Below are positions 1-64,000 of a stretch of 64,000 nucleotides of DNA, one piece after another. The position numbers were made by a program, and so were the translations under genes. A model generated the notes under the pieces. That model searched no databases. It saw only the letters and a list, made by a program, of their open reading frames with translations, and had not been told where the DNA came from. The stretch is from Planctomycetota bacterium. GTDB lineage: Bacteria > Planctomycetota > Planctomycetia > Pirellulales > Pirellulaceae. The first letter of the stretch is position 1. Each line of letters opens with the position of its first letter. Location of the stretch: NCBI GenBank assembly GCA_017303505.1, contig JAFLCP010000013.1:2446-66445 (forward strand), given 5' to 3'.

Positions 1-351
1 ATGCTGCCAACTCCGGAGCTCTTGGAATGTGTAAAGCCACCAACTCATGGCGTCGGTACGGAACTCGATGAACTCATCGAGAAAACTCGAAGCTTCCTTC
101 AGCGAGTCTGGCTCGGTTGGCTCATCCCTCCGCGAGTCCAGTGCGGCTGTTCAGCAACCCGAGCGTTGATGAATCAACAAGGTCCTCGCGGATGCGTGCA
201 CAATCGCGCTCAACTCGCCAATGAAATCCACGAGCGTTGGCGCAAGCATCTACCACTCGTGCGCTACTTACCACTGTCTCGATGTTTGGTCGGGATCTAT
301 CTCACCCAGGCGATTCGCCGATTTCAGAACAAGGAGACTGCCAATGGCTAG
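1..351 (+). CDS. hypothetical protein, possibly 5'-truncated by the window edge
   Basis: Open frame from position 1 to TAG at 349-351. It overlaps the next gene's start (344) by 8 nt, an operon-like junction. No recognisable motif. Confidence 0.3.
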   Translation: MLPTPELLECVKPPTHGVGTELDELIEKTRSFLQRVWLGWLIPPRVQCGCSATRALMNQQGPRGCVHNRAQLANEIHERWRKHLPLVRYLPLSRCLVGIYLTQAIRRFQNKETANG

Positions 352-2338
352 TTGCATGGAAGCTACACCCAACATGACCCCAGAAGCGATGATGGAACTG
401 ATCGCTCAGTGTCCACCTGGACCTTGGCCGAACGCCTGGGGCACTTGGGACAACACCATCGAAGCCCACCGTCGAGTAGTTGACCAGTACATCGACAACT
501 TGATGCCCAGTCGAGTGACCTATGCGCAAGATCGCGGCATCGTCATCGCTGGGGGTGGTCTCAAGTACTTCCCGAGCGTGTGGGTCAATGTGAGTCTGCT
601 TCGGCACTTCGGCTGTACGCTTCCGATCCAGCTTTGGTACCTCGGCGACACCGAGATGGATCCGTACATGAAACGATTGCTTGAACCACTCGGTGTCGAA
701 TGCATAGATGCCAGAGAGATTGAGAAACAGCACCCCTGCCGGATCCTTTGTGGCTGGGAACTGAAACTCTACGCGACGCTCCACTCACCGTTCGCCCAGG
801 TTCTATTCCTGGACGCAGACAATGGGGTCGTGTGCGATCCAACGTATTTGTTCGACTGCGAAGAGTACAAACGACACGGCGCGGTCTTCTGGCCAGACTA
901 CGCGTGCTGGACTTTGAAACCCGGAGTCTGGCGAGTGTTTGGGATGATGGACATGGCGGAGCCCGAAGTGGCCGAGCATGAGCGAGCCTTCGAGTCCGGG
1001 CAATACCTTATCGACAAACGCCGCTGCGATCGCGAGCTGCGATTGTCGCTTTTCTATGCCGAGCATTCGGACTTCACATTCCAGCACGTCTATGGTGACA
1101 AAGAATGCTTTCACCTTGGTTGGCGACGACTGGGTTCCGACTACGCGATGCCCAGCGCCGGTCCTGGCTGGAATGTTCACACGATCGTTCAGTTCGACTT
1201 CCGAGGTCAGATCGTTTTCCAGCATCGCTGCCAGGACAAATGGCGTTTCGGAGGCAACCGTTTCGTGGACTCATTGGCCAACGAGGAACTTTGTTTCCAA
1301 CTCGTCCGCGATCTGGCAAGCAAATGGAGCGGCAACTTATGGAAGAACGAGGCACCAACCAACATGGAAACCGAAACAATTGAACAACTGATCAACACCC
1401 GAGTTCTTTATCGACGGGTTGGATACGACCAGCGAGTGATCAAACTAGGTCCCGACCGCGAAGTGATCGAAGGGGCCGCCGAGTGCGAACGCCTCTGGCA
1501 CGTGAATCACGTTGATGGTGAGCCGGTACTGACGCTTGCCAGGCTCGATCGACCAACGTGCCACTTACGTCGCGACTACGAAGGGATCTGGCGAGGATCG
1601 TGGCTAGAATACGAACGGATGCCGATCGAAGTCATCCCTGAGGTGCAGTGGAAGCCAACGGTCGATGCGATCGATCCAACCAAGTCGCGGTTGCTCATCA
1701 CCGTAGCCACTGGAGATTCGTTCCAACAGTTGCTTCGGTATACCGGCCCTTTGATGGAAGCCTACGCCAAACGGATCGGAGCCGACTTCGTGGCGATCAC
1801 CACACCAACTCAGGATTGGTGGGGACTAGAAAAGTTCCGAGTGCTGCCGTTTGCTCAATCCTACGAGCGAACTCTTTATGTCGATGCCGATGTGTTCCTC
1901 TCAGAGGAGACACCGGATCTGTTCGACGTGGTTCCCGCCGGTCACGTGTCGATGCACGATGACTGGAGTCAATTGCCAAGCTTTGAGTGGGTCTTTGAAG
2001 AGCGTCGCAACATCCTCCAGTCTCAGGAACTCCCAATGGATAACAGTAGATCGGTTCTCAACACAGGGGTGGTGATGTGCGATCGCAAGCATGCGCACAT
2101 TTGGAAGCCACCAATGCGTCCTTTCTTTCCGACCCATTGTTCCGAGCAGTTCTGGATACAGAACAACGCTAGCGGGCTGCCATTCTTCCAGTTGCCAACC
2201 GAATTCAACACCCAGTATTGGATGCCGAATTTCCGAGACCTAGTGCCGACAGCCAAGGTCGTTCACTTGGCCAATTGTCCGTCGGCGAAGCGGCTCGAGT
2301 TTGCGCGTCAATTCACTTCTTCCCTCGCGACTGCTTAG
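344..2338 (+). CDS. two-domain GT-A fold glycosyltransferase (N-terminal Mnn2/GT71-like mannosyltransferase-type domain, C-terminal GT8-like domain)
   Basis: AAGGAG lies 7 nt upstream of the ATG at 344, so the track start at 221 is rejected. There are two DxD motifs in Rossmann-like context: VLFLDADNGVVCDP and LYVDADVFLSEE. The GIVIAGGGLKYFPSVWVNVSLLRHFGCTLPIQLWY block resembles putative mannosyltransferases. Confidence 0.7.
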   Translation: MASCMEATPNMTPEAMMELIAQCPPGPWPNAWGTWDNTIEAHRRVVDQYIDNLMPSRVTYAQDRGIVIAGGGLKYFPSVWVNVSLLRHFGCTLPIQLWYLGDTEMDPYMKRLLEPLGVECIDAREIEKQHPCRILCGWELKLYATLHSPFAQVLFLDADNGVVCDPTYLFDCEEYKRHGAVFWPDYACWTLKPGVWRVFGMMDMAEPEVAEHERAFESGQYLIDKRRCDRELRLSLFYAEHSDFTFQHVYGDKECFHLGWRRLGSDYAMPSAGPGWNVHTIVQFDFRGQIVFQHRCQDKWRFGGNRFVDSLANEELCFQLVRDLASKWSGNLWKNEAPTNMETETIEQLINTRVLYRRVGYDQRVIKLGPDREVIEGAAECERLWHVNHVDGEPVLTLARLDRPTCHLRRDYEGIWRGSWLEYERMPIEVIPEVQWKPTVDAIDPTKSRLLITVATGDSFQQLLRYTGPLMEAYAKRIGADFVAITTPTQDWWGLEKFRVLPFAQSYERTLYVDADVFLSEETPDLFDVVPAGHVSMHDDWSQLPSFEWVFEERRNILQSQELPMDNSRSVLNTGVVMCDRKHAHIWKPPMRPFFPTHCSEQFWIQNNASGLPFFQLPTEFNTQYWMPNFRDLVPTAKVVHLANCPSAKRLEFARQFTSSLATA

Positions 2339-2357
2339 ACAACGAAAGGAATCCACA

Positions 2358-3062
2358 ATGACGACCTCTGTTTGCTACAAGATCTATGGACACGACTTCC
2401 ACATCGAGCCCGAGAGTGTTCAGTTCGCCAACTGCGTTTTTCACGACGAGTACCGAATTAATGACCTGCGTCCCCACAATGTCCGAACGATCGTAGACGT
2501 CGGTTCGCACGTTGGAAGCTTTACTGTCATGGCCCACCACTATTGGCCCAACGCCAAGATCGTGGCAGTCGAACCCCATCCGCAGAGCTTTGAGCTGATG
2601 GCGAAGAACACGAGTCATATTCCTGAATCGCAGATTCTTCGGATCAACGCAGCGATCTCATCCAAGCCAGGAAAATGCCTGCTGTCGTTCCCTGTGTCGA
2701 ACAGTCGCGTTGCCGATTATGTTCCGGACGTTTGGGAATCGCTCGAGCCTCGATTCAGAGAGTTTGGCATCGAGGTTCCATCGCTGACCGTCGAGCAGTT
2801 CTGGACACAGGTAACGGACTTTGGGATCGACGAAGTCGACCTAATGAAACTCGATTGCGAGGGGGCCGAGTATCTAATCGTTTCTGAACTTGTCGCTTTG
2901 GGGTTGATGGACCGTATCGGCTGGATCCGTGGCGAGTGGCACTGCCGCAAGGACAATCTGCTGCTTGCCAATCTCCTCGGCCAGACGCACGTTTTCAATA
3001 TCGATCCCAACTACCCGCACTCGGTGGGGATGTTTGTAGCGCACCGAATCCTCAAATCGTAG
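2358..3062 (+). CDS. FkbM-family SAM-dependent methyltransferase
   Basis: AGGA RBS precedes the ATG at 2358. SAM-binding block IVDVGSHVGSFTVMAHHYWPNAKIVAVEPHPQSFELMAKN and a later KLDCEGAEY block are typical of the FkbM family. Confidence 0.8.
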   Translation: MTTSVCYKIYGHDFHIEPESVQFANCVFHDEYRINDLRPHNVRTIVDVGSHVGSFTVMAHHYWPNAKIVAVEPHPQSFELMAKNTSHIPESQILRINAAISSKPGKCLLSFPVSNSRVADYVPDVWESLEPRFREFGIEVPSLTVEQFWTQVTDFGIDEVDLMKLDCEGAEYLIVSELVALGLMDRIGWIRGEWHCRKDNLLLANLLGQTHVFNIDPNYPHSVGMFVAHRILKS

Positions 3063-3212
3063 GGTCAATAATCACAAAATCCCGAAATGATTGAGAAACA
3101 TAGTGTGCATCGTGGCGACAACAAACCCACTAACGCATGATGAACCGTCATCGCAACTAGATCAGTTTTCTTGTTTACACGTATAGGCGAGGAGGTTCAG
3201 CCAACATCGCAT

Positions 3213-5591
3213 TCAAGTTGCTGCCCCTTCAATTATGACTGTTACATTTCGCATACTTGACTCGATGGGGAATACCCATCCCTTCAATTCGCCAACGGTC
3301 ATCTTCTCAGGATCGAATCCACAGATGAGCATTATTGGGCAGTTCGTCGTGTAATTTGAAGATTGAGCGATGCCAGTGAGGGAAAGAACGTCCATTCCAC
3401 TCGGAACTGGGTTAGCAACTAAATGTGAATGCCACTCTCCGATGTAGACCATGGACGCGTCTTTCGACGACTCTGCATCAAGTTCCTGTTGGGCGAACTC
3501 GACGTCACGCTCGAATCGAGTTGCAGTTCGAACAGCTTTTGGACCAGGACCAGTTGCTCGAATAACAATCGCTGTGCCACCATCAATTTTTCCAATAAGA
3601 ATTCCTCCGGTTTCAGCAGTTGGAGATAATGCGACTTCGGTAAAGATGAAATCTCTTACGGTACTCGGTAGTGAAATACTACTTATTCTTGCGGGTCCGC
3701 ACGACGGGCATCCAGGCTGAGGTTCGAAGTTAGATTGAACGATGCTAAATGGAGAGTTGAGCTTTCCATCAAATTCTTCCATCGCCCGCAACGTCCACAC
3801 CAAGTGGTTCTTGAGCGCGGAGTTGGATTCCAAGAAGTCGATGGCAGTACGGGCGATATAGCCCGAGACAAAAACAAGATCTACAGCGCTACCTGCGATC
3901 ACTGGACGACCACACTCATGTAACAACGCGTCCTCAGTTCGCTCAGGCACCGATATCCAATCGGGCGTATCTTGGTATGCGATCATTCCCAAGCAAGTCT
4001 TGCACGCGTCAACGCCTGGACGCACAACGAATACTCGCCCCATTTGACCACGCCGCATTGATCTTCCGTATATGACAGGAATACCCATATCAACTGCGAG
4101 ATCGTTGAATCCTGACTCAGCTCCCTCATCGGCGATCGTGCATACAATTAGGTCAACGTCTGCAAACAGCTCACGAACTTCTTCCTGCGAAGGGCTGTTG
4201 ATGTACTTATCGAATACAGTTATCCGCGCATATGGATTTACGTCCCAAATTCTATTGGCAACCACTTCAGTCTTTGGAGAACCACTGTCTCGAAGTCCGC
4301 CGACGTGCCGTGCAACATTCCCTACGTGAAGAATGTCGCCGTCGCAAAGCTTAAATTGGGACACACCGGCTTGAGCAAGCATCTCACCCACCTTCGAACC
4401 AAGTGCTCCCAAACCGACGAGCGCAACTCTCTTTGAAGCAATCTGCGGTGCCACTACTGTCTCATTCCGCTTTCCGATTTCATTTGGAGTCATGCCGTGG
4501 ACCGGTACACATGCAACTCTGGCAGACTCAAAGCGAGCTCGTTTTTGATCGTCTGTTAAGACGGCGGGAAGTCCGTTGGATTTTTCAGCTCCAGCAAGAA
4601 CAACGACGAACAACCACTCTCGTTCTCCAAACCTTCCGGGATAGCAAAGGCCGATGTGGTGCATATTCTTCAATGTGAAATCAACTCCGATCGATTTGCT
4701 AACCATGGACCAAGCATCGCCATTAGGCGCTACTGAAGACAGTACTCCCAACAACCCTTTGCCATCACGAAAAACGCATGGCTCTTCGCCGAGTTCCCAC
4801 CAGTATCCGTTTACTCGCGCAATGTCACCAAAATCAATTGACTTGTGTTGTCGCTGTCTTTCTTGACATTCAACGAATTTTTTAGGTTCCCAGGCGTCGT
4901 TCGAAATCCAGGGGAAGATTGCTTGAAGATCTTCACGAGAATCGACGACCTGATAAACCGAAGTTAAAACTGTTGCAGATGTTGCGATCAAGGGTGGTTC
5001 TTCCTGACTTCGGCCGACGTAGAACCGATGAACATCTTTGACCGCGAAAAACTCACCATTCCCTTTTAGCAGTTCGGAGTAAAAGGTCTTACCCAAGAGT
5101 ATTCCAAAGCCGACCCGATAGAAATGTGCCTGAAGCTCAGTCTCTTTCGAATCTGGTGGCCAGCGGCCGGTAATATGTCCTAGGAACCACGCTTCAGCGC
5201 GGTTAAGAACGTCGATTACGCTGATCGCTTCTCCGCCTTCTGTTGTTCGAGTTTCGTATTGAAACAAACAAAGGGAGCCGGCAGGCATCTGGTGACGATG
5301 ATCGAACATTCTCGCTTTGGGGAAAGATATCGCGGCATTGTTACCATCGAAAGTTGGCATGCTTTCAAGGGGCGTGACGACTGGGAACGCATATGGCGAA
5401 TTACTGGGAAAATCCACCCGCACCGGAAATCTTTTGGCACCACCCTGTGGTCGAATAACAAGTTCCCCATATACGGAAACGTGTCCGTTCAAAAGGCTTC
5501 CTTCGTCGAGGACGAACTTTGGGTAGTTGCGTTTAAGTGCGGCAAGTTCTGCTGCGAACCACTGCGGGTGGCGAGTGTACCAAGCGTGCAT
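3213..5591 (-). CDS. E2(UBC-like)-E1(ThiF/MoeB-like)-JAB/MPN triple-fusion protein (Cap2+Cap3-like ubiquitin-type conjugation/deconjugation enzyme)
   Basis: aa 1-135: prokaryotic E2-like, YAFPVVTP ... HRHQMPAGSLCLF with candidate catalytic Cys108. aa ~386-635: E1 Rossmann fold, VALVGLGALGSKVGEMLAQAGV, plus paired CxxC motifs (DACKTC, GCPSCG). aa ~640-792: JAMM motif, AETGG ... EWHSHLVANPVPSGMD (HxHx7Sx2D). The ATG overlaps the upstream MBL stop (TAATG at 5589-5593). Confidence 0.85.
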   Translation of the reverse strand: MHAWYTRHPQWFAAELAALKRNYPKFVLDEGSLLNGHVSVYGELVIRPQGGAKRFPVRVDFPSNSPYAFPVVTPLESMPTFDGNNAAISFPKARMFDHRHQMPAGSLCLFQYETRTTEGGEAISVIDVLNRAEAWFLGHITGRWPPDSKETELQAHFYRVGFGILLGKTFYSELLKGNGEFFAVKDVHRFYVGRSQEEPPLIATSATVLTSVYQVVDSREDLQAIFPWISNDAWEPKKFVECQERQRQHKSIDFGDIARVNGYWWELGEEPCVFRDGKGLLGVLSSVAPNGDAWSMVSKSIGVDFTLKNMHHIGLCYPGRFGEREWLFVVVLAGAEKSNGLPAVLTDDQKRARFESARVACVPVHGMTPNEIGKRNETVVAPQIASKRVALVGLGALGSKVGEMLAQAGVSQFKLCDGDILHVGNVARHVGGLRDSGSPKTEVVANRIWDVNPYARITVFDKYINSPSQEEVRELFADVDLIVCTIADEGAESGFNDLAVDMGIPVIYGRSMRRGQMGRVFVVRPGVDACKTCLGMIAYQDTPDWISVPERTEDALLHECGRPVIAGSAVDLVFVSGYIARTAIDFLESNSALKNHLVWTLRAMEEFDGKLNSPFSIVQSNFEPQPGCPSCGPARISSISLPSTVRDFIFTEVALSPTAETGGILIGKIDGGTAIVIRATGPGPKAVRTATRFERDVEFAQQELDAESSKDASMVYIGEWHSHLVANPVPSGMDVLSLTGIAQSSNYTTNCPIMLICGFDPEKMTVGELKGWVFPIESSMRNVTVIIEGAAT

Positions 5592-6673
5592 TACTCTAGT
5601 CCCATAGGGCGTTGATCTATGCGTGTAGCGACAGTTGGTGCTGCACTTTGGATCACCCTCGCTGACGACGAGTTCTTCTTTTCTGATTTTTTGTCCTTCT
5701 TCTCGTTTTCGCGGCCGTACTCCTCAACAAGTTTGGTATCCAAGCGAACTTCATAGGTGCCATCGGTGAAAATGTCACAGATGACTGACTCACGATTAGC
5801 TCCGGTATGAATTACGTTATCGTCTCCAACATGATCTTCGTAGAGTTCCATTGCATCATCGTGTGGGTGGTCATGCCGACTTTCTGACTGTTTTGGAGCA
5901 GAAACAATAACGTACTCCGGATCAATTGTTTCAAGTGCTGTCATGTACGGGTCGTCGTCTTTGTCATGCTTGAAGAATGTTCGAGAACCATGGTGGGAAG
6001 CATTCAGAATCTTCGATGGCAATCGATCCTTGTGGTGATCGGTAATGTGATCTTCCCATGCAGTTCGATCAGCGTCACCTGTAAAGAGAATCCAGGTGTC
6101 GTCTTTTCCAATTCGCAAGACCGCGCAATGCTCGTGAATTCGCTTTCGACGTCCAGCAGCATCCTCGCCGGCAATATCCGTCTTCACATAGTCCGCAGGA
6201 GATAGGATGTAAATCTCCGCCTCGCCAAACGCTGTCGCACTGTCGCTTCCACGCATTTCGCTTGCTGCTTTGGAGCCGTGCTTTTTTTTGACTGCTTTTA
6301 TAACCTTCTGAAGCTCGTCGTAGGACGCTTTGTCGTCTTCGCCAGGTACGTGCCCGGATTCCCATACCTCATGGATATCTACTGATTCGTTCAGTTCTGT
6401 GATATCGTCAAGGTGGTCATTGTGCGGATGTGTATTGACGAACAGGTCCAGTCGCCCATCCTGGTCCGTGAGCAGATCTTTCATCAGCCTCGGGACGTTG
6501 ATTCCGTTGTGCCCTTCAGCATCCCGGTTTATGTCAATCAAAATTGTCTTGTAGGTCGTTCCGTCTTTTACCAAAACAACGGACGCATCACCTTGACCAA
6601 CGTAGAGCATACCTACACGAATCAACACGTCTGAATCAGTTGGCCAGAGAACATCTTGAGCAACGTTTGTCAT
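5591..6673 (-). CDS. metallo-beta-lactamase-fold hydrolase (ComEC/Rec2-type MBL), with a long charged C-terminal tail
   Basis: Motifs YVGQGDASVV, NTHPHNDHLDD (HxHxDH), FTGDAD and NASHHGS. GGAG RBS before the ATG at 6673. The last ~45 aa are K/E/S-rich and low-complexity, ending ...RIDQRPMGLE. Confidence 0.85.
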   Translation of the reverse strand: MTNVAQDVLWPTDSDVLIRVGMLYVGQGDASVVLVKDGTTYKTILIDINRDAEGHNGINVPRLMKDLLTDQDGRLDLFVNTHPHNDHLDDITELNESVDIHEVWESGHVPGEDDKASYDELQKVIKAVKKKHGSKAASEMRGSDSATAFGEAEIYILSPADYVKTDIAGEDAAGRRKRIHEHCAVLRIGKDDTWILFTGDADRTAWEDHITDHHKDRLPSKILNASHHGSRTFFKHDKDDDPYMTALETIDPEYVIVSAPKQSESRHDHPHDDAMELYEDHVGDDNVIHTGANRESVICDIFTDGTYEVRLDTKLVEEYGRENEKKDKKSEKKNSSSARVIQSAAPTVATRIDQRPMGLE

Positions 6674-6730
6674 ACTAAACTCCGTTAAATAACTTGAGGC
6701 TTGGAGACGTCAGTCAAACATCTGACATGC

Positions 6731-9700
6731 CTAGGTCAATTTCAATCCATCACGAATTTTCGCAAGTACCGAGTTCATCTCCGTTACAATCTCTGCCGAT
6801 GGCTTTTGTTGTGCATCGCCGAAATCGATTTGGATACTAAAGGTCAGCGGAGCATCACACTTGTTCTTGATATCCAGCAAAGCGGCCACATACTCGCCAA
6901 GTTCTTGCAGCTCAAATGCCTCAAGCTCCGACACAGCCCTGACACCATGCTTTTCGCTGACGCTTCCGAGCCCGAGGCCGGCAGGTCCTTGGTAAGCACC
7001 AGCTGATGTCCCGCCATTGCTACCACCAGAACTATTGACGACCGTGAACTTGGCTTTTGATGCCATCGCGAACTCACATGGCCAATCGTTCGAATCGTCT
7101 GTCAACGACAGAAAACGACCTGTGATTGCCGCGCTAATGGCAGATGCGACATTCTTCCATGGCAGAGTAACTCCGCTTTGATGTGACAATGCTGTGGCAA
7201 TTGCTGCGGCGTTTGTTGTTTCGTTCTTCCATGCAGTTGGCAACGTGGCTGGCAAAAGCGCCGCAGGAGCAATGCTCTCGGGGGGCACTCGAAGCTTCGC
7301 CGCTGGTGTCAGAATCCCTGGTGGTACATCCTCGGCCCAAAGACTTGATGGCCCAGAGAGCAACCAAATGTACCCCGCAGCAACCGCATTTCGGATTGCC
7401 AACTCAATCGCATCTTGGCTTGTCTTAGGAACGTGCACTGATTCTTTGTACCCACCACGGTCAACTTCAACCACGTGCCTTCCGCTGAAGTAGTCGATAA
7501 CGGTTTGCGCCGTGATTTCCTCGCCAGCCCAAAGGCCAGGAAGCACGCTTGGGGCGAGAAGTTTTGGTAGCACTTCTGCAAGTTCGGCATACTCCGGTAA
7601 AACAAGCTCAAGCGATGGGTCAGCCAAAGCTGCATCATCCGGGCGATCTCGCCACCAGGTTCGATATGAACGATCGGGTCGCGTAACCTTCAAAACGAAT
7701 GAACCCTGCAAACAACCCTCGACTAGTGTTTCAACAATCGCCGAAGACTTGAGCATCTTCGGAAGATGCGGGAGTTGAGCAAATGCACCAGCTAGATCTT
7801 TGACGCGTCGACTCTTATCCCCGTCTTGCCACAAATTGTATGGACCATCAGGCAGCAGTGCGTCGGCAGTGATTGCTGTGTCTCGCACTCGAGAGCGTGA
7901 ATCATTCTTGATCGTTTCAAAATGGTTCTGATCGCTAATCGACAACTTAAAGGCATGAGCCTCGTCCTTTTCGGAGACGGTAACGACAATGCAATACGCC
8001 TGACGGATCGCATCGGGAATTCTCTCTCGAGCCTTATCGATGTTGATCTTGAGTGTTTGCATCCGAGCAACGTCGATTGGCCCCTTCTGCTGCTTTTCCT
8101 CGTCTGTGCTTGGGGTCAATTCATCGCGAACTAATTCCCATGCCATGGAATCTTGAATTCGGGCTTCGGCAGCGCTCAGGCCGTCGCGAGATGGTGTGAG
8201 AAGAATGACTGCGTTGCGATGAACTCTCGGTTTATTTGATCCCGAAGTCTCATCCAGAAATCGTTTCGCTTCACTGCTAGGTTTACCGGATTCTGAAGCA
8301 GCACTTGGGGGCATCACAGCGTAATGAAATAGCCCGTCATCCTCAATGTCCTTTGGTTTCGATGGAAGTGTATGGACTTTAACGCCCGCAGCGCTCGCAC
8401 CGGCAGTTAGCGTCTTGAGTTTTCCAACATCCTCGAGCAATCGAGCGCGAACGAGTTCAGTGTCAATCGTCGCGAATGCGGCCGACTGCATTTGAGTGAG
8501 GTTAGGCCGGTTACCCAGTTTCCAATCAGACGGAAGCTCGCCATCTGTTGTCGGAAGATTTTGATCGTCGAGCCAATAACTTTTCCGAGCCCAACGCATT
8601 AGCCCTTTCTCGTATTCGATTCTGTCTGGGCGACATGGACCGACTAACAACATCAAATCGCGAGTCTTTGCGCTGCGGCCAGTTGGCTGTGAGTGCAGGA
8701 AGGTAGCCATTGCAGCTTGTTCGATCTCTCGCAACTTTAGTCCAACCGACTCTTGCTCGACTTGTCGCGCACACTCCAGTTCGGTTTCTAAAATACCGGT
8801 CCAGCGTGTGGCTGCTCCGTCAGACACGATTGTGTCTGCGATTGAAACGAGTTCGCGTGCCGCCTCGGATAAGCCATGTGTCTTGGGTGCGCTAAGAAAG
8901 ACGGCAGGGCCGACTAGGGGGCTTTCGTCCCACTTAACCGCTTCCCGAAGCGCTAGCGCGAACGTTCGCAAAACACCACGAGTCTTTTGAAATCGCTCGA
9001 TCCCCGATGACCATTTGGAGTAAAACACCTCGGTCAATTCAGGATGAAACGGGTAACTCTTCTGGTAACGCTCTTCAGCAAGGGAGCCTTTCTTGGCAGT
9101 CTGTTCGTCTAAAGCATTGATACCCTTGAGCGCTGCGATAATGTGCGTTGGCCAGGTTCCTTTATGCTGAATTGAATCAGGATCAAATAGGCGGCGTCTA
9201 AGCACCTCGGCCACATCGTCTTTTTCAACTGGTTGGACCGCCTCTTCACGCTGCCGCTGGAAGATATCGTTCAAAGCCGAAACGATGTTTTTGCCAAGGG
9301 TGTCGGCCTGATCTTTGGGCTCGCTCGACAACAGTGAAGCCACGATGCAACAACGCTCAACCTTGGCTGCCGCCTGAGTGAGATACTGGAAGAATGACGT
9401 CAGGACATCCAGCCATCCTGGTTCTGCATGCACGCGAACTTTGGCGTAGAGCAGAACTTCATCAAGTAAAATCAACGTTCCCATGCCATCTTTGAGCGGA
9501 ATCGATAGCAAGTCGGACAGGACATTCTCCGCCGGTGGTGTATTTCGTTCTTCCGCCTTTTTGTCAGCGTGAAGAAGCTTCAATCCCTCATCCCCCGCGA
9601 TCTGGTAAGCCAATAAGCTCCAAGGTTCGCGCAATCGCCTTACCGAACCATCCGGCGAACGAACATCGCAGCCGGTTTCTACGTCGACTTTGTCGAAGCA

Positions 9701-10102
9701 AAGTGCGGCCACTCGAGTCTTGGGCGGGTCTTGGCCAATGTGTCCCACAAATTCTGCAACTGCGGGCACTTCGGGCAATTTTGCGGGATCATGAACCAAG
9801 TGCCGCATCGTGATCAACGTATGCGTCTTGCCTCCGCCATAGTTCAATTCAAGCTGCCGAACAGCTTTGTCGTTCTTGCCCGCTAGTCGTAGCACGACGT
9901 CGCGCACGAGCCCACGCAGATTATGCGTAGGGTAGGTAAGCGCAAAAAAATCGTCGGCGTTCTCGTAAATGGGACGTTTCCCATTCTGCATCATCACTTC
10001 GTACAGGTCCGCTGCAAATAAGTGCAGTGGTAAGTCACCCGTCTCTAAATCTTTTCGGATCTTGACTACTTCGTGCCAGGCTTTCCAAGGTTGCTTTGCC
10101 AT
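6731..10102 (-). CDS. DUF499-family P-loop ATPase
   Basis: The N-terminus (PWKAWHEVVKIRKDLETGDLPLHLFAADLYEV) is typical of DUF499. Walker A-like NYGGGKTHTL and Walker B LILLDEVLLY. 1123 aa. Confidence 0.8.
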   Translation of the reverse strand: MAKQPWKAWHEVVKIRKDLETGDLPLHLFAADLYEVMMQNGKRPIYENADDFFALTYPTHNLRGLVRDVVLRLAGKNDKAVRQLELNYGGGKTHTLITMRHLVHDPAKLPEVPAVAEFVGHIGQDPPKTRVAALCFDKVDVETGCDVRSPDGSVRRLREPWSLLAYQIAGDEGLKLLHADKKAEERNTPPAENVLSDLLSIPLKDGMGTLILLDEVLLYAKVRVHAEPGWLDVLTSFFQYLTQAAAKVERCCIVASLLSSEPKDQADTLGKNIVSALNDIFQRQREEAVQPVEKDDVAEVLRRRLFDPDSIQHKGTWPTHIIAALKGINALDEQTAKKGSLAEERYQKSYPFHPELTEVFYSKWSSGIERFQKTRGVLRTFALALREAVKWDESPLVGPAVFLSAPKTHGLSEAARELVSIADTIVSDGAATRWTGILETELECARQVEQESVGLKLREIEQAAMATFLHSQPTGRSAKTRDLMLLVGPCRPDRIEYEKGLMRWARKSYWLDDQNLPTTDGELPSDWKLGNRPNLTQMQSAAFATIDTELVRARLLEDVGKLKTLTAGASAAGVKVHTLPSKPKDIEDDGLFHYAVMPPSAASESGKPSSEAKRFLDETSGSNKPRVHRNAVILLTPSRDGLSAAEARIQDSMAWELVRDELTPSTDEEKQQKGPIDVARMQTLKINIDKARERIPDAIRQAYCIVVTVSEKDEAHAFKLSISDQNHFETIKNDSRSRVRDTAITADALLPDGPYNLWQDGDKSRRVKDLAGAFAQLPHLPKMLKSSAIVETLVEGCLQGSFVLKVTRPDRSYRTWWRDRPDDAALADPSLELVLPEYAELAEVLPKLLAPSVLPGLWAGEEITAQTVIDYFSGRHVVEVDRGGYKESVHVPKTSQDAIELAIRNAVAAGYIWLLSGPSSLWAEDVPPGILTPAAKLRVPPESIAPAALLPATLPTAWKNETTNAAAIATALSHQSGVTLPWKNVASAISAAITGRFLSLTDDSNDWPCEFAMASKAKFTVVNSSGGSNGGTSAGAYQGPAGLGLGSVSEKHGVRAVSELEAFELQELGEYVAALLDIKNKCDAPLTFSIQIDFGDAQQKPSAEIVTEMNSVLAKIRDGLKLT

Positions 10103-10191
10103 TGTTTTTTATCTCTTTCTCTTCGCTCATTTCGTTTGATTTGTATTATTCAGTGTTTGTCAGTTAATAGGAGCAGGATCGATTATCCAAC

Positions 10192-13100
10192 TCACTCATC
10201 CTCTTCGAACTCAAAAGCGAGGAGGGGGCCGCGATCGGCGATTGCCCCCTTAGCTCCGATGTGGTTACTAATGCTCTCCAGCAGCGAACGCTCACCATTC
10301 GTGGATAGCTCAATCAACGATTGCACTACACGTTTGAATAATTCATTTCGACGCAAGCCATGTTCATCGAGAAACTCATCAACCTTTTGAACGTCGCCAC
10401 TCTTCCATAGATGCATAACCCGATGGATGCGATCGATTAGTGGTACCGGGCGACCCTCGGGCGCCTCGATCCCCATACTGCGATGTGTCCGGCGATCCCA
10501 CGCTTTCAACTTCACCTTGTTTCCGCTTCCCGACGGTTCGGAATCGGGATCGTCATCGTCAGGATTGCTTTCGACGTCGTCATCGCCGCCGGAGGTAACA
10601 CCACCTCGAACTAGAATATCCCAGGTTCGTTCCAATTCAGTATCTGTCAGTCCGCAAGCAGTCGCGTAGAGGATGCAGGCGCCTATAGGAGCTTCGTCCA
10701 TACGGAAATCGTAGCGGTGGAGAAGGTAGTAGGCTGTTACTTCATCAAGTCGATCCGCGGCAACCGTTTCCTTTTCCTTTGCTCCAGTTAGCACTTGGCC
10801 GACTACGTAATCGACAACCATCCGGCGGACATGAGTTAGAAACTCGCCTACCGTCATGATTTCGCCATCGACTAAAGCTTTACGAACAACAGGGTGCTTG
10901 CTATACGCTTCCATCGCTGGCCCAGTTGCAGCCCACACAAAGTCGGGCCCGCGAATTCCTGCATCCCAAAATTCACGAAGCTGAGTCGCAATTTTGGTAC
11001 GCATCTCTTCGAGTACTTTGTTGTCCCAACCAGGCTTAGCTGATGTAGGACGTTTCTTGCACACGAGCCAGACTGATGAAGACAATGCAGCTGCTGATTG
11101 TGACCGAGTACGAGCAACTCGTTCAGTTTGTATGGGCCAACTGCCATCAACAACGAAACCGGCACGAATCACAGCCGAAACGAGTGTTTCCCATGCATCA
11201 GGATGCTTATGCGCAAATACCAACACTAAGCGTCCATTGCTATTTAACGCTTGCCCGCATGCAACAAAAGCTTTTGCCATGCCGTTTTCATAAGCGTCTT
11301 TTGAGTCCTTCTTATTTCCGCCGAATCGACTCGCATCATCAACCAATTCACCATCGTTCGTTTCACTGTTCCATTTTGGAGCTAAAGGCTGATCTGAATC
11401 GTAGCTGCCGTCCTGGATAATTCCATGCAGCGCTCTTCGGTGCCAAGTATAGAAGAAATCCATAAGCACCGAATATCCAATCGCATCGTAGTATGGTGGA
11501 TCAGTTATGATTACGTCATACAGCCCTGTCCCAGGTGGGTTTATGGCGGAACCACGCAAAACAGAAGGTGGTTCTGCTTGAAGCGTGGCATTGCATGTAT
11601 GCTCGGTCGCACGACAGATCCATTCCACGGCGCCCCGATAGTTGCCGCTAGTTTCACCCAGCGGATTGCCTTCACAGTAGTCCCATATAAATGGTAACGC
11701 CCAACGGACAAACGTATGCCCTAAGAACTCTCCGCCGGAAGTCCACGTAACACATCGGCTGGAGAAATCTGCGAGGCGACCGACTGCCAGCGTGAGTAAT
11801 CCAACTAGCCCCTCGGTCCATTCAGCGTCGTAACTATACTTTCTGCCTTCAATGGAAATCTCACGGGTGGACAGCACTAATCTTCCAAGTGCAGCCATCT
11901 GCCTCGAGTTATAAAGTTTGTGAAACTCATTGATCCCATAAAGAGAGCACCAGGTATTTCCCTTGGCATCCAGGATCATTGGCTCATGGAGCATGCCAAA
12001 TGGAATTTTTGCAAAAATATTGTCTACCTCGCATTCAATTGATGATGAGGCAGCTAGGTCAATATCTGTCGGCTTTCTGTACTCTTTCCCATTTCCACCA
12101 TCGACTACTACAGCGGTTAGAGTTTGGCCAATACGATCATTCATTCCCTCAATTTGTATGTCGGCCTTGGTCATGAAAACGCCACATGCTGGACATTTAC
12201 CGCCGGACTTTGTTACAGTTCCCTCACCAACACGTTTGTCATGTTCTCTCTTTTGTGCTGCGTTGCCTCCCTTTGCCGGTTCATTTTGATTAATGTTGAA
12301 GCCAACAACTCTTGTTGCTTTGTCAATCGTTAGTTCGAGCTTGATGCGTTTAGTCTCGGATTTAGCCAGCCAAAGTGTTTTGATCAAGGGAAATACGACG
12401 CGGCAATTCTTGCAAGCAACAGTTCTGGCCCAAAGAAAAGCGACAGTTGGCTTAACAACCCATCGAGGGTTACCTTTAATTGCAAGATAATCATCAGAAA
12501 ACTCATCATTTAGAACTTCTATATCTGGCGTGCCGTCTTCCTTTAACTTGAGCAATTTTGTTGGTTGATACTCGTAAGCGACGCTATTCTTCTTCAACGG
12601 CTCAAAATCTGCGTATGTCGGGTAGTATTTTGCTAGGTCGCGACGCGTTTGTTGAAGCACCCACTGCCCCCAAGCGCGAACATGCCAAGCAAGATCTGCC
12701 TGCAATTCGCCTTCATCCTCAGCACCGTCGTTTACGAATCCAAAGGTCTGTTGCGGTTGGCTGCTATCATTCCACTTTTTTCGCTTCTTCAATCGCGCGT
12801 GCAACTTCGCCAGTGCCGCCCGAACCTCCGTCTTGGAATATCCCTTGGCCTTTTTGAAAAAGTCCGTCATGAACTCATCATTGCGCAAGATAAATTCCGG
12901 TAGCGGCCGTGTTTGCCCTGCTAGCTTTTGTGGATACTCAAGAGTGCATTTCAGGATAAACCAAGCCACTGGGTTGATATCCACGGCAGTTGTTTCGCAG
13001 CCCAATCGCATCGCTTCCAGTGGGATTGCTCCACCACCAGCGAATGGATCGAGTACCTTGGGAGCTCGCCCTCCATAAGCCTTACGAATTTCGTCACGAA

Positions 13101-13452
13101 ACCACTGCAGCGTCTCCTCGTTTTCTGTTTCACGGCCCCAGTGCAAAATGCCGCCTTCGGTCTCCTTCTTCACGCGTTCGACGATTTGACCATTGGGCAT
13201 TTTCTTGCGTTCAATCTTCTTGACGACCTTGCCTGCGATCTTCTCGCACAGCTCACGTCGCCCTTCCGCCGTTCCAGGATCAGGCAGCAGCGTCGCAATC
13301 AGCGCCGCGCGACAAGCGGCCAATGGCCGACGTGCGGGCCAGATGTGAAGTGTCGAGATATGACCATGCCGCACGTTCTTCTCATGCACTGAGTCAAGGG
13401 ACGTTGCTTCCAATGGGAAAGCGTGTTCGATCAATCGCGGGAAATCACTCAT
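10192..13452 (-). CDS. DUF1156-family N6-adenine DNA methyltransferase with internal Zn-ribbon
   Basis: DUF1156 signature IEHAFPLEATSLDSVHEKNVRHGHISTLHIWPARRPLAACRA. SAM motif I VLDPFAGGGAIPLEA, motif IV IITDPPYYD, and Zn-ribbon GGKCPACG. Confidence 0.9.
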   Translation of the reverse strand: MSDFPRLIEHAFPLEATSLDSVHEKNVRHGHISTLHIWPARRPLAACRAALIATLLPDPGTAEGRRELCEKIAGKVVKKIERKKMPNGQIVERVKKETEGGILHWGRETENEETLQWFRDEIRKAYGGRAPKVLDPFAGGGAIPLEAMRLGCETTAVDINPVAWFILKCTLEYPQKLAGQTRPLPEFILRNDEFMTDFFKKAKGYSKTEVRAALAKLHARLKKRKKWNDSSQPQQTFGFVNDGAEDEGELQADLAWHVRAWGQWVLQQTRRDLAKYYPTYADFEPLKKNSVAYEYQPTKLLKLKEDGTPDIEVLNDEFSDDYLAIKGNPRWVVKPTVAFLWARTVACKNCRVVFPLIKTLWLAKSETKRIKLELTIDKATRVVGFNINQNEPAKGGNAAQKREHDKRVGEGTVTKSGGKCPACGVFMTKADIQIEGMNDRIGQTLTAVVVDGGNGKEYRKPTDIDLAASSSIECEVDNIFAKIPFGMLHEPMILDAKGNTWCSLYGINEFHKLYNSRQMAALGRLVLSTREISIEGRKYSYDAEWTEGLVGLLTLAVGRLADFSSRCVTWTSGGEFLGHTFVRWALPFIWDYCEGNPLGETSGNYRGAVEWICRATEHTCNATLQAEPPSVLRGSAINPPGTGLYDVIITDPPYYDAIGYSVLMDFFYTWHRRALHGIIQDGSYDSDQPLAPKWNSETNDGELVDDASRFGGNKKDSKDAYENGMAKAFVACGQALNSNGRLVLVFAHKHPDAWETLVSAVIRAGFVVDGSWPIQTERVARTRSQSAAALSSSVWLVCKKRPTSAKPGWDNKVLEEMRTKIATQLREFWDAGIRGPDFVWAATGPAMEAYSKHPVVRKALVDGEIMTVGEFLTHVRRMVVDYVVGQVLTGAKEKETVAADRLDEVTAYYLLHRYDFRMDEAPIGACILYATACGLTDTELERTWDILVRGGVTSGGDDDVESNPDDDDPDSEPSGSGNKVKLKAWDRRTHRSMGIEAPEGRPVPLIDRIHRVMHLWKSGDVQKVDEFLDEHGLRRNELFKRVVQSLIELSTNGERSLLESISNHIGAKGAIADRGPLLAFEFEEDE

Positions 13453-14167
13453 TATCTTTTTCTTCCTTGGAAGGTGCTTCTTCGTTGGCGTTGGGCTTAG
13501 TGGCAGTTACTGCAGGTGCATTCTGCGTTGGCATTGGAAGCTGAAGAAATTGCACCAGTAGTTCACGGGCATAGTGCTTTCCAAACCGATGCATTCGCAG
13601 AGCCGCGAGCACTGCTCCGAAGCCAAGTAGCCCAATCGCACTCCAGTTCGTAGGCACCTTGAAGATCGCGACAATCGCGACGAACACTAGCGAAACGCAC
13701 AGGCCGCGGTTTAGACCATAGTTGCCATTGAAGATGTCGACCCTGGACGCACGGCTCTGGGCAGCAACGGCGGCGTAGATTTGACGCGTAATTCCATACC
13801 ACTCTTTTCTGCCAATTGCAGAAAGATCTGCGGGTACGCTCAAACCTAATTTTGTTTGTAATTGGCTGATAATCGCTGTGCGCTGCGAGTCATGGATCAG
13901 CTTCAATTTGTTCGAGCGAATCCAGTCGCTCGGCATTCCGTACCAATACCACCAAGCCGTTTCCAGGAAACCTCCGAGGGTTTGCACTAAATGTCCCGCA
14001 GCATATGACAAGATCAAGAACACACCCAAGCTGCCGAGTGACATGTCCTTCAACGGCACCGTCTGCGCTATCAGAGTCTCTGCTTGAGCTAATCCGAAAA
14101 TCAGAATCGCACCGGGCATCACGATTCCAGCAAACTCATAAAAGTCGAAATTTTTGTCTGCCTTCAT
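13445..14167 (-). CDS. four-TM membrane protein of unknown function
   Basis: Two N-terminal and two C-terminal hydrophobic helices flank a ~85-aa soluble segment. ATGA overlap with the upstream MBL gene and an 8-nt overlap with the downstream methyltransferase. Confidence 0.6.
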   Translation of the reverse strand: MKADKNFDFYEFAGIVMPGAILIFGLAQAETLIAQTVPLKDMSLGSLGVFLILSYAAGHLVQTLGGFLETAWWYWYGMPSDWIRSNKLKLIHDSQRTAIISQLQTKLGLSVPADLSAIGRKEWYGITRQIYAAVAAQSRASRVDIFNGNYGLNRGLCVSLVFVAIVAIFKVPTNWSAIGLLGFGAVLAALRMHRFGKHYARELLVQFLQLPMPTQNAPAVTATKPNANEEAPSKEEKDNE

Positions 14168-15150
14168 CGATCGTACTCCGAGTCAATGGTTGGTTGGCTG
14201 TATGCAGGGATGTTTACTACGATGTCCCCTTTCCATCGAGTGGACCAAACGTTGTTGCTATACGCTCGGTACTTGTTAGATGCGTCAGTAGATGGTTTCT
14301 TGCCCACAGAGACGATCGTGTATTCCGGCTTCATCGCGGCGACCGCAGGTTGATAGTAACCTGAGTCACGACCATGGTGACTGGCTTTCAAAATGTCACA
14401 TTTCAAATTGCTGCCATAGTAGTCATGAATGGACTCCCAGACTTCAGCCTCGGCATCGCCGCCAAGTATGATCCGCGTGCCATTTGCCACCAGATAGAGA
14501 ACATAGCTGAGGTTATTGTGATTTTTCGATGTGTTAGCCGCTGTATTGGTCTCTATTGTCGGCGCGAGGATATGAATGCCGTCTCCTCCATCAGTCAAAT
14601 CGGCGTTTTGGTTGAAATATGGTCTATGCATGCCCCGATAGTATCGCAACACCGTCACGTCGCCTGGACTGCGCCATTCGCCGTTGCGCAACCGTTGGTA
14701 GCGTCCCCAGTCGATTCGATCGTTGTCTGTTTTGAAGTCTGGGACTTTGGAGTGCCAAGTATCCCAGACGTTGCGGATCGCGATGCCCTCGCGCCACAAT
14801 GCGTTGAGCCCACGCATGTGGTCAAGGTCCGGATGAGATTGGATGTACCGAAAAATCTCTCGACCAGGAAAGTGCTGCTTAAAGTACTCCACCGGATTGG
14901 TCAGTTGAACGTTGTAACCGGCAGTTTTGAGAACACCTTCAATCAACCGACCTGACAGTTTTATACCGAGGGCCTTTGCGAGCGCGAGCTGTGCGTTATC
15001 GTACGACGACGGGGTCTCATCCGCTATTTCTTGTGCGGATGTGTCGTCGAGGCTGTCTCCGTTGTTGATGTCGATCATCGTAATGCGACCACTATCATGC
15101 TCGATGATGGTGCAGTCACCGTGGCCAACATTTAAGAAGTGAATCTTCAT
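14164..15150 (-). CDS. metallo-beta-lactamase-fold hydrolase (second, divergent ComEC-type MBL paralog)
   Basis: Motifs FLNVGHGDCTIIEH, QSHPDLDHMRG (variant HxDxDH), LGGDAE and KASHHGRDSGY. Alignable by eye with the 5591-6673 product. ATGA overlaps on both sides. Confidence 0.85.
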   Translation of the reverse strand: MKIHFLNVGHGDCTIIEHDSGRITMIDINNGDSLDDTSAQEIADETPSSYDNAQLALAKALGIKLSGRLIEGVLKTAGYNVQLTNPVEYFKQHFPGREIFRYIQSHPDLDHMRGLNALWREGIAIRNVWDTWHSKVPDFKTDNDRIDWGRYQRLRNGEWRSPGDVTVLRYYRGMHRPYFNQNADLTDGGDGIHILAPTIETNTAANTSKNHNNLSYVLYLVANGTRIILGGDAEAEVWESIHDYYGSNLKCDILKASHHGRDSGYYQPAVAAMKPEYTIVSVGKKPSTDASNKYRAYSNNVWSTRWKGDIVVNIPAYSQPTIDSEYDR

Positions 15151-18100
15151 TCCTTCCCTCCTAACCGTTCTGCCCGGAGGACTTCTGCTCTCTTGATCAA
15201 CACACTTCCCTTTGCACTCGCTAGTAGGTTCCCGAATGGATCTTGAACTCGGGCAAGTTTTGGCGAGGGCGTTGCGCAGTCGTACACTACGTAGAGCCAG
15301 TACTGATCACGAAGGTTGGCTGCCCGAGCCCATTCGTTTGACGAGACTTCAACGTCGCCCGTACTTGCGCGACCTTTCACTTCAATGGCTCGTCGACCTC
15401 GTGGATCGGTAGATGGGTAGATCGCTAACAGGTCGAAGCCAGGATTGTCAGTTAAGCCTGCCGCTCGGGCGAGTTCGGGTGTAGACACATCCTTAACCTC
15501 CGCGCCTTGAGCTTCTTCGAAAGCTCTGGCGACATCCATGGCCACGCGTTCGACGTCGGCGTCGTGTCTGGCTAAGTCATCTGGATCGGACGAGGGGACA
15601 ATCAGGGCATGAGCGACGAAGACCACCTTGCCTGGTCTGATCAACTCGGGTTCTCGATGGATTGTATCGATCGCTAATTGTCGTCGTCCGGACAGGGATT
15701 TTTGTTGATTTCGTATATCAGTGAGAGCCTTGAGTGCACCAGGATTTCCAGCTCGCGCTTTCTCGGACAGCCTGTTTCGAGCTGCTGCCAACTCACTCTC
15801 TTGAAAGCTGAATCCACGCCGAATGAATTGCTCGCGCTCTGCTAAAGTAGCAAGCATCTGATTGCGACGCCCCATAGCAATGTCGCGGGAAACGCGTTCT
15901 GTTAGATAGGCCTCAGCCAGCTCACACATCTTGCTCGCTTCTGCGGCCAAACGCTGGGCGGTAGCTGGCAGTCCTTTACTTGGACCAAGAAGCATTAAGT
16001 GCTCAACTGGACATAGTTCAGTGTCAGCGCCTTCGTACTGGCGAATGCCAATCAATCGACACTCCAATCGTTCCGGCGTGGCCAAATCGGGAAAGTCTTT
16101 GTCGGCAGCGCGATCAACGGTCGCCAACGCCACATGGAACAGATAGGGTTTGCTGGCTGTAGGATCGACAAACACAGCGCCGTTTAGCGCATCTTGGCCA
16201 ATCCGCTCGGATACTAAATCGCGAAAAGCCTCAAAGACAGGTTCGCCTGGATGCACCCACACCGCAGCTCCGCGTTCTTGTGGGCGAACGACAGAGAGGC
16301 ATTGTCTTTGTCGAGCGTTATAAAGCTCCAGTGTTGGCAGGATCGGATCAATCGAGCCGGGGTGGAGGGGAATGAAGGAAAAGCACTTCTGCATGTCGCC
16401 TTCCATCCCAATTCCCGCGGGGGGGCCAGCGTTCTCTAGATACTGGCGAACGTATCCTGGCAATAGTCGACGATATGCTTCTTGCATCAAGTCGGCACGC
16501 AGTCTCGGCAGTTGCTTCTTGACGTCTCCGCCATCGCCGTAAAGCATTCGTTCTTGAGCTGCGAGTGCTTGAACCTGTTCAGCGGTTAGCTTGCCAGACA
16601 ACTCACTGATCGCTTGGTCCGCACCATCGACTACCGCTTGCTCCATGTAAGTGCTCAACGATACGCCTTCGAACAATCGCCCGATCGAATCAAAGACTTT
16701 CTCGCTGCCAAGCGAATCGCGAATGATCTCAAGTTTCGCAAGCAATGTTTCGATCACCTTGCCTTCGCGAGTGTCGGGCGAAACCAAGTTAATTATGTGA
16801 ACTGGGTCGTGCTTCTGTCCGTAGCGATGAATTCGGCCCATGCGCTGTTCGAGACGAGCCGGGTTCCAAGGGACATCAAAGTTAATCATGATCCAGCAAA
16901 ACTGGAGGTTGATGCCTTCGGCCGCCGCATCCGTGCAAATCATGAATCGCGCTCCGTCCGCTTGGGTATGATCGCGTCGAAAGCGCTCAACTGCTTCTTG
17001 CCTGGCCTTGTAGTCCATTCCGCCATGGATTTGCGCAATACGACCTGTATGGCCCAATCCGCCTAAGCGGCCAACTAGATAGTCGAGCGTATCTCGATGC
17101 TCGGTGAAGACGATTAGCTTTTCGCCAGCGAACCTAGGGCTATTCAGGATCTCTTGGAGTTTTTCGAACTTCGATTCGCTACCATCCGCTTGAACGCGGC
17201 GGGCTAGTTGGAGCAGCACCGCAACCTGTTCTCGTTCAACGTATAGATCCGTCAGCGATGTCGCGATCACGCCTGAAAGGAGCTTTCCTTCGGCCACTTC
17301 GCTTTCTTCACGGTCACCAATCGCCCGTTCTTCATCAGCGGTTTTGGTGTCAAAGACGTCTTCTTGATCCGAAGCCAGGCGACGCTGCAAAAGATTGATC
17401 TCTTCGCCAGTCAAATTATTGTCCTGGACTCGCTGGATCAACTCGTCTAGCTTTTCAATGCGTCGCTCGAATGATCGGGTTAGTGCGTATGTCGAGCTTG
17501 CAAGGCGACGCTGCATAACGCTCATTGCCAATCGAGCCGCCGATCGATTGAGCAACTTGGCACGATTGTAAACGTGCCTCATGTAATCGGTCGTTTCGTT
17601 GTACAGGACCTGTTCACTGAAAGGTCCTTGGCTGAGGCGGAATCCAAGCGTGTCGGAAATGCGCTTGGGATAGAGCGGCTCTCCCGACAATAGCACCATC
17701 TCCTCCTTGGTGCGTCGGATGAAGTGGGACTGGCGACGCTCGACAGGATAGTTTTCGAACGCCTCGGGCGTTGAGAGCACATCCGGCTCGAGTAACCGCC
17801 AAAGACCGTAGTAAGGATAAGGCTTGCCTTGGTGCGGCGTCGCGGTTAGCAACAGCAAGTGGTGCGGAGACCAATTCAGCTGCCAAGCTGGATCAAGTCC
17901 TCGGACGCCAGCGAGTGATTCAGCTAACTCATATCGGCCCGTCTTTCGGACGCGTAGGTCGCTACTCCGATTAACGGAGAGCTTGTGTGCTTCATCGAAG
18001 ACAACCAGGTCGTATGGTTCTACATCAGGTTCCTGCAATCGAGCGAACATTTTAGGGCCAGCAAGCGTGTCTACGCTTACGACGATTCGATCACTGCCTG

Positions 18101-18719
18101 GGCCAATGAAGGGATTCCCGGCCCGCGTGTCCGATCCTGTGACGACGTTGAAAGGCAGATTGAACAAAGACTGCATTTCGCTTTGCCAGTTACCAATCAG
18201 TCCGGCGGGTGGCACGATCAGCACGCGACGAATCAAGCGTCGGGACAACATCTCGCGAATATACAAGCCCGTCATGATGGTCTTGCCAGCACCGGCGTCG
18301 TCAGCAAGCAGGAACCGCAACCTAGGGTGCTTTAAGAGGTAGTCATAGACAGCAATTCGTTGGTGTGGCAACGGGTCAATACTGGACGTTTCCGTCGCAA
18401 AAGCGGGGTTCGACAGGTGGCCAAAAGACAACCGTTCCCCCTCAACCACGGCGCGGACAATTTCAGGATTCGCCGTGAATTCGACTTTGCCAGCATTGGA
18501 AACCAGGTGTCCACCAAACGTTGTTTCGTGGTCCTCTCCCACAAGCTTCTGAAGTTGTTCCCAGGCAAGCTGCGAAGGCTTAGCATGCCCATTCTCCCAC
18601 CGGCTTACGGTTGGGAAAGACACGTTAAGTCGTTTGGCAAACTCGGTTTGCGTCAATCCTATTCGCGCACGAATCCGCCGAATTTCAGCTGGCAAGTCTT
18701 CAATTTCTGCTAGATCCAC
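15147..18719 (-). CDS. HTH(XRE)-SNF2 helicase-DUF3883 fusion protein
   Basis: GTG start with GGAG 9 nt upstream. N-terminal HTH IGLTQTEFAKRLNVSFPTVSRWENGHAKPS. Helicase motifs LLADDAGAGKT, VVFDEAHKL and QRMGRIHRYGQK. C-terminal DUF3883-like GFDLLAIYP...RRAIEVKGRASTGDVEVSSNEWARAANLRDQYWLYVVY. Confidence 0.9.
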   Translation of the reverse strand: MDLAEIEDLPAEIRRIRARIGLTQTEFAKRLNVSFPTVSRWENGHAKPSQLAWEQLQKLVGEDHETTFGGHLVSNAGKVEFTANPEIVRAVVEGERLSFGHLSNPAFATETSSIDPLPHQRIAVYDYLLKHPRLRFLLADDAGAGKTIMTGLYIREMLSRRLIRRVLIVPPAGLIGNWQSEMQSLFNLPFNVVTGSDTRAGNPFIGPGSDRIVVSVDTLAGPKMFARLQEPDVEPYDLVVFDEAHKLSVNRSSDLRVRKTGRYELAESLAGVRGLDPAWQLNWSPHHLLLLTATPHQGKPYPYYGLWRLLEPDVLSTPEAFENYPVERRQSHFIRRTKEEMVLLSGEPLYPKRISDTLGFRLSQGPFSEQVLYNETTDYMRHVYNRAKLLNRSAARLAMSVMQRRLASSTYALTRSFERRIEKLDELIQRVQDNNLTGEEINLLQRRLASDQEDVFDTKTADEERAIGDREESEVAEGKLLSGVIATSLTDLYVEREQVAVLLQLARRVQADGSESKFEKLQEILNSPRFAGEKLIVFTEHRDTLDYLVGRLGGLGHTGRIAQIHGGMDYKARQEAVERFRRDHTQADGARFMICTDAAAEGINLQFCWIMINFDVPWNPARLEQRMGRIHRYGQKHDPVHIINLVSPDTREGKVIETLLAKLEIIRDSLGSEKVFDSIGRLFEGVSLSTYMEQAVVDGADQAISELSGKLTAEQVQALAAQERMLYGDGGDVKKQLPRLRADLMQEAYRRLLPGYVRQYLENAGPPAGIGMEGDMQKCFSFIPLHPGSIDPILPTLELYNARQRQCLSVVRPQERGAAVWVHPGEPVFEAFRDLVSERIGQDALNGAVFVDPTASKPYLFHVALATVDRAADKDFPDLATPERLECRLIGIRQYEGADTELCPVEHLMLLGPSKGLPATAQRLAAEASKMCELAEAYLTERVSRDIAMGRRNQMLATLAEREQFIRRGFSFQESELAAARNRLSEKARAGNPGALKALTDIRNQQKSLSGRRQLAIDTIHREPELIRPGKVVFVAHALIVPSSDPDDLARHDADVERVAMDVARAFEEAQGAEVKDVSTPELARAAGLTDNPGFDLLAIYPSTDPRGRRAIEVKGRASTGDVEVSSNEWARAANLRDQYWLYVVYDCATPSPKLARVQDPFGNLLASAKGSVLIKRAEVLRAERLGGKE

Positions 18720-18888
18720 CCTGTCTGCTCCGGAACGACAAAAAACTGGTTCGCTTGAAGTATATCACTTGATAGGTTGCTGGCCAGCTGTCACGCGATA
18801 TGATATTTCCGTAGCTGGGGCAGTGACTTAAGATTCTCAATCTGGTGGGTCTTCCCATATGGATGGACACTTTGTTTAGGAGGCTGAT

Positions 18889-20877
18889 ATGCTCAATCGC
18901 GGAAGGTCATTTATTCTGACATTCGGGATGATGTTCGCGCCCATGGCGATAGCGGACGCACAGGAAACGCAGAATGCTTCTGCGAGCTTGGGTAACCATT
19001 TGCCCGTGCATGCTTTCGACCAACTTCAAGCGATGCACTCGGAAGACTCTCCGCTCCTTGTCTTGCAAGGCGAAATGGATGACTTGATTGGGCCCGATGG
19101 CGGAGGCGCTTGCCCACTGGCAGCCGGTCTAACAGCAATTCAAAGTCTTCGGCTCATGGCTGGAATGGCAGCCGAGCATCAGCCTCACCGATTAGCATTG
19201 CGGTTGTTGAACGAAAATCCAGAGTTGCTGAAGGGACGCATCAGCAACGATAGATTTGTTGAAGTGATTGAGTATCTGGGCAAATCACTGGATGAGAAGC
19301 CGCTCGCAATTCAGGTTATCTCTTCGCCAACTAGCACTCATTCCAAAGGTGGCGAGCATTGGTCGGTCTCTAAGGGACCTGAACTTTCGGTTAATCCCCG
19401 CGAGTTAAAGATATTGGCTTACACGGTAACTTTGCCAAATGGGACGGTGCGAGGTCGGCACTTCGTCCTGCTCCAAGAGAGCGACGGCAACCAGATTTCG
19501 TTTGTAAATCCCACTAAGCCAACAAAAGACTACAAGTTCGTCGTCGAGTATCGAGGGGATCGAACCAACCCGCGTCGCCAAGTATTCTTTCACAGCCCCG
19601 CTGGACTCGATACATCGAATCAAACGTACGAGCTGAACACGATCTTCACAATCCGGCTTATTGTCGAGACCTCTGACGCTGACTTAGGTCGAGTAATGTC
19701 AGTCGATCAGGCCAAAGCAAGAATCGATGAGCTTGCGGATCGACTTCGTAAGGAAAATGAACTTACGAATCCCACTGCTTGGCGAAAGCTTGGGGCATCG
19801 TTCGGGCTTCCTGGCCTCGACCTACCAGAAGATGTCGGTGGAAGCAGTTGGTCCACTGTGGACATGATTGAAGTCTTCAGACACGCAGGCAAACTCAATC
19901 TCAACCTTCGCGATGTTGTTGGTGCCGCCCATGGCCGACCTTTGGCAAAGTCAAATTCCGAGTATGCAAAACAAGTATTAACGGACATTGTCAGTGGAAA
20001 AGCGTATGTCGCGGTCGCCATTACTGAGCCAGTCGCCGGCAGCGACATGAGGGCGATGGAAAGTCGAGCCACGAAGGCTGGAGATGGGTTTGCGTTGAGC
20101 GGACAAAAGCTATGGAATGCTCGACTGCGGCAGGCAACTCATGTCGTACTGTATACTTTAGCGTCCAACGGCAAGCCAGGAGCAAGAACCGCCTTCTTGT
20201 TACCCATCGATCACCCCGGTCTTCAGATCGTCGACGAATATGCCCATGGATTGACCGGCAACTCATTTGGCGGCCTGAAATTCAACGATATGCACGTAGG
20301 ACCTGAGTATTTACTTGGACAAGACGGTGATGGAGGAGATATATTCAACGAACATTTTACATACTGGCGACTAATGCAGTCTGCTGCTGCCATAGGATGT
20401 GGGGAGGCTGCGCTTCAGCAAATGGCCGATCGCATTAAAGAGCGACATGCATACGGTGGTCCGATCGGTCGTTTCACACACCTGCAGCAGCCAATCGGCG
20501 AGTTCACAACCAAGCTACGAATGGCAATGGCACTGTCACGTCAAGCAGCCGAATTAATCGACCAAGGAAATTATGAGGCCGCGTCTCCGCTCGTGAACGG
20601 TATTAAGGCTGAGGGCGTCGAGATTGCACTCGCTGCTTCCGATGCGGCAATGCGTGCTCACGGAGCCCTTGGATACAGTCGCCAGGTCGATCTGGGTGAT
20701 CGTGTGCGAGACCTCATGGGCCTACGAATCGCAGATGGAACGACCGATGTGATGAGGATGCAAGTTGTCAGGGAGTTATACGGAGACGAGTATTGGGATA
20801 TGGCAATACGAGGCGACAAGTCCACCACACAGGAATCGGAATCTGTACGTCAGCCTGTCGAGCCAGTGAAGCAATAG
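18889..20877 (+). CDS. acyl-CoA dehydrogenase-family flavoprotein with an N-terminal signal peptide and a ~270-aa unknown (possibly papain-like) domain
   Basis: TAGGAGG RBS. N-terminus MLNRGRSFILTFGMMFAPMAIADAQ looks like a signal peptide. ACAD blocks AVAITEPVAGSDMRAMESRATKAGDGFALSGQKLWNA and HGALGYS. The usual YEGT catalytic-base block reads IADGT. Confidence 0.8.
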   Translation: MLNRGRSFILTFGMMFAPMAIADAQETQNASASLGNHLPVHAFDQLQAMHSEDSPLLVLQGEMDDLIGPDGGGACPLAAGLTAIQSLRLMAGMAAEHQPHRLALRLLNENPELLKGRISNDRFVEVIEYLGKSLDEKPLAIQVISSPTSTHSKGGEHWSVSKGPELSVNPRELKILAYTVTLPNGTVRGRHFVLLQESDGNQISFVNPTKPTKDYKFVVEYRGDRTNPRRQVFFHSPAGLDTSNQTYELNTIFTIRLIVETSDADLGRVMSVDQAKARIDELADRLRKENELTNPTAWRKLGASFGLPGLDLPEDVGGSSWSTVDMIEVFRHAGKLNLNLRDVVGAAHGRPLAKSNSEYAKQVLTDIVSGKAYVAVAITEPVAGSDMRAMESRATKAGDGFALSGQKLWNARLRQATHVVLYTLASNGKPGARTAFLLPIDHPGLQIVDEYAHGLTGNSFGGLKFNDMHVGPEYLLGQDGDGGDIFNEHFTYWRLMQSAAAIGCGEAALQQMADRIKERHAYGGPIGRFTHLQQPIGEFTTKLRMAMALSRQAAELIDQGNYEAASPLVNGIKAEGVEIALAASDAAMRAHGALGYSRQVDLGDRVRDLMGLRIADGTTDVMRMQVVRELYGDEYWDMAIRGDKSTTQESESVRQPVEPVKQ

Positions 20878-21329
20878 CTCGAAAACTCCAGTCTTATTTA
20901 TTTCACTACCTCGTATGTAGTGTGCCCTCGCAGCAATCGTTGCACATTTCGAAAGTAGACGTTGCTCTCGACTCTCGGCACCAACGTCTTGCGTCGATGA
21001 GGAGGCCGGAGAGGGCTCTCTTCTCCGGTTCGAGAGGAGTGTGATTCCCGCAACTGAATTAAGGGTTTCAAACTCAGTTTGACCCTCGTGTTATACCAAC
21101 AGGCCGACGCCTCAAAACGTCGGCCTGTTCGCGTTTCTGGCCCTTGCTTTCCCAGTGTTTCGCGAGTTTCTCGCCTCTCGAACTCTCTCCACCGCGGCCA
21201 CTCTCCGATTGCCGGCGCGACATCCGTTTGGGCTGATTTCTCTCCCTCCACCCCCAACTCTCCCGAGTCTCAAAGTCTCTTGACCCCGGGGTTATGGAAA
21301 TGCCTCTAAGTCCATAACCCTGTTTTGGA

Positions 21330-21680
21330 AAATCAGAGTTTCGAACCGAGGTGATCGTAAACACATGACAGATGCCAATAACCCGTGCGATCTTCGGTCG
21401 TTTTTCGGTCGCGATTCCCTCACCCATGGCCCCTCCTCGGATATTGCTCGATTCGGTTTACCTGAGTGGTCGTTTTCATTGGACCATCGCACTTCCATGG
21501 CGCGAAGTCTACAACGACTATAGACCTCATAGTTCACTTAACAGCCTGAGCTCTACCGAATCGCACGACGCTGTGCTGCTTCCGTTCCGGCTACGCCTCC
21601 ACTCCACCAGCACAGCGAACCATCATTCCATTCCCAACCCATAATCTCATAACACCTGGTCGAAAATTGGGGCACTCCAG
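21330..21680 (+). pseudogene. 3' remnant of an IS3-family transposase (OrfB/rve C-terminus), frameshifted
   Basis: One frame reads RGDRKHMTDANNPCDLRSFFGRDSL...PEWSFSLDHRTSMA, comparable to the typical [37 protein letters not shown]. The frame then shifts to WREVYNDYRPHSSLN (the YNxxRPHSSLG motif). There is no N-terminal catalytic part and no intact ORF. Confidence 0.55.
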
Positions 21681-21979
21681 AAGCTCTTGGACAGCGTCCC
21701 AAGAGCCGCCTGGAACATCTGCCTCCAGCTTACAGGCCCTCAGCTTTACAAGCCCTGCTAATCGAATTATCCCGCTCTGGTTTACCACTCGATCATGGCC
21801 CGCCCCCCTGTTAACGACCCTGCTTGCAACTCTTACGCGACTACCAGGCCTGCCTGCCAACGAACAAGTCCGCGTTTTTTTCGAAACCAACTGGATCAGG
21901 CAGTGCCGCCACTGCCCATGAAGACAAATTGCGTTCCAGCAAAGTGATTCAAACTACGAAGGCCTCGACGAACCGTAAT

Positions 21980-23053
21980 TTATGAAGCCACAATGATATC
22001 TAAACTTCGAAGCAATCGCACTAGTCCTTCAATAGTGATATACGGAGCACATGTGCCTTCATACGATGCAGCTACAGTTTCCCAGTTATCGCACAGTCGA
22101 CGCCGTACCTTATCAGCTACTTCTATGGAGTCACACTCCAGTGCGATTACACAATCAGATAGAGCCAACTTCCTTCGACCCAGATAAATTGCACACTTTG
22201 CTGTTTTCTGGGACCCCACTCGCGTAATCAAAACCGACGGTGAGGAGACCAAACGACTTCCCAAATCAACGTAACGATCGCAACAAGTAATCTTTTGCCC
22301 TACTATCTCAGTACTATGCACGAAAGGGAATTTCGTTCCAGCTAAGCCATTTAACGCCCGGTGCACTGGAATACAACCGCGAATCAAACGAACCGTGAGC
22401 GTTCTGCTTCCAATTTTTGGGGAAATCGTCATATTAGGAGGGGTGATGGCGGTGCTATTGTCACTCTTTTTGAAGCGAACAACGACAGTCGAGGCAGAGC
22501 ATCCCATGAATGTCGACTTAGAGAATCGCTTGATTACAGTCATGCTAGCCATGCTCATAATGAGGTCTCTGCATCTAGCGTCTTTACTACTAGAAAGACA
22601 GGACGGCGGAAGAATTGCAATGAGCTCACCACCCATCTTTAGATAGTCGAATGCAGTAAGCACAAACGCAAACGCCCGACTGCATCTTATCCTTCCCGCA
22701 CGCGACTCTGCAATACACGCAGCACTTCCTCTTCCGCTAAATGGAGGATTCAATAAGACAATATCACATGCGTTGAGCAGCGATTTAAGTATTTTTGATG
22801 CCTTGCGCGAGCGTTCGTCAAGGAAGTCGCAGCAAGAGACCGAGTGGATAGATTTCAGCTTGCGAAGAGTACGCGCGCACAAAGGATCGATGTCGTTCGC
22901 GAAGATCTGGCAAGAGGGCCAACGGTCGATAGCAGCCGCGAGCAAATCGCCATGGCCTGCCGCAAAATCTGCGACAATTTGAACCTTTCTGATCTTTGCC
23001 GCCCGCACAGCGGCGAATGCGAGGTTCTTTGGCGTGAAGAACTGATCTTTCAT
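21980..23053 (-). CDS. N6-adenine DNA methyltransferase (gamma-class, Eco57I/N6_Mtase-like)
   Basis: Motif I VADFAAGHGDLL and motif IV VLLNPPFSG. ATGA overlap with the upstream gene. Last gene of the six-gene operon. Confidence 0.8.
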   Translation of the reverse strand: MKDQFFTPKNLAFAAVRAAKIRKVQIVADFAAGHGDLLAAAIDRWPSCQIFANDIDPLCARTLRKLKSIHSVSCCDFLDERSRKASKILKSLLNACDIVLLNPPFSGRGSAACIAESRAGRIRCSRAFAFVLTAFDYLKMGGELIAILPPSCLSSSKDARCRDLIMSMASMTVIKRFSKSTFMGCSASTVVVRFKKSDNSTAITPPNMTISPKIGSRTLTVRLIRGCIPVHRALNGLAGTKFPFVHSTEIVGQKITCCDRYVDLGSRLVSSPSVLITRVGSQKTAKCAIYLGRRKLALSDCVIALECDSIEVADKVRRRLCDNWETVAASYEGTCAPYITIEGLVRLLRSLDIIVAS

Positions 23054-23982
23054 TGATTCAGTAGCCCAGTCACTTCATAAATATGCAACCGACCAAGGCC
23101 CTCTGTGCGTTTAGCTTTTCTGACGGGATGGTCGTAGACAATTTCAACTCGATCGGGGTTTCTCAGGGCGCACACAATGGCCGCAAGCGCTTGCGGCTTT
23201 GTTCCTATGTGGGCAACAGTAACCGTACTGGATGCGTGTCTACATAAAAGCCATTCCAAAATGCTTAACGTTGCGAAAGGACAATTGGCAGGAGCCAAAA
23301 GCACCTTCTTCCACGCCTGACTCTCTCTCAAAGCGGTTCGATTTGCCCAGTAGGTTTCAAACGGATACTCAAGCCTGAACCCAGGGACGCCGATTACCGG
23401 GAAAACGAATTGCCCCGGTGGTTCCAGCTGATTTAACAGGTAGAGCAGTCTCGCGCCTTCAAATCCAAGAAGTGGAGCGAAAACACTAACGCCACTGGAT
23501 CGTCGAAAACGAGCGAACCCTGGAAGTGGCTTGATACCTTCAATCTTGTCGCTCAGGTCGTAAATCTCATTCTGAGTGGGACGTGGGCTCATCCGGTAGT
23601 CTAAAGGTTCAACATAAACTACCCGCAGTCTTCTCTCGGGCCTTCCAGTGTAGCCCCGAAGAAGTGAAGCCCATGTCCCGTGCTTAAGGCCAGTAATGTC
23701 TAAATACACTATTCCACTAGGAACCGAATTCCAGAACTCTTTCAGCTTCGCATTACTTCGCAACGGAATTTCACAAGAAATCGCGCCGCCGACTTCAATC
23801 CGTTCGGACTCCTCTCGCAATACATCAATGATGCTAACGTCGCCTCGCGAACTTTGCCAAGACTTACTATGATGACTTCGATCTTCAACAGAGCGCCCAG
23901 ACAAATAAACACTTCCAGCCTCCGCCTGGAAGTCAAATGCATTCTCGAACGCACACGAAAGTGGGAAAGGCTCAATCTTCAT
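23050..23982 (-). CDS. hypothetical protein (operon B component, unknown fold)
   Basis: 310-aa ORF, overlapping the ATPase gene by 11 nt and the MTase gene by 4 nt. No motif recognised. Confidence 0.6.
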   Translation of the reverse strand: MKIEPFPLSCAFENAFDFQAEAGSVYLSGRSVEDRSHHSKSWQSSRGDVSIIDVLREESERIEVGGAISCEIPLRSNAKLKEFWNSVPSGIVYLDITGLKHGTWASLLRGYTGRPERRLRVVYVEPLDYRMSPRPTQNEIYDLSDKIEGIKPLPGFARFRRSSGVSVFAPLLGFEGARLLYLLNQLEPPGQFVFPVIGVPGFRLEYPFETYWANRTALRESQAWKKVLLAPANCPFATLSILEWLLCRHASSTVTVAHIGTKPQALAAIVCALRNPDRVEIVYDHPVRKAKRTEGLGRLHIYEVTGLLNQ

Positions 23983-25849
23983 AACCGTAGAACCTCGAAA
24001 ACAGCGTCAGTTGTTGCGGCAGCTGTGTAATGGTTTCTCGTTTGTGTTGCTTCAGATGGTACCTAATTGATTCCTTGGGGTTCTCAATCAGAGTCGCAAG
24101 CTCCTCGGCGGAAATATCCATCTTGCGTTTCCGACGAGGACTAAATTCAAACATCGCGGCAAAAATTGGATGTATAGCGTAGTCAAAATCTAGTGTCTCT
24201 GACGGACCTCCTAACTTCGTCCCAGGAAACCGGACTACAGCTAAGTGCATCACCGCGTGTCGAAGCAATTCGTCCACCTGAGGAGTAACAGTCGTAAGTC
24301 GAAATTGATTGACCTCGGGAGCGTGTCCAAAAGGGTCAATTGCCATTTGCTGGAAAATTCTGCCAACAGCAAGCAACATTTTCGTCAACTTAGCTCCATT
24401 AACAGAAAGCCCCTCAAGTTCCGAAAGGTTGACCGCGCCAACGCGCTGGGCAGTGATAGTCTGCGTTTCAGGCGGCACAGGGCTAGAAAGATCGCCACCA
24501 TCGCGTAAGTGCGCAATGAAGCTTTGGTCAACAAGCTCAAGCATGTAGCGAATATTGCCGCATGCAAGTAGGGCATAAGTATCGAGTCCACAGTAGAATT
24601 TATCGATCCCCCGTTTTCTTTTTCGAATCGAAAACAATGTCGCATACTTGTGATTATCGAAACGCTCTTTGAACTTTTTCGGCTGTTCTCGCACAAATCG
24701 TAATTCATCGGATAGCGTAGAATCGTGGCTCTTCGCCCAAGCGTGAACAAAGTACTTCTGTAACGGCGTCAACCCAAGAAACGCATCGATATCTTCCCTC
24801 GCAAGCTCCTGGAGATTCTCGCTTTCAATCCGCTTTGTATGTTCGAGTACTCCAAGTGCAATTGCTTCATCTTCGTTTGAAATACCGGGTAGTGCCTTCT
24901 CAAGCTCCGTTGATATCGTTTCTCCGTTAATTCGCACTTGTGCAAGTCGCGTTTCACAGACATCTTTTGCAAATTTGACAAACACGTCGCCAGTCATTCG
25001 ATCACTGATTCGTATCAAAGCATAATCGGCGGGAGCAATCAGTTGCTCCGATGCCTGCAGTGTCGTTTTACAGGTCCAGCCAAGCTCTTTGACGCCAATC
25101 TTGAAGAAGTACTGTCCATTGGAGTGCTTAATGTATGTGTTCGCGACCTTCTGCTGATACGGCAATAGATTCTCGTATTCATCAAGCAAAAAGAAAAAGT
25201 GTCTGCCCTTAAAGCAGCCACTGGAGAGAGTCGCCTCACACAACAGCTCGACTGGGCGTTGCTGAAGGGACAATCGGAGGCTTTGTTCGTCAACTATGTT
25301 GTTTACTTGCGACTCAAAATCGAGTCGTGATTCGATCAATGCCTGATGCAAAAGATCAAAGCGATCAATCTCACCAAGATGTAGTGATTTGCTAACCCGC
25401 CTCACAAGATGAGGAGAGGCATCCGATACCGGAGCAACGGACAATTCATACCATGATACGTACTCAAGTATCAGTTCGCATAGAAGCAAATTGAAGTAGT
25501 GCGCAAAAGGACGAATCCATTCTTCGTCTTTAACGCCGGCACCCGAGAATGCCGCAACGTGGTTTGTGTTAACGCGATGATAAAGCCCGATAAAGTCAGA
25601 CGTTCTAGAAATGGGTTCCCCCATTTTTTTTGCGAGCGCTGATTGACCTGCGTAAGACAGCCCCCTTAAAGCTGTAGTTTTTCCCGTACCTCGGCCTCCA
25701 ACCAAGACACAGGACTGCTTAGTGGTAAGTTCTGGGAAGTAACGAGGCTCCGTGAAGAGATCGAACACTTTTTCCTGAAGCCACTCTGCTCGGTAACTTC
25801 CAAACAATTCGCTTAACTGTTTCTGAACTTCGTCAAAGGAATCTTTCAT
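23972..25849 (-). CDS. P-loop ATPase (ORC/Cdc6-like AAA-type)
   Basis: Walker A VLVGGRGTGKTTALRGL and Walker B HFFFLLDEYENL. 625 aa. ATGA overlap with the upstream PRTase-like gene. Confidence 0.75.
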   Translation of the reverse strand: MKDSFDEVQKQLSELFGSYRAEWLQEKVFDLFTEPRYFPELTTKQSCVLVGGRGTGKTTALRGLSYAGQSALAKKMGEPISRTSDFIGLYHRVNTNHVAAFSGAGVKDEEWIRPFAHYFNLLLCELILEYVSWYELSVAPVSDASPHLVRRVSKSLHLGEIDRFDLLHQALIESRLDFESQVNNIVDEQSLRLSLQQRPVELLCEATLSSGCFKGRHFFFLLDEYENLLPYQQKVANTYIKHSNGQYFFKIGVKELGWTCKTTLQASEQLIAPADYALIRISDRMTGDVFVKFAKDVCETRLAQVRINGETISTELEKALPGISNEDEAIALGVLEHTKRIESENLQELAREDIDAFLGLTPLQKYFVHAWAKSHDSTLSDELRFVREQPKKFKERFDNHKYATLFSIRKRKRGIDKFYCGLDTYALLACGNIRYMLELVDQSFIAHLRDGGDLSSPVPPETQTITAQRVGAVNLSELEGLSVNGAKLTKMLLAVGRIFQQMAIDPFGHAPEVNQFRLTTVTPQVDELLRHAVMHLAVVRFPGTKLGGPSETLDFDYAIHPIFAAMFEFSPRRKRKMDISAEELATLIENPKESIRYHLKQHKRETITQLPQQLTLFSRFYGYED

Positions 25850-26739
25850 GATCGTTTCTTCAGTGGAACCCAGTTTCTCGACTCATGCCAGAATAACGGA
25901 ATCGTAGCGTCCGGGATGCAATGCTCAAACGCAATTGTCAGGCCCAAGTCATTGAACCCTCGCCAGTCTCTTCCAATCCCAGCTCGCTTGCTCGCTTTGC
26001 GAATATCGGACTCAATTTTTTGAACGTACTCGGCAGGCCAAAACCTACATGCTTCGGAAAAGACTGAGTAGGACTCATCTATGTCGTGAGCTGCAAGCAC
26101 ATTCACCCTCGGTGCTCTACGTTTTATTGCTGCATTTCCCTTCCAAGTGCAAATCACCGGACAATAGAACGTAGCGACATCTACCTGTGCGTTCTCAGTC
26201 ACTGTAGAAAACGACTCGTGACGTGCGGGATTTCCAAAGCCGTGGGTGCGATCCCAGGTTTCGCAAAATTGTTTCCCTGATCCAACGAAGTCGTCAACAA
26301 ATATGACCGCGCGAGAGTCCCCAAAAGAAAGCCTTTCAATTGCCTCCTCATTAGTTACGATTTGAGTGGGTTCAACACCGACAATCTGCCGTGACATTCG
26401 CGAGAAGTGATATCCGCTATCCGAAGGGTTAGGGTCTTCGCCCGTTACATGTGTTACCAAGACATTTTTTGTAAATTCATCCCATTGGGCCTGAGCTGAC
26501 GGCATGGAAAAATCGCATACCTGTGATACAAGCTTGCTTATGGCGTATCGAAACAACTGCTGCGTCAATTCATTGGAGTAGTAGATGAAGTGCGAAAGTA
26601 GTAGTACGGCCGTTTCCATCTCGTCTTCTTCGAAATTCTGCAGCCACCCTTGAAAGTCCAGGGTGCGATGAGTCGGCCAAAGCTGAGCTTCAACGAAGAA
26701 GTCGCACTTTGCAAGAAGCATTTCTTTGTCAATCGACAT
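25846..26739 (-). CDS. phosphoribosyltransferase (PRTase)-like protein
   Basis: PRPP-loop-like motif RAVIFVDDFVGSGKQF (four hydrophobic residues + DD + hydrophobic-x-SG). The N-terminal ~140 aa are helical and of unknown function. Confidence 0.6.
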   Translation of the reverse strand: MSIDKEMLLAKCDFFVEAQLWPTHRTLDFQGWLQNFEEDEMETAVLLLSHFIYYSNELTQQLFRYAISKLVSQVCDFSMPSAQAQWDEFTKNVLVTHVTGEDPNPSDSGYHFSRMSRQIVGVEPTQIVTNEEAIERLSFGDSRAVIFVDDFVGSGKQFCETWDRTHGFGNPARHESFSTVTENAQVDVATFYCPVICTWKGNAAIKRRAPRVNVLAAHDIDESYSVFSEACRFWPAEYVQKIESDIRKASKRAGIGRDWRGFNDLGLTIAFEHCIPDATIPLFWHESRNWVPLKKRS

Positions 26740-26765
26740 TACTACACCTATTCCACCGAAATTCT

Positions 26766-27293
26766 TCAGCTTAGTTTGGGCTTGTAAACGGTTGGCTTTT
26801 CTGCATTCATGTATCTTCCAGCATATGGAGGAACATTTTTTGTACTCGTTCTCAAGATGAAAAGCTGTGCCACCGGGGCTAGTCGCGGTATTCGCACTTT
26901 CAGGTGCCCTAGATTAAGTAGCTCAAAAGTGACTCGGCCACAGAATCCCGAGTCGATTTGACCATCATTGCATGTAGCCGAAACGAACAGTCGAGCTAGG
27001 GAGCCTTTTGTTTGAACCAGGCCAAAGTAGCCAATGGGCATTTGGATAACTTCCTCAGAGCAGCCTAGTAGACCAACATTGCGCTTCAACTCGATCCCCT
27101 CCTCAGGAATGTCGAATTCGTTTATCCAGCTTTGCTTCAATGGTTTGCCGTAGTCTACGACAGCTTCTGTATTGATCGATGTGACCCTGATGTTGAGCCT
27201 AAGGGTTAAGGAGGTGATGTCGTAAGAATCGAGATTGCTTACGACCGCATGCTGTATGCACAAATCTCGCAGGTTGTCACCAACTATCAACAT
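26766..27293 (-). CDS. dCTP deaminase (Dcd)-like protein, catalytic residues apparently retained
   Basis: KGSLARLF aligns with E. coli Dcd RSSLARLG, and GQIDSGFCGRVTFELLNLG aligns with RIDPGWSGCIVLEFYN (Glu retained). The ATG at 27293 with a GAGGA RBS is preferred over the track's TTG start at 27332. Confidence 0.75.
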   Translation of the reverse strand: MLIVGDNLRDLCIQHAVVSNLDSYDITSLTLRLNIRVTSINTEAVVDYGKPLKQSWINEFDIPEEGIELKRNVGLLGCSEEVIQMPIGYFGLVQTKGSLARLFVSATCNDGQIDSGFCGRVTFELLNLGHLKVRIPRLAPVAQLFILRTSTKNVPPYAGRYMNAEKPTVYKPKLS

Positions 27294-27312
27294 TGAAAAT
27301 GTCCTCGCATAA

Positions 27313-27927
27313 TTATCTCCCCCATAGCCCAAGCAACCGGGTGACTACCGTAAGCCCGGCAAGAAATGTACCTATTATCCATTGCCAATACGCACTCCAA
27401 AATGCACGAATTGCCTGCCCGATTGTTGGGCGCGGTGGCTTCACCGGCTCGCGAGCTGACGTTCGTGACACGTCGTGCATGTGCGAGTCCATCTGAAAAA
27501 AGCTGCAGGAGCAGATCAGCATCCCCGGCTTTATCTGAATCGGACGATTGCTTCCGTTTAAAATTCCTACACGAAGATTATCTTGAAAGCCGGGGTCGAT
27601 CTTCCCGTGAGAAACAAAGACACCGTGGTAGATTAGGCTGCCTTTTCCTGAAACGATCCCAAAGATATTGTGCGGGACGCACACACGTTCGCTGGTATAC
27701 ACAACAATCGATCGCCGCGGCCGAAGTGTTATGCCTTCGGCAGGAATTCCTCGCTGGATGCTAGTCTCGGATTCGAAGATCCTGTCCCCTACAGACAAAT
27801 CAACTGAAACCGGATCGCAGGTCTCCGGCAAAGGGGAAATGAATATGCGGCTATCGTCAGAGCGAAGCGACTTACGAAAGTCTTCTTCGCTTGATGTTAG
27901 TCGCCTCTTTAAGAGGATCGCGCTCAT
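27313..27927 (-). CDS. dCTP deaminase/dUTPase-fold protein with C-terminal TM anchor, deaminase Glu/Arg not conserved
   Basis: VDLSVGDRIF, GIVSGKGSLIYHG and GKIDPGFQDNLRVGILNGS show the Dcd/dUTPase beta-barrel signature but lack the LE(F/L)xN Glu. The C-terminal segment AFWSAYWQWIIGTFLAGLTVVTRLLGLWG is hydrophobic. Confidence 0.7.
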   Translation of the reverse strand: MSAILLKRRLTSSEEDFRKSLRSDDSRIFISPLPETCDPVSVDLSVGDRIFESETSIQRGIPAEGITLRPRRSIVVYTSERVCVPHNIFGIVSGKGSLIYHGVFVSHGKIDPGFQDNLRVGILNGSNRPIQIKPGMLICSCSFFQMDSHMHDVSRTSAREPVKPPRPTIGQAIRAFWSAYWQWIIGTFLAGLTVVTRLLGLWGR

Positions 27928-28141
27928 TGCTTTGCCCTCATTTCTAGGTATTCAGCCTGCCACTCGGCACCTTCAAAAGGGGCAGATGAGCTGTTCGCAG
28001 CCTCGTTATCACGGATACTTGATTCAGCTCGACGCTAAGCAGACAACCACTATCGCAGATGTTATACTCTCCCCACAGCTGGGCGTCAGCCCTGGGGACG
28101 AGTTCGGACTAAAACCGCCCAGTTTTTTAGGAGACTGGATA

Positions 28142-28369
28142 ATGACCAAGACTAAAGACGATTTCGGCGTCCGTGTTAAGGAACTGCGTGAACAGCTGCA
28201 CCTCACCCAAGAAGCGATGGCAGAGACCTTGGGCGTAAGCTTCGCGACTGTGAATCGATGGGAAAACGGATGGACAGCCCCCTCAAAACTAGCCCAGCGT
28301 CAGATCGACTTTTTGTGCAAAGAGCACCACATAGCGGCAATTACAGATAACAAGGTCTACGCCAGATAA
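28142..28369 (+). CDS. XRE-family HTH transcriptional regulator (75 aa)
   Basis: TAGGAG RBS before the ATG at 28142. HTH VKELREQLHLTQEAMAETLGVSFATVNRWENGWTAPS. Divergent from operon B. The long track ORF starting at 27668 is antisense to the Dcd-like gene and is rejected. Confidence 0.8.
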   Translation: MTKTKDDFGVRVKELREQLHLTQEAMAETLGVSFATVNRWENGWTAPSKLAQRQIDFLCKEHHIAAITDNKVYAR

Positions 28370-28549
28370 ATTTTCCCCGCATAGTTATTTGGAGATGGCA
28401 ATGGATTCCAGCGGCCATCGAAGATGATGTCGGGCCGAATTAGTGTGTTTTATTGACGTCTATTGCGCAGTCTATCCCGCACGGCATACATAACCCGGGT
28501 GAGCTGAATCGTCGTCAGCTCGAACGTTGCCAACCCGGTGGGATATGTC

Positions 28550-28759
28550 ATGTCGAATCTATCGTTCTCGGATCTCTCCGTAAGCCAGCGTCGTGAGCGC
28601 ATCGCGGCTGTATTGGCTATTGGCCTTCAACGCGTACTCGATCAAAGAGCCCGAATCTCTGCCGACACTAGCGACTCAAGCCTTGAGGTTTCCTCGGACT
28701 TGAGGCTCTCTGTGTCTCAACCCGAAATCGGGGAACCAGACGACGCCGTCGAAACATGA
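28550..28759 (+). CDS. small hypothetical protein (recombinase-module accessory?)
   Basis: ATG at 28550 (the track uses GTG at 28538). It sits immediately upstream of the DUF2924 gene. No motif. Confidence 0.4.
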   Translation: MSNLSFSDLSVSQRRERIAAVLAIGLQRVLDQRARISADTSDSSLEVSSDLRLSVSQPEIGEPDDAVET

Positions 28760-28817
28760 TCGTCGTCGCCTAGCAAGAGTGAGTACGCAGAGACACCACA
28801 AACCAAGGGAGGTGCTT

Positions 28818-29300
28818 ATGGACTCGGTAACAGCAGCCGAGATTGCCAAGCTGGACACAATGACTGTTTCCAAACTGGTCGAGAAATTCGAATTGCTCGT
28901 CAGCGAGAAATGCTGGAGCAGAAACAAACGATACCTCGTTCGGCGAATCGCCTGGCGACTTCAGGCCAACGCCGAAGGTGGCCTATCGGAACGGGCGTTG
29001 AAGCGTGCGGCCGAGTTGACACTCGACTCAGAGGTCCGAGTCACACCTCCACGCGAACACAAACGGTCGCGGGTTGTCGTGGCGACCGTTGAATCGAAAC
29101 CAGTTCGTGACCTTCGCTTGCCGCCCAACGGCACGATGCTTCATCGCGATTACAAGAGCCGGCCGATCCGAGTACTTGTCCTGGAAGATGGATTTGAATA
29201 CGAGGGGCAGCACTTCAATTCACTCACCGCGGTCGCCAACACGATCACGGGCTCCCACGTCAACGGATTTCAGTTCTTTCGATTGAGGAGTACCCAATGA
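28818..29300 (+). CDS. DUF2924-domain protein (typical partner of large serine recombinases)
   Basis: AAGGGAGG RBS before the ATG at 28818. Blocks RRIAWRLQANAEGGLSERALKRAAEL and LPPNGTMLHRDYKSRPIRVLVLEDGFEYEGQHFNSLTAVANTITGSHVNGFQFFRL match the DUF2924 pattern. Confidence 0.8.
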   Translation: MDSVTAAEIAKLDTMTVSKLVEKFELLVSEKCWSRNKRYLVRRIAWRLQANAEGGLSERALKRAAELTLDSEVRVTPPREHKRSRVVVATVESKPVRDLRLPPNGTMLHRDYKSRPIRVLVLEDGFEYEGQHFNSLTAVANTITGSHVNGFQFFRLRSTQ

Positions 29301-29380
29301 ACACACAACTCAAAAGCACGGGGCCAAAGAACCGCTGTGCCATCTACATACGGATGTCTGCGAAGAGGGACTCGAACTAG
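29297..29380 (+). pseudogene. truncated serine recombinase (first 27 codons only)
   Basis: ATGA overlap with the DUF2924 stop. MNTQLKSTGPKNRCAIYIRMSAKRDSN* contains the N-terminal RCAIY(T/I)R(V/M)S catalytic-Ser block, then TAG at 29378. No recombinase domain follows. Confidence 0.55.
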
Positions 29381-29993
29381 TATTCCACTCAAAGCACGCC
29401 TAGCTTGAATCGGCCGACGTGTTTGTTGGCTACGTCAGCCAGCGACGCTTCTCGCAACACCTCAGCCAAACGATGCTAACCCCAAAATGAGAATCCGAAT
29501 CCCTGCGATTTCAACTTAGACGAACGAGCAACTCATCGGGAATCGCTGTAAAGCACCTTTTAAAGTGGCCCCAGTCCCAAAGAACTCATGATTGATATGC
29601 TGCCCAGCACTCACTTTCGCCCCTATTCGAAAAACTCTTCTCTCCAAATTTCCTTCTCTAGTCCTAAATACGGGATAGGATTCCATCAGCAAAGCAGGTA
29701 ATGCTTTACACATGCCGACCGGTTACGCGAATACATAAACTTAGCCGTACAGATGAAGTCATCAGATGAGTGAATCCCGTTAGCACGATCACCTGTTCGA
29801 ACTTTCTATGAAGACAGGTACCAACCTTGTACCTATCACGGTATTAGCATCGTCCCCATTATTTTGAACGGAATAACGACACTTCGTAAATGACGATATG
29901 CACTTTTGCCATTCCATCGTCTTGCCTGTTGCACTTGCGAGACACATTCTTCCTCAAGCCAACGGCAAAGTCACTCAGTGGAGAGGGTAGCCG

Positions 29994-31640
29994 CTACTTG
30001 TCCGTTGGTGCCTCAAATAAACCCTCTTTGAACTCAGGATCGAATATCATGTCGAATTGAGTCGTAGTCGTGATTTGGCTATACGATTTCGTATCTTGAG
30101 AAATGACGGGCATGTTCATTTCAATCGATCGCGCCACCCAGGTTCCATTGGTGGCATCTCGAAAGTCTTTCATCACGACTGTTTGCCGCAAATCGGTCGA
30201 CTCGGGCTCTGCTTGCTGGTTAGCGGAAACAGTGAACAATTCGGCTTTGACGACAGCGTGACCTTTCTTGGGATCGATGAAATACCATTCATGCCCTACT
30301 TGAGGTGTCGCGGTTGCCAAGCGAGCGGAGCGCTTAATCACGACCAAACCAAGATTATCTTCCGGCGTTTCGTCAAAAGTGAACTCCCAGCCTGCCTTCC
30401 GTGACAAATCGGGATAAAGCAACGAGGGAAACTTGATGTTGCCTGCGTCAGCCAAGTTGCCCAAGCCTTCACCCGACATAAGATCTGTCGGGGCAACGTG
30501 GCTTGAGCGCTCCCAGACTGCCTTAGTACTGCCAAGCGGGGATTGGTTGTGCCAAACCGTCTGGCCATCACAAATATATAGTGGCACCCGTTCCGTTTTC
30601 CCCAGTTGTTCCTCAAACCACTGAGACCGATTAGCGCTTTCCTCGAGAGGCGTAGATGGCCAGGCTCCTCCTGAATTCATCAGGTAACAGAGATCAACTC
30701 GCCAGCACTTGCCTCGTCGCCATATGGCATGACCCAAAAAGGCCTGAGTTGTCGACACCAACATCTGAAAATCGCCAATTCTAGCGCGACTGGCAGCCAT
30801 AGCATCAATAATACGTTGGGCGTTGTCGCTTGGTCTTAGGTCGACAATAGGCAATTCCCGTTTGACGCCCATCTCATAAATGTCACTTGGTCCCGACGCT
30901 GGGTAGTCAAATTCGTATACGATTGGCTTAACGAGATCTTTTGCCGAACGCAGTTCCATTCGGACGGGAAGACGAGTCTCTGGATCAACGCGTAGGATCG
31001 CAATACTGTGCTCCCCTCGCCATAGCTTCATCTCAAACTCAATCCATTCACGTCCGTTGTCACGGATTCGGCGTTGCTCTTGATGAACCACCTTCTCGGT
31101 ATTAAACAGCCAGGAGATCGATGGCGATTCTTCAGTCAGGGTCTGTGTAGGAAATGCGCCTGATTTATCTTCCTCACTGAAAGGAAGTATGTTGATGGCA
31201 TCTTCGCTCTCGCTGAGCTCATACCTTGCTCGCTGTTGGCCATCATAAAAGCATCGGGAAGAACCGAACCGATAGGCCCAGAGGTTTTGATCCAGTGATA
31301 CCCACATGTGCCCTTGCTCACCATTTGGAAACTGAGCTTGCGCGTGAAGCCACTTTTGTTGACGAACGGCTTCGATGACCTGGGTGTACGCAAGCGTTGC
31401 CGTCGACGTGGATAAAATACTCCACAAGAGAGTCGCAACTGTTGCAACCAATGACGAGGAGATTGCTAGTCTACGATATTGCTTGTGGTTACCATACATT
31501 GACAAATTTTGACCCGAGTTCTGAATGGATGGAAGTTCCGCTTCCAATTGCCGCTGGACATGTTCAACTAAAGTTGGCCGACTTTGCAACTGCTGCCCCA
31601 ATCTATTGAGTCGATCTTCAATATGATTATTTAGATTCAT
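29994..31640 (-). CDS. membrane-anchored protein, candidate anti-sigma factor/sensor for the upstream ECF sigma
   Basis: 14-nt overlap with the sigma gene. Short cytoplasmic N-terminus, a single TM (LAISSSLVATVATLLWSILS) and a ~460-aa extracytoplasmic domain. No ZAS motif. Confidence 0.6.
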   Translation of the reverse strand: MNLNNHIEDRLNRLGQQLQSRPTLVEHVQRQLEAELPSIQNSGQNLSMYGNHKQYRRLAISSSLVATVATLLWSILSTSTATLAYTQVIEAVRQQKWLHAQAQFPNGEQGHMWVSLDQNLWAYRFGSSRCFYDGQQRARYELSESEDAINILPFSEEDKSGAFPTQTLTEESPSISWLFNTEKVVHQEQRRIRDNGREWIEFEMKLWRGEHSIAILRVDPETRLPVRMELRSAKDLVKPIVYEFDYPASGPSDIYEMGVKRELPIVDLRPSDNAQRIIDAMAASRARIGDFQMLVSTTQAFLGHAIWRRGKCWRVDLCYLMNSGGAWPSTPLEESANRSQWFEEQLGKTERVPLYICDGQTVWHNQSPLGSTKAVWERSSHVAPTDLMSGEGLGNLADAGNIKFPSLLYPDLSRKAGWEFTFDETPEDNLGLVVIKRSARLATATPQVGHEWYFIDPKKGHAVVKAELFTVSANQQAEPESTDLRQTVVMKDFRDATNGTWVARSIEMNMPVISQDTKSYSQITTTTQFDMIFDPEFKEGLFEAPTDK

Positions 31641-32181
31641 GTTTGTACTCCATATGAACCTTTTTCTCTAAGGTCTTGATTGCACGGGAAAGCTGTTTTG
31701 TGATACTGCCCACGGGACGTCCTAAGATCTGCGCAATTGCTGCAAAGTCATGTCCATCGAAATAGCGTAAACCGATGAGCAATTGATCTGCTTCGGACAA
31801 GTTTTGAACGAGTTCATGAATGAACTCCCGGTCGATCCAGTCGCTTACGTCCTTGTTCTCGACGACAAGCAGTGGAGTCGATTTCTCAGCGAAATCCGTT
31901 GAAGTAACGGGAAGCTGCTGTCGCTTCATCTCGATCGCTTTGCGTCGAACGGTCGTGAGCAACCAACTCCCAAATTTCGCATCATCTTCGAGCGTATGAA
32001 GTTTTCGAAAAGCGATCAGCATCGAGCTCTGTACGGCATCCTCAGCAGAGTGCCATTCCGCGAGGATCGAAAGAGCTATCGCAATGGCAGTGCGTTCATA
32101 ACGCTGACACAATTTACCGAAAGCGTTAATGCCGCCCTTTTTGGATTGCCTTACAAGTTCACTATCCGATTCAATTTCCAT
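31627..32181 (-). CDS. ECF (sigma-70 family, group IV) RNA polymerase sigma factor
   Basis: Region 2 AEDAVQSSMLIAFRKLHTLEDDAKFGSWLLTTVRRKAIEMKR and region 4 HTH FDGHDFAAIAQILGRPVGSITKQLSRAIKTLEKK. The ATG at 32181 is preferred over TTG at 32199. Confidence 0.9.
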   Translation of the reverse strand: MEIESDSELVRQSKKGGINAFGKLCQRYERTAIAIALSILAEWHSAEDAVQSSMLIAFRKLHTLEDDAKFGSWLLTTVRRKAIEMKRQQLPVTSTDFAEKSTPLLVVENKDVSDWIDREFIHELVQNLSEADQLLIGLRYFDGHDFAAIAQILGRPVGSITKQLSRAIKTLEKKVHMEYKHESK

Positions 32182-32926
32182 TTCGTTGTCCAGTTCCAAG
32201 ATCAGGACTGCCGTTTCTCGAAAGGCTGCATCTGTCTAACAAGATGCGCCGAATTGGTGATTTGCGGCCAAATTTCAAAAAAAGGAATTGAATGAGCTTA
32301 CTTAGGGGGCACCCAAGCAACCGGTATTCCACCGAAATCGTAGGTTTTGGCTCTGTTTGGTTAGATGATTACGCCAGCTAGTCTACAACGATGTCGATTA
32401 TGTCGTAAGAACTGGAAAGCTGCTGCCAAAAGAACTCGCCGAAGCATTGGGGGTGTGGGGCCCTGCTGACAAATACGGGTTACGCGTTAACTGGGATTTG
32501 CAGCCTCGCCACGATCTCCAAGTCGAGTGGGCGAACCGTTCACCTCGTGGGGCAAGGAAGTCAACGGCTTGCACTCCTGCAACACATCGGCTTCTTTCGT
32601 GCTCGCCGTACCTTTTCTGGATCACCAACAGCCTATACATATTCACAATCCAGTGACAACTCTCACCAAAGCAGCCCTCTCAGGAGGCTATCCAGACACA
32701 AAATATCATTAAGTCACCCCCTTATCACAACCTCCGGGTGATTGATTTTCTATCATGAGCCCCTTGTGTCATTCCAGTTCTATTTCGCTGCTGTGTCTCA
32801 ATACGAGGCCCATAGTTGCGAGACGTTTGCACTACTTATGCTTCACTTCTTTCTTAAAAGCGTTTTGAGAGGGCCGCAACTTTCTCCGCCGCACCTAGCC
32901 TCCGCTGCGGTTGAAACGACGCCCAG

Positions 32927-35032
32927 CTACTTCGCCGATTCGGATTCGACGCGTAGTTCTTGTTCTACGATTCTGGGAGTCAAGGCAACAATGATTGTCG
33001 TTTCTGCGTCGGCACCTGGGGCATTGTCGAACACTCGTGGAATTGCCACGACAATCGATTCACCCGCCGCAAGCTTTGCCGATGAACTCACCTCATACTG
33101 TTCGATTGCGGGCACTTGTACCGTAAGTTGCGGCGCCACTTCGGTCGCAGACTTGATCGGTAAGTTTGCATAAGAGACCTTACCAACACTGGATACTTTA
33201 ACCTCGAAGTCCAAAGTGATGCTGTCGTCTTCGCTACTTTTCGGCGTGAGGACAAAGGTCAACCCTTCGTTCGCAATAGACACTATCGGCTGTATCCTGC
33301 CATCGGCTTTCGGATTAACCCCGGTCACAAATGGACGCTTCACTTCATCCGCGATCACTCCCATTTGACCATCGAAAAGTACTACCCTAGGTGCAAACAT
33401 AATATTTCCTCGAGGGTCCGACGATACAGTCTTAACTAGTTGGTTTAACTTAGGTTGGTCAATGCGTGCGGCAATCGCTGGTCCTATCCCTTTGATGGTC
33501 AGCCCATCAATTCTGCTTCCTATCCAGTCGATTGAGCTGGCCGTCAGCGTATCGGTTTGAATGAATCTAGCTTCAATCATAATTTGCTTAGGTTCGCCGT
33601 TCTTCCAAATCTCTAGTCTCTGCCCCAGTAAGAGGTGCTGGCGTGGAGTCAGTTCTGCCGAAAGCGACATGCCTTCCAAATGCAACTTCGCTTTTAGTGA
33701 CGAAGGCAAGCCCAGCCAAGACACCAACTTTTCTACGCCTGAATTTTGGCTTCCTGATATGGATTCCGGCATCGTTTCGAAAATGGAAGCGACATGATAG
33801 CGCTCAACGAATGCTGGACCGTCAGTTTCTTGCACACTCCATGCTTCATTCCACATCGGCTCCACATGCTGCTCGACGGAATCGCCAGCCACAAGGTGCA
33901 TTGCAGGCATCTTTTGCCCCGAAGCATCTCGTGCGTCTGTCAGGCCCGCGCCAGCGATTACTGTTACAACTGCCGCAGACAAGATTTTGGCGGTCAGACT
34001 AGTGGGTTTTCGATCTTGTACCAACAACTCGATTCGGCGTTTGAGGTCCTTACCAGAGGCAATAGAAATGAGGCCAAGCGTTGGACCATTCTTCCGCTTG
34101 TCGCGGACTTCAGCAAATCCTAGCAAGAGCTCTCCATAGGCCACAGTGTCACCTGGCGATACGTTCTGCAATGCCAACCGATCAGCGGCTGCTTCCATGG
34201 CAGTTCGTAGGCGTTTTTCGATCAACCAAACAACAGGGTTGAACCAATGGAGTGCACCAGCAATCGAAGCGATGATCGCAACGTGAATATCGTATCGTCT
34301 AACATGCGCCAACTCGTGTCGAATAACCCACCGCAGTTCTCGTTCGCTTAATCTCTCGATAAGGCCTGGCGGAAAACAAATCGTGTGTCGAAATAGACCA
34401 AACACAGCAGGTGCTTCGAGCGAAGCCACTTCACGTACCACAGGCCGACGCCCAACCGCTAGAGAATCGCATTCGCGAAGCAACAGATCGATGAGCTTCT
34501 GGTCATCGAGCACCGGGCAAGAGCGGAGCTTTAGCGCAAAGCGAATATGCGATACGACACTACGAATAAGCAGCGCTGTCGACACGAATATCACAACGCA
34601 TAGAGAGGCGAACAAAATCGCTTCCCAAGCATCGCTAAATGAGATAAAAGGTTGAGCCTGAGCCTGAATGGGAACCCATTGTGTCTCAGCAGCATCGGTA
34701 CTTGGTAAAACTCCATAGGAATTGCTGTACGAGTGCTCGCGAACTTCTCCGTTCCGCCGTTGGTTGACCGCCCCATCAGACTCGCTTAAAAGCCAACTGT
34801 CGATGGGCTTATGGAAGCTGAGCGGGCTACCAAGCGAAACAGGAATGAGCAGCCTGATAACAACAATCGTCAGTAGCATGGCATGTAGTGAAGGACTTAA
34901 CTTTCGGCGAAACGCCAATGTGATCGCTGTCACCAAAATCAAAATGGGTAGTGCTCTCCAGGTCGCCAGCGTAAGTAACCAAAACCAAGTTGTCGCCAAC
35001 TCAAACAATCGATCCATCCAATCAAAATTCAT
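32927..35032 (-). CDS. BlaR1/MecR1-like M56 metallopeptidase sensor fused to a C-terminal secretin-like domain
   Basis: Four N-terminal TM segments, Zn motif RHELAHVRRYD, and a C-terminal IEARFIQTD...PRVVLFDGQMGVIAD...GLTFVLTP pattern resembling GspD/PilQ secretin domains. ATGA overlap with blaI-like gene. Confidence 0.8.
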   Translation of the reverse strand: MNFDWMDRLFELATTWFWLLTLATWRALPILILVTAITLAFRRKLSPSLHAMLLTIVVIRLLIPVSLGSPLSFHKPIDSWLLSESDGAVNQRRNGEVREHSYSNSYGVLPSTDAAETQWVPIQAQAQPFISFSDAWEAILFASLCVVIFVSTALLIRSVVSHIRFALKLRSCPVLDDQKLIDLLLRECDSLAVGRRPVVREVASLEAPAVFGLFRHTICFPPGLIERLSERELRWVIRHELAHVRRYDIHVAIIASIAGALHWFNPVVWLIEKRLRTAMEAAADRLALQNVSPGDTVAYGELLLGFAEVRDKRKNGPTLGLISIASGKDLKRRIELLVQDRKPTSLTAKILSAAVVTVIAGAGLTDARDASGQKMPAMHLVAGDSVEQHVEPMWNEAWSVQETDGPAFVERYHVASIFETMPESISGSQNSGVEKLVSWLGLPSSLKAKLHLEGMSLSAELTPRQHLLLGQRLEIWKNGEPKQIMIEARFIQTDTLTASSIDWIGSRIDGLTIKGIGPAIAARIDQPKLNQLVKTVSSDPRGNIMFAPRVVLFDGQMGVIADEVKRPFVTGVNPKADGRIQPIVSIANEGLTFVLTPKSSEDDSITLDFEVKVSSVGKVSYANLPIKSATEVAPQLTVQVPAIEQYEVSSSAKLAAGESIVVAIPRVFDNAPGADAETTIIVALTPRIVEQELRVESESAK

Positions 35033-35412
35033 CCCTGATCTCCTTCGTTTCGGTTCGCCTTCTTGTTCAGTAGTGCTCGAATCTCTTCCACATCCTTTGC
35101 GGTCAACTTGGCCGTTTTCACAAAGTGGATTAGGGCCGGTGTCGCATCACCTCCGAAGACGCGTTCGATGAATGAGCGACTCGCTTCGCGTACGCAAGCT
35201 TCCCTGCGAACCGCTGGTGTGTACAGATATTTCTTCCCATTCTGCTCCGTTGCCAGTGCTCCTTTTCGAACCAGTCGATGTAGCATTGTCTTAACGGTGG
35301 CCGGGCTCCAACCATTGACTGCTGCGATCTGATCGACTACTTCCGCCGCCTCAATCGGCGAGGAACTCCAGATCAAGTTCATGACAATCCATTCAGCGTC
35401 CGAGATTTGCAT
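35029..35412 (-). CDS. BlaI/MecI/CopY-family winged-helix transcriptional repressor
   Basis: MQISDAEWIVMNLIWSSSPIEAAEVVDQIAAVNGWSPATVKTMLHRLVRKGAL is a typical BlaI N-terminal wHTH. Confidence 0.9.
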   Translation of the reverse strand: MQISDAEWIVMNLIWSSSPIEAAEVVDQIAAVNGWSPATVKTMLHRLVRKGALATEQNGKKYLYTPAVRREACVREASRSFIERVFGGDATPALIHFVKTAKLTAKDVEEIRALLNKKANRNEGDQG

Positions 35413-35441
35413 GCGAACCTCCTTACATCGCGCTCACCTAC

Positions 35442-35483
35442 GATTACATGCGTAAACGTGACGGAAAGATTACACCTGTAATC
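35442..35483. promoter_or_regulatory. putative BlaI operator pair (TACA/TGTA palindromes)
   Basis: Perfect palindrome GATTACAccTGTAATC at 35468-35483 and a weaker TTACatgcGTAA site at 35445-35456. They lie 30-70 bp upstream of the blaI-like start. Confidence 0.5.
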
Positions 35484-35982
35484 GATCTTCCGTCAAGACC
35501 GGTTGCCGGCTTGGTTACGGCTACACCTAAGCCGAGCAACCAGCAAGCGCGTCGAACGTGTCCGCTGTAACACCGATTGACACGACGATGCACTGCGACG
35601 ACGGGGCATTTAATGAGTCCAAGTACGATCGCAAAACTAACAGACTTGTGGAATTTGCCAGCGGTCAATTTGCTGCTGAGAATGAAAGGCCAATCGGCGG
35701 GAAACAGTGAGCTGGCAACGGTTTGTGTCAAATCGCAGTTCAGAAGATGTTGCCCGCGATCTCAGATTTCACCCACAAAAAACGTCCGAAAAACCCGATT
35801 TTCCCGAATATTCCAACTGCAACCCAACTAGTAGCGGCTCGTCCTCCGTTGAGAGGATGCGTGTGGGGGCAAATCATAAACTAGACTTTCGCGTCGCATT
35901 CTCACGCTGGATGGTTACAGTCGGCTGATTGGCTCGGTCGTCGCCTCGAGTTTGCGGCCAACCTCACTACGCTGGACTCGAT

Positions 35983-37731
35983 ATGCAGAAATTCAGCATC
36001 ATTGTTTTGATCATTACCGGCATCACTGCCGCCATGGTAATTTTATGCCCGATGCTGGTCGTACTCGGCTTTGTGGCACTCATCATTCCAGGATTGATGC
36101 TTCTCTCGACACCAACTCTGTTCGTTTACTTGGCCGCCACGATTGGATTCCAACTAGTTTTGCCGAAGAAGCTTGGATGGGGCGTGATACCGATCGCGAT
36201 CTTACTGGCCCTTGGAGTAAGTTGGCTGATCATGCAGCCCCAACGATCCGCAGCAATTTCTGAATTCCAGGCGGAGCTTCTTCCCGACATTCTGCCTGAT
36301 GAACCGGTCCGCTTAAACGGAAATGTGTACGTCGAGAATGGCGAACTCTATCGCGCTCCCGAATGCGACTACCTATGCGCGATGCTCTTAGATTTACCGG
36401 GCGTGAAAAGTGTCACGATCGAAAACACCAATTCGAAAATCGGCAGCATGACTCACTCGGTTGCTGCATTCGCCTTGGTCCGTCCTGGTGCTGACGCGGC
36501 TCCGGGAGTGTTGCCGTCGAACCCTGGTCAATTAGTTCGCAAGCATCGGGGGCCGGCTATTGGCCGAATTTTAAACGAAATGGGGTCGATCGAGGCTGAG
36601 AGAGCGCTCGATGCCCATTGGGCTCTTCGACTCGCCGGCGCGGAGCGAATTGATGTAGTTGAGCCAACCCCGTCCGAAAAAGCCGACTGGATCGTACGAC
36701 TCGTTTCGATCGATACCGAAAAGCATCCGCACATCAAACGAATCGAAATTGATCGTGCCGGAAGCGACGTTCAGTATCGCAAGAGCCATGTTAGCCACTT
36801 TGTTCCCAGCCGCTTTTTGTATTTTGGATTCAACGTCAAATTTGGTGCCGGTACGGTCTCCGACGCGTCGTTTGGTCTTGGCGGGAGCACTTGGAAGTCA
36901 CCGGGCGAGGATTTTGATTTGGAGCCAACATTGTTGGAAGCGATTGAGATACCACGTCTCGCCGATCTTGCCAACACCCGCGAGCGTTTACGCAGGGAAG
37001 TCCAACTTGCGATCGATGACCCCAACGCAACGCCTGCGAGGCTTGAACTGGCACGACGTTGGCTGGCGCTCTTTTTCGACAACGCGACCAAGGACGATTA
37101 CGCGTTAATCGCTCGCATCGTGGGCGACCGGCGGATCAAAGACCTCGCAGCTCCGCTCAGGTGTGTATTTCAGATGGGCAAGACGCCCGATGAACTCAGC
37201 ATAGCCTATGCGCAAAGGATCACGTTCGATGATTCAACGCATGAAGAGCGAGCAGAACTCGCGGCGGCGTTAGCCTCCATGTCGCCTGGCATCTTCGCAA
37301 ATCCCGATCCGGCGCACCTCGAAATCTGGACTCGTCCAGAACTCTATGAGCAGGCCGGGCCATTTCTTTCAAGGCTGGCTGATCTGGACGCGCAACGAGC
37401 GATTCCCATGCTTAACGAAGCATTGGATCACGCAATGACAAAAGAATACTGGAATGAACGACGCGGTATGATCGCGGGAATTCGGGAAGCCTACGCATCA
37501 CTTGGCCCGGCTGCAAAACAGGATGCCACAAAGATTAGCAGGCTGATATTACTGCGACCATCGCCCATTACATATGATTATGAAGATGCGCAAGCGTGGC
37601 GATTGACTTTGGCGCGAATGGGAGTGCCTATCGATGAATTGCCATTCTTTCCCCAATCAAGCCAGCAAGAGACCGACAGAATCAAGTCTGAAATTCATGA
37701 GCGACTGCAACGAGTTCAAGTAGGAATCTGA
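35983..37731 (+). CDS. multi-pass N-terminal membrane protein with large soluble domain, unknown function
   Basis: ATG at 35983 (MQKFSIIVLI...), while the track starts at TTG 35929. There are 3-4 N-terminal TM helices. No known motif. Confidence 0.6.
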   Translation: MQKFSIIVLIITGITAAMVILCPMLVVLGFVALIIPGLMLLSTPTLFVYLAATIGFQLVLPKKLGWGVIPIAILLALGVSWLIMQPQRSAAISEFQAELLPDILPDEPVRLNGNVYVENGELYRAPECDYLCAMLLDLPGVKSVTIENTNSKIGSMTHSVAAFALVRPGADAAPGVLPSNPGQLVRKHRGPAIGRILNEMGSIEAERALDAHWALRLAGAERIDVVEPTPSEKADWIVRLVSIDTEKHPHIKRIEIDRAGSDVQYRKSHVSHFVPSRFLYFGFNVKFGAGTVSDASFGLGGSTWKSPGEDFDLEPTLLEAIEIPRLADLANTRERLRREVQLAIDDPNATPARLELARRWLALFFDNATKDDYALIARIVGDRRIKDLAAPLRCVFQMGKTPDELSIAYAQRITFDDSTHEERAELAAALASMSPGIFANPDPAHLEIWTRPELYEQAGPFLSRLADLDAQRAIPMLNEALDHAMTKEYWNERRGMIAGIREAYASLGPAAKQDATKISRLILLRPSPITYDYEDAQAWRLTLARMGVPIDELPFFPQSSQQETDRIKSEIHERLQRVQVGI

Positions 37732-37874
37732 AGTTGATCGATCTGTGATCACGCCTTTTATGTCCAACACACACTACACTGTGCCGACATGCTAGAAGCC
37801 AAGTGCGGCGAATGTCGTGATCACAAGCAAGCCCAGCTGTGAAATTTCTTGGATACGCATCGATGACTCAGCTT

Positions 37875-38777
37875 TCATTTGGCGACGACGATTTCTATAG
37901 TGGGAATCGTTAGCCTAAGTTTTGGTTGGTCTTTCACCAGTGCTTCATTCTCATGCCAAGCTTTCTGGGTAAACGCGATTCGAGCCTGTACGCTACCGGT
38001 GATCAGATACTTTCCAGGTTTGAGATGCCATGCATCGTAACCCGCATTAAATCGCTTTTGCCCACCAACGATTCCCATTCCCTGGTCATGGGTTGAAAAA
38101 ACGGTGTAACCTGCGGGCGGTATCAGTGCTTGGCAAACGGGAAGGGTAGGGCCACTTCGTTCGACACTGGATCGCGGTACGTTCTGCCCACTCTCGTCTG
38201 TGAATTCCAGTTTCACATCCTGAGCATCAAACTCGACCCACGCAGTACTACCCAATGATTGGTTTTCAAGTTCAACACCGAAGGAATACAAGTCGCCTCC
38301 GTGTACTAGTCCGTGTTCGTGAAGAACGATTCTTGCGAGAATCTTTTCCCGGTCAGCGTCAAATGTGTTCGCCAACGGTGCTGGACGACGCGAGATCGGC
38401 AATGGCTCAGCATCGAATTCAGCAGCCATGGCTTGATGCAGAATCAATTCCTTGCCCCAACAAAAGACACGGTAGGAAACGCCAACAATCAGGACTGGAG
38501 TTAGCAGCGCCGGTACCAACACACGGAGAAATGCCGCAGTGCTGATTGGAGGCTCATCGGGAGCGACTTGTTTTCCATGCAGATCGACTTCAATCTTGCA
38601 AGCAGGGCAAACAAAACCGACTTTTATCCATTGCCGGCGAGTCTTCCGCCACGGCACGATGTACATGGAAAGCACACTATGGCAATAGGGACATTCGCGA
38701 GGTGCCTGCCTCCAGAGAAACCACAACGGTACCGATGCCAACAGGCCGATAAGGAAGACAGTCATAGAGAATTCCAT
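37875..38777 (-). CDS. membrane protein with CxxC...CxxC zinc-ribbon, unknown function
   Basis: TM helix, then CPYCHSVL...CPACKIEVD, then a second TM and a ~190-aa C-terminal domain. Start is ambiguous (ATG at 38777 or 38765; the track uses TTG at 38792). Confidence 0.55.
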   Translation of the reverse strand: MEFSMTVFLIGLLASVPLWFLWRQAPRECPYCHSVLSMYIVPWRKTRRQWIKVGFVCPACKIEVDLHGKQVAPDEPPISTAAFLRVLVPALLTPVLIVGVSYRVFCWGKELILHQAMAAEFDAEPLPISRRPAPLANTFDADREKILARIVLHEHGLVHGGDLYSFGVELENQSLGSTAWVEFDAQDVKLEFTDESGQNVPRSSVERSGPTLPVCQALIPPAGYTVFSTHDQGMGIVGGQKRFNAGYDAWHLKPGKYLITGSVQARIAFTQKAWHENEALVKDQPKLRLTIPTIEIVVAK

Positions 38778-38831
38778 ATGAGCATACTTCAATGAACTGT
38801 GAGTTAAGGAAGTGTGTCGAGTCGTAGTTCC

Positions 38832-40604
38832 TTACTTGATCGTGGCTGGCACGGTGCCTTCATTCTCTTGAATCATTTCCTGATGAGCCTTCGTCCAGGG
38901 AAACATCAGAAGCCTATGGTCCGTATGAAAACCGCCGGGATGACTGGGGCGTTCCCAGTAGTCGAAGGCGAGTTTTCTCAGCTCTGGATCAGTGATCTGG
39001 AACTTGCCCGCTTGCTCTAGCTCGAGCAATAGTTTTCGTCGGGCATCGAGAGCTTCTGGTCCGAACTGCTGGTGAATGATCCGACCGCCACCATAGTTGT
39101 TGAAGAGGTACAACTCGAACTTGCGGCGGTGCATACTGAGCCATACTTCGCTGGCATGTGGGTGCGTTGATTCCAACGCGGCTACTCGCATCGCGGTCTT
39201 TAGCAAGGGGCGTTCGTTATCGGGAGTCGCGGGGTTATCGAGTTGACTTTTGATCTCAGCCAGCCTCTTATCCACCTCCGATTTCTGCTGCTTCGATTGG
39301 GCCTGCCACTGTTCCCATCTCGCGCCCCCCTGTTTTTTTGCTTCTGCTTCCATCCACTTGAGCCCAGCGAGGATTTCATCGTCCGTCATTTCGAAGGTTT
39401 CCCACTTCTCTCGCTCGTACTCTTCCATCGCCGTAGCCATGAACAGTTGAACGACCTGGTGGTAAGTCGGCGGGTTGTCTTTCAACTCGTCGCGATAGAT
39501 GTCCTTCCCCAGTGCGGCACCAATGCGATCTCGTTCAATCGAAATCACCCATTGCTGATTAACGATTAGCTTTGCAGGTTGCACTCCATCGAAGGCTAGT
39601 TCTTCGACTTTGCTGGTTGAAGTGCCCTTCGACGGCTTGAAGTTCCATTCAATCTCATAAATATCTGATATGCCTTCCTTTCTAAGAAGCCGCCACTTGA
39701 TGCTTCCTTTCCAGTCGGTCTTCCCTGAGTCACCATAGTTGAAGCCTGTATTCATCTGGCCTGAACTCGACAAAGCAGTGCGGCCTCCGGTACCAGACCC
39801 ATAGGAAACGATGTGTGAGACAGTCGCACCGTTATGCCCTGCCTTCACACGGCTCTCACCCGTCCGCAAAAAAGGAGGTGTGGCAAGGAGTTGTTGAAGT
39901 TGTTCTCCTGTTGGGTACGTGTCGGCAAAATGTTCTCGCTGAGCATACTTCCAAAATGCAGCTTCCATATCAGCATCATGGAACTTGATATCGCCCGCTT
40001 GGTGATGTTCCCTTAGCAGAGCATGTTGTCCATCCAGCGCTATCCAAGCGCCGAGGCTTCCCATACCAACGCGTCCGCCGTATTTCTCGTAGAGCGACTT
40101 GCAGATCTTCCAGTCGATGAGCACTGCGCGTGAGTAGGCGTTTGCAATCCCCCTGTCCTCCAGGGACGGAAACGGCGAATCATCGGAACTGCCGGGCCTG
40201 GACTTCAAACTTTGCTCGACGGACTTTGTGAGAGTGGCAAATTCCTCATCCGACACATTGAATTTTTCACGCTCTTGGTATCGGCGACATACGGTGCCCC
40301 AGATATGGTCGTAAATACGAGCAACCTGGTAATTGCGAAGCCAATCACTGAACTCTTGAGGTGAAAATTCCTTGCGTTTGACATCCGCTTCGGCAGGCGT
40401 CAGCGCTTCGAGATAAAGCGGCTCGCCGAACAGAGTCACGGCCAGCGTCCTTTTGTTGTGGCTATCACTGGTCGTTTGTGATAAATGAGGTTGGCGCGGA
40501 CCGTTGCTTCCAGAAGTCTGAGCAAGTGCCGAGTCCCCCCACATCAGCAGAGAAACGACTGTTAATACTGCGAAGAATTGCCTCGCCAATAAAATCGTGT
40601 TCAT
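38832..40604 (-). CDS. secreted hypothetical protein
   Basis: The start at ATG 40604 gives the signal peptide MNTILLARQFFAVLTVVSLLMWGDSALAQ and an ATGA overlap with the upstream gene. The track's upstream extension to 40901 is rejected. Confidence 0.6.
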   Translation of the reverse strand: MNTILLARQFFAVLTVVSLLMWGDSALAQTSGSNGPRQPHLSQTTSDSHNKRTLAVTLFGEPLYLEALTPAEADVKRKEFSPQEFSDWLRNYQVARIYDHIWGTVCRRYQEREKFNVSDEEFATLTKSVEQSLKSRPGSSDDSPFPSLEDRGIANAYSRAVLIDWKICKSLYEKYGGRVGMGSLGAWIALDGQHALLREHHQAGDIKFHDADMEAAFWKYAQREHFADTYPTGEQLQQLLATPPFLRTGESRVKAGHNGATVSHIVSYGSGTGGRTALSSSGQMNTGFNYGDSGKTDWKGSIKWRLLRKEGISDIYEIEWNFKPSKGTSTSKVEELAFDGVQPAKLIVNQQWVISIERDRIGAALGKDIYRDELKDNPPTYHQVVQLFMATAMEEYEREKWETFEMTDDEILAGLKWMEAEAKKQGGARWEQWQAQSKQQKSEVDKRLAEIKSQLDNPATPDNERPLLKTAMRVAALESTHPHASEVWLSMHRRKFELYLFNNYGGGRIIHQQFGPEALDARRKLLLELEQAGKFQITDPELRKLAFDYWERPSHPGGFHTDHRLLMFPWTKAHQEMIQENEGTVPATIK

Positions 40605-41050
40605 GATTCCACCTTCGCTTCCCCAAAGATCGCCTTTTTGCCAGTTGGCATCAACCAGCCGATAAACCCGCCGATGAGCATCGGAATCGGGAGCAGCAAA
40701 GTTGCTGCCAGTGCGAGTATTCCAAGACCAATATTTGCCCCACCTCCGTTGTAACTCAGAGAGTCGTACCAGAGTGAATAGTACACGGATGCGATCACTA
40801 TGAGTCCTCCTGTGTAGGCTCCGATGGTTATCCGCAGCGGGACTTTCCTGACGAGTGCGAGGCCAGCCAGAACGACAAACTGAGCCCCCGGCAATATCCA
40901 TTTCAGCGGTGAACTATTGGGACCGGCAGACAGGTAGCCCCATCCAAACATCCCTAGCCCGATCATCGCCAGAATTGCAAAGGTAATGAAGCGTCCATTA
41001 GATGGAGCAATGAACGATTGACGGGCGCCAAAATTCAATGATTCAGACAT
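40601..41050 (-). CDS. four-TM small membrane protein
   Basis: 149 aa, very hydrophobic and Gly-rich. Coupled to the downstream gene. Confidence 0.6.
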   Translation of the reverse strand: MSESLNFGARQSFIAPSNGRFITFAILAMIGLGMFGWGYLSAGPNSSPLKWILPGAQFVVLAGLALVRKVPLRITIGAYTGGLIVIASVYYSLWYDSLSYNGGGANIGLGILALAATLLLPIPMLIGGFIGWLMPTGKKAIFGEAKVES

Positions 41051-41083
41051 ACATGGATCCTGTCCAATTTGTTTGTTAAAAGA

Positions 41084-41443
41084 CTAGCTAAGTCCCGCTA
41101 ACGCATTCCCGAGAAAATCCAATAAGCCAGACAATGCCGTTGCCTTTCTTTCTGTTTGCCCCTGGGCCTTGATAATCGACTGCATACTTGCCACTCGCTC
41201 GACGATCTCTTTAGCAAAGTCTTTTGGGTCCATTTGCTTATAGCGTTTCGATAAAGCCGCTTCAGCTCCAAACAACAAAGTTACGGTCGCCTGCCGATCG
41301 GCAGATTTCAGTTGCTGAATACTTTGGTAGCTTGAAAGTACCGGATGACCATACTTCGCCAAAAGTAAATCGTAGACTGTTTGCCCAAATGCTTGTTCTG
41401 CTGATGCCGCTTGCTCTTCAGAATGAGTCCCGTTACTCGTCAT
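41084..41443 (-). CDS. hypothetical protein
   Basis: ATG at 41443 with an AGGAG RBS. 11-nt overlap with the upstream gene's end. No motif. Confidence 0.5.
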   Translation of the reverse strand: MTSNGTHSEEQAASAEQAFGQTVYDLLLAKYGHPVLSSYQSIQQLKSADRQATVTLLFGAEAALSKRYKQMDPKDFAKEIVERVASMQSIIKAQGQTERKATALSGLLDFLGNALAGLS

Positions 41444-42116
41444 TGGATTCTCCTGTTGCAGTTGCTGGCTGAGTGAGTGTTGCTGCCATCGCATCCACCT
41501 TCGCTCGATCACCAACGGCCAGCTTCACATCCACACCAAACGCATTGCCGATCACGATTGGATCGTTCAGCGAATAGATGCCGTCTTTGGCTGTGATCTC
41601 AAGCACGCGATTCAATGGTGTCTTGAGCGGCACTGCCATCGTGGTCGCACCGCCACCAAGACTCATGCGAGCCAGTTGCTGATCGCGATAGGAGATTTGT
41701 GTGCCAGTCAGCGTATCGGTGCCTGTAAAATAACCATCAGGCCTCTGGCGTTGATCAATCGTTCCGGAACTTGCTTGGCCACCACTCTGGCCGAACCATG
41801 TCGTTCCTCGCGACCAAACGCTATGCCACTGTGGCTGAAGTGTTTCGATGGTCAACAAAACTATGATTTGATCAGACTCATCGACCAATCGCCGAACCGT
41901 CAAGCGGAACTTGTCTGGACCTAAAGCCGACTCGTGCCAATCAGGCAGTTTTGACTCTTCAACAACAACCCAAGGTGCCTCCCGCCGAACCAGTTCAACA
42001 GCATTCGCTGTGTTCCGCTGTTGTTGCCGATGGTCCAAGTACCAACCTAAACCAATCGCGATCAGCAACGTCAGTGTCAACAGAGTATTCAACCGAAAGC
42101 GTGTCAGCAGTTTCAT
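41433..42116 (-). CDS. N-terminally anchored protein sharing a domain with the ectodomain of the 1874-aa kinase
   Basis: N-terminal TM LNTLLTLTLLIAIGLGWYL. FRLTVRRLVDESDQIIVLLTIETLQPQWHSVWS and LEITAKDGIYSLNDPIVIGNAFGVDVKLAVGDRAKV align by eye with the kinase segments YQLTVTRLVDDANQLVVTLRIESVEPQWFEIWS and LLITAKDGVYEFLHPLVIGKLANQTELKLCVGDRESV. Confidence 0.6.
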   Translation of the reverse strand: MKLLTRFRLNTLLTLTLLIAIGLGWYLDHRQQQRNTANAVELVRREAPWVVVEESKLPDWHESALGPDKFRLTVRRLVDESDQIIVLLTIETLQPQWHSVWSRGTTWFGQSGGQASSGTIDQRQRPDGYFTGTDTLTGTQISYRDQQLARMSLGGGATTMAVPLKTPLNRVLEITAKDGIYSLNDPIVIGNAFGVDVKLAVGDRAKVDAMAATLTQPATATGESNDE

Positions 42117-42118
42117 GG

Positions 42119-42445
42119 TCAATCCTCTAGCTTGGGGTGTTCAGTGGCTTGCCTCAGCGAGTCGACTGAGCCTGTTCTTGCAACAACTCGTAAATCAAAA
42201 GCAAACAGGAGTGTGCCGAAGAGGACCGTCATCAAAACAACACCTCCCGAACATGGAACAAGTCCAAGTTGCTTGCTTACTCCATCCACAAAGCCGAGCA
42301 TGGAAAGCGGAATCATAAAACCGAGCATTGAATAAACGACATGGCGACGACGGCTGATTGGGACGATCAAGAATGCGACGGCTACAGCGCATCCGATCAT
42401 TACTCCCCATACCATGATTGAAAAGAGATACTCACGTTCGATCAT
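42119..42445 (-). CDS. small three-TM membrane protein
   Basis: 108 aa, hydrophobic. ATGA overlap with the upstream gene. Confidence 0.5.
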   Translation of the reverse strand: MIEREYLFSIMVWGVMIGCAVAVAFLIVPISRRRHVVYSMLGFMIPLSMLGFVDGVSKQLGLVPCSGGVVLMTVLFGTLLFAFDLRVVARTGSVDSLRQATEHPKLED

Positions 42446-42795
42446 CGACGTTCTCCGTTGTCGATGGTCATCGGCGTTCTAAGAAAGTGCAACCGCACGG
42501 CTCCACCCCAGGACCACAGACTGACCCATGGCGACACTTCGCTCATCTTCAAATAGGTCCAGCCTTGCTCTTGCATTGCCTGGATGCGGCGACTGATTTC
42601 GTTTTGTTTTCCTAAGGCCCAACTGGATTGCAAAGCGATGACTTCGTCGAATCGCTCTGCGTCTGGAGTCTCCACTATGAGCGTTGCAGCCAGTAACTCC
42701 TGCTTTCGTCGAACAGGGCTCCAGCGCCAAGCCACGAAAACTACAGTCAAGAAAATGAATGGCTGTATCAACAAAAAAGCAGATGCTGGGGTCAT
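42442..42795 (-). CDS. small membrane-anchored protein
   Basis: N-terminal TM FLLIQPFIFLTVVFVAW. ATGA overlaps on both sides. Confidence 0.5.
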   Translation of the reverse strand: MTPASAFLLIQPFIFLTVVFVAWRWSPVRRKQELLAATLIVETPDAERFDEVIALQSSWALGKQNEISRRIQAMQEQGWTYLKMSEVSPWVSLWSWGGAVRLHFLRTPMTIDNGERR

Positions 42796-43040
42796 TGTGT
42801 TTCTCCAAGAGGTTGTTGAATGATTAATGCTTCAGCTTCCTGTACGTCGGTATAAAACACGGGATCATCCGTCGATACATAAGGCTCCCACCCACGCCAC
42901 TCGTGGTAAAGCGTCATCGCTTCATGCCAACTGGCGGCATCTACCGTCCACACCAGCGTCGCTCCTGGTTCCAATTGCTCTGCGGCGGAACGATTGATCA
43001 CGGGGAAGAAGCTGCCATCGCTCCAGGCTTCGTGTCTCAT
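42792..43040 (-). CDS. small soluble hypothetical protein (immunity-protein-like)
   Basis: 82 aa. ATGA overlaps on both sides. No motif. Confidence 0.5.
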   Translation of the reverse strand: MRHEAWSDGSFFPVINRSAAEQLEPGATLVWTVDAASWHEAMTLYHEWRGWEPYVSTDDPVFYTDVQEAEALIIQQPLGETQ

Positions 43041-44476
43041 GGTTTAGGGAGCTCCTTTCCATCGACGTACTCGACTTCCTTCATCAATACGGGCTCATCT
43101 TTGTTGCGATCCCAGATTCGATACGTACCGGTTCCCTGTACCAGCTTTGATGTGCCGAGCAACTTACCTTTGCGGTTAAAGAATCGGCTCTCACCATCCA
43201 TTAGGCCGTTTCGATAATGGATTTCTACAAGCAGCGTTCCCTCTTCTGACCAGCGACGAACCTTGCCATGCAACTGCCCATTCTGATAGTGAAGTTCCAT
43301 GACGGCGAGGAAAACCAAAGGTTCAGACGTCGATCTTGTGCTCTGCTGGCTGACGAAGAACACAACTCGTTCGCCGCTTAATGTTGGAAACTTTAGACCG
43401 ATCCAGTCTTCGTCAAAAAGACACTCTTCATCCCAGAGGATTGAAAGACCTAACAAGTCCTCCTTCGCAACGATCTTCAGACTCTCAGCTTCGTTGGCAA
43501 TTAACGTACGTGTTGCCGCATCCGATTCCAATGTCGCGATATCCTGCTTTGCTACTGTTGCGGGTGGCGCGTCGTTGGGTAGCGCATCGTTGTGTGGCGC
43601 GTCGTGGAATGGTTGCGGGCCGTAGGGTAGTGCGATACTTAAAGAAGGTGCGGCCCCTGAGATGTTGTATCCCTGCCCTAAGGTTGATCGATGTGGCAAG
43701 ACAATCGCATCCACCGTCTTGGTTGTGCATTTCGGTTTAGGGAGTCCCAGAACTACCTCGCAGGCGAGGCAGCCCGCTTCGCCAACGGAGATCTTGGATA
43801 CTCGCTGCACAATCGACTTCGGCGTCAGTTGCCAGACAAGTTGATATTCACCCGGGGAAACGTCACCCGCAAGATAAACACCAGGGCTGAATTGCACGAA
43901 ACCGCCGGGGGATACTCCTGGTGCGGTGAGAGTGAGCTTTGTGGGTTCGAGAATGTCGCCAGACTTGGAGCGTATCGTAACCATCACCTTGGCTCTTTGA
44001 AGTAGGCTCGCACCTTGCTGATCGTCGATGCTCGTTTGAACGGGCGGTAGCCAATTCGATGCCAACTTGGCGCTAAGTTCCCGAATATCGGATTCGGTCT
44101 GTTTCAGGCCGCGTTCCAACTGTTCGATTACGGCTGCATTTTCCTTGTTGTCAATCTTGGTTCCCGGCTCGGTTTCCAACTCTTCCACATTGTATGCGCG
44201 ACGTTCGGTCAAATGTCCTTGAAGGCCCAAGTATACCGTCAGGCGATTACTGAGTGCGGCCTTAGCAACTTTTGCTTCGGCTTCGGCAAGCAGAACATCA
44301 GCAGGTCGACTGAGGTCTCCAAAGAGGATCTCTATGGCTTCCTCCGTAAGATCGTCTTGGCCTTGAGCTGACTTCTCGCAACTGTATGTGAGCAGGAAAA
44401 GGATCGCAACGAAAATGTTTTTTTGAATCTTCAAAGGTATGTTCATCATAAGTATTCGAGATTGGTATATTTGCAT
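43037..44476 (-). CDS. lipoprotein-like protein with C-terminal MORN-variant (YwqK-type) repeats
   Basis: N-terminus ...IFVAILFLLTYSC is lipobox-like. The C-terminus has YQNGQLHGKVRRWSEEGTLLVEIHYRNGLMDGESRFFNRKGKL, a MORN/YwqK-like repeat. Confidence 0.65.
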   Translation of the reverse strand: MQIYQSRILMMNIPLKIQKNIFVAILFLLTYSCEKSAQGQDDLTEEAIEILFGDLSRPADVLLAEAEAKVAKAALSNRLTVYLGLQGHLTERRAYNVEELETEPGTKIDNKENAAVIEQLERGLKQTESDIRELSAKLASNWLPPVQTSIDDQQGASLLQRAKVMVTIRSKSGDILEPTKLTLTAPGVSPGGFVQFSPGVYLAGDVSPGEYQLVWQLTPKSIVQRVSKISVGEAGCLACEVVLGLPKPKCTTKTVDAIVLPHRSTLGQGYNISGAAPSLSIALPYGPQPFHDAPHNDALPNDAPPATVAKQDIATLESDAATRTLIANEAESLKIVAKEDLLGLSILWDEECLFDEDWIGLKFPTLSGERVVFFVSQQSTRSTSEPLVFLAVMELHYQNGQLHGKVRRWSEEGTLLVEIHYRNGLMDGESRFFNRKGKLLGTSKLVQGTGTYRIWDRNKDEPVLMKEVEYVDGKELPKP

Positions 44477-44510
44477 CCAGCCACCACGATGATTGCCGCA
44501 CTGAGACTCT

Positions 44511-44984
44511 TCACGCAGTCACGCCCTTTGATTTTGCTAACTGCCAGACTATCCCCGCAGCGATGATCACAGCCAACGTGTTGAGAATGATTGACCTACC
44601 ATTCACCGGTGGCGGATTGTAATTCGCCATGACAGCCGCAATCTTGAGTTCCTTCTGTTTCGCAATTTGTTCCAGTCGCTCCACTTCTGCCTTTTTGTTT
44701 TCGACTTCCTGGGCGGCCAGTGCTTTTGACGCTTCGCCGATCGCCGTTGCCTCGTTAACGTAAGAAACTGCAAGTATTTGATTTGCGCCCGAAAGTTGCC
44801 ATTGCGTACTGTGCCATGAATCGGAAGCTGCATTCAGTCGCCCCTGGTGCGTTCTTCCCGCGTTCTCGATCTCGCGATTTCTCGCGATGATGTTTCCCAG
44901 GCCAATTAGCGGACTAAGACAGACAACAAAAAAAGCAACCTGAGAGATATACCTGTTCAATGAAGCTTTAGCTTTCCTGCTCAT
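44511..44984 (-). CDS. two-TM coiled-coil membrane protein
   Basis: The ATG at 44984 with an AAGGAG RBS is preferred over the track's GTG at 45053. N- and C-terminal TM helices flank an A/E/K-rich helix. Confidence 0.5.
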   Translation of the reverse strand: MSRKAKASLNRYISQVAFFVVCLSPLIGLGNIIARNREIENAGRTHQGRLNAASDSWHSTQWQLSGANQILAVSYVNEATAIGEASKALAAQEVENKKAEVERLEQIAKQKELKIAAVMANYNPPPVNGRSIILNTLAVIIAAGIVWQLAKSKGVTA

Positions 44985-45031
44985 ATTGACTTGCTCCTTT
45001 AGAATGACACGCCTTGTTGCGATGCAGGTGA

Positions 45032-48000
45032 TCAATCGCGTGAGGGAATCCACTGCCAGTAAACGCTTGTTGGCCGATAGAGTTGGTGTATTGAGGGTTT
45101 CACTTCGGGGCTCGGTCGTGCATCACCACCTGCGCCTAGTTGCAGTTCCAGTGTTCCATTCTTGATTTCGACCAGACCGAGAGCGTGTGTTCCATCGGAA
45201 TACTTGAGATCGATTTCTGCAGGCGAAGTGGAGGCATCGATGGTATAGGTGAACTTGCTTTCGTATTCACCTATACCTTGCGAGATGTAGCCTGCCTTGT
45301 CGTCAAAGCGGATCGTCATTCCTGTTTCTGCCGGTTTAGATACAGTGCCCAATTGACCGTTCGGCAGGACCATTGCAGTCGCGGTCCACCTGCCTTGCAA
45401 TTGCGCCAACAGAACGCGATTAGGATCTTTCAATTGATGATTGGCTTCTCGAATCACAGCCTCCTGCTGCTGTAAGTCTTCGGGATTTAAGGCGCCTTCG
45501 GTTTTCTGTTCGCCAAGTGCTATAAGAGACGCAGGGTTACGCCGGTACTGGTAATGAACCGCTGGTTTGATCGAGTCACTTGGCCGCTCGCCGCCGGCTT
45601 CGCCCAGTTGTAAGTGCAACGTTCCGTTCTCGGTTTCGATGAGTCCCAAAGTGAATACTCCATCGTGCCCCTCAATGTCGATCTCTGGCGTCGGTGTGGA
45701 TGCATCGATTGTGAAATTCAGTGGTAACGGTTCTTCGCCATTGCCTTGATGGAGAGCCACCGTTGAACCTTTGAAATGAATGGAGTGACCCGCACCCGCA
45801 GGATCGCTGACAGATTCGATGGTTCCATCTGCCGCGACGATTGCCGTCATGAGCCACGTTCCTTGTAGTTCCGCAAGCAACGCTGCGTTGGGATCGCGAA
45901 GTCGACGATTTGCGGCTCTGACTTTGGCCTCTTCCGTGCTGTTCGCCAGGACGTTCAAGTCGACGATGCCTTCTGACGGAAGAACTGCGTTCAGGCTGTC
46001 ACTAACCATTCCGTTGCGGTCCGAGGTCAACGAAATGGCTGCAACGGATTCACGATCTCCCACACAGAGTTTGAGCTCGGTTTGGTTTGCCAACTTTCCA
46101 ATGACCAGAGGGTGAAGAAATTCGTACACGCCATCTTTGGCCGTAATAAGAAGAGATTTGTCAACAGCCCAATCCAATGGCAAATCGTAAACGATTGGAG
46201 TACCTTCCAGAGTAAGGCGAGTCAGGCGCTTATTGTCGTTAGAAATTTGTGTTGCCGTGAATGTAAGAAGCTTTGAGAAGTATCTCCCATCGGCTGATCT
46301 CTCGTCAGCCAAGTTCGCAATCCAATGCTCTTGCGATCCTCGATGCCAATAGTTGTCGCCGGACCAAATCTCAAACCACTGCGGTTCAACGCTCTCGATT
46401 CTTAAGGTTACAACCAGTTGATTGGCATCATCGACCAATCTCGTGACAGTTAATTGATATTGACGTGGCCCCAGTATGGCCGTGGTATCTTTTGGCTCCG
46501 CATTCCCGTCAGGAGCTAACGAGCTTTGGCTCGATCCATCCTGTACTTTCGGTGCAGAGGATCCGGCAGGAATTCCATAACATCGCCAAACAACCATGCC
46601 ATCCATCCGTCGATCGATAATCACATGGGTGACCTGAACAGCGTCCGCATTCTTCAGAAACAACTCTTGCTCTGCCACTTTCCAGGCCACTTTCGCCGAG
46701 GGTTCGGCGAGCGCGTGGTAACCGCGCTCTCCCGCTCGCACTTCTTCACGGCCACGGCTACTGATGAAGACGAGCGTCTCATCCTTCTTAATCGGATGAC
46801 TCTCCTCGAACAGGAACACCGTCGCCGGATCGACCGACTCCTGCAGCTTCCGAATCTGGCGAATCATCTCACTATGCTCGATCGCGCAGTACAGGTGTGC
46901 GAACTCAAGATGCGTTTTCGCTTCCTCTGCAATCCGCAGATGATCTTCATGCATGCCCGTATGAGGCACATTGGCACCGCTTTCACGTAGCTTGCGTTGC
47001 AGATTGAAAAGTTGGTCTTTGGCCAAGTCAAGAAACAGTTTCTCTACGGTCTCATCCGTCGGATTATCACCGAGTTGTTTGTGTGCTTCGGCCAATCGCT
47101 CTTTCGGCACTCCAGGAATGTCCTCTGATTCAATCAATAACTTGGCCACCGTCACCATCATCTCATGAGCATCGTTGTTTTGGTCGAACAGCTCGGGGAT
47201 GACCTCGGTCACTCGGATGACGTCGCGATAATCGCTTTGCCAGGCTTCGAACGCCTTGGCCAAATCAGGATGGTCCGTAGCATACTGTTCACGATCTTCC
47301 TTTACGGGCTTCTCAAGGACTTCAAGTCCACCACCTTCAAGCAGGCGGAGATCTTCACGGTAATAATCAAGCAGAGGGAAGCGACTCAGTTCATGCTCCA
47401 TGTCTTGCTGTAGGACATCGAGTAGCAGCGTCGAACTGGATGTAGAATCCTGCAATGGAGCGGGGGAATCAGCAGGAAACATGGTGGGACGATAACCCGA
47501 GTCGAATACGGGATCCTGCAATTTTGAAAGATACTGCTCACGTTGCTGGTGAGTAAGTACGGCTGCTAGGTCGCCGAGTACCTGCTCATAAGAGTCTGTG
47601 CCGTCAGCCAACCAGCCATTGTTTTCTCGCACTTCTTTCTCAAACTTGTTCCAGATATCATCAATTCGCCGACGCTGTTCAGAGTCCAGGCTAAGTTGAT
47701 CGTGCACCAGATGTGCTCGTAATCTCGTTGCGTTGATGGCAAACCATATCTCGTTCCGAATCAATTGATCTTGCTCCGCCGTTAAGACCTTCTCGATCTC
47801 CGCCTGAGCTCGCCTTTCTTCAGCCTCGCGCGTGATTGGAGTCGCCGTACGCAGAAATGTCATTGAAATCTGCAGGATGCGTTGGTTTTGCTCAACGTTA
47901 ATCTGATGCCATTTGGCTAACTGCGGCTCCATGGCTCGTCCGATATAAAGCTGCCGCCAATTGACTGGCGGGAAGGCTTGCTGCATTTGCAATCCGGGCG

Positions 48001-50656
48001 AAGCAGGGATTGCGTGGATAACCTCACGAGGGACTGCAAGAGCTCGTTGAAGAGGGTCTGTCAGCAAACCATCAACGATCGGATCTTGAATCTCCCTTAG
48101 GAACTTACTGCGTTGTTCGTCGGCGAGAATTGCATAGATTTCATCGAAGACGCGTTGCCATTCCGAAGGCCCTTCAACCGCAAGTTGTTCGGGGGTAAAT
48201 GCCGTTGGAATGCCCGCCATTGCGGAACGCTCTTGAAGCGGACCAATACGTTCTTGCGATGCCCTCCAAATCGCGTCGATCCGTTGCTGTTGCTTGTCGC
48301 TGATTTGAAGCTGCGCGAGTCTCTTGGCATCGCGGAACTTGGTCACGTTCCAGCCAAGCCAGATTTCGCGCCGTACGGCTACGTCCTGCTCACGAGTTAA
48401 CACTTCTTGTACCTTCGCTTGTGTCAGCTCTAGAAGCTGCTCATGAGTCTCGATCGTTGCGGTTCGCACGAATTCGTCAAACAACTTCCTTATCTCTTGC
48501 TCTTGCGATTCACTCAACGCATGTCGTTTCGCCGTTTGATGATGGGTGGCAATCGCAAGATACAGCGGACGCCAGTTGACGCCGACAAACTGTGGACGCT
48601 GAATGCCGTGCCCGGGTTGTTCTGGCGCTCCATTCTTGCGAACAAGAATTCGAAACGCAGTTTTAAATTTTCCGATACTGGGGTGATTTCCAAAGATGAT
48701 TCCTTTGTCCTCCTGTCCCCCATTTTTCGAGTTGGCTCTACGCTGCGCAGCGAGCAGAGAAATATCACCGCAAGAGGCCAATTGCATCGCGGCAACAGCG
48801 GCCGAATCGTTATCGGGGAAAATGAATGCGACCTTGTAACCTTGGGAAGCAAGCGGCAACGCAATCAAGGGTGATCCCGTTCCGACGAATGCCACGGAAT
48901 GTTGCGGAAGTAGGACCGTCTTTGCATCTGGGCCAGGACCAGTCCAAGTAAACGGCATCGCTTCCTCGCAAAGAAACTGAACTTGCAGTACTCCCAATGC
49001 CCCTTCGGGAAAGTTACGTTGGTTCAGCGTGAAGTACAACACTTGACCTTCAGCTCTTACATCGGTGATGAAGATCGCATCTTCCATCAGCTTCAATTGT
49101 TGTTCCGAAGAGCCAACTTCAGCAGTAGTAGAACCAACTTGTGGCGACGCTGTTTCCACAGGACGTTGATACGTTAGCTTGACGATTCCGGTTTGGCCTC
49201 GTCGCAAATTCACTTTGTTATTTTCAATGGCAATTCCATCGACGTTCCCTTCGATCTCAACGAGGTAACTCCCCGCCGCTACATTAATCTTGGTGCCAGC
49301 CTTGGTTACCGTAAGCTTACGGACAACGGTATCTCCCTGCGAAACTTTTACGGTAACATCATCGACGCTACTTTCGATCAACAGAGTTCCGTCCTGAGAT
49401 TGCAAGCTGATCACAACGCCAAATAACCCGAGAAGGCCAAGTAAGAGCGCGCCGATCGCGACCATCGATCGACCACTTCGTATTCTCTGACCAGCCGTCT
49501 TTTTACTTTGCAGTTGTTCTGGCACCGGTGCAACCGTGGGTTGCTGGACATGCGCCAGACATTGTTCCAGCAGCGTCGCAACTTCAGCCGCCGAACTGAA
49601 ACGGTCATTGGGTGACTTGGCCATCAGCCGATGAATCAATCGACATAACCACTCGGGTATCTCAGGATTGATCTCTCGAATCGGGCGAGGCTCTTCGTCG
49701 GTGATTAACCGCAAAACGGCGTAACTGTTCTCGGCTCGAAACGGTGGCCGCCCCGTACACATCGCGTAGAGCACACAACCCAAGCCGAACAGATCGGAGC
49801 GTGCATCGACGCTGCCGCCGCGAGCTTGTTCTGGCGACATGTACTGTGGTGTTCCGGCAATGACACCGGTTCGTGTAATACTCGCATCATCAACGGCGCG
49901 AGCTAAACCAAAGTCGGTGAGTAAGGCACGTTCCACGGTACCATCGAGCAAGATATTGGACGGTTTCACATCGCGATGAACCAAACCTTGCGCATGAGCT
50001 GCGGCCAAGCCTCGCGCCGTTTGCATGCCGATTCTGAGAATTTCTTTCAGCTCTAGCGGCCCTTGATCCTGGATCCTCTTCTGTAGTGTCGTACCACGGC
50101 AGTATTGAGTGACCAAGTACGGAACGTCTTGCCACTCAGCCACGCTATAGATCGGCATGACATTGTCATCGATGACTGCGGCAGCCGCTTGGCCTTCACG
50201 GGCAAATCGTTTGCGTGCAGCTCCGGAGACGGCCAAATGGGGCAGCAGCATTTTGATTGCCACAAAGCGATTGAGGGCTGCATCAAACGCTTTGAATACA
50301 ACGCCCATACCACCGCGACCGATAACGCCCGTAACTTCGTAGGTCCCGATCCGACCGAGTTTGTGAGGATCATCGGTTGGGCCGAGCAGTTTCAGGATAG
50401 AATCCAGCGGTTGTTCCTCATGGCCCTCTCCCTGGTCCTCTTGAAGTCTTTTGGAATCTGCGGCGGTTGTCTTCAGGACGGGCAGGACATTGTCATGCCA
50501 CATCGAGTCGAGCGACGACTCCAGCATGTTGCGACATTTTTCACATCGCTCCAGATGCTCTTCGATGAGTGTCATTTCGGCGGCTGGCAATTCACCGTGA
50601 GCGAGGCGCGACATGGATTCAGCAGTCAAGCAGACTTGGCTTTGGTCGATTGTCAT
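45032..50656 (-). CDS. giant Ser/Thr protein kinase with N-terminal ZAS anti-sigma motif, one TM and a ~1400-aa ectodomain ending in two TIGR03067-type repeats
   Basis: ATGA overlap with the sigma gene at 50653-50656. ZAS motif HLERCEKC. Kinase motifs GRGGMGVVFKA, VAIK, HRDVKPSNIL, DFG and TPQYMSPE. TM segment MVAIGALLLGLLGLFGVVISL. Two C-terminal LQG(T/R)W...IDI/IDL...GTL(H/E)LQLG modules. Confidence 0.9.
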   Translation of the reverse strand: MTIDQSQVCLTAESMSRLAHGELPAAEMTLIEEHLERCEKCRNMLESSLDSMWHDNVLPVLKTTAADSKRLQEDQGEGHEEQPLDSILKLLGPTDDPHKLGRIGTYEVTGVIGRGGMGVVFKAFDAALNRFVAIKMLLPHLAVSGAARKRFAREGQAAAAVIDDNVMPIYSVAEWQDVPYLVTQYCRGTTLQKRIQDQGPLELKEILRIGMQTARGLAAAHAQGLVHRDVKPSNILLDGTVERALLTDFGLARAVDDASITRTGVIAGTPQYMSPEQARGGSVDARSDLFGLGCVLYAMCTGRPPFRAENSYAVLRLITDEEPRPIREINPEIPEWLCRLIHRLMAKSPNDRFSSAAEVATLLEQCLAHVQQPTVAPVPEQLQSKKTAGQRIRSGRSMVAIGALLLGLLGLFGVVISLQSQDGTLLIESSVDDVTVKVSQGDTVVRKLTVTKAGTKINVAAGSYLVEIEGNVDGIAIENNKVNLRRGQTGIVKLTYQRPVETASPQVGSTTAEVGSSEQQLKLMEDAIFITDVRAEGQVLYFTLNQRNFPEGALGVLQVQFLCEEAMPFTWTGPGPDAKTVLLPQHSVAFVGTGSPLIALPLASQGYKVAFIFPDNDSAAVAAMQLASCGDISLLAAQRRANSKNGGQEDKGIIFGNHPSIGKFKTAFRILVRKNGAPEQPGHGIQRPQFVGVNWRPLYLAIATHHQTAKRHALSESQEQEIRKLFDEFVRTATIETHEQLLELTQAKVQEVLTREQDVAVRREIWLGWNVTKFRDAKRLAQLQISDKQQQRIDAIWRASQERIGPLQERSAMAGIPTAFTPEQLAVEGPSEWQRVFDEIYAILADEQRSKFLREIQDPIVDGLLTDPLQRALAVPREVIHAIPASPGLQMQQAFPPVNWRQLYIGRAMEPQLAKWHQINVEQNQRILQISMTFLRTATPITREAEERRAQAEIEKVLTAEQDQLIRNEIWFAINATRLRAHLVHDQLSLDSEQRRRIDDIWNKFEKEVRENNGWLADGTDSYEQVLGDLAAVLTHQQREQYLSKLQDPVFDSGYRPTMFPADSPAPLQDSTSSSTLLLDVLQQDMEHELSRFPLLDYYREDLRLLEGGGLEVLEKPVKEDREQYATDHPDLAKAFEAWQSDYRDVIRVTEVIPELFDQNNDAHEMMVTVAKLLIESEDIPGVPKERLAEAHKQLGDNPTDETVEKLFLDLAKDQLFNLQRKLRESGANVPHTGMHEDHLRIAEEAKTHLEFAHLYCAIEHSEMIRQIRKLQESVDPATVFLFEESHPIKKDETLVFISSRGREEVRAGERGYHALAEPSAKVAWKVAEQELFLKNADAVQVTHVIIDRRMDGMVVWRCYGIPAGSSAPKVQDGSSQSSLAPDGNAEPKDTTAILGPRQYQLTVTRLVDDANQLVVTLRIESVEPQWFEIWSGDNYWHRGSQEHWIANLADERSADGRYFSKLLTFTATQISNDNKRLTRLTLEGTPIVYDLPLDWAVDKSLLITAKDGVYEFLHPLVIGKLANQTELKLCVGDRESVAAISLTSDRNGMVSDSLNAVLPSEGIVDLNVLANSTEEAKVRAANRRLRDPNAALLAELQGTWLMTAIVAADGTIESVSDPAGAGHSIHFKGSTVALHQGNGEEPLPLNFTIDASTPTPEIDIEGHDGVFTLGLIETENGTLHLQLGEAGGERPSDSIKPAVHYQYRRNPASLIALGEQKTEGALNPEDLQQQEAVIREANHQLKDPNRVLLAQLQGRWTATAMVLPNGQLGTVSKPAETGMTIRFDDKAGYISQGIGEYESKFTYTIDASTSPAEIDLKYSDGTHALGLVEIKNGTLELQLGAGGDARPSPEVKPSIHQLYRPTSVYWQWIPSRD

Positions 50657-51267
50657 GAACGCTCCTCCTGAAGGTCCCAATGCTGTGACACTTCTTGAAT
50701 TTTCTCTTTAAGTCTGGTGACGACTCGAAAACGAGCGACGTAGATGGAACCGACGGATCGACCGCTGGACTCGGCGACCTGGGCGATGGAGACACCTTCG
50801 ATTGCCGTCCATTGAAAGAGCTTCCAAATCTCGTCACTGAATTCGGCTCGGATTTGTTCGGTGGCCCAGCGGATGATTTCTCTGCGAGCTTCAGCCAGAA
50901 ATTCGCTAGCGGTGGCTTCGGGTTCGGGCTGAGCGGCGAGCAGTTCGGCCACCGAAGTCGTACCGGTCGCTTGGTCGTGTGGTCTGCGGATGAGGGCTTT
51001 GGTGATTGCGTTACGAGCGATTGTCGTCAACCAGGCGCGAAACGGCGGTTGCCCGACGCCGGGCTCCCAGCGTTCGATGGATTTGGCGATCGACAGAAAC
51101 ACTTGTTGTGCCACGTCGTGTGCATCCGCCTCCTGGAGATGCCGCCGCCGAGCCATTCGGTAAACAACCGGCTGATAAATCCCCAGAAACTCCGCCCACG
51201 AAGCTCCATCCCCCAGGTCTTGGACCCGGGCAATGAGGCTGTGGTTGGTTTCTGGAAAATCTGACAT
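50653..51267 (-). CDS. ECF sigma factor (kinase-associated type)
   Basis: Region 2 DAHDVAQQVFLSIAKSIERWEPGVGQPPFRAWLTTIARNAITK and region 4 IEGVSIAQVAESSGRSVGSIYVARFRVVTRLKEKI. Confidence 0.9.
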   Translation of the reverse strand: MSDFPETNHSLIARVQDLGDGASWAEFLGIYQPVVYRMARRRHLQEADAHDVAQQVFLSIAKSIERWEPGVGQPPFRAWLTTIARNAITKALIRRPHDQATGTTSVAELLAAQPEPEATASEFLAEARREIIRWATEQIRAEFSDEIWKLFQWTAIEGVSIAQVAESSGRSVGSIYVARFRVVTRLKEKIQEVSQHWDLQEERS

Positions 51268-51762
51268 AAACGGGTTTCTCCTACAGGTATCATCCCGTCA
51301 CTCCGCTTTCCTTACAAGAAAATCAAAAATTCTTGTGCACCGCCACTATTCCAGCGCCGGACAAGGGTATTTCCAATGGAAAACCGGACTCGCGCCGGAA
51401 ATCTCCGAAATACTGGAGTTTGGAGGGCGAGCGAGACCTCCAAAAAGAAGTTAATTGTGTGCAAGGAAGATGAGGAATAATAAGTCACAGCGATTTTGGC
51501 CAGCGGTTTGATTCGCGGCAAGATGCAACCATTTCTTCAGGCAGGCCTACAGCTGCTTCCTGCGAGAGGGTTGCTGTGACCGCCACATCGAATTTCTCAC
51601 TGAGTTGTCAAGCTAGTATACGGCGATAGACGTTATCAAGTACACTTGAAAGTAGACGCGACTACCCACCAATTCCAACCGCTGAAATTGAAGGTGAAAA
51701 GGAACAGGTTTTAGACTACAATACCTGCGAACGGATTCGACTGCATCGTAAGGAAGTATCCA

Positions 51763-51981
51763 ATGATTAGAAGCAACGCTCCCGACTCGTTGATCGCCAA
51801 GGCTGATATGGCATTCGAGGCAGCTTGGCGAAAAGTCATCGATCGAGCTCGTCAATCGAAGACCGAAATCGTTATTTGGCGTGACGGGCAAATCGTAGAG
51901 CTGTCGCCAGACGAAGCAACCGCGGAATTAGAAGCCAACTTAGCCAAACGGGAATCCAATTTCCCACGCAATCCGAACTAA
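51763..51981 (+). CDS. small hypothetical protein
   Basis: AAGGAAG lies upstream of the ATG. 72 aa. No motif. Confidence 0.4.
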   Translation: MIRSNAPDSLIAKADMAFEAAWRKVIDRARQSKTEIVIWRDGQIVELSPDEATAELEANLAKRESNFPRNPN

Positions 51982-52083
51982 ATCACAAAACTTCCCGCTT
52001 CGCTTAAGCCTATGCGTAATTGTGTATCGGAATTAATGTCGGAACTCAGACCGCAATAAGCGCAAGTTACCCAATAGAGATGT

Positions 52084-52533
52084 ATGATCCTATTTAGATT
52101 CAATGTCGCAACCGTTTTCCTCATAGCCTTGACGGGATGTGACTCAACCACACCTCCGATTTCGTCTCCTGACGTGACAGTTGAGAAGATTGGGCACGGA
52201 GAATCTAATCCATTTGCTAATCCTGAAGTTAGCCCTGATTTCGATTTAAGCGCAATTCCAACCTTAGACGACTTCGAAACCGCCGGGGAGAAATATGAGA
52301 TTAGTATCGATAGGAACGGACAGCTGTACCGCCATGGTAAAAAAATAAGCCAATCTGCTGTCATTGAAGAATTGAAGGCCAACAAGAACATCTCTGACAC
52401 AGTCGTCATCGTGACAGGTGATGCTGAAATTCGCATTTCGATCAGCGAAGCGTTACGCCGAACACTTAGCGCGTCCGTGCCAGAACTTCGGCAGATAACT
52501 TTTGTCTTCGAACCTAACACCGAAGGCAAGTGA
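52084..52533 (+). CDS. lipoprotein, C-terminal ExbD/TolR-like segment (tentative)
   Basis: Signal + lipobox FLIALTGC. The C-terminus DTVVIVTGDAEIRISISEALRRTL resembles an ExbD-type fold. Confidence 0.55.
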   Translation: MILFRFNVATVFLIALTGCDSTTPPISSPDVTVEKIGHGESNPFANPEVSPDFDLSAIPTLDDFETAGEKYEISIDRNGQLYRHGKKISQSAVIEELKANKNISDTVVIVTGDAEIRISISEALRRTLSASVPELRQITFVFEPNTEGK

Positions 52534-52693
52534 ATCCGCTAAATGCCTGCTGCCAAGTGCTCACTTCCAAGCCATTTTAGGTCAGCGATCATTTGCTTGT
52601 TTTTGCCTGGATTCCTGAGAGACATACGCAAGGAACAAGCTTGTAAATCGGTACTCGAAATGTATTGGTTCACGATTTGCCGAGATTCTTATT

Positions 52694-53320
52694 ATGGCCA
52701 ACGAAAACCTTCAGCAACCACTTGTTCGAATCGATGGAAACAAATGCCTTACGATCCAAGGCAAAGAGACTCCTCACACGGTTCTCGATTTCTGGCAGTG
52801 GTCGTCCTCAGATTTGCTTGGCAACACGATGCGCGGCGTTCTGGCAGAGTATATCGTCGGTACGGCGCTCGGTATTCTCAAAGATGTGCGCATCGAATGG
52901 GCAGAGTATGATCTACTCACTCATGATGGCATCAAACTTGAAATCAAGTGTTCCGCTTACCTACAGTCATGGTCCCAGAAGAGGCTGTCCAAGATCAGCT
53001 TCGGCATTGAACCAAAGATGCCGCAGAATCCACCGCCAGAACCAACCACGGAACCACTTCTTCGTCGACAAGCTGATGTGTATGTCTTCTGCCTTCTCCA
53101 CCATCGCGACATGCTTACGGTCAACCCACTCGATCTCGACCAATGGACCTTCTATTGCTTAGCGACGAAAAAACTGGACGCGGAATGCCGAGATCAAAAG
53201 ACGTTATCGTTAAGTCGACTGCTTTCACTTGGACCGCTAGTGGCCACATACGGGGAGTTAGCTAGCCAGGTCAGGAAGTTGGGGATAATCGATCAAGGTC
53301 AGCCTACGAGTTCTTTATAG
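52694..53320 (+). CDS. putative PD-(D/E)xK-fold nuclease-like protein
   Basis: Ordered motif elements GVLAEYIV ... EYDLLT ... LEIKCSAY ... ADVYVFCLL. Tentative, based on pattern only. Confidence 0.45.
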   Translation: MANENLQQPLVRIDGNKCLTIQGKETPHTVLDFWQWSSSDLLGNTMRGVLAEYIVGTALGILKDVRIEWAEYDLLTHDGIKLEIKCSAYLQSWSQKRLSKISFGIEPKMPQNPPPEPTTEPLLRRQADVYVFCLLHHRDMLTVNPLDLDQWTFYCLATKKLDAECRDQKTLSLSRLLSLGPLVATYGELASQVRKLGIIDQGQPTSSL

Positions 53321-53336
53321 CGCGCTTTCACAGCGG

Positions 53337-53447
53337 TTAAGCAAAGTTAACGAAGCCAATGATGTAGGGAAAGTATTTCATTGGCTTGAGACGCGTCTGA
53401 CCAAAAGCGACTGCGACTCCTTCGGGATGACGAGATATTACTCGGCT
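53337..53447 (-). pseudogene. decayed ParE/RelE-like toxin fragment
   Basis: The frame directly after the antitoxin stop reads SRVISRHPEGVAVAFGQTRLKPMKYFPYIIGFVNFA*. This resembles the central hPE...R...FPYxIxY part of ParE/RelE toxins. N- and C-terminal thirds are missing and an upstream in-frame TGA is present. Confidence 0.3.
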
Positions 53448-53665
53448 CACTTTCCAAAGAGTTCCTCACTCACGACGTTCCATGCTTCGCCGCGGCTTGG
53501 ATCCGCAAAGAACGCTTCCTCGCGTCGTGAGAATTCCGATTTAAGCTGCTCGGATACCGGTAAGGAACCCTCTGCTGCCAAACGATCGAGCACTGTAGTC
53601 GCCAAAGCGAACTGAACTTCTTTAGGTAAGGCTTCAATTGCCGCTAGCAGGTCGTTTTGTGTCAT
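53447..53665 (-). CDS. putative addiction-module antitoxin component (TIGR02574-like)
   Basis: GGGAGGA RBS before the ATG at 53665. LLAAIEALPKEVQFALATTVLDRL ... FSRREEAFFADPSRGEAWNVV is typical of this small antitoxin family. Confidence 0.65.
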   Translation of the reverse strand: MTQNDLLAAIEALPKEVQFALATTVLDRLAAEGSLPVSEQLKSEFSRREEAFFADPSRGEAWNVVSEELFGK

Positions 53666-53903
53666 CTTGTTCCTCCCAGCTAACTCTCTATCTCCCCATT
53701 CTAGCGTGCTTTGGCCCAAAAAGAAGAAATCAGATACAAATCACTTCTGACGAATCCGATGTGATCTAGGTTTCTCGAAAACGGAGACGGATTGCCGTTT
53801 TCCGACATGCGACACAACTTGTCTCGTCCCCGCCCCAAACAACTCGTCTTTATCCAGCCCACACCTATTGTAACCGCCGCAGTTACAATTTACATTAACG
53901 CTC

Positions 53904-54383
53904 ATGGACACCAGCTTTTACGTTGCTTCACATCTACTTGGATACCTTGCTTGGCGGCAAGGTGCTGGCGATACGTGGGTTTCTTCCGAGGAACTTGGAA
54001 AGAGCATCAATACGCATTCCGTTGTAGTGCGGCGTGTTGTTTCCATGCTTCGCTCCAAAGGTCTAATCGTCACGCGTCGCGGCGCTCAAGGTGGTTGCCA
54101 ATTGGCTCGACCCGCTCGTTCCATTAGTTTGGCCGATGCGTTTGAGGCGGTGATGCCTCCCGACGCTTCGCTGATCAACTTCGGCGCGTCAGACGATTCC
54201 GAGTGCCCAGTCGGCCGGCATATAGAAGCTGTATTGAAAGAGGTTGTGGCGGAGTCCGAAGCCGTATTTCGAAAAAAGCTGAAGCAAACCTCCATTGAAG
54301 AATTTTCAGATAGAGTCGTCCAACGCTTGACGTTGGAAGTCGCGTGTACGTCCAAAGCCAAACGACGATCAACAGATGTCTAA
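53904..54383 (+). CDS. Rrf2-family transcriptional regulator
   Basis: YVASHLLGYLA...VSSEELGKSINTHSVVVRRVVSMLRSKGLIVTRRGAQGGCQLARPARSISLADAFEAV. Confidence 0.85.
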   Translation: MDTSFYVASHLLGYLAWRQGAGDTWVSSEELGKSINTHSVVVRRVVSMLRSKGLIVTRRGAQGGCQLARPARSISLADAFEAVMPPDASLINFGASDDSECPVGRHIEAVLKEVVAESEAVFRKKLKQTSIEEFSDRVVQRLTLEVACTSKAKRRSTDV

Positions 54384-54449
54384 ATAACGTTTCGTATTTG
54401 TTACAGCACACAAACTAAACCAACCATCATCGAACCAGAGGGAATAGAG

Positions 54450-56192
54450 ATGTCGGAAACTCAGGAACAGAAAACGACGGCCGCTGTGCCAGCACTGCGA
54501 GTATGGCCTGCAGCTCTGCTCGTGATCGCGATGGTATTGATTCGCAAGTTACCCGACAGCATGGAATCACCCAGCATCGCTGTGTTCATGCTTGGATTTA
54601 TGGGGCCTGCTGGTATCGGTGCGCTCATCATGGTGTGGTGGCTGGCCGCAAGCCGAGCAAGCTGGAAAGAAAAACTGATTGGATTCGCTGCGGTCAGTGT
54701 CATCGGCGCGGTTTCAACCTGGCTTTGTCATTTCACCATGCAAGGGATGGGAGTCATTATCTTCATGATTCCTGTCGGTATGGCCGCTTTCGCGATCCCT
54801 TTGATTTTGTTTGGCAGATCACCATCGATTCGCTTGCCATTAGCTCTTGTTTCAGCCTTCATCGGTTTTGGTTACTGGGATCTGCTTCAGTCCTCAGGCG
54901 TTAACGGAAAGTTTGAGTCTGATTTTGCTTGGCGTTGGGAAGCCACCGCAGAAGAGAAATACCTCAAGAGCTTGGCAGACAAAGAATCGATAAAGAATGC
55001 GGAAACGACTGAAACACCGATAACACTCGCATCATCCGCTTGGCCCAGTTTTCGCGGGGCGGGACGAGACGGTAAAGTCGCCGGAGTGTCGCTGGCCGAA
55101 GATTGGAAGACAACACCTCCCAAACTTATTTGGAAAACTTCCATTGGACCAGGTTGGTCATCTTTTACCATTGCGGGTGACAGGTTGTTTACTCAGGAAC
55201 AACGTGGGGAAAAGGAAGCGATCGTATGCCTGGATGCAACCTCGGGCAAAACCATTTGGGTCTACGAATACGAGGGCCGCTTCTGGGAGTCAGTCGCGGG
55301 GGCTGGCCCAAGAGCGACTCCGACGATCGCCGATGAAGGACTCTTTTCACTCGGAGCCAATGGCCTATTAACCTGCTTGAATGCAACCACAGGCCAAAAG
55401 ATCTGGGAACGCGACCTTCAAGTGGATGCCAAACGCAAACCACCGATGTGGGGTTTTGCTTCATCGCCTCTAGTCACAGAGGGTGTTGTGGTGGTCCATG
55501 CAGGTGGGAGCGATGAACTGGGACTATTGGCCTACGATGCCAAGTCAGGTGAATTGCGTTGGTCCATTCCCTCCGGCGATCATTGCTATAGTTCAGCGCA
55601 GCTCGCAAGCTTTGATTCGGTGTCAGGAGTCTTGATGGCGACCAATGCGGGACTGCAGTTTGTGAGCGCAAAGGATGGGAGCAAGATATGGCAGTACGAT
55701 GCCCCCAGCGCGAACTATCGAACGCTCCAGCCTCTGGTACTCGGCAACTCCGTCCTGTTGGCCGATAGTTTGGGTGACGGTACCAAACGAATCACCGTTT
55801 CACGAGCCAATGAAGAATGGCAGTTGAAGCTGGATTGGGCGTCGAGAGACATCAAGCCTGACTTCAATGACTTTATAGAATATCAGGGCAATCTGTACGG
55901 CTTTGATGGAAGTATCTTTGGCAGTGTGGATATGGCCACCGGGAAACGCAATTGGAAAAAAGGGCGCTACGGAAACGGACAAATTCTGTTGCTTTCCGAT
56001 TCAGGGCAATTACTTCTAACATCCGAAACAGGGGACTTAGTGTTGCTGCAAGCTGACCCGAAGTCGCTGGTAGAGCTGGCGAAGTTTCCGGCGGTTGAGG
56101 GGAAAACTTGGAATCACCCTGTACTGATTGGCAACCGCATCTACATTCGCAATGCTGAACAGGCTGCATGTTATGAGCTGCAAGTTCGTTAA
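54450..56192 (+). CDS. membrane-anchored PQQ-like (BamB-type) beta-propeller protein
   Basis: About 5 N-terminal TM helices, followed by repeated blade motifs SGKTIWVYE, TGQKIWERD, SGELRWSI, GSKIWQYD and TGKRNWKK. Confidence 0.8.
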   Translation: MSETQEQKTTAAVPALRVWPAALLVIAMVLIRKLPDSMESPSIAVFMLGFMGPAGIGALIMVWWLAASRASWKEKLIGFAAVSVIGAVSTWLCHFTMQGMGVIIFMIPVGMAAFAIPLILFGRSPSIRLPLALVSAFIGFGYWDLLQSSGVNGKFESDFAWRWEATAEEKYLKSLADKESIKNAETTETPITLASSAWPSFRGAGRDGKVAGVSLAEDWKTTPPKLIWKTSIGPGWSSFTIAGDRLFTQEQRGEKEAIVCLDATSGKTIWVYEYEGRFWESVAGAGPRATPTIADEGLFSLGANGLLTCLNATTGQKIWERDLQVDAKRKPPMWGFASSPLVTEGVVVVHAGGSDELGLLAYDAKSGELRWSIPSGDHCYSSAQLASFDSVSGVLMATNAGLQFVSAKDGSKIWQYDAPSANYRTLQPLVLGNSVLLADSLGDGTKRITVSRANEEWQLKLDWASRDIKPDFNDFIEYQGNLYGFDGSIFGSVDMATGKRNWKKGRYGNGQILLLSDSGQLLLTSETGDLVLLQADPKSLVELAKFPAVEGKTWNHPVLIGNRIYIRNAEQAACYELQVR

Positions 56193-56204
56193 GGTTGCGA
56201 CCAC

Positions 56205-56274
56205 GTAGGATGGGCTTCCAGCCCGTCCTACTCAACTCCTTACCTACATAGGCCGGGCTGGAAGCCCATCCTAC
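56205..56274. repeat. pair of inverted copies of a 27-nt palindromic element (REP-like; probable terminator)
   Basis: GTAGGAtGGGCTtccAGCCCgTCCTAC at 56205-56231, and its reverse complement (GGGCTggaAGCCCaTCCTAC) at 56255-56274. They lie just after the stop at 56192. When translated the element gives the GWKPIL-type pseudo-ORF. Confidence 0.6.
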
Positions 56275-56642
56275 CTACCGCAATCCGTCTCTGAGGCACG
56301 TCCTCTATCGTTCAACTTTCTCCGCATCTGTGCGGCTTGAAAATGAACGATACCGTACACTGAAGAGGACAAGGCTGCGGAAACACATTTTGACCGAGGG
56401 CCGCAGGAGCGTGAGTCGATCGAGATCCTTGTCTTTTGAAGAATAGACAATGAAAGTCAATTCCGGGACCTGAAGTACTTAGAGAGATTTTGGCCTCAAT
56501 CGAAAACTGAAGTCCGGGGACTAAGCGAGTTCTTCAACTGAGGCTGCTTTGATGGCAAAGTAAAACTGCCTGCTGACCACCCTGCCGAGGTACAAGTTTT
56601 CGCGTTTCACCAGCCTTTCCCGTGCAGGAAAACTTGACTAAA

Positions 56643-56722
56643 CACGAAAACCACGTATATTTTCGTGAAAGACGCACTTTTCCCGAGCGAGAAAATGGAC
56701 GAAAACACGAAAAATGGACGAA
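56643..56722. promoter_or_regulatory. candidate operator region: 8-bp inverted repeat plus 12-bp direct repeat spanning the start codon
   Basis: CACGAAAA-n9-TTTTCGTG at 56643-56667. AAAATGGACGAA occurs at 56692-56703 and again at 56711-56722, the second copy containing the ATG at 56714. Confidence 0.3.
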
Positions 56723-57787
56723 GCCCCGAAAGTAGATCACCAGTCTATGCTTGATCGGCTGCGGCCGGGCACACCACTTTTGCCTCCGCTCCTGATTCAA
56801 AACGCTGTATTTGAGGCCGATCGAGCTATCGACGCGATGATTGAGGTAACGGTCAAGAACGATGTTGCCGTCGAGCAGTTCAACGTCGAATGCAAGACTC
56901 GCTCGACAAAAGAAGATTTTCGAAAAGCCATCCAGCAAGCCTCTGACAATGCCAAGCGACTGGTCTCTCATCCGTTGATTTTTCTTCCGTATCTCGCACC
57001 GGATCGATTGGCAGAACTTGAGAGTTTAGCGGTCAGCGGAATCGATTTGTGTGGCAATGGCATTGTCTACGTTCCCAACCGCATCTGCGTTGTCCGCACA
57101 GGTCAGCCAAATCTTTATCCCGATTCACGACCTGTTGCGAATCCCTTTCGTGGGCGATCAGGACTTGTTGCACGGATGCTTATCGAGAAGCCTTATTGGG
57201 AAACCCTAAGCGAACTGACTGAAGCCATTGAGAAGCGAGCGCAACTGAAAGGCCCTTCGCTTTCTCAAGTCTCCAAAACGATCGCCGCATATGCTGAAGA
57301 GATGTTGGTGCTCAAAAATGGGAATGCCATTAAGCTCGCAGATCCTATTGGGATGTTGGATCATCTGCTTAAGCATTGGCGTTTGAATCCGGCCGTTCGA
57401 AATCGCCTCTATCGCAGTGCAAAAAGCCCGCTGAAGCTCAAGGACTTGTCGAACTCAACGAAACTCGTTTGGTCACTTACCGGTGAGTCCTCTGCGACAC
57501 GTTACGGCACAATAGCTCAAGGCGGACCGTTAAAGGTGGCCGTTAGCGATCTTAGACTTGCAGAATCGATTCTCTCCCTGACGCCTGAAAATGTTCCTAG
57601 CTTCGCCAACATTGAACTTATCGAAACACTAGACGACTCAGCCTATTTTGCCAACGAGAGAGATGACGACGGTGTCCGCTATGCCAGTCGAATACAGACT
57701 TGGCTTGAGCTGAATTCCGGCGACGCTCGCCAACGCGAAACAGCCAAGGATCTTTACCAGTCCATCATCAGAGATTTGAGGCTTTAG
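56714..57787 (+). CDS. hypothetical protein (possible nuclease-like N-domain + wHTH), partner of the downstream nucleotidyltransferase
   Basis: 357 aa with an 8-nt gap to the next gene. IDAMIEV...FNVECKTRS is PD-(D/E)xK-like, and LSQVSKTIAAYAEEMLVLK is HTH-like. Tentative. Confidence 0.55.
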   Translation: MDEAPKVDHQSMLDRLRPGTPLLPPLLIQNAVFEADRAIDAMIEVTVKNDVAVEQFNVECKTRSTKEDFRKAIQQASDNAKRLVSHPLIFLPYLAPDRLAELESLAVSGIDLCGNGIVYVPNRICVVRTGQPNLYPDSRPVANPFRGRSGLVARMLIEKPYWETLSELTEAIEKRAQLKGPSLSQVSKTIAAYAEEMLVLKNGNAIKLADPIGMLDHLLKHWRLNPAVRNRLYRSAKSPLKLKDLSNSTKLVWSLTGESSATRYGTIAQGGPLKVAVSDLRLAESILSLTPENVPSFANIELIETLDDSAYFANERDDDGVRYASRIQTWLELNSGDARQRETAKDLYQSIIRDLRL

Positions 57788-57795
57788 GTGATATC

Positions 57796-58674
57796 ATGGA
57801 CGATCTTTTGTGGCCGCATTTTCAGCCGCTGTGGAGAGATCTCGCTGCTGCATCTTCCACAAACATTCTGGTCGCTGGCGGATATGGTCTATTCCTTAAG
57901 CAGAGATGGCTATCCAACTCCTCGAGCTTGCCCACGGTAGTACCCATCCCGAACTGGTTGGATGCGACACCCCGCGTTACGAAAGACGTTGACCTCGTTC
58001 TCGGACTTGATCTGATAAGGAGCGCAAATCATCAGAAGTCTATAGTCGCTGCACTGACAAAGAACGGTTTTGCAGCCAGTGATCGCGCGCATGAACAGCG
58101 ATGGAAGTTCTTCAAGCAACTTTCAGTAGATCAGCTAATCATTGTCGAAATGCATGCTCAGCATCCAGGTTCTAAATTAGATGGAATCACCGTAACGGAC
58201 AAACGAGTCAAACACAAACCATCTCTTGGAGACCAAGGAATTCACGGCCGAACCAATCCAGAAGCCATAGGCTCAGAGCTGTATCCGTTTCAATTCGAAT
58301 TAGAAAATCTCCGGTTGCTTGTTCCCAACCCAGTAACTTGGTGCATGATGAAATTGACTGCAACAAGCGATCGTTGGGCCGTATCGCAGAACTTAGAGCA
58401 TAGCGAAGAGTATCGGGATTTCAATCGTTTGCAAACCGCAAAACATGCTTATGACGTGTATCGTGTCATTGGGATGATGACGATGGAAGAACGTGATCAT
58501 GCAAATGAAGTCATCGAATCGCTTATCAAAGCGGACGCATTCACTACCGCAAGACGTTGCTGGCAGAACGATTTTGCGGAAAATCCGATTCCTGCTGTTC
58601 GAGCACTTGGATCAAAATGGCGCCAAGGAGATATAGCCGTTATCCAACAGGTCCTCGCCAGTTGGTTCGGTTAA
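57796..58674 (+). CDS. nucleotidyltransferase-fold protein (AbiEii/DUF1814-like toxin candidate)
   Basis: The NTase pattern ILVAGGYGLFLKQRW ... RVTKDVDLVLGLD (GG...DxD) near the N-terminus resembles AbiEii-type proteins. Confidence 0.55.
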   Translation: MDDLLWPHFQPLWRDLAAASSTNILVAGGYGLFLKQRWLSNSSSLPTVVPIPNWLDATPRVTKDVDLVLGLDLIRSANHQKSIVAALTKNGFAASDRAHEQRWKFFKQLSVDQLIIVEMHAQHPGSKLDGITVTDKRVKHKPSLGDQGIHGRTNPEAIGSELYPFQFELENLRLLVPNPVTWCMMKLTATSDRWAVSQNLEHSEEYRDFNRLQTAKHAYDVYRVIGMMTMEERDHANEVIESLIKADAFTTARRCWQNDFAENPIPAVRALGSKWRQGDIAVIQQVLASWFG

Positions 58675-58797
58675 TTCGTCGAGTGCTGACTCGAACTCAT
58701 CTCCCCATTCAGAAGTAGCGAATCTCACTTTCTCGTCGCAGAAAGATTCTGGGAAAGATAAGATGGAGTCCTGTGTGATACTTACAGAGGGACTCCG

Positions 58798-59406
58798 ATG
58801 CACCAGTGGCCAGAAACCAACGAAAGCTTGATTTGTAGGGTCAAAGACCCAGCAGATGCGGCTTCGTGGTCGGTCTTTCTGGCGATTTACCGCCCCGTAG
58901 TAGTGCGGATGGCCTGCGGGCAAGGCTTACAGCATGCAGATGCCGAAGACCTCGCTCAGCAAGTTTTCTTGTCGGTTTCGAAAGCCATCGCGGCCTGGGA
59001 GCCTGACGCAAACCAACCGCCATTTCGAGTCTGGCTCGCTCGCATCACGCGAAACGCGATCGTAAACAAGCTGACTCGCCAAAAGCCTGATGCCCCGGGT
59101 GGCTCAACCAGTGCCCTAAACCTCCTGCATGAATTACCCGAACGTAAAGATGAAACCGCTCAACAGTTGATCGCAGAGAGTCGCCTCGAGGCGATGCGTT
59201 GGGCAGCGGACGAGATACGAGGTGAATTCACGGAAGTGACTTGGGCAATGTTTTGGCTCACGGCAATCGAAGGGGTAGCTGTTGCCGAAGTCGCTCAGCA
59301 ACAGAATAAATCACCTGGCGCAGTTTACATGGCTCGCTTCAAAGTGATGCAACGCTTGAAAGAAAAAGTACTTGAAGTTTCTGAAGTATGGAGTGACCTG
59401 AAATGA
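58798..59406 (+). CDS. ECF sigma factor (paralog of 50653-51267)
   Basis: WPETNESLICRVKDPADAASWSVFLAIYRPVVVRMA...DAEDLAQQVFLSVSKAIAAWEPDANQPPFRVWLARITRNAIVNK aligns along its whole length with the other kinase-linked sigma. Confidence 0.9.
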   Translation: MHQWPETNESLICRVKDPADAASWSVFLAIYRPVVVRMACGQGLQHADAEDLAQQVFLSVSKAIAAWEPDANQPPFRVWLARITRNAIVNKLTRQKPDAPGGSTSALNLLHELPERKDETAQQLIAESRLEAMRWAADEIRGEFTEVTWAMFWLTAIEGVAVAEVAQQQNKSPGAVYMARFKVMQRLKEKVLEVSEVWSDLK

Positions 59407-62400
59407 ATCTGTCGACCGAATGTCTAGCAGCGTCGCAAGTCGATTCGCTCCTAAAAGGAAACTTGACTCCTGAAGAATATGAAGCTGCACAGGATCATTT
59501 AGAACTGTGCGAAACATGTCGAGCACGCATCGAATCCACCATAGGTCCTAAGCAATGGTGGTCCGATGTCCAAAACGTCTTGTTGGATTCTCGAACAGAT
59601 TCATCGTCGCCGCGCGGCGTTTCCGCTACCGACTCGACTCGATTCGAAACATCAACCGCAAAACTTCTCGACCTGCTTGGCCCAACCGATGACCCCAACA
59701 TGCTTGGTCGCATCGGCCCTTATGAGATTATCGGGCTGTTAGGGCAGGGGGGCATGGGCGTGGTCTTCAAGGGTTTTGATCGATCGCTTCATCGCTTCGT
59801 AGCCATCAAAATGTTGCTTCCCCACTTGGCCGCCTCAGGAGCAGCGAGAAAGCGATTTGCTCGCGAAGGTCGAGCCGTTGCTGCCGTGGTCGATGACCAT
59901 GTGATGGCCATTCATTGTGTCGACGAATGGCAAGGCGTCCCATATATCGTGATGACCTATGCACGTGGTGTTTCCTTGCAAAAACGTTTGAGCGACCACG
60001 GGCCACTAGAAACTCGCGAGATTCTGCGCATCGGTATGCAAGCGGCCAAGGGACTCGCTGCAGCACATGCCCAAGGTATCGTGCATCGCGACATCAAGCC
60101 GGCCAATATCTTTCTCGACCAAACTGTCGAACGAGTTCAGCTAATGGATTTCGGTTTGGCTCGCGCCGTGGACGATGCGAGTCTCACATGCACTGGAATC
60201 TTGGCGGGTACTCCACAGTACATGTCTCCCGAACAAGCTCGTGCAGAAACAGTCGATCAACGCAGCGATCTGTTTAGTCTTGGCAGCGTGATGTACGCCA
60301 TGTGTACAGGACACGCACCTTTTCGAGCCGACTCCAGCTATGGCGTTCTGCGATTGATCACCGACAAAGAACCTCGTCCCATTCAGGAGATCAATCCTGA
60401 TATTCCCGATTGGCTATGTACTATCATCGCCAGGTTAATGGCCAAGCAGTCCTGCGATCGATTTCAAACTGCCAAAGAAGTTTCATTGTTGCTGGAGGAA
60501 TGCCTGGCCCATGTCCAGCAACCTTTGCTAACACCTTTGCCCAAACAACTTGCACCACACGCCTCAGGTCAGTCTTACTTCTCCTCGAATCGTAAAGGAC
60601 TCTGGATCATGTTGGGAACACTGGGGATCTTTCTCATGGGTTTGCTGTTGTGGTCGGAAACACAACCGCCCGACATCAGCGGCCAATGGACTAGCGACGA
60701 ATGGGGGACTGTGGAGCTTACGGAAACACAACCTGGCCGGTATGAAGGCAAATTGCAAAACGGCCTTTTTGTTTTCGGCAGTGCACCTTTCGATCACAAA
60801 CAATGGACCAACATGGCCTGCTCGAACTGCCACCAAGGGAACAATGAACTCGTTGGAAAAATCGAACTAAAGTGGTCGAGGCTGGAAAACCGTTTTAACG
60901 GCACTTGGAGTATTCCCGAAAACCACTCCGGCAAACTCTCTATACGGCTAGTCCAAAATGAAATTCGTGGCGGCTGGACGACAAGTAAGAAGTCGGATGC
61001 CTATCCGAGCACACCTCGACTGGGCGATTTGACGTGGAAGCGAATCGCAATAGGTGCTGACGCGTCCGATGCGATTAGCTTGAAGAAGGAATCATTGAAC
61101 CCCTCCACGGGAGAAACTGATGAAGCTCTCACGAAATGGTACGGAAGATTCTGGGATGCCGCACGAAACAAATCATCTAAACCATATCGACGGATTGAAG
61201 TTGATGGCAAAGTCTATTTCGTCCCAGAGGATGAGGACTGGCAACACGTCGAGAGCAGTTTGCAAAGGCTTCAAGGAGAAACCAAAGTCTTAAATGTGGA
61301 CGCACTCTCCTTTGAGGTAGATCGCTTCAATGAGGAGATGAAAAAGAAGTTCCCGAATCATGACCAACCGCCCCTCACCAAAGACGAGCTGATGGCCTGT
61401 GCCTCTTGGCATAAGCTCTACAAAAAGAACTCGGTGGCGGTCAGCGAATTACTCCCCACACTTGCCACAGGACATATTTGGATTGAAGGCTGGACCATCA
61501 TCGGCTATTTTATCGAATTGCCCCCGATAGAGACGCCAGTTCGAGCCTACCAGATCGTTTTGCAAAACAATAAAACTCAGGAGCGATTCATCGTTCGCGA
61601 GCGATTTATTGCTCCGCTCAAAAGCCCGAATGACTCCGACTTACCAACCGAAGAGGCTAAGGGAACTCCCCTAGCAGTTGCAATCAAGCGGTTTAATGAA
61701 ACAAACTTTCGTGTGGATGGAAAAAAGCAGCCGCCACTGACGGAAGATGAGGTCATTGCAGCCATACTCCATCAACAGACTCGGCGCGACGAGTATGACG
61801 TCAGCGATGCTCTATTCGAACGATTGCAGAATATTGCTCGCACACGGATCCTCCCTGAAGGTGCGGAGATCGAAGTGATTCCTACTTTCGGCACTGAAGA
61901 CAGCTCCATTCATAACATCTGGTCCGTGCGAGTGAGGCTTATTCAAGACGAGGCAGGCAGAGAAGGCTGGACCTACGCATTTATCCTGCGTGAACAGTTT
62001 TTATCCGTTAAGCATAGCGATGCGGGGAGAATCATCTGGGGAAAACCGGGAACCAATGGCGTCCAGGCCGGAGTTCGCCTCAGTCCAGCGGTTCCTCGAT
62101 TCATGCTGGGGCAAAAAATTGAGGTCGAGCTTTTCTATCGAAATGTTCTGACTCGATCGATTGAAACTACGATTATGAATTACCCGGTCTATGCCGTCGA
62201 GGCGTTCGACGAAACGGGCCTGCAACCCCGTATGCTAGAGTCTGGTGAACACCTCATTGCAGGAGCTAAACTAGAATCGCTTGGCGAGCAACCTATATCG
62301 CGTAAAGCTAAGCCGATAATACTGGCACCTTCAAATCTGGGACCGGAGGAGGAGGCTCGCATGCTTGCCGATTACGATGGAGCCAATCTTCTTTTCGTAA

Positions 62401-62522
62401 AACCGGGTTCGAACTATCGAATGAAATTCACGGTCAACAACATCGCTTCCGACGATGAGGCTCCTCTATCAACGGGCGAATTCGAGTTCGCAGTTGAAGA
62501 GACTGAGAAACTAACTCCCTGA
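59403..62522 (+). CDS. Ser/Thr protein kinase with N-terminal ZAS anti-sigma motif, one TM and a ~620-aa ectodomain
   Basis: ATGA overlap with the sigma gene. ZAS motif HLELCETC. Kinase motifs GQGGMGVVFKG, VAIK, HRDIKPANIF, DFG and TPQYMSPE. TM segment LWIMLGTLGIFLMGLLLW. Confidence 0.9.
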   Translation: MNLSTECLAASQVDSLLKGNLTPEEYEAAQDHLELCETCRARIESTIGPKQWWSDVQNVLLDSRTDSSSPRGVSATDSTRFETSTAKLLDLLGPTDDPNMLGRIGPYEIIGLLGQGGMGVVFKGFDRSLHRFVAIKMLLPHLAASGAARKRFAREGRAVAAVVDDHVMAIHCVDEWQGVPYIVMTYARGVSLQKRLSDHGPLETREILRIGMQAAKGLAAAHAQGIVHRDIKPANIFLDQTVERVQLMDFGLARAVDDASLTCTGILAGTPQYMSPEQARAETVDQRSDLFSLGSVMYAMCTGHAPFRADSSYGVLRLITDKEPRPIQEINPDIPDWLCTIIARLMAKQSCDRFQTAKEVSLLLEECLAHVQQPLLTPLPKQLAPHASGQSYFSSNRKGLWIMLGTLGIFLMGLLLWSETQPPDISGQWTSDEWGTVELTETQPGRYEGKLQNGLFVFGSAPFDHKQWTNMACSNCHQGNNELVGKIELKWSRLENRFNGTWSIPENHSGKLSIRLVQNEIRGGWTTSKKSDAYPSTPRLGDLTWKRIAIGADASDAISLKKESLNPSTGETDEALTKWYGRFWDAARNKSSKPYRRIEVDGKVYFVPEDEDWQHVESSLQRLQGETKVLNVDALSFEVDRFNEEMKKKFPNHDQPPLTKDELMACASWHKLYKKNSVAVSELLPTLATGHIWIEGWTIIGYFIELPPIETPVRAYQIVLQNNKTQERFIVRERFIAPLKSPNDSDLPTEEAKGTPLAVAIKRFNETNFRVDGKKQPPLTEDEVIAAILHQQTRRDEYDVSDALFERLQNIARTRILPEGAEIEVIPTFGTEDSSIHNIWSVRVRLIQDEAGREGWTYAFILREQFLSVKHSDAGRIIWGKPGTNGVQAGVRLSPAVPRFMLGQKIEVELFYRNVLTRSIETTIMNYPVYAVEAFDETGLQPRMLESGEHLIAGAKLESLGEQPISRKAKPIILAPSNLGPEEEARMLADYDGANLLFVKPGSNYRMKFTVNNIASDDEAPLSTGEFEFAVEETEKLTP

Positions 62523-62595
62523 AAGTTGAGGACCTTTTGAGATCGAAATCTATGTGGCAACCGGAGATCGTGCTGAAACCCGATGGATCGGCTTC

Positions 62596-62877
62596 TCAGG
62601 CGGACTCTTTCGCTTCTATGAGAAATCGTTTGGCAACTTTGGCATCGTTGATCTGATTCGAGTAACGCAGCCTTAATTCAAAGTCAAACCTTGCAGTACC
62701 GATGCTCCTGACTAATCCAACCGCGACTTTGGCTGAAAGCGAAAACTGTTCGTTCTGCAACAAAGATGGCTGCCAGGGACGACGGGAATGCCGTAGACCT
62801 CCGCTTGCCGAGCAAACTATGGCTAGTGTCGGCAGTAAATCCCTTCCTATCTTATCCTCCGCTTTCCCACTCATCAT
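62596..62877 (-). CDS. hypothetical protein (weak call)
   Basis: 93-aa ORF in an otherwise empty interval. No RBS or motif recognised. Confidence 0.2.
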   Translation of the reverse strand: MMSGKAEDKIGRDLLPTLAIVCSASGGLRHSRRPWQPSLLQNEQFSLSAKVAVGLVRSIGTARFDFELRLRYSNQINDAKVAKRFLIEAKESA

Positions 62878-63190
62878 GGAACTAGGGATTTAACGACCTA
62901 CACATCAGACACCTCCGCAGAAGCCGATCAGTTGCAACTCGAGTGCTTTCGTCGGACGACGCTTCATAGTTGACTGTAAGAAATCCGCGAACTTGCAATA
63001 AACAGCAAACTCTACAGAGGTAGGGTCATCTGAAATACGAATCGATCGCAAATTCCCATCGAAAAGACAGCAAATCCGAAGTCAAACCCTACCGAAAACA
63101 CTAAAGTTCTGCTATTGAGAACATCTTTACCTTGAATTCTATCGATTCCGCACCTAAACTTCTCGATAACAGAACCATGAGGTGCAAAAA

Positions 63191-64000
63191 ATGAGTTTTG
63201 GTGGTAGGTTACGTTACGCCAGGGAAGCTGCGGGAATGACCCAGAAGCAACTTTCTGAGGCCACAAATATCGGGATCTCGTCCCTTTCCGAATTCGAAAA
63301 CGACTCCAGGGCCCCGTCTTCCCTGCAGTTGGCTCAAATCGCTCACGAACTGCGGAGAAGCACGGATTTCTTTTTCCAGCCGGGAGAACCTGCACCTGAA
63401 ATAGTGCTCTGGCGAGAATGTCCAGCCGATGACACTGCCTCGTCGGTTCAGGTACAGCTTATTCAACTAGCAGAGCAGTATCATCGATTAGAACAACTAT
63501 GCGGTAATCCGGAACCGCCACAGTTTGAATTCGCTACTGGTTCCGCCGACAGTTTTACATTCGCCAAAGCAGAAGTATTGGCCCATACATTTCGGAACCG
63601 ATATGCCCTTGGGGAACGCCCTGGACAGATTCTACTGCGAGTTCTCGAGGACGTCATTGGTGTAAAGATCTTCTTTCTCGACTTCGAACCATCCGGCACA
63701 GCTGCTTGCTCTTTATCCGATCGATTTGGAGCGGCAATCTTATTGAACTCGAAGAATGTAAGTTGGAGACGAAATTTTGATTTAGCCCATGAGTTGTTCC
63801 ATTTGATAACCTGGAAGGTTTTTCGGGTACCAGGTTCAGAGTGTGCCGCAACTTCGTCAACGCGTGAGGAACAACTAGCCAACTGTTTTGCTGGTCACCT
63901 GCTCCTTCCAGCTGAAGCATTGAAGACAGCGGTTTCTAAACAACTGCGAGAGAAGAAAACACTCGACTTCGAAGATCTGTTTGACATCGCACGTCAATTC
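63191..64000 (+). CDS. XRE-HTH + ImmA/IrrE (HExxH) metallopeptidase fusion, 3'-truncated by the window edge; not in the supplied ORF track
   Basis: Manual translation from the ATG at 63191 gives 270 codons without a stop, reaching the end of the window. N-terminal HTH LRYAREAAGMTQKQLSEATNIGISSLSEFENDSRAPS. ImmA/IrrE motif FDLAHELFHLITW (HELFH), then EEQLANCFAGHLLLP. Confidence 0.8.
   Translation, partial: MSFGGRLRYAREAAGMTQKQLSEATNIGISSLSEFENDSRAPSSLQLAQIAHELRRSTDFFFQPGEPAPEIVLWRECPADDTASSVQVQLIQLAEQYHRLEQLCGNPEPPQFEFATGSADSFTFAKAEVLAHTFRNRYALGERPGQILLRVLEDVIGVKIFFLDFEPSGTAACSLSDRFGAAILLNSKNVSWRRNFDLAHELFHLITWKVFRVPGSECAATSSTREEQLANCFAGHLLLPAEALKTAVSKQLREKKTLDFEDLFDIARQF

Follow-up and report, generated by a model that had tools for sequence, protein, structure and literature searches.

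A tandem pair of Dcd-fold genes, one encoding a putative membrane-anchored protein, at the head of a mobile PRTase-CE cassette in a planctomycete

Two genes for proteins of the Dcd/dUTPase fold lie in tandem on the minus strand of a 64,000-nt stretch of DNA (hereafter the window) from contig JAFLCP010000013.1 of a Planctomycetota bacterium, and they raise the question of what two diverged copies of one nucleotide enzyme might do side by side, next to a phosphoribosyltransferase-like gene. The original prediction had described tandem Dcd-fold paralogs, and both minus-strand open reading frames indeed matched Pfam DCD PF22769 (Table 1); its reading of one copy with a full deaminase residue set and another that is deaminase-deficient with a conserved C-terminal helix also stood, with the corrections described below. 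We call the upstream copy DcdA and the downstream copy DcdB. The ATG at 27293 was taken as the start of DcdB since a GAGGA ribosome-binding site is present 8 nt upstream, and a TTG at 27332 was dropped as a candidate start. Thus the two genes, which are in different reading frames, do not overlap and are separated by 19 nt. Both proteins scored below the NCBIfam equivalog cut-offs (DcdB 65.1 bits with dCTP_deam TIGR02274, cut-off 92.8; DcdA 25.9 with the trimeric dUTPase model TIGR00576, cut-off 102.55), and no family among the PADLOC-DB 2.0.0 models matched either protein at E ≤ 1.

Table 1. Features of the Dcd pair and the surrounding cassette (positions in the window)
Feature	Coordinates	Strand	Evidence
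DcdA, Dcd/dUTPase-fold protein, 204 aa	27313..27927	-	Pfam DCD PF22769, E 1.3e-16; AlphaFold2 mean pLDDT 86
DcdA C-terminal helix, residues 169-203	27319..27423	-	AlphaFold2
DcdB, soluble Dcd-fold enzyme (predicted), 175 aa	26766..27293	-	Pfam DCD PF22769, E 5.6e-13; AlphaFold2 mean pLDDT 96
Xre-type HTH regulator, 75 aa	28142..28369	+	PF01381, 2e-11
PRTase-CE, phosphoribosyltransferase-like, PRPP-loop motif VIFVDDFVGSGKQ	25846..26739	-	PF24390, 4.8e-51; PADLOC PRTase_III-A, 4.7e-25
ORC/CDC6-like P-loop ATPase, 625 aa, Walker A GGRGTGKT	23972..25849	-	PF24389, 3.5e-136
PADLOC 'CARF6' family protein, 310 aa	23050..23982	-	PDLC01913, 1.9e-102
N6-adenine-type DNA methyltransferase, last cassette gene	21980..23053	-	PF02384, 3.5e-10; PADLOC MTase_II, 1.7e-18

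Residues and tails of the two proteins

Residue columns were read from a MAFFT alignment with E. coli Dcd (PDB 1xs1_A) as reference, covering 120 DcdB-type clusters and 80 DcdA relatives, and the Glu column was also counted with hmmalign in 144 further DcdA representatives (50% identity clustering). DcdB, with the motifs QTKGSLARLF and RVTFELLN, carries Lys96, Arg101, Asp114, Glu124 and Asn127, where Arg101 and Glu124 are the equivalents of Arg115 and Glu138 of E. coli Dcd, and these two columns were Arg and Glu in 120/120 clusters. Both residues had been named in advance together with Ser111, which did not hold up: the Ser111 column is Gly in all 120 relatives (K-G-S, not R-S-S), and the serine that had been noticed aligns with Ser112, a column occupied by Ser or Thr. 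The motif-4 Gln is present as Gln143 (Gln in 90 of the 120 relatives), and the C-terminal lid Tyr157-x-Gly-Arg-Tyr161 is kept in 116-118 of them. A Foldseek search with the AlphaFold2 model returned 4xjc (TM 0.86-0.89), followed by M. tuberculosis Dcd:Dut. DcdB has the fold and length of the bifunctional dCTP deaminase:dUTPases (B. halodurans 4XJC, M. tuberculosis 2QXX/2QLP, M. jannaschii 1OGH) and has in common with them the Arg, the Glu, the motif-3 Asp, the motif-4 Gln and the C-terminal Tyr lid, but identity is 22-24%, and K-G-S stands in place of R/K-S-S. Moreover, unlike these enzymes, DcdB always occurs with a paralog that is predicted to be membrane-anchored, and often in defence neighbourhoods. 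Hence DcdB is predicted to be a dCTP deaminase, and it is probably bifunctional, with dUTPase activity too.

DcdA has the motifs GKGSLIYHG and LRVGILNGS, and the loss of the Arg and the Glu that had been claimed for it was borne out by the alignment. The Glu column holds Gly in 55 and Cys in 22 of the 80 relatives (Gly121 in the window copy) and never Glu, either there or in the 144/144 further representatives, and the Arg was lost through a 2-residue 'AR' deletion after Leu98; the Ser111 column is Gly, as in DcdB. The GKIDPGF signature of motif 3 is kept as had been noted (K in 80/80, D in 77/80), and the window copy retains Lys109, Asp111, Phe114 and Asn124. The losses exceed those originally listed: the motif-4 Gln is also gone (Cys-Ser-Cys at 139-141; T/S/Y or S at the family column), and so is the C-terminal Y-x-G-R/K-Y lid, the C-terminus being a linker and a membrane-type helix. 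Thus, of the features of a trimeric dUTPase, the motif 3 Asp is present, and the motif 2 Arg-Ser (K-G-x in DcdA), the motif 4 Gln and the motif 5 Gly-rich arm are absent. Judged from these residues, DcdA cannot deaminate. The word 'dead' used for this copy was right for the deaminase residues but is maybe too strong for the protein, because its best matches in sequence and structure are Glu-less archaeal Dcd-like dUTPases (8y1w, 9ln0), which are active enzymes; the Foldseek order was 8y1w, 9ln3, 9ln0 and then 4xjc. The dN/dS of DcdA was 0.063, which indicates strong purifying selection.

The hydrophobic C-terminal helix that had been noticed on the upstream copy is present in the AlphaFold2 model and is conserved in the family. 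Its hydrophobic core comprises residues 183-201 (27325-27381), with 3 residues after it, and is also the best 19-residue Kyte-Doolittle window of the protein (mean 1.7, against a family median of 2.3); the hydrophobicity of the window tail is only moderate, and an Arg lies within it. A mean of at least 1.6, always at the C-terminus, was found in 62/72 full-length DcdA relatives versus 3/120 DcdB relatives, and 1.6 was reached also by 72/85 and 35/38 more distant DcdA representatives. In most DcdA relatives 0-11 residues follow the hydrophobic segment. The tail of DcdA therefore looks like a putative tail anchor. Some distant DcdA relatives carry extra C-terminal extensions.

Distribution and neighbourhoods of the pair

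DcdA was followed by an adjacent DcdB in 15/15 intact loci examined, which come from Planctomycetota, Bacteroidota, Bacillota and unclassified metagenomes, and the stop and start codons of the two genes overlap in three of these loci. A decayed pair was found in a Verrucomicrobiota (Opitutales) MAG, L012 holding the decayed copy. The sequences of the two proteins diverge in parallel (Mantel r 0.90, p 5e-4). In terms of gene order and divergence, the pair, with A before B, is an ancient module of at least four phyla (one by the decayed copy), and the view that DcdA and DcdB act as one unit is supported at this level. The family is rare and patchy, with 97 clusters (50% identity, E ≤ 1e-30) among 1.84 billion representatives. 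Searches of phage genomes returned only remote archaeal-virus Dcd/dUTPases, which are tail-less, and searches of plasmids only ordinary dcd genes; two loci of a genome scan (L019 and L020) proved to be ordinary housekeeping Dcd genes and were excluded. Neither the searchable literature nor PADLOC yielded a description of the pair.

The pair is often followed by a TM1382-like gene, and this third gene of the stand-alone cassettes is homologous to TM1382 (PDB 3e57), reportedly a putative Nudix protein; a motif in the third gene had suggested Nudix, but it had no Pfam or NCBIfam match. About half of the pair neighbourhoods contain defence genes, and those adjoining stand-alone pairs include McrBC, GmrSD, CTD6/MC2, type I R-M plus Macro, and patatin. 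Three stand-alone pairs (L007, L015 and L017) are located amid housekeeping genes.

The PRTase-CE cassette and its dUTPase slot

In the window, the pair opens a mobile 6.3-kb cassette, a context that the original prediction had missed, in the order HTH, DcdA, DcdB, PRTase-CE, ORC/CDC6-like ATPase, 'CARF6' and N6-methylase. The HTH and DcdA genes are divergently transcribed, with 214 bp between them, and a 75-aa HTH gene is present at the equivalent place in five related loci (L001-L005). The PRTase-CE and ATPase proteins scored 174.5 and 455.7 bits with PF24390 and PF24389, whose cut-offs are 27, and DD..GSG..Q is invariant in the PRTase-CE family. The ATPase and PRTase-CE genes share 4 nt, and the ATPase follows PRTase-CE in 77/85 related loci; 'CARF6' is the conserved third gene of related cassettes, and the N6-methylase was found in 46/85 loci, many of them truncated. 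The order PRTase-CE, ATPase, 'CARF6', methylase is repeated in plasmid and metagenome loci, and one metagenome scan gave at least 387 PRTase-CE relatives among the 600 pattern matches listed. The 'CARF6' protein had no Pfam, NCBIfam or PDB match, and PDB sequence searches with PRTase-CE, 'CARF6' and the ATPase returned nothing useful. A promoter scan gave a count equal to the shuffled expectation, and terminator-like matches fell inside genes. No paper on the PRTase-CE cassette was found in the searchable literature; the 'dUTPase' example of DefensePredictor belongs to another system, which has MazG-C and aGPT-Pplase, and was set aside.

By its PADLOC PRTase_III-A match, PRTase-CE is related to the retron type III-A PRTase effectors, one of which, that of Retron-Eco11, depletes PRPP and leads to abortive infection (PMC12746101). 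Unlike retron type III-A, the PRTase-CE cassette has no reverse transcriptase or ncRNA, and its partners are the ORC-like ATPase, 'CARF6', the methylase and the gene in what we call the dUTPase slot. This slot emerged from a comparison of 35 assessable loci, in which a dUTPase was present beside the PRTase-CE cassette in 18 by script and in 20 after two loci were rescored. The dUTPases in the slot belong to three unrelated folds (dUTPase_2, canonical trimeric Dut and TM1382-like), and, if the pair acts as proposed below, this repeated recruitment points to uracil/dUTP handling in the function of the cassette. By position, the Dcd pair in the window fills the slot that is given to a dUTPase in at least half of the assessable cassettes. 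Because the pair fills this slot, removal of dCTP/dUTP would probably be built into the cassette as an accessory function, serving a PRTase effector that consumes PRPP and is controlled by the ATPase.

Alternatively, the Dcd genes might be one system and the PRTase-CE, ORC-like, 'CARF6' and methylase genes another, independent of each other and neighbours by chance in a defence island; this reading concerns the context and would fit either model of the pair, and we regard it as rather unlikely, though as the likeliest of the rival readings. In at least 11 lineages the pair is found with no PRTase-CE, the four-gene core exists without any Dcd gene, and clustering is common among defence systems. 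Linkage of the pair with the PRTase cassette was confined to the window and to relatives that are 77-78% identical at the DNA level. Against independence, the gap between DcdB and PRTase-CE is 26 nt with both genes on one strand, and the block from HTH to methylase (window 22011-28332) is colinear with L001 and L002 at ∼77% DNA identity while the flanks are unrelated, and thus the cassette moves as a unit. Moreover, dUTPases of other folds take up the slot as described, and the TM1382-like partner of stand-alone pairs recurs in the dUTPase slot of PRTase-CE cassettes. The dN/dS values are 0.03-0.09 across all six cassette genes.

How DcdA and DcdB may work together

In enzymes with the trimeric dUTPase fold, neighbouring subunits supply the pocket on one side and motifs 2 and 4 on the other. 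A mixed DcdA/DcdB trimer, as originally suggested, would be plausible, with indirect support from an asymmetry: motif 3 survives in DcdA, but motifs 2 and 4 and the lid do not. From its residues and fold, DcdB would be the catalyst, converting dCTP to dUTP or dUMP, and would control or deplete dCTP/dUTP. DcdA, with its nucleotide pocket kept and a putative C-terminal tail anchor that would hold it to the inner side of the membrane, would most likely be the non-deaminating partner of DcdB; alone, it has no phosphate-binding and lid elements. In the mixed trimer that we favour, the motif-2 and motif-4 elements of DcdB would complete the Glu-less pocket of DcdA, and the enzyme would be both tethered and tuned, with no more than one complete deaminase site in each trimer. 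We give about even chances to the overall proposal that DcdA-DcdB is an old module acting on the pyrimidine deoxynucleotide pool, with DcdB as catalyst, DcdA as membrane partner and the pair as an accessory of the cassette. Cooperation of paralogous copies of this fold, with motifs retained complementarily, has precedents in two proteins made from two diverged copies, the two-domain Dcd (Pfam DCD_N + DCD_C; 2R9Q) and the monomeric Epstein-Barr virus dUTPase; these are single polypeptides, whereas DcdA and DcdB are two genes, one product being predicted to be membrane-anchored, and their complementation is inferred.

Nucleotide depletion is an established anti-phage strategy. To our knowledge, the known defensive dCTP deaminases are of a fold unrelated to Dcd/dUTPase, that of the zinc-dependent cytidine deaminases, and carry a fused kinase/P-loop domain. 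The outcome proposed for the Dcd pair, loss of dCTP from the nucleotide pool of infected cells, is like that of these deaminases (bioRxiv 10.1101/2021.04.26.441389; AvcD). If the favoured explanation is true, the pair would be a Dcd/dUTPase-fold version in which an active subunit is combined with a conserved membrane-anchored pseudo-enzyme, with a testable complementary loss of motifs between paralogs whose active sites lie at subunit interfaces, and it would provide a lead on how the abundant and uncharacterised PRTase-CE cassette works. A bolder form of the proposal, which we consider rather doubtful, is complementary degeneration: membrane-tethered mixed trimers would have a dUTPase-only site (DcdB motifs 2 and 4 with the DcdA pocket), deaminase sites between DcdB subunits and a dead third interface, and the pair would be a switchable, widespread and unnamed anti-phage nucleotide-pool module, with removal of dUTP/dCTP required by the PRTase-CE/ORC-like cassette.

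The two proteins could instead form separate homotrimers in a two-step pathway, in which DcdB converts dCTP to dUTP and DcdA, bound to the membrane, has an activity of its own as a dUTPase or dNTP pyrophosphatase of the kind represented by archaeal P45. The best PDB matches of DcdA are indeed Glu-less archaeal dUTPases (T. pacificus 8Y1W, with dUMP, and P. furiosus P45 9LN0/9LN3), with which it shares the missing deaminase Glu and the kept motif-3 pocket, the motif-3 Asp, Lys109 and Asn124 hardly vary in the DcdA family, and true dUTPases occupy the slot in related cassettes. However, the archaeal enzymes are soluble and keep R-S-S-L-A-R and the motif-4 Gln, whereas DcdA has lost both, as well as the lid, and has gained a linker and a C-terminal membrane helix; in addition, the bifunctional-type residue set is already present in DcdB. 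Hence we consider two homotrimers improbable.

Still less probable is that DcdA is a membrane effector or sensor, in which binding of a nucleotide (e.g. the product of DcdB, or dCTP) would drive the three tail helices of a trimer to perturb the membrane and cause abortive infection. Conservation of the pocket without catalytic residues would suit such a role, as would the single C-terminal membrane-type helix, which is kept as far as the distant relatives, and the staphylococcal phage signalling dUTPases (3zf3, 5cco), which are among the fold matches of DcdA, are a non-catalytic precedent, but a single tail anchor followed by so few residues is a weak pore candidate. Least probable of all, at a very low chance, is an ordinary role of the pair in pyrimidine metabolism, making dUMP for dTTP synthesis with no part in phage conflict: Dcd and Dcd:Dut are housekeeping enzymes and some stand-alone pairs lie amid housekeeping genes, but the family is rare and patchy, both proteins fall under the equivalog cut-offs, the pair is carried by a mobile block with defence genes as frequent neighbours, and the copy in L012 has decayed.

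The DcdA and DcdB genes in their cassette

Two ORFs lie on the minus strand of window 26766-27927, encoding DcdA, the upstream paralog with a hydrophobic C-terminal tail, and DcdB, the downstream paralog with deaminase residues. For DcdB, TTG 27332 was rejected as the start, the Dcd-family match beginning only at Met14 of that ORF; Met14 is the ATG at 27293, located 8 nt downstream of a GAGGA ribosome-binding site, and the gene is therefore taken to begin there, 19 nt after DcdA. Both proteins matched Pfam DCD (DcdA E 1.3e-16, DcdB E 5.6e-13) and scored too low for the NCBIfam equivalogs, both dCTP deaminase and dUTPase; for the trimeric dUTPase family PF00692, DcdA was marginally over the cut-off (23.8 vs 22 bits) and DcdB under it, and neither protein matched a PADLOC model. 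BLASTP aligned the two at 31% identity over 74 residues and hhalign at 21% identity over 134 profile columns (probability 98%); as judged from these alignments, they are distant paralogs.

Coordinates of features in the window and in related loci (locus handles precede positions outside the window)
Feature	Position	Strand	Details
DcdA	27927-27313	-	204 aa
DcdB	27293-26766	-	175 aa; ATG start
PRTase-CE	after DcdB	-	PF24390, 4.8e-51
ORC/CDC6-like ATPase	after PRTase-CE	-	PF24389, 3.5e-136
'CARF6' protein	23050-23982	-	310 aa; PADLOC 'CARF6' family, 1.9e-102
N6 DNA methylase	last of four genes after DcdB	-	
HmaA/DrmD-like system	13445-18719	-	
DUF2924 gene	28779-29300	+	2.4e-37
BlaI and BlaR1-M56 genes	32927-35412	-	
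TM1382-like gene	L007:8546-9160		
TM1382-like gene	L009:8532-9149		
TM1382-like gene	L014:7171-7773		
TM1382-like gene	L016:7167-7784		
TM1382-like gene	L017:7155-7754		
Decayed pair	L012:5700-7400		Opitutales MAG CAXXNP010000002

Upstream of the pair is a divergent Xre-type HTH gene, and 26 nt after DcdB follow four same-strand genes, for PRTase-CE, the ATPase, 'CARF6' and the methylase, the last three junctions of the cassette being overlaps of 4-11 nt. The 'CARF6' protein belongs to the conserved core of this abundant cassette and matched the PADLOC 'CARF6' family alone; Pfam, NCBIfam and PDB sequence searches gave nothing. The close relatives L001 and L002 share window 22011-28332 in colinear order at 77-78% DNA identity and the flanks are unrelated, thus the cassette moves as a block. 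The DUF2924 gene adjoins the HTH gene at the cassette edge. A second defence-type system with an HmaA/DrmD-like helicase lies ∼3 kb from the cassette; the helicase is a 1190-aa SNF2 protein that carries an HTH at its N-terminus as well as a NOV_C domain (PADLOC HmaA 2.5e-150), and two genes precede it, one of 328 aa that is PDC-M48B/LmuA-like and one of 240 aa that matches Csx27 weakly. The BlaI gene and the BlaR1-M56 gene, whose product has a weaker secretin-domain match, mark a return to host-type genes.

The dUTPase place beside PRTase-CE

The PRTase-CE, ATPase, 'CARF6' and methylase core occurs alone on Moraxella, Paraburkholderia, Burkholderia and Diaphorobacter plasmids, and is abundant in metagenomes, with at least 387 confirmed relatives among the 600 pattern matches listed. 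We classified 85 PRTase-CE loci; the related cassettes carry the handles L021 and L034-L113. An all-alpha dUTPase_2 gene (PF08761) was found in 16/85 and, with one exception, lay immediately upstream in the same orientation; a canonical trimeric Dut with its five motifs complete was found in 10/85, immediately upstream of PRTase-CE or immediately downstream of the core; and a TM1382-like gene was found downstream, after the methylase, in 5/85. No other recurring accessory gene was seen in the classified loci. Where flanks were sufficient on both sides, a script scored 18/35 loci as positive for an adjacent dUTPase, and 20/35 after correction of L075 and L100, mis-scored through overlapping ORF calls. 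These three folds are unrelated, and such non-homologous replacement argues that dUTP-type pyrophosphatase activity is a selected component of the cassette. In the lineage of the window, this place is taken by DcdA and DcdB.

The window PRTase-CE grouped with retron type III-A PRTase effectors (PADLOC, E 4.7e-25), one of which, Retron-Eco11, acts through PRPP depletion and abortive infection (PMC12746101). In the cassette, the pair would remove dCTP/dUTP beside a PRPP-consuming effector under ATPase control, which may shield host DNA from uracil or deepen phage starvation. Core and pair are each also found apart, and that they are mere neighbours here, with which either model of the pair is compatible, is possible but unlikely. 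Neither the pair nor the PRTase-CE cassette was found described in the literature searched; an earlier description, above all in comparative-genomics work, is possible.

Catalytic residues, predicted structures and hydrophobic tail

E. coli Dcd (identical to PDB 1xs1_A) was aligned with 80 DcdA-type and 120 DcdB-type protein clusters. In the DcdB-type clusters, the equivalents of Arg115 and Glu138 (E. coli numbering) were kept as originally predicted for the downstream copy (R 120/120, E 120/120), the motif-4 Gln position was Q in 90/120 and N in 21/120, motif 3 was Q-I/V-D/E, and the C-terminal lid Y-x-G-R/K-Y was present in 116-118/120. The claim that this copy also keeps Ser111 failed: E. 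coli R-S-S is K-G-S in both DcdA and DcdB, thus the Ser111 column is Gly, and the Ser noted earlier aligns with Ser112. The upstream copy has indeed lost the Arg and Glu, the former through a 2-residue 'AR' deletion, and the Glu138 column of the 80 DcdA-type clusters held G in 55, C in 22 and E never; the motif-4 position was T/S/Y, never Q, and the lid was missing. Motif 3, G-K-I-D-P-G-F, was retained as foreseen (K 80/80, D 77/80), and so was Asn124 (DcdA numbering). An exhaustive DcdA profile search of 1.84 billion representatives gave 97 clusters at E <= 1e-30, and the best 144 representatives had Lys109 in 140, Asn124 in 136 and Glu at the Glu138 column in none. DcdB has the complete residue set of bifunctional Dcd:Dut. 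In DcdA, motif 2 (Arg/Ser) is missing, as are the lid and the Gln of motif 4, and motif 3 is under strong constraint; by residue criteria, DcdA is neither Dcd nor Dut, and it is predicted to be incapable of deamination.

The AlphaFold2 model of DcdB (mean pLDDT 96) was closest to the bifunctional dCTP deaminase:dUTPases of B. halodurans (4xjc, TM 0.86-0.89) and then M. tuberculosis, from which DcdB differs at the Ser111 column and in falling under the NCBIfam cut-off. DcdB is predicted to work as these enzymes do, and would convert dCTP to dUTP or dUMP. The DcdA model (mean pLDDT 86) has the same barrel as DcdB to approximately residue 146, a low-confidence linker and a long helix (169-203), and its best matches, the Dcd-like dUTPases 8y1w (Thermococcus pacificus, with dUMP) and P45 enzyme 9ln0/9ln3, outranked true Dcd enzymes. 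In phmmer alignments, the archaeal Dcd-like dUTPases also lack the Glu (L-M-L at the site), but R-S-S-L-A-R and the motif-4 Gln are present in them and missing from DcdA, and it is doubtful that DcdA is an independent membrane dUTPase. In trimeric dUTPase-fold enzymes, each site combines motif 3 of one subunit with motifs 1, 2 and 4 of its neighbour. Hence, because the DcdA pocket is selectively retained, mixed DcdA-DcdB trimers would best explain it, with DcdA as a non-deaminating, membrane-bound partner whose Glu-less, P45-like pocket would be completed by DcdB arms; in an A1B2 trimer, no more than one deaminase site would then be complete.

The hydrophobic C-terminal helix predicted for the upstream copy is present in the model and kept in 62/72 full-length DcdA relatives, invariably C-terminal, and in just 3/120 DcdB relatives. 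In DcdA, the most hydrophobic 19-residue window (residues 183-201) ends 3 residues before the C-terminus with a Kyte-Doolittle mean of 1.7 (family median 2.3) and the tail segment contains an Arg; remoter DcdA-like representatives had the tail in 72/85 and 35/38. This fits, provisionally, a tail-anchored protein with a cytoplasmic barrel. We regard a role of DcdA as a nucleotide-triggered membrane effector as improbable. Proteins P0301-P0344 (ranks >100 of the representative search, E 1e-23 to 1e-29; terminal helix in 35/38), some with 25-35 additional low-complexity residues beyond the helix, suggest that Glu-less Dcd-fold proteins with a membrane anchor make up a wider superfamily. The 166-aa protein P0004, from three short Logan contigs, is a natural chimera of DcdA 1-147 fused in frame to the DcdB lid (...YAGRYMNADKPTIFVPKLS), and looks like an inter-paralog deletion that removed the membrane tail and nearly all of DcdB.

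Conservation, neighbours and decay of the pair

The DcdA-type gene is followed by an adjacent DcdB-type gene in all intact loci examined: the window and close relatives L001-L005; L006; Fibrella (L007); gut-metagenome L009-L011; L013-L018 (Planctomycetaceae, Paraprevotella, Muribaculaceae, Segatella, Neobacillus, Oscillospiraceae); and L027-L033, Paenibacillus woosongensis among them. In L009, L014 and L016, the stop codon of DcdA overlaps the start codon of DcdB. Across 15 loci, pairwise identities of DcdA were strongly correlated with those of DcdB (Mantel r 0.90, p 5e-4), and the genes co-evolve. A third gene of ∼200 aa follows the pair in seven lineages and is present in most stand-alone cassettes; its product is a homolog of T. 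maritima TM1382 (PDB 3e57, E 4e-25), with no match to Pfam or NCBIfam models.

Defence-type neighbours occurred in L006, L009, L013, L027, L030 and L032, variously McrBC, GmrSD, CTD6/MC2, type I R-M with a Macro-domain protein, patatin, DUF4062, or S8-AAA and ThiF genes; housekeeping neighbours occurred in L007, L015 and L017. A role of the pair in housekeeping metabolism is very improbable. Defensive dCTP deaminases so far known have a different fold from DcdA and DcdB, and no close relatives of the two were found among GenBank phages. Between the window and L002, dN/dS was 0.063 for DcdA and 0.028 for DcdB, the former indicating that DcdA is maintained and not decaying. A decayed pair was found in L012, where DcdA has a frameshift near its N-terminus and DcdB is cut off after ∼50 residues.
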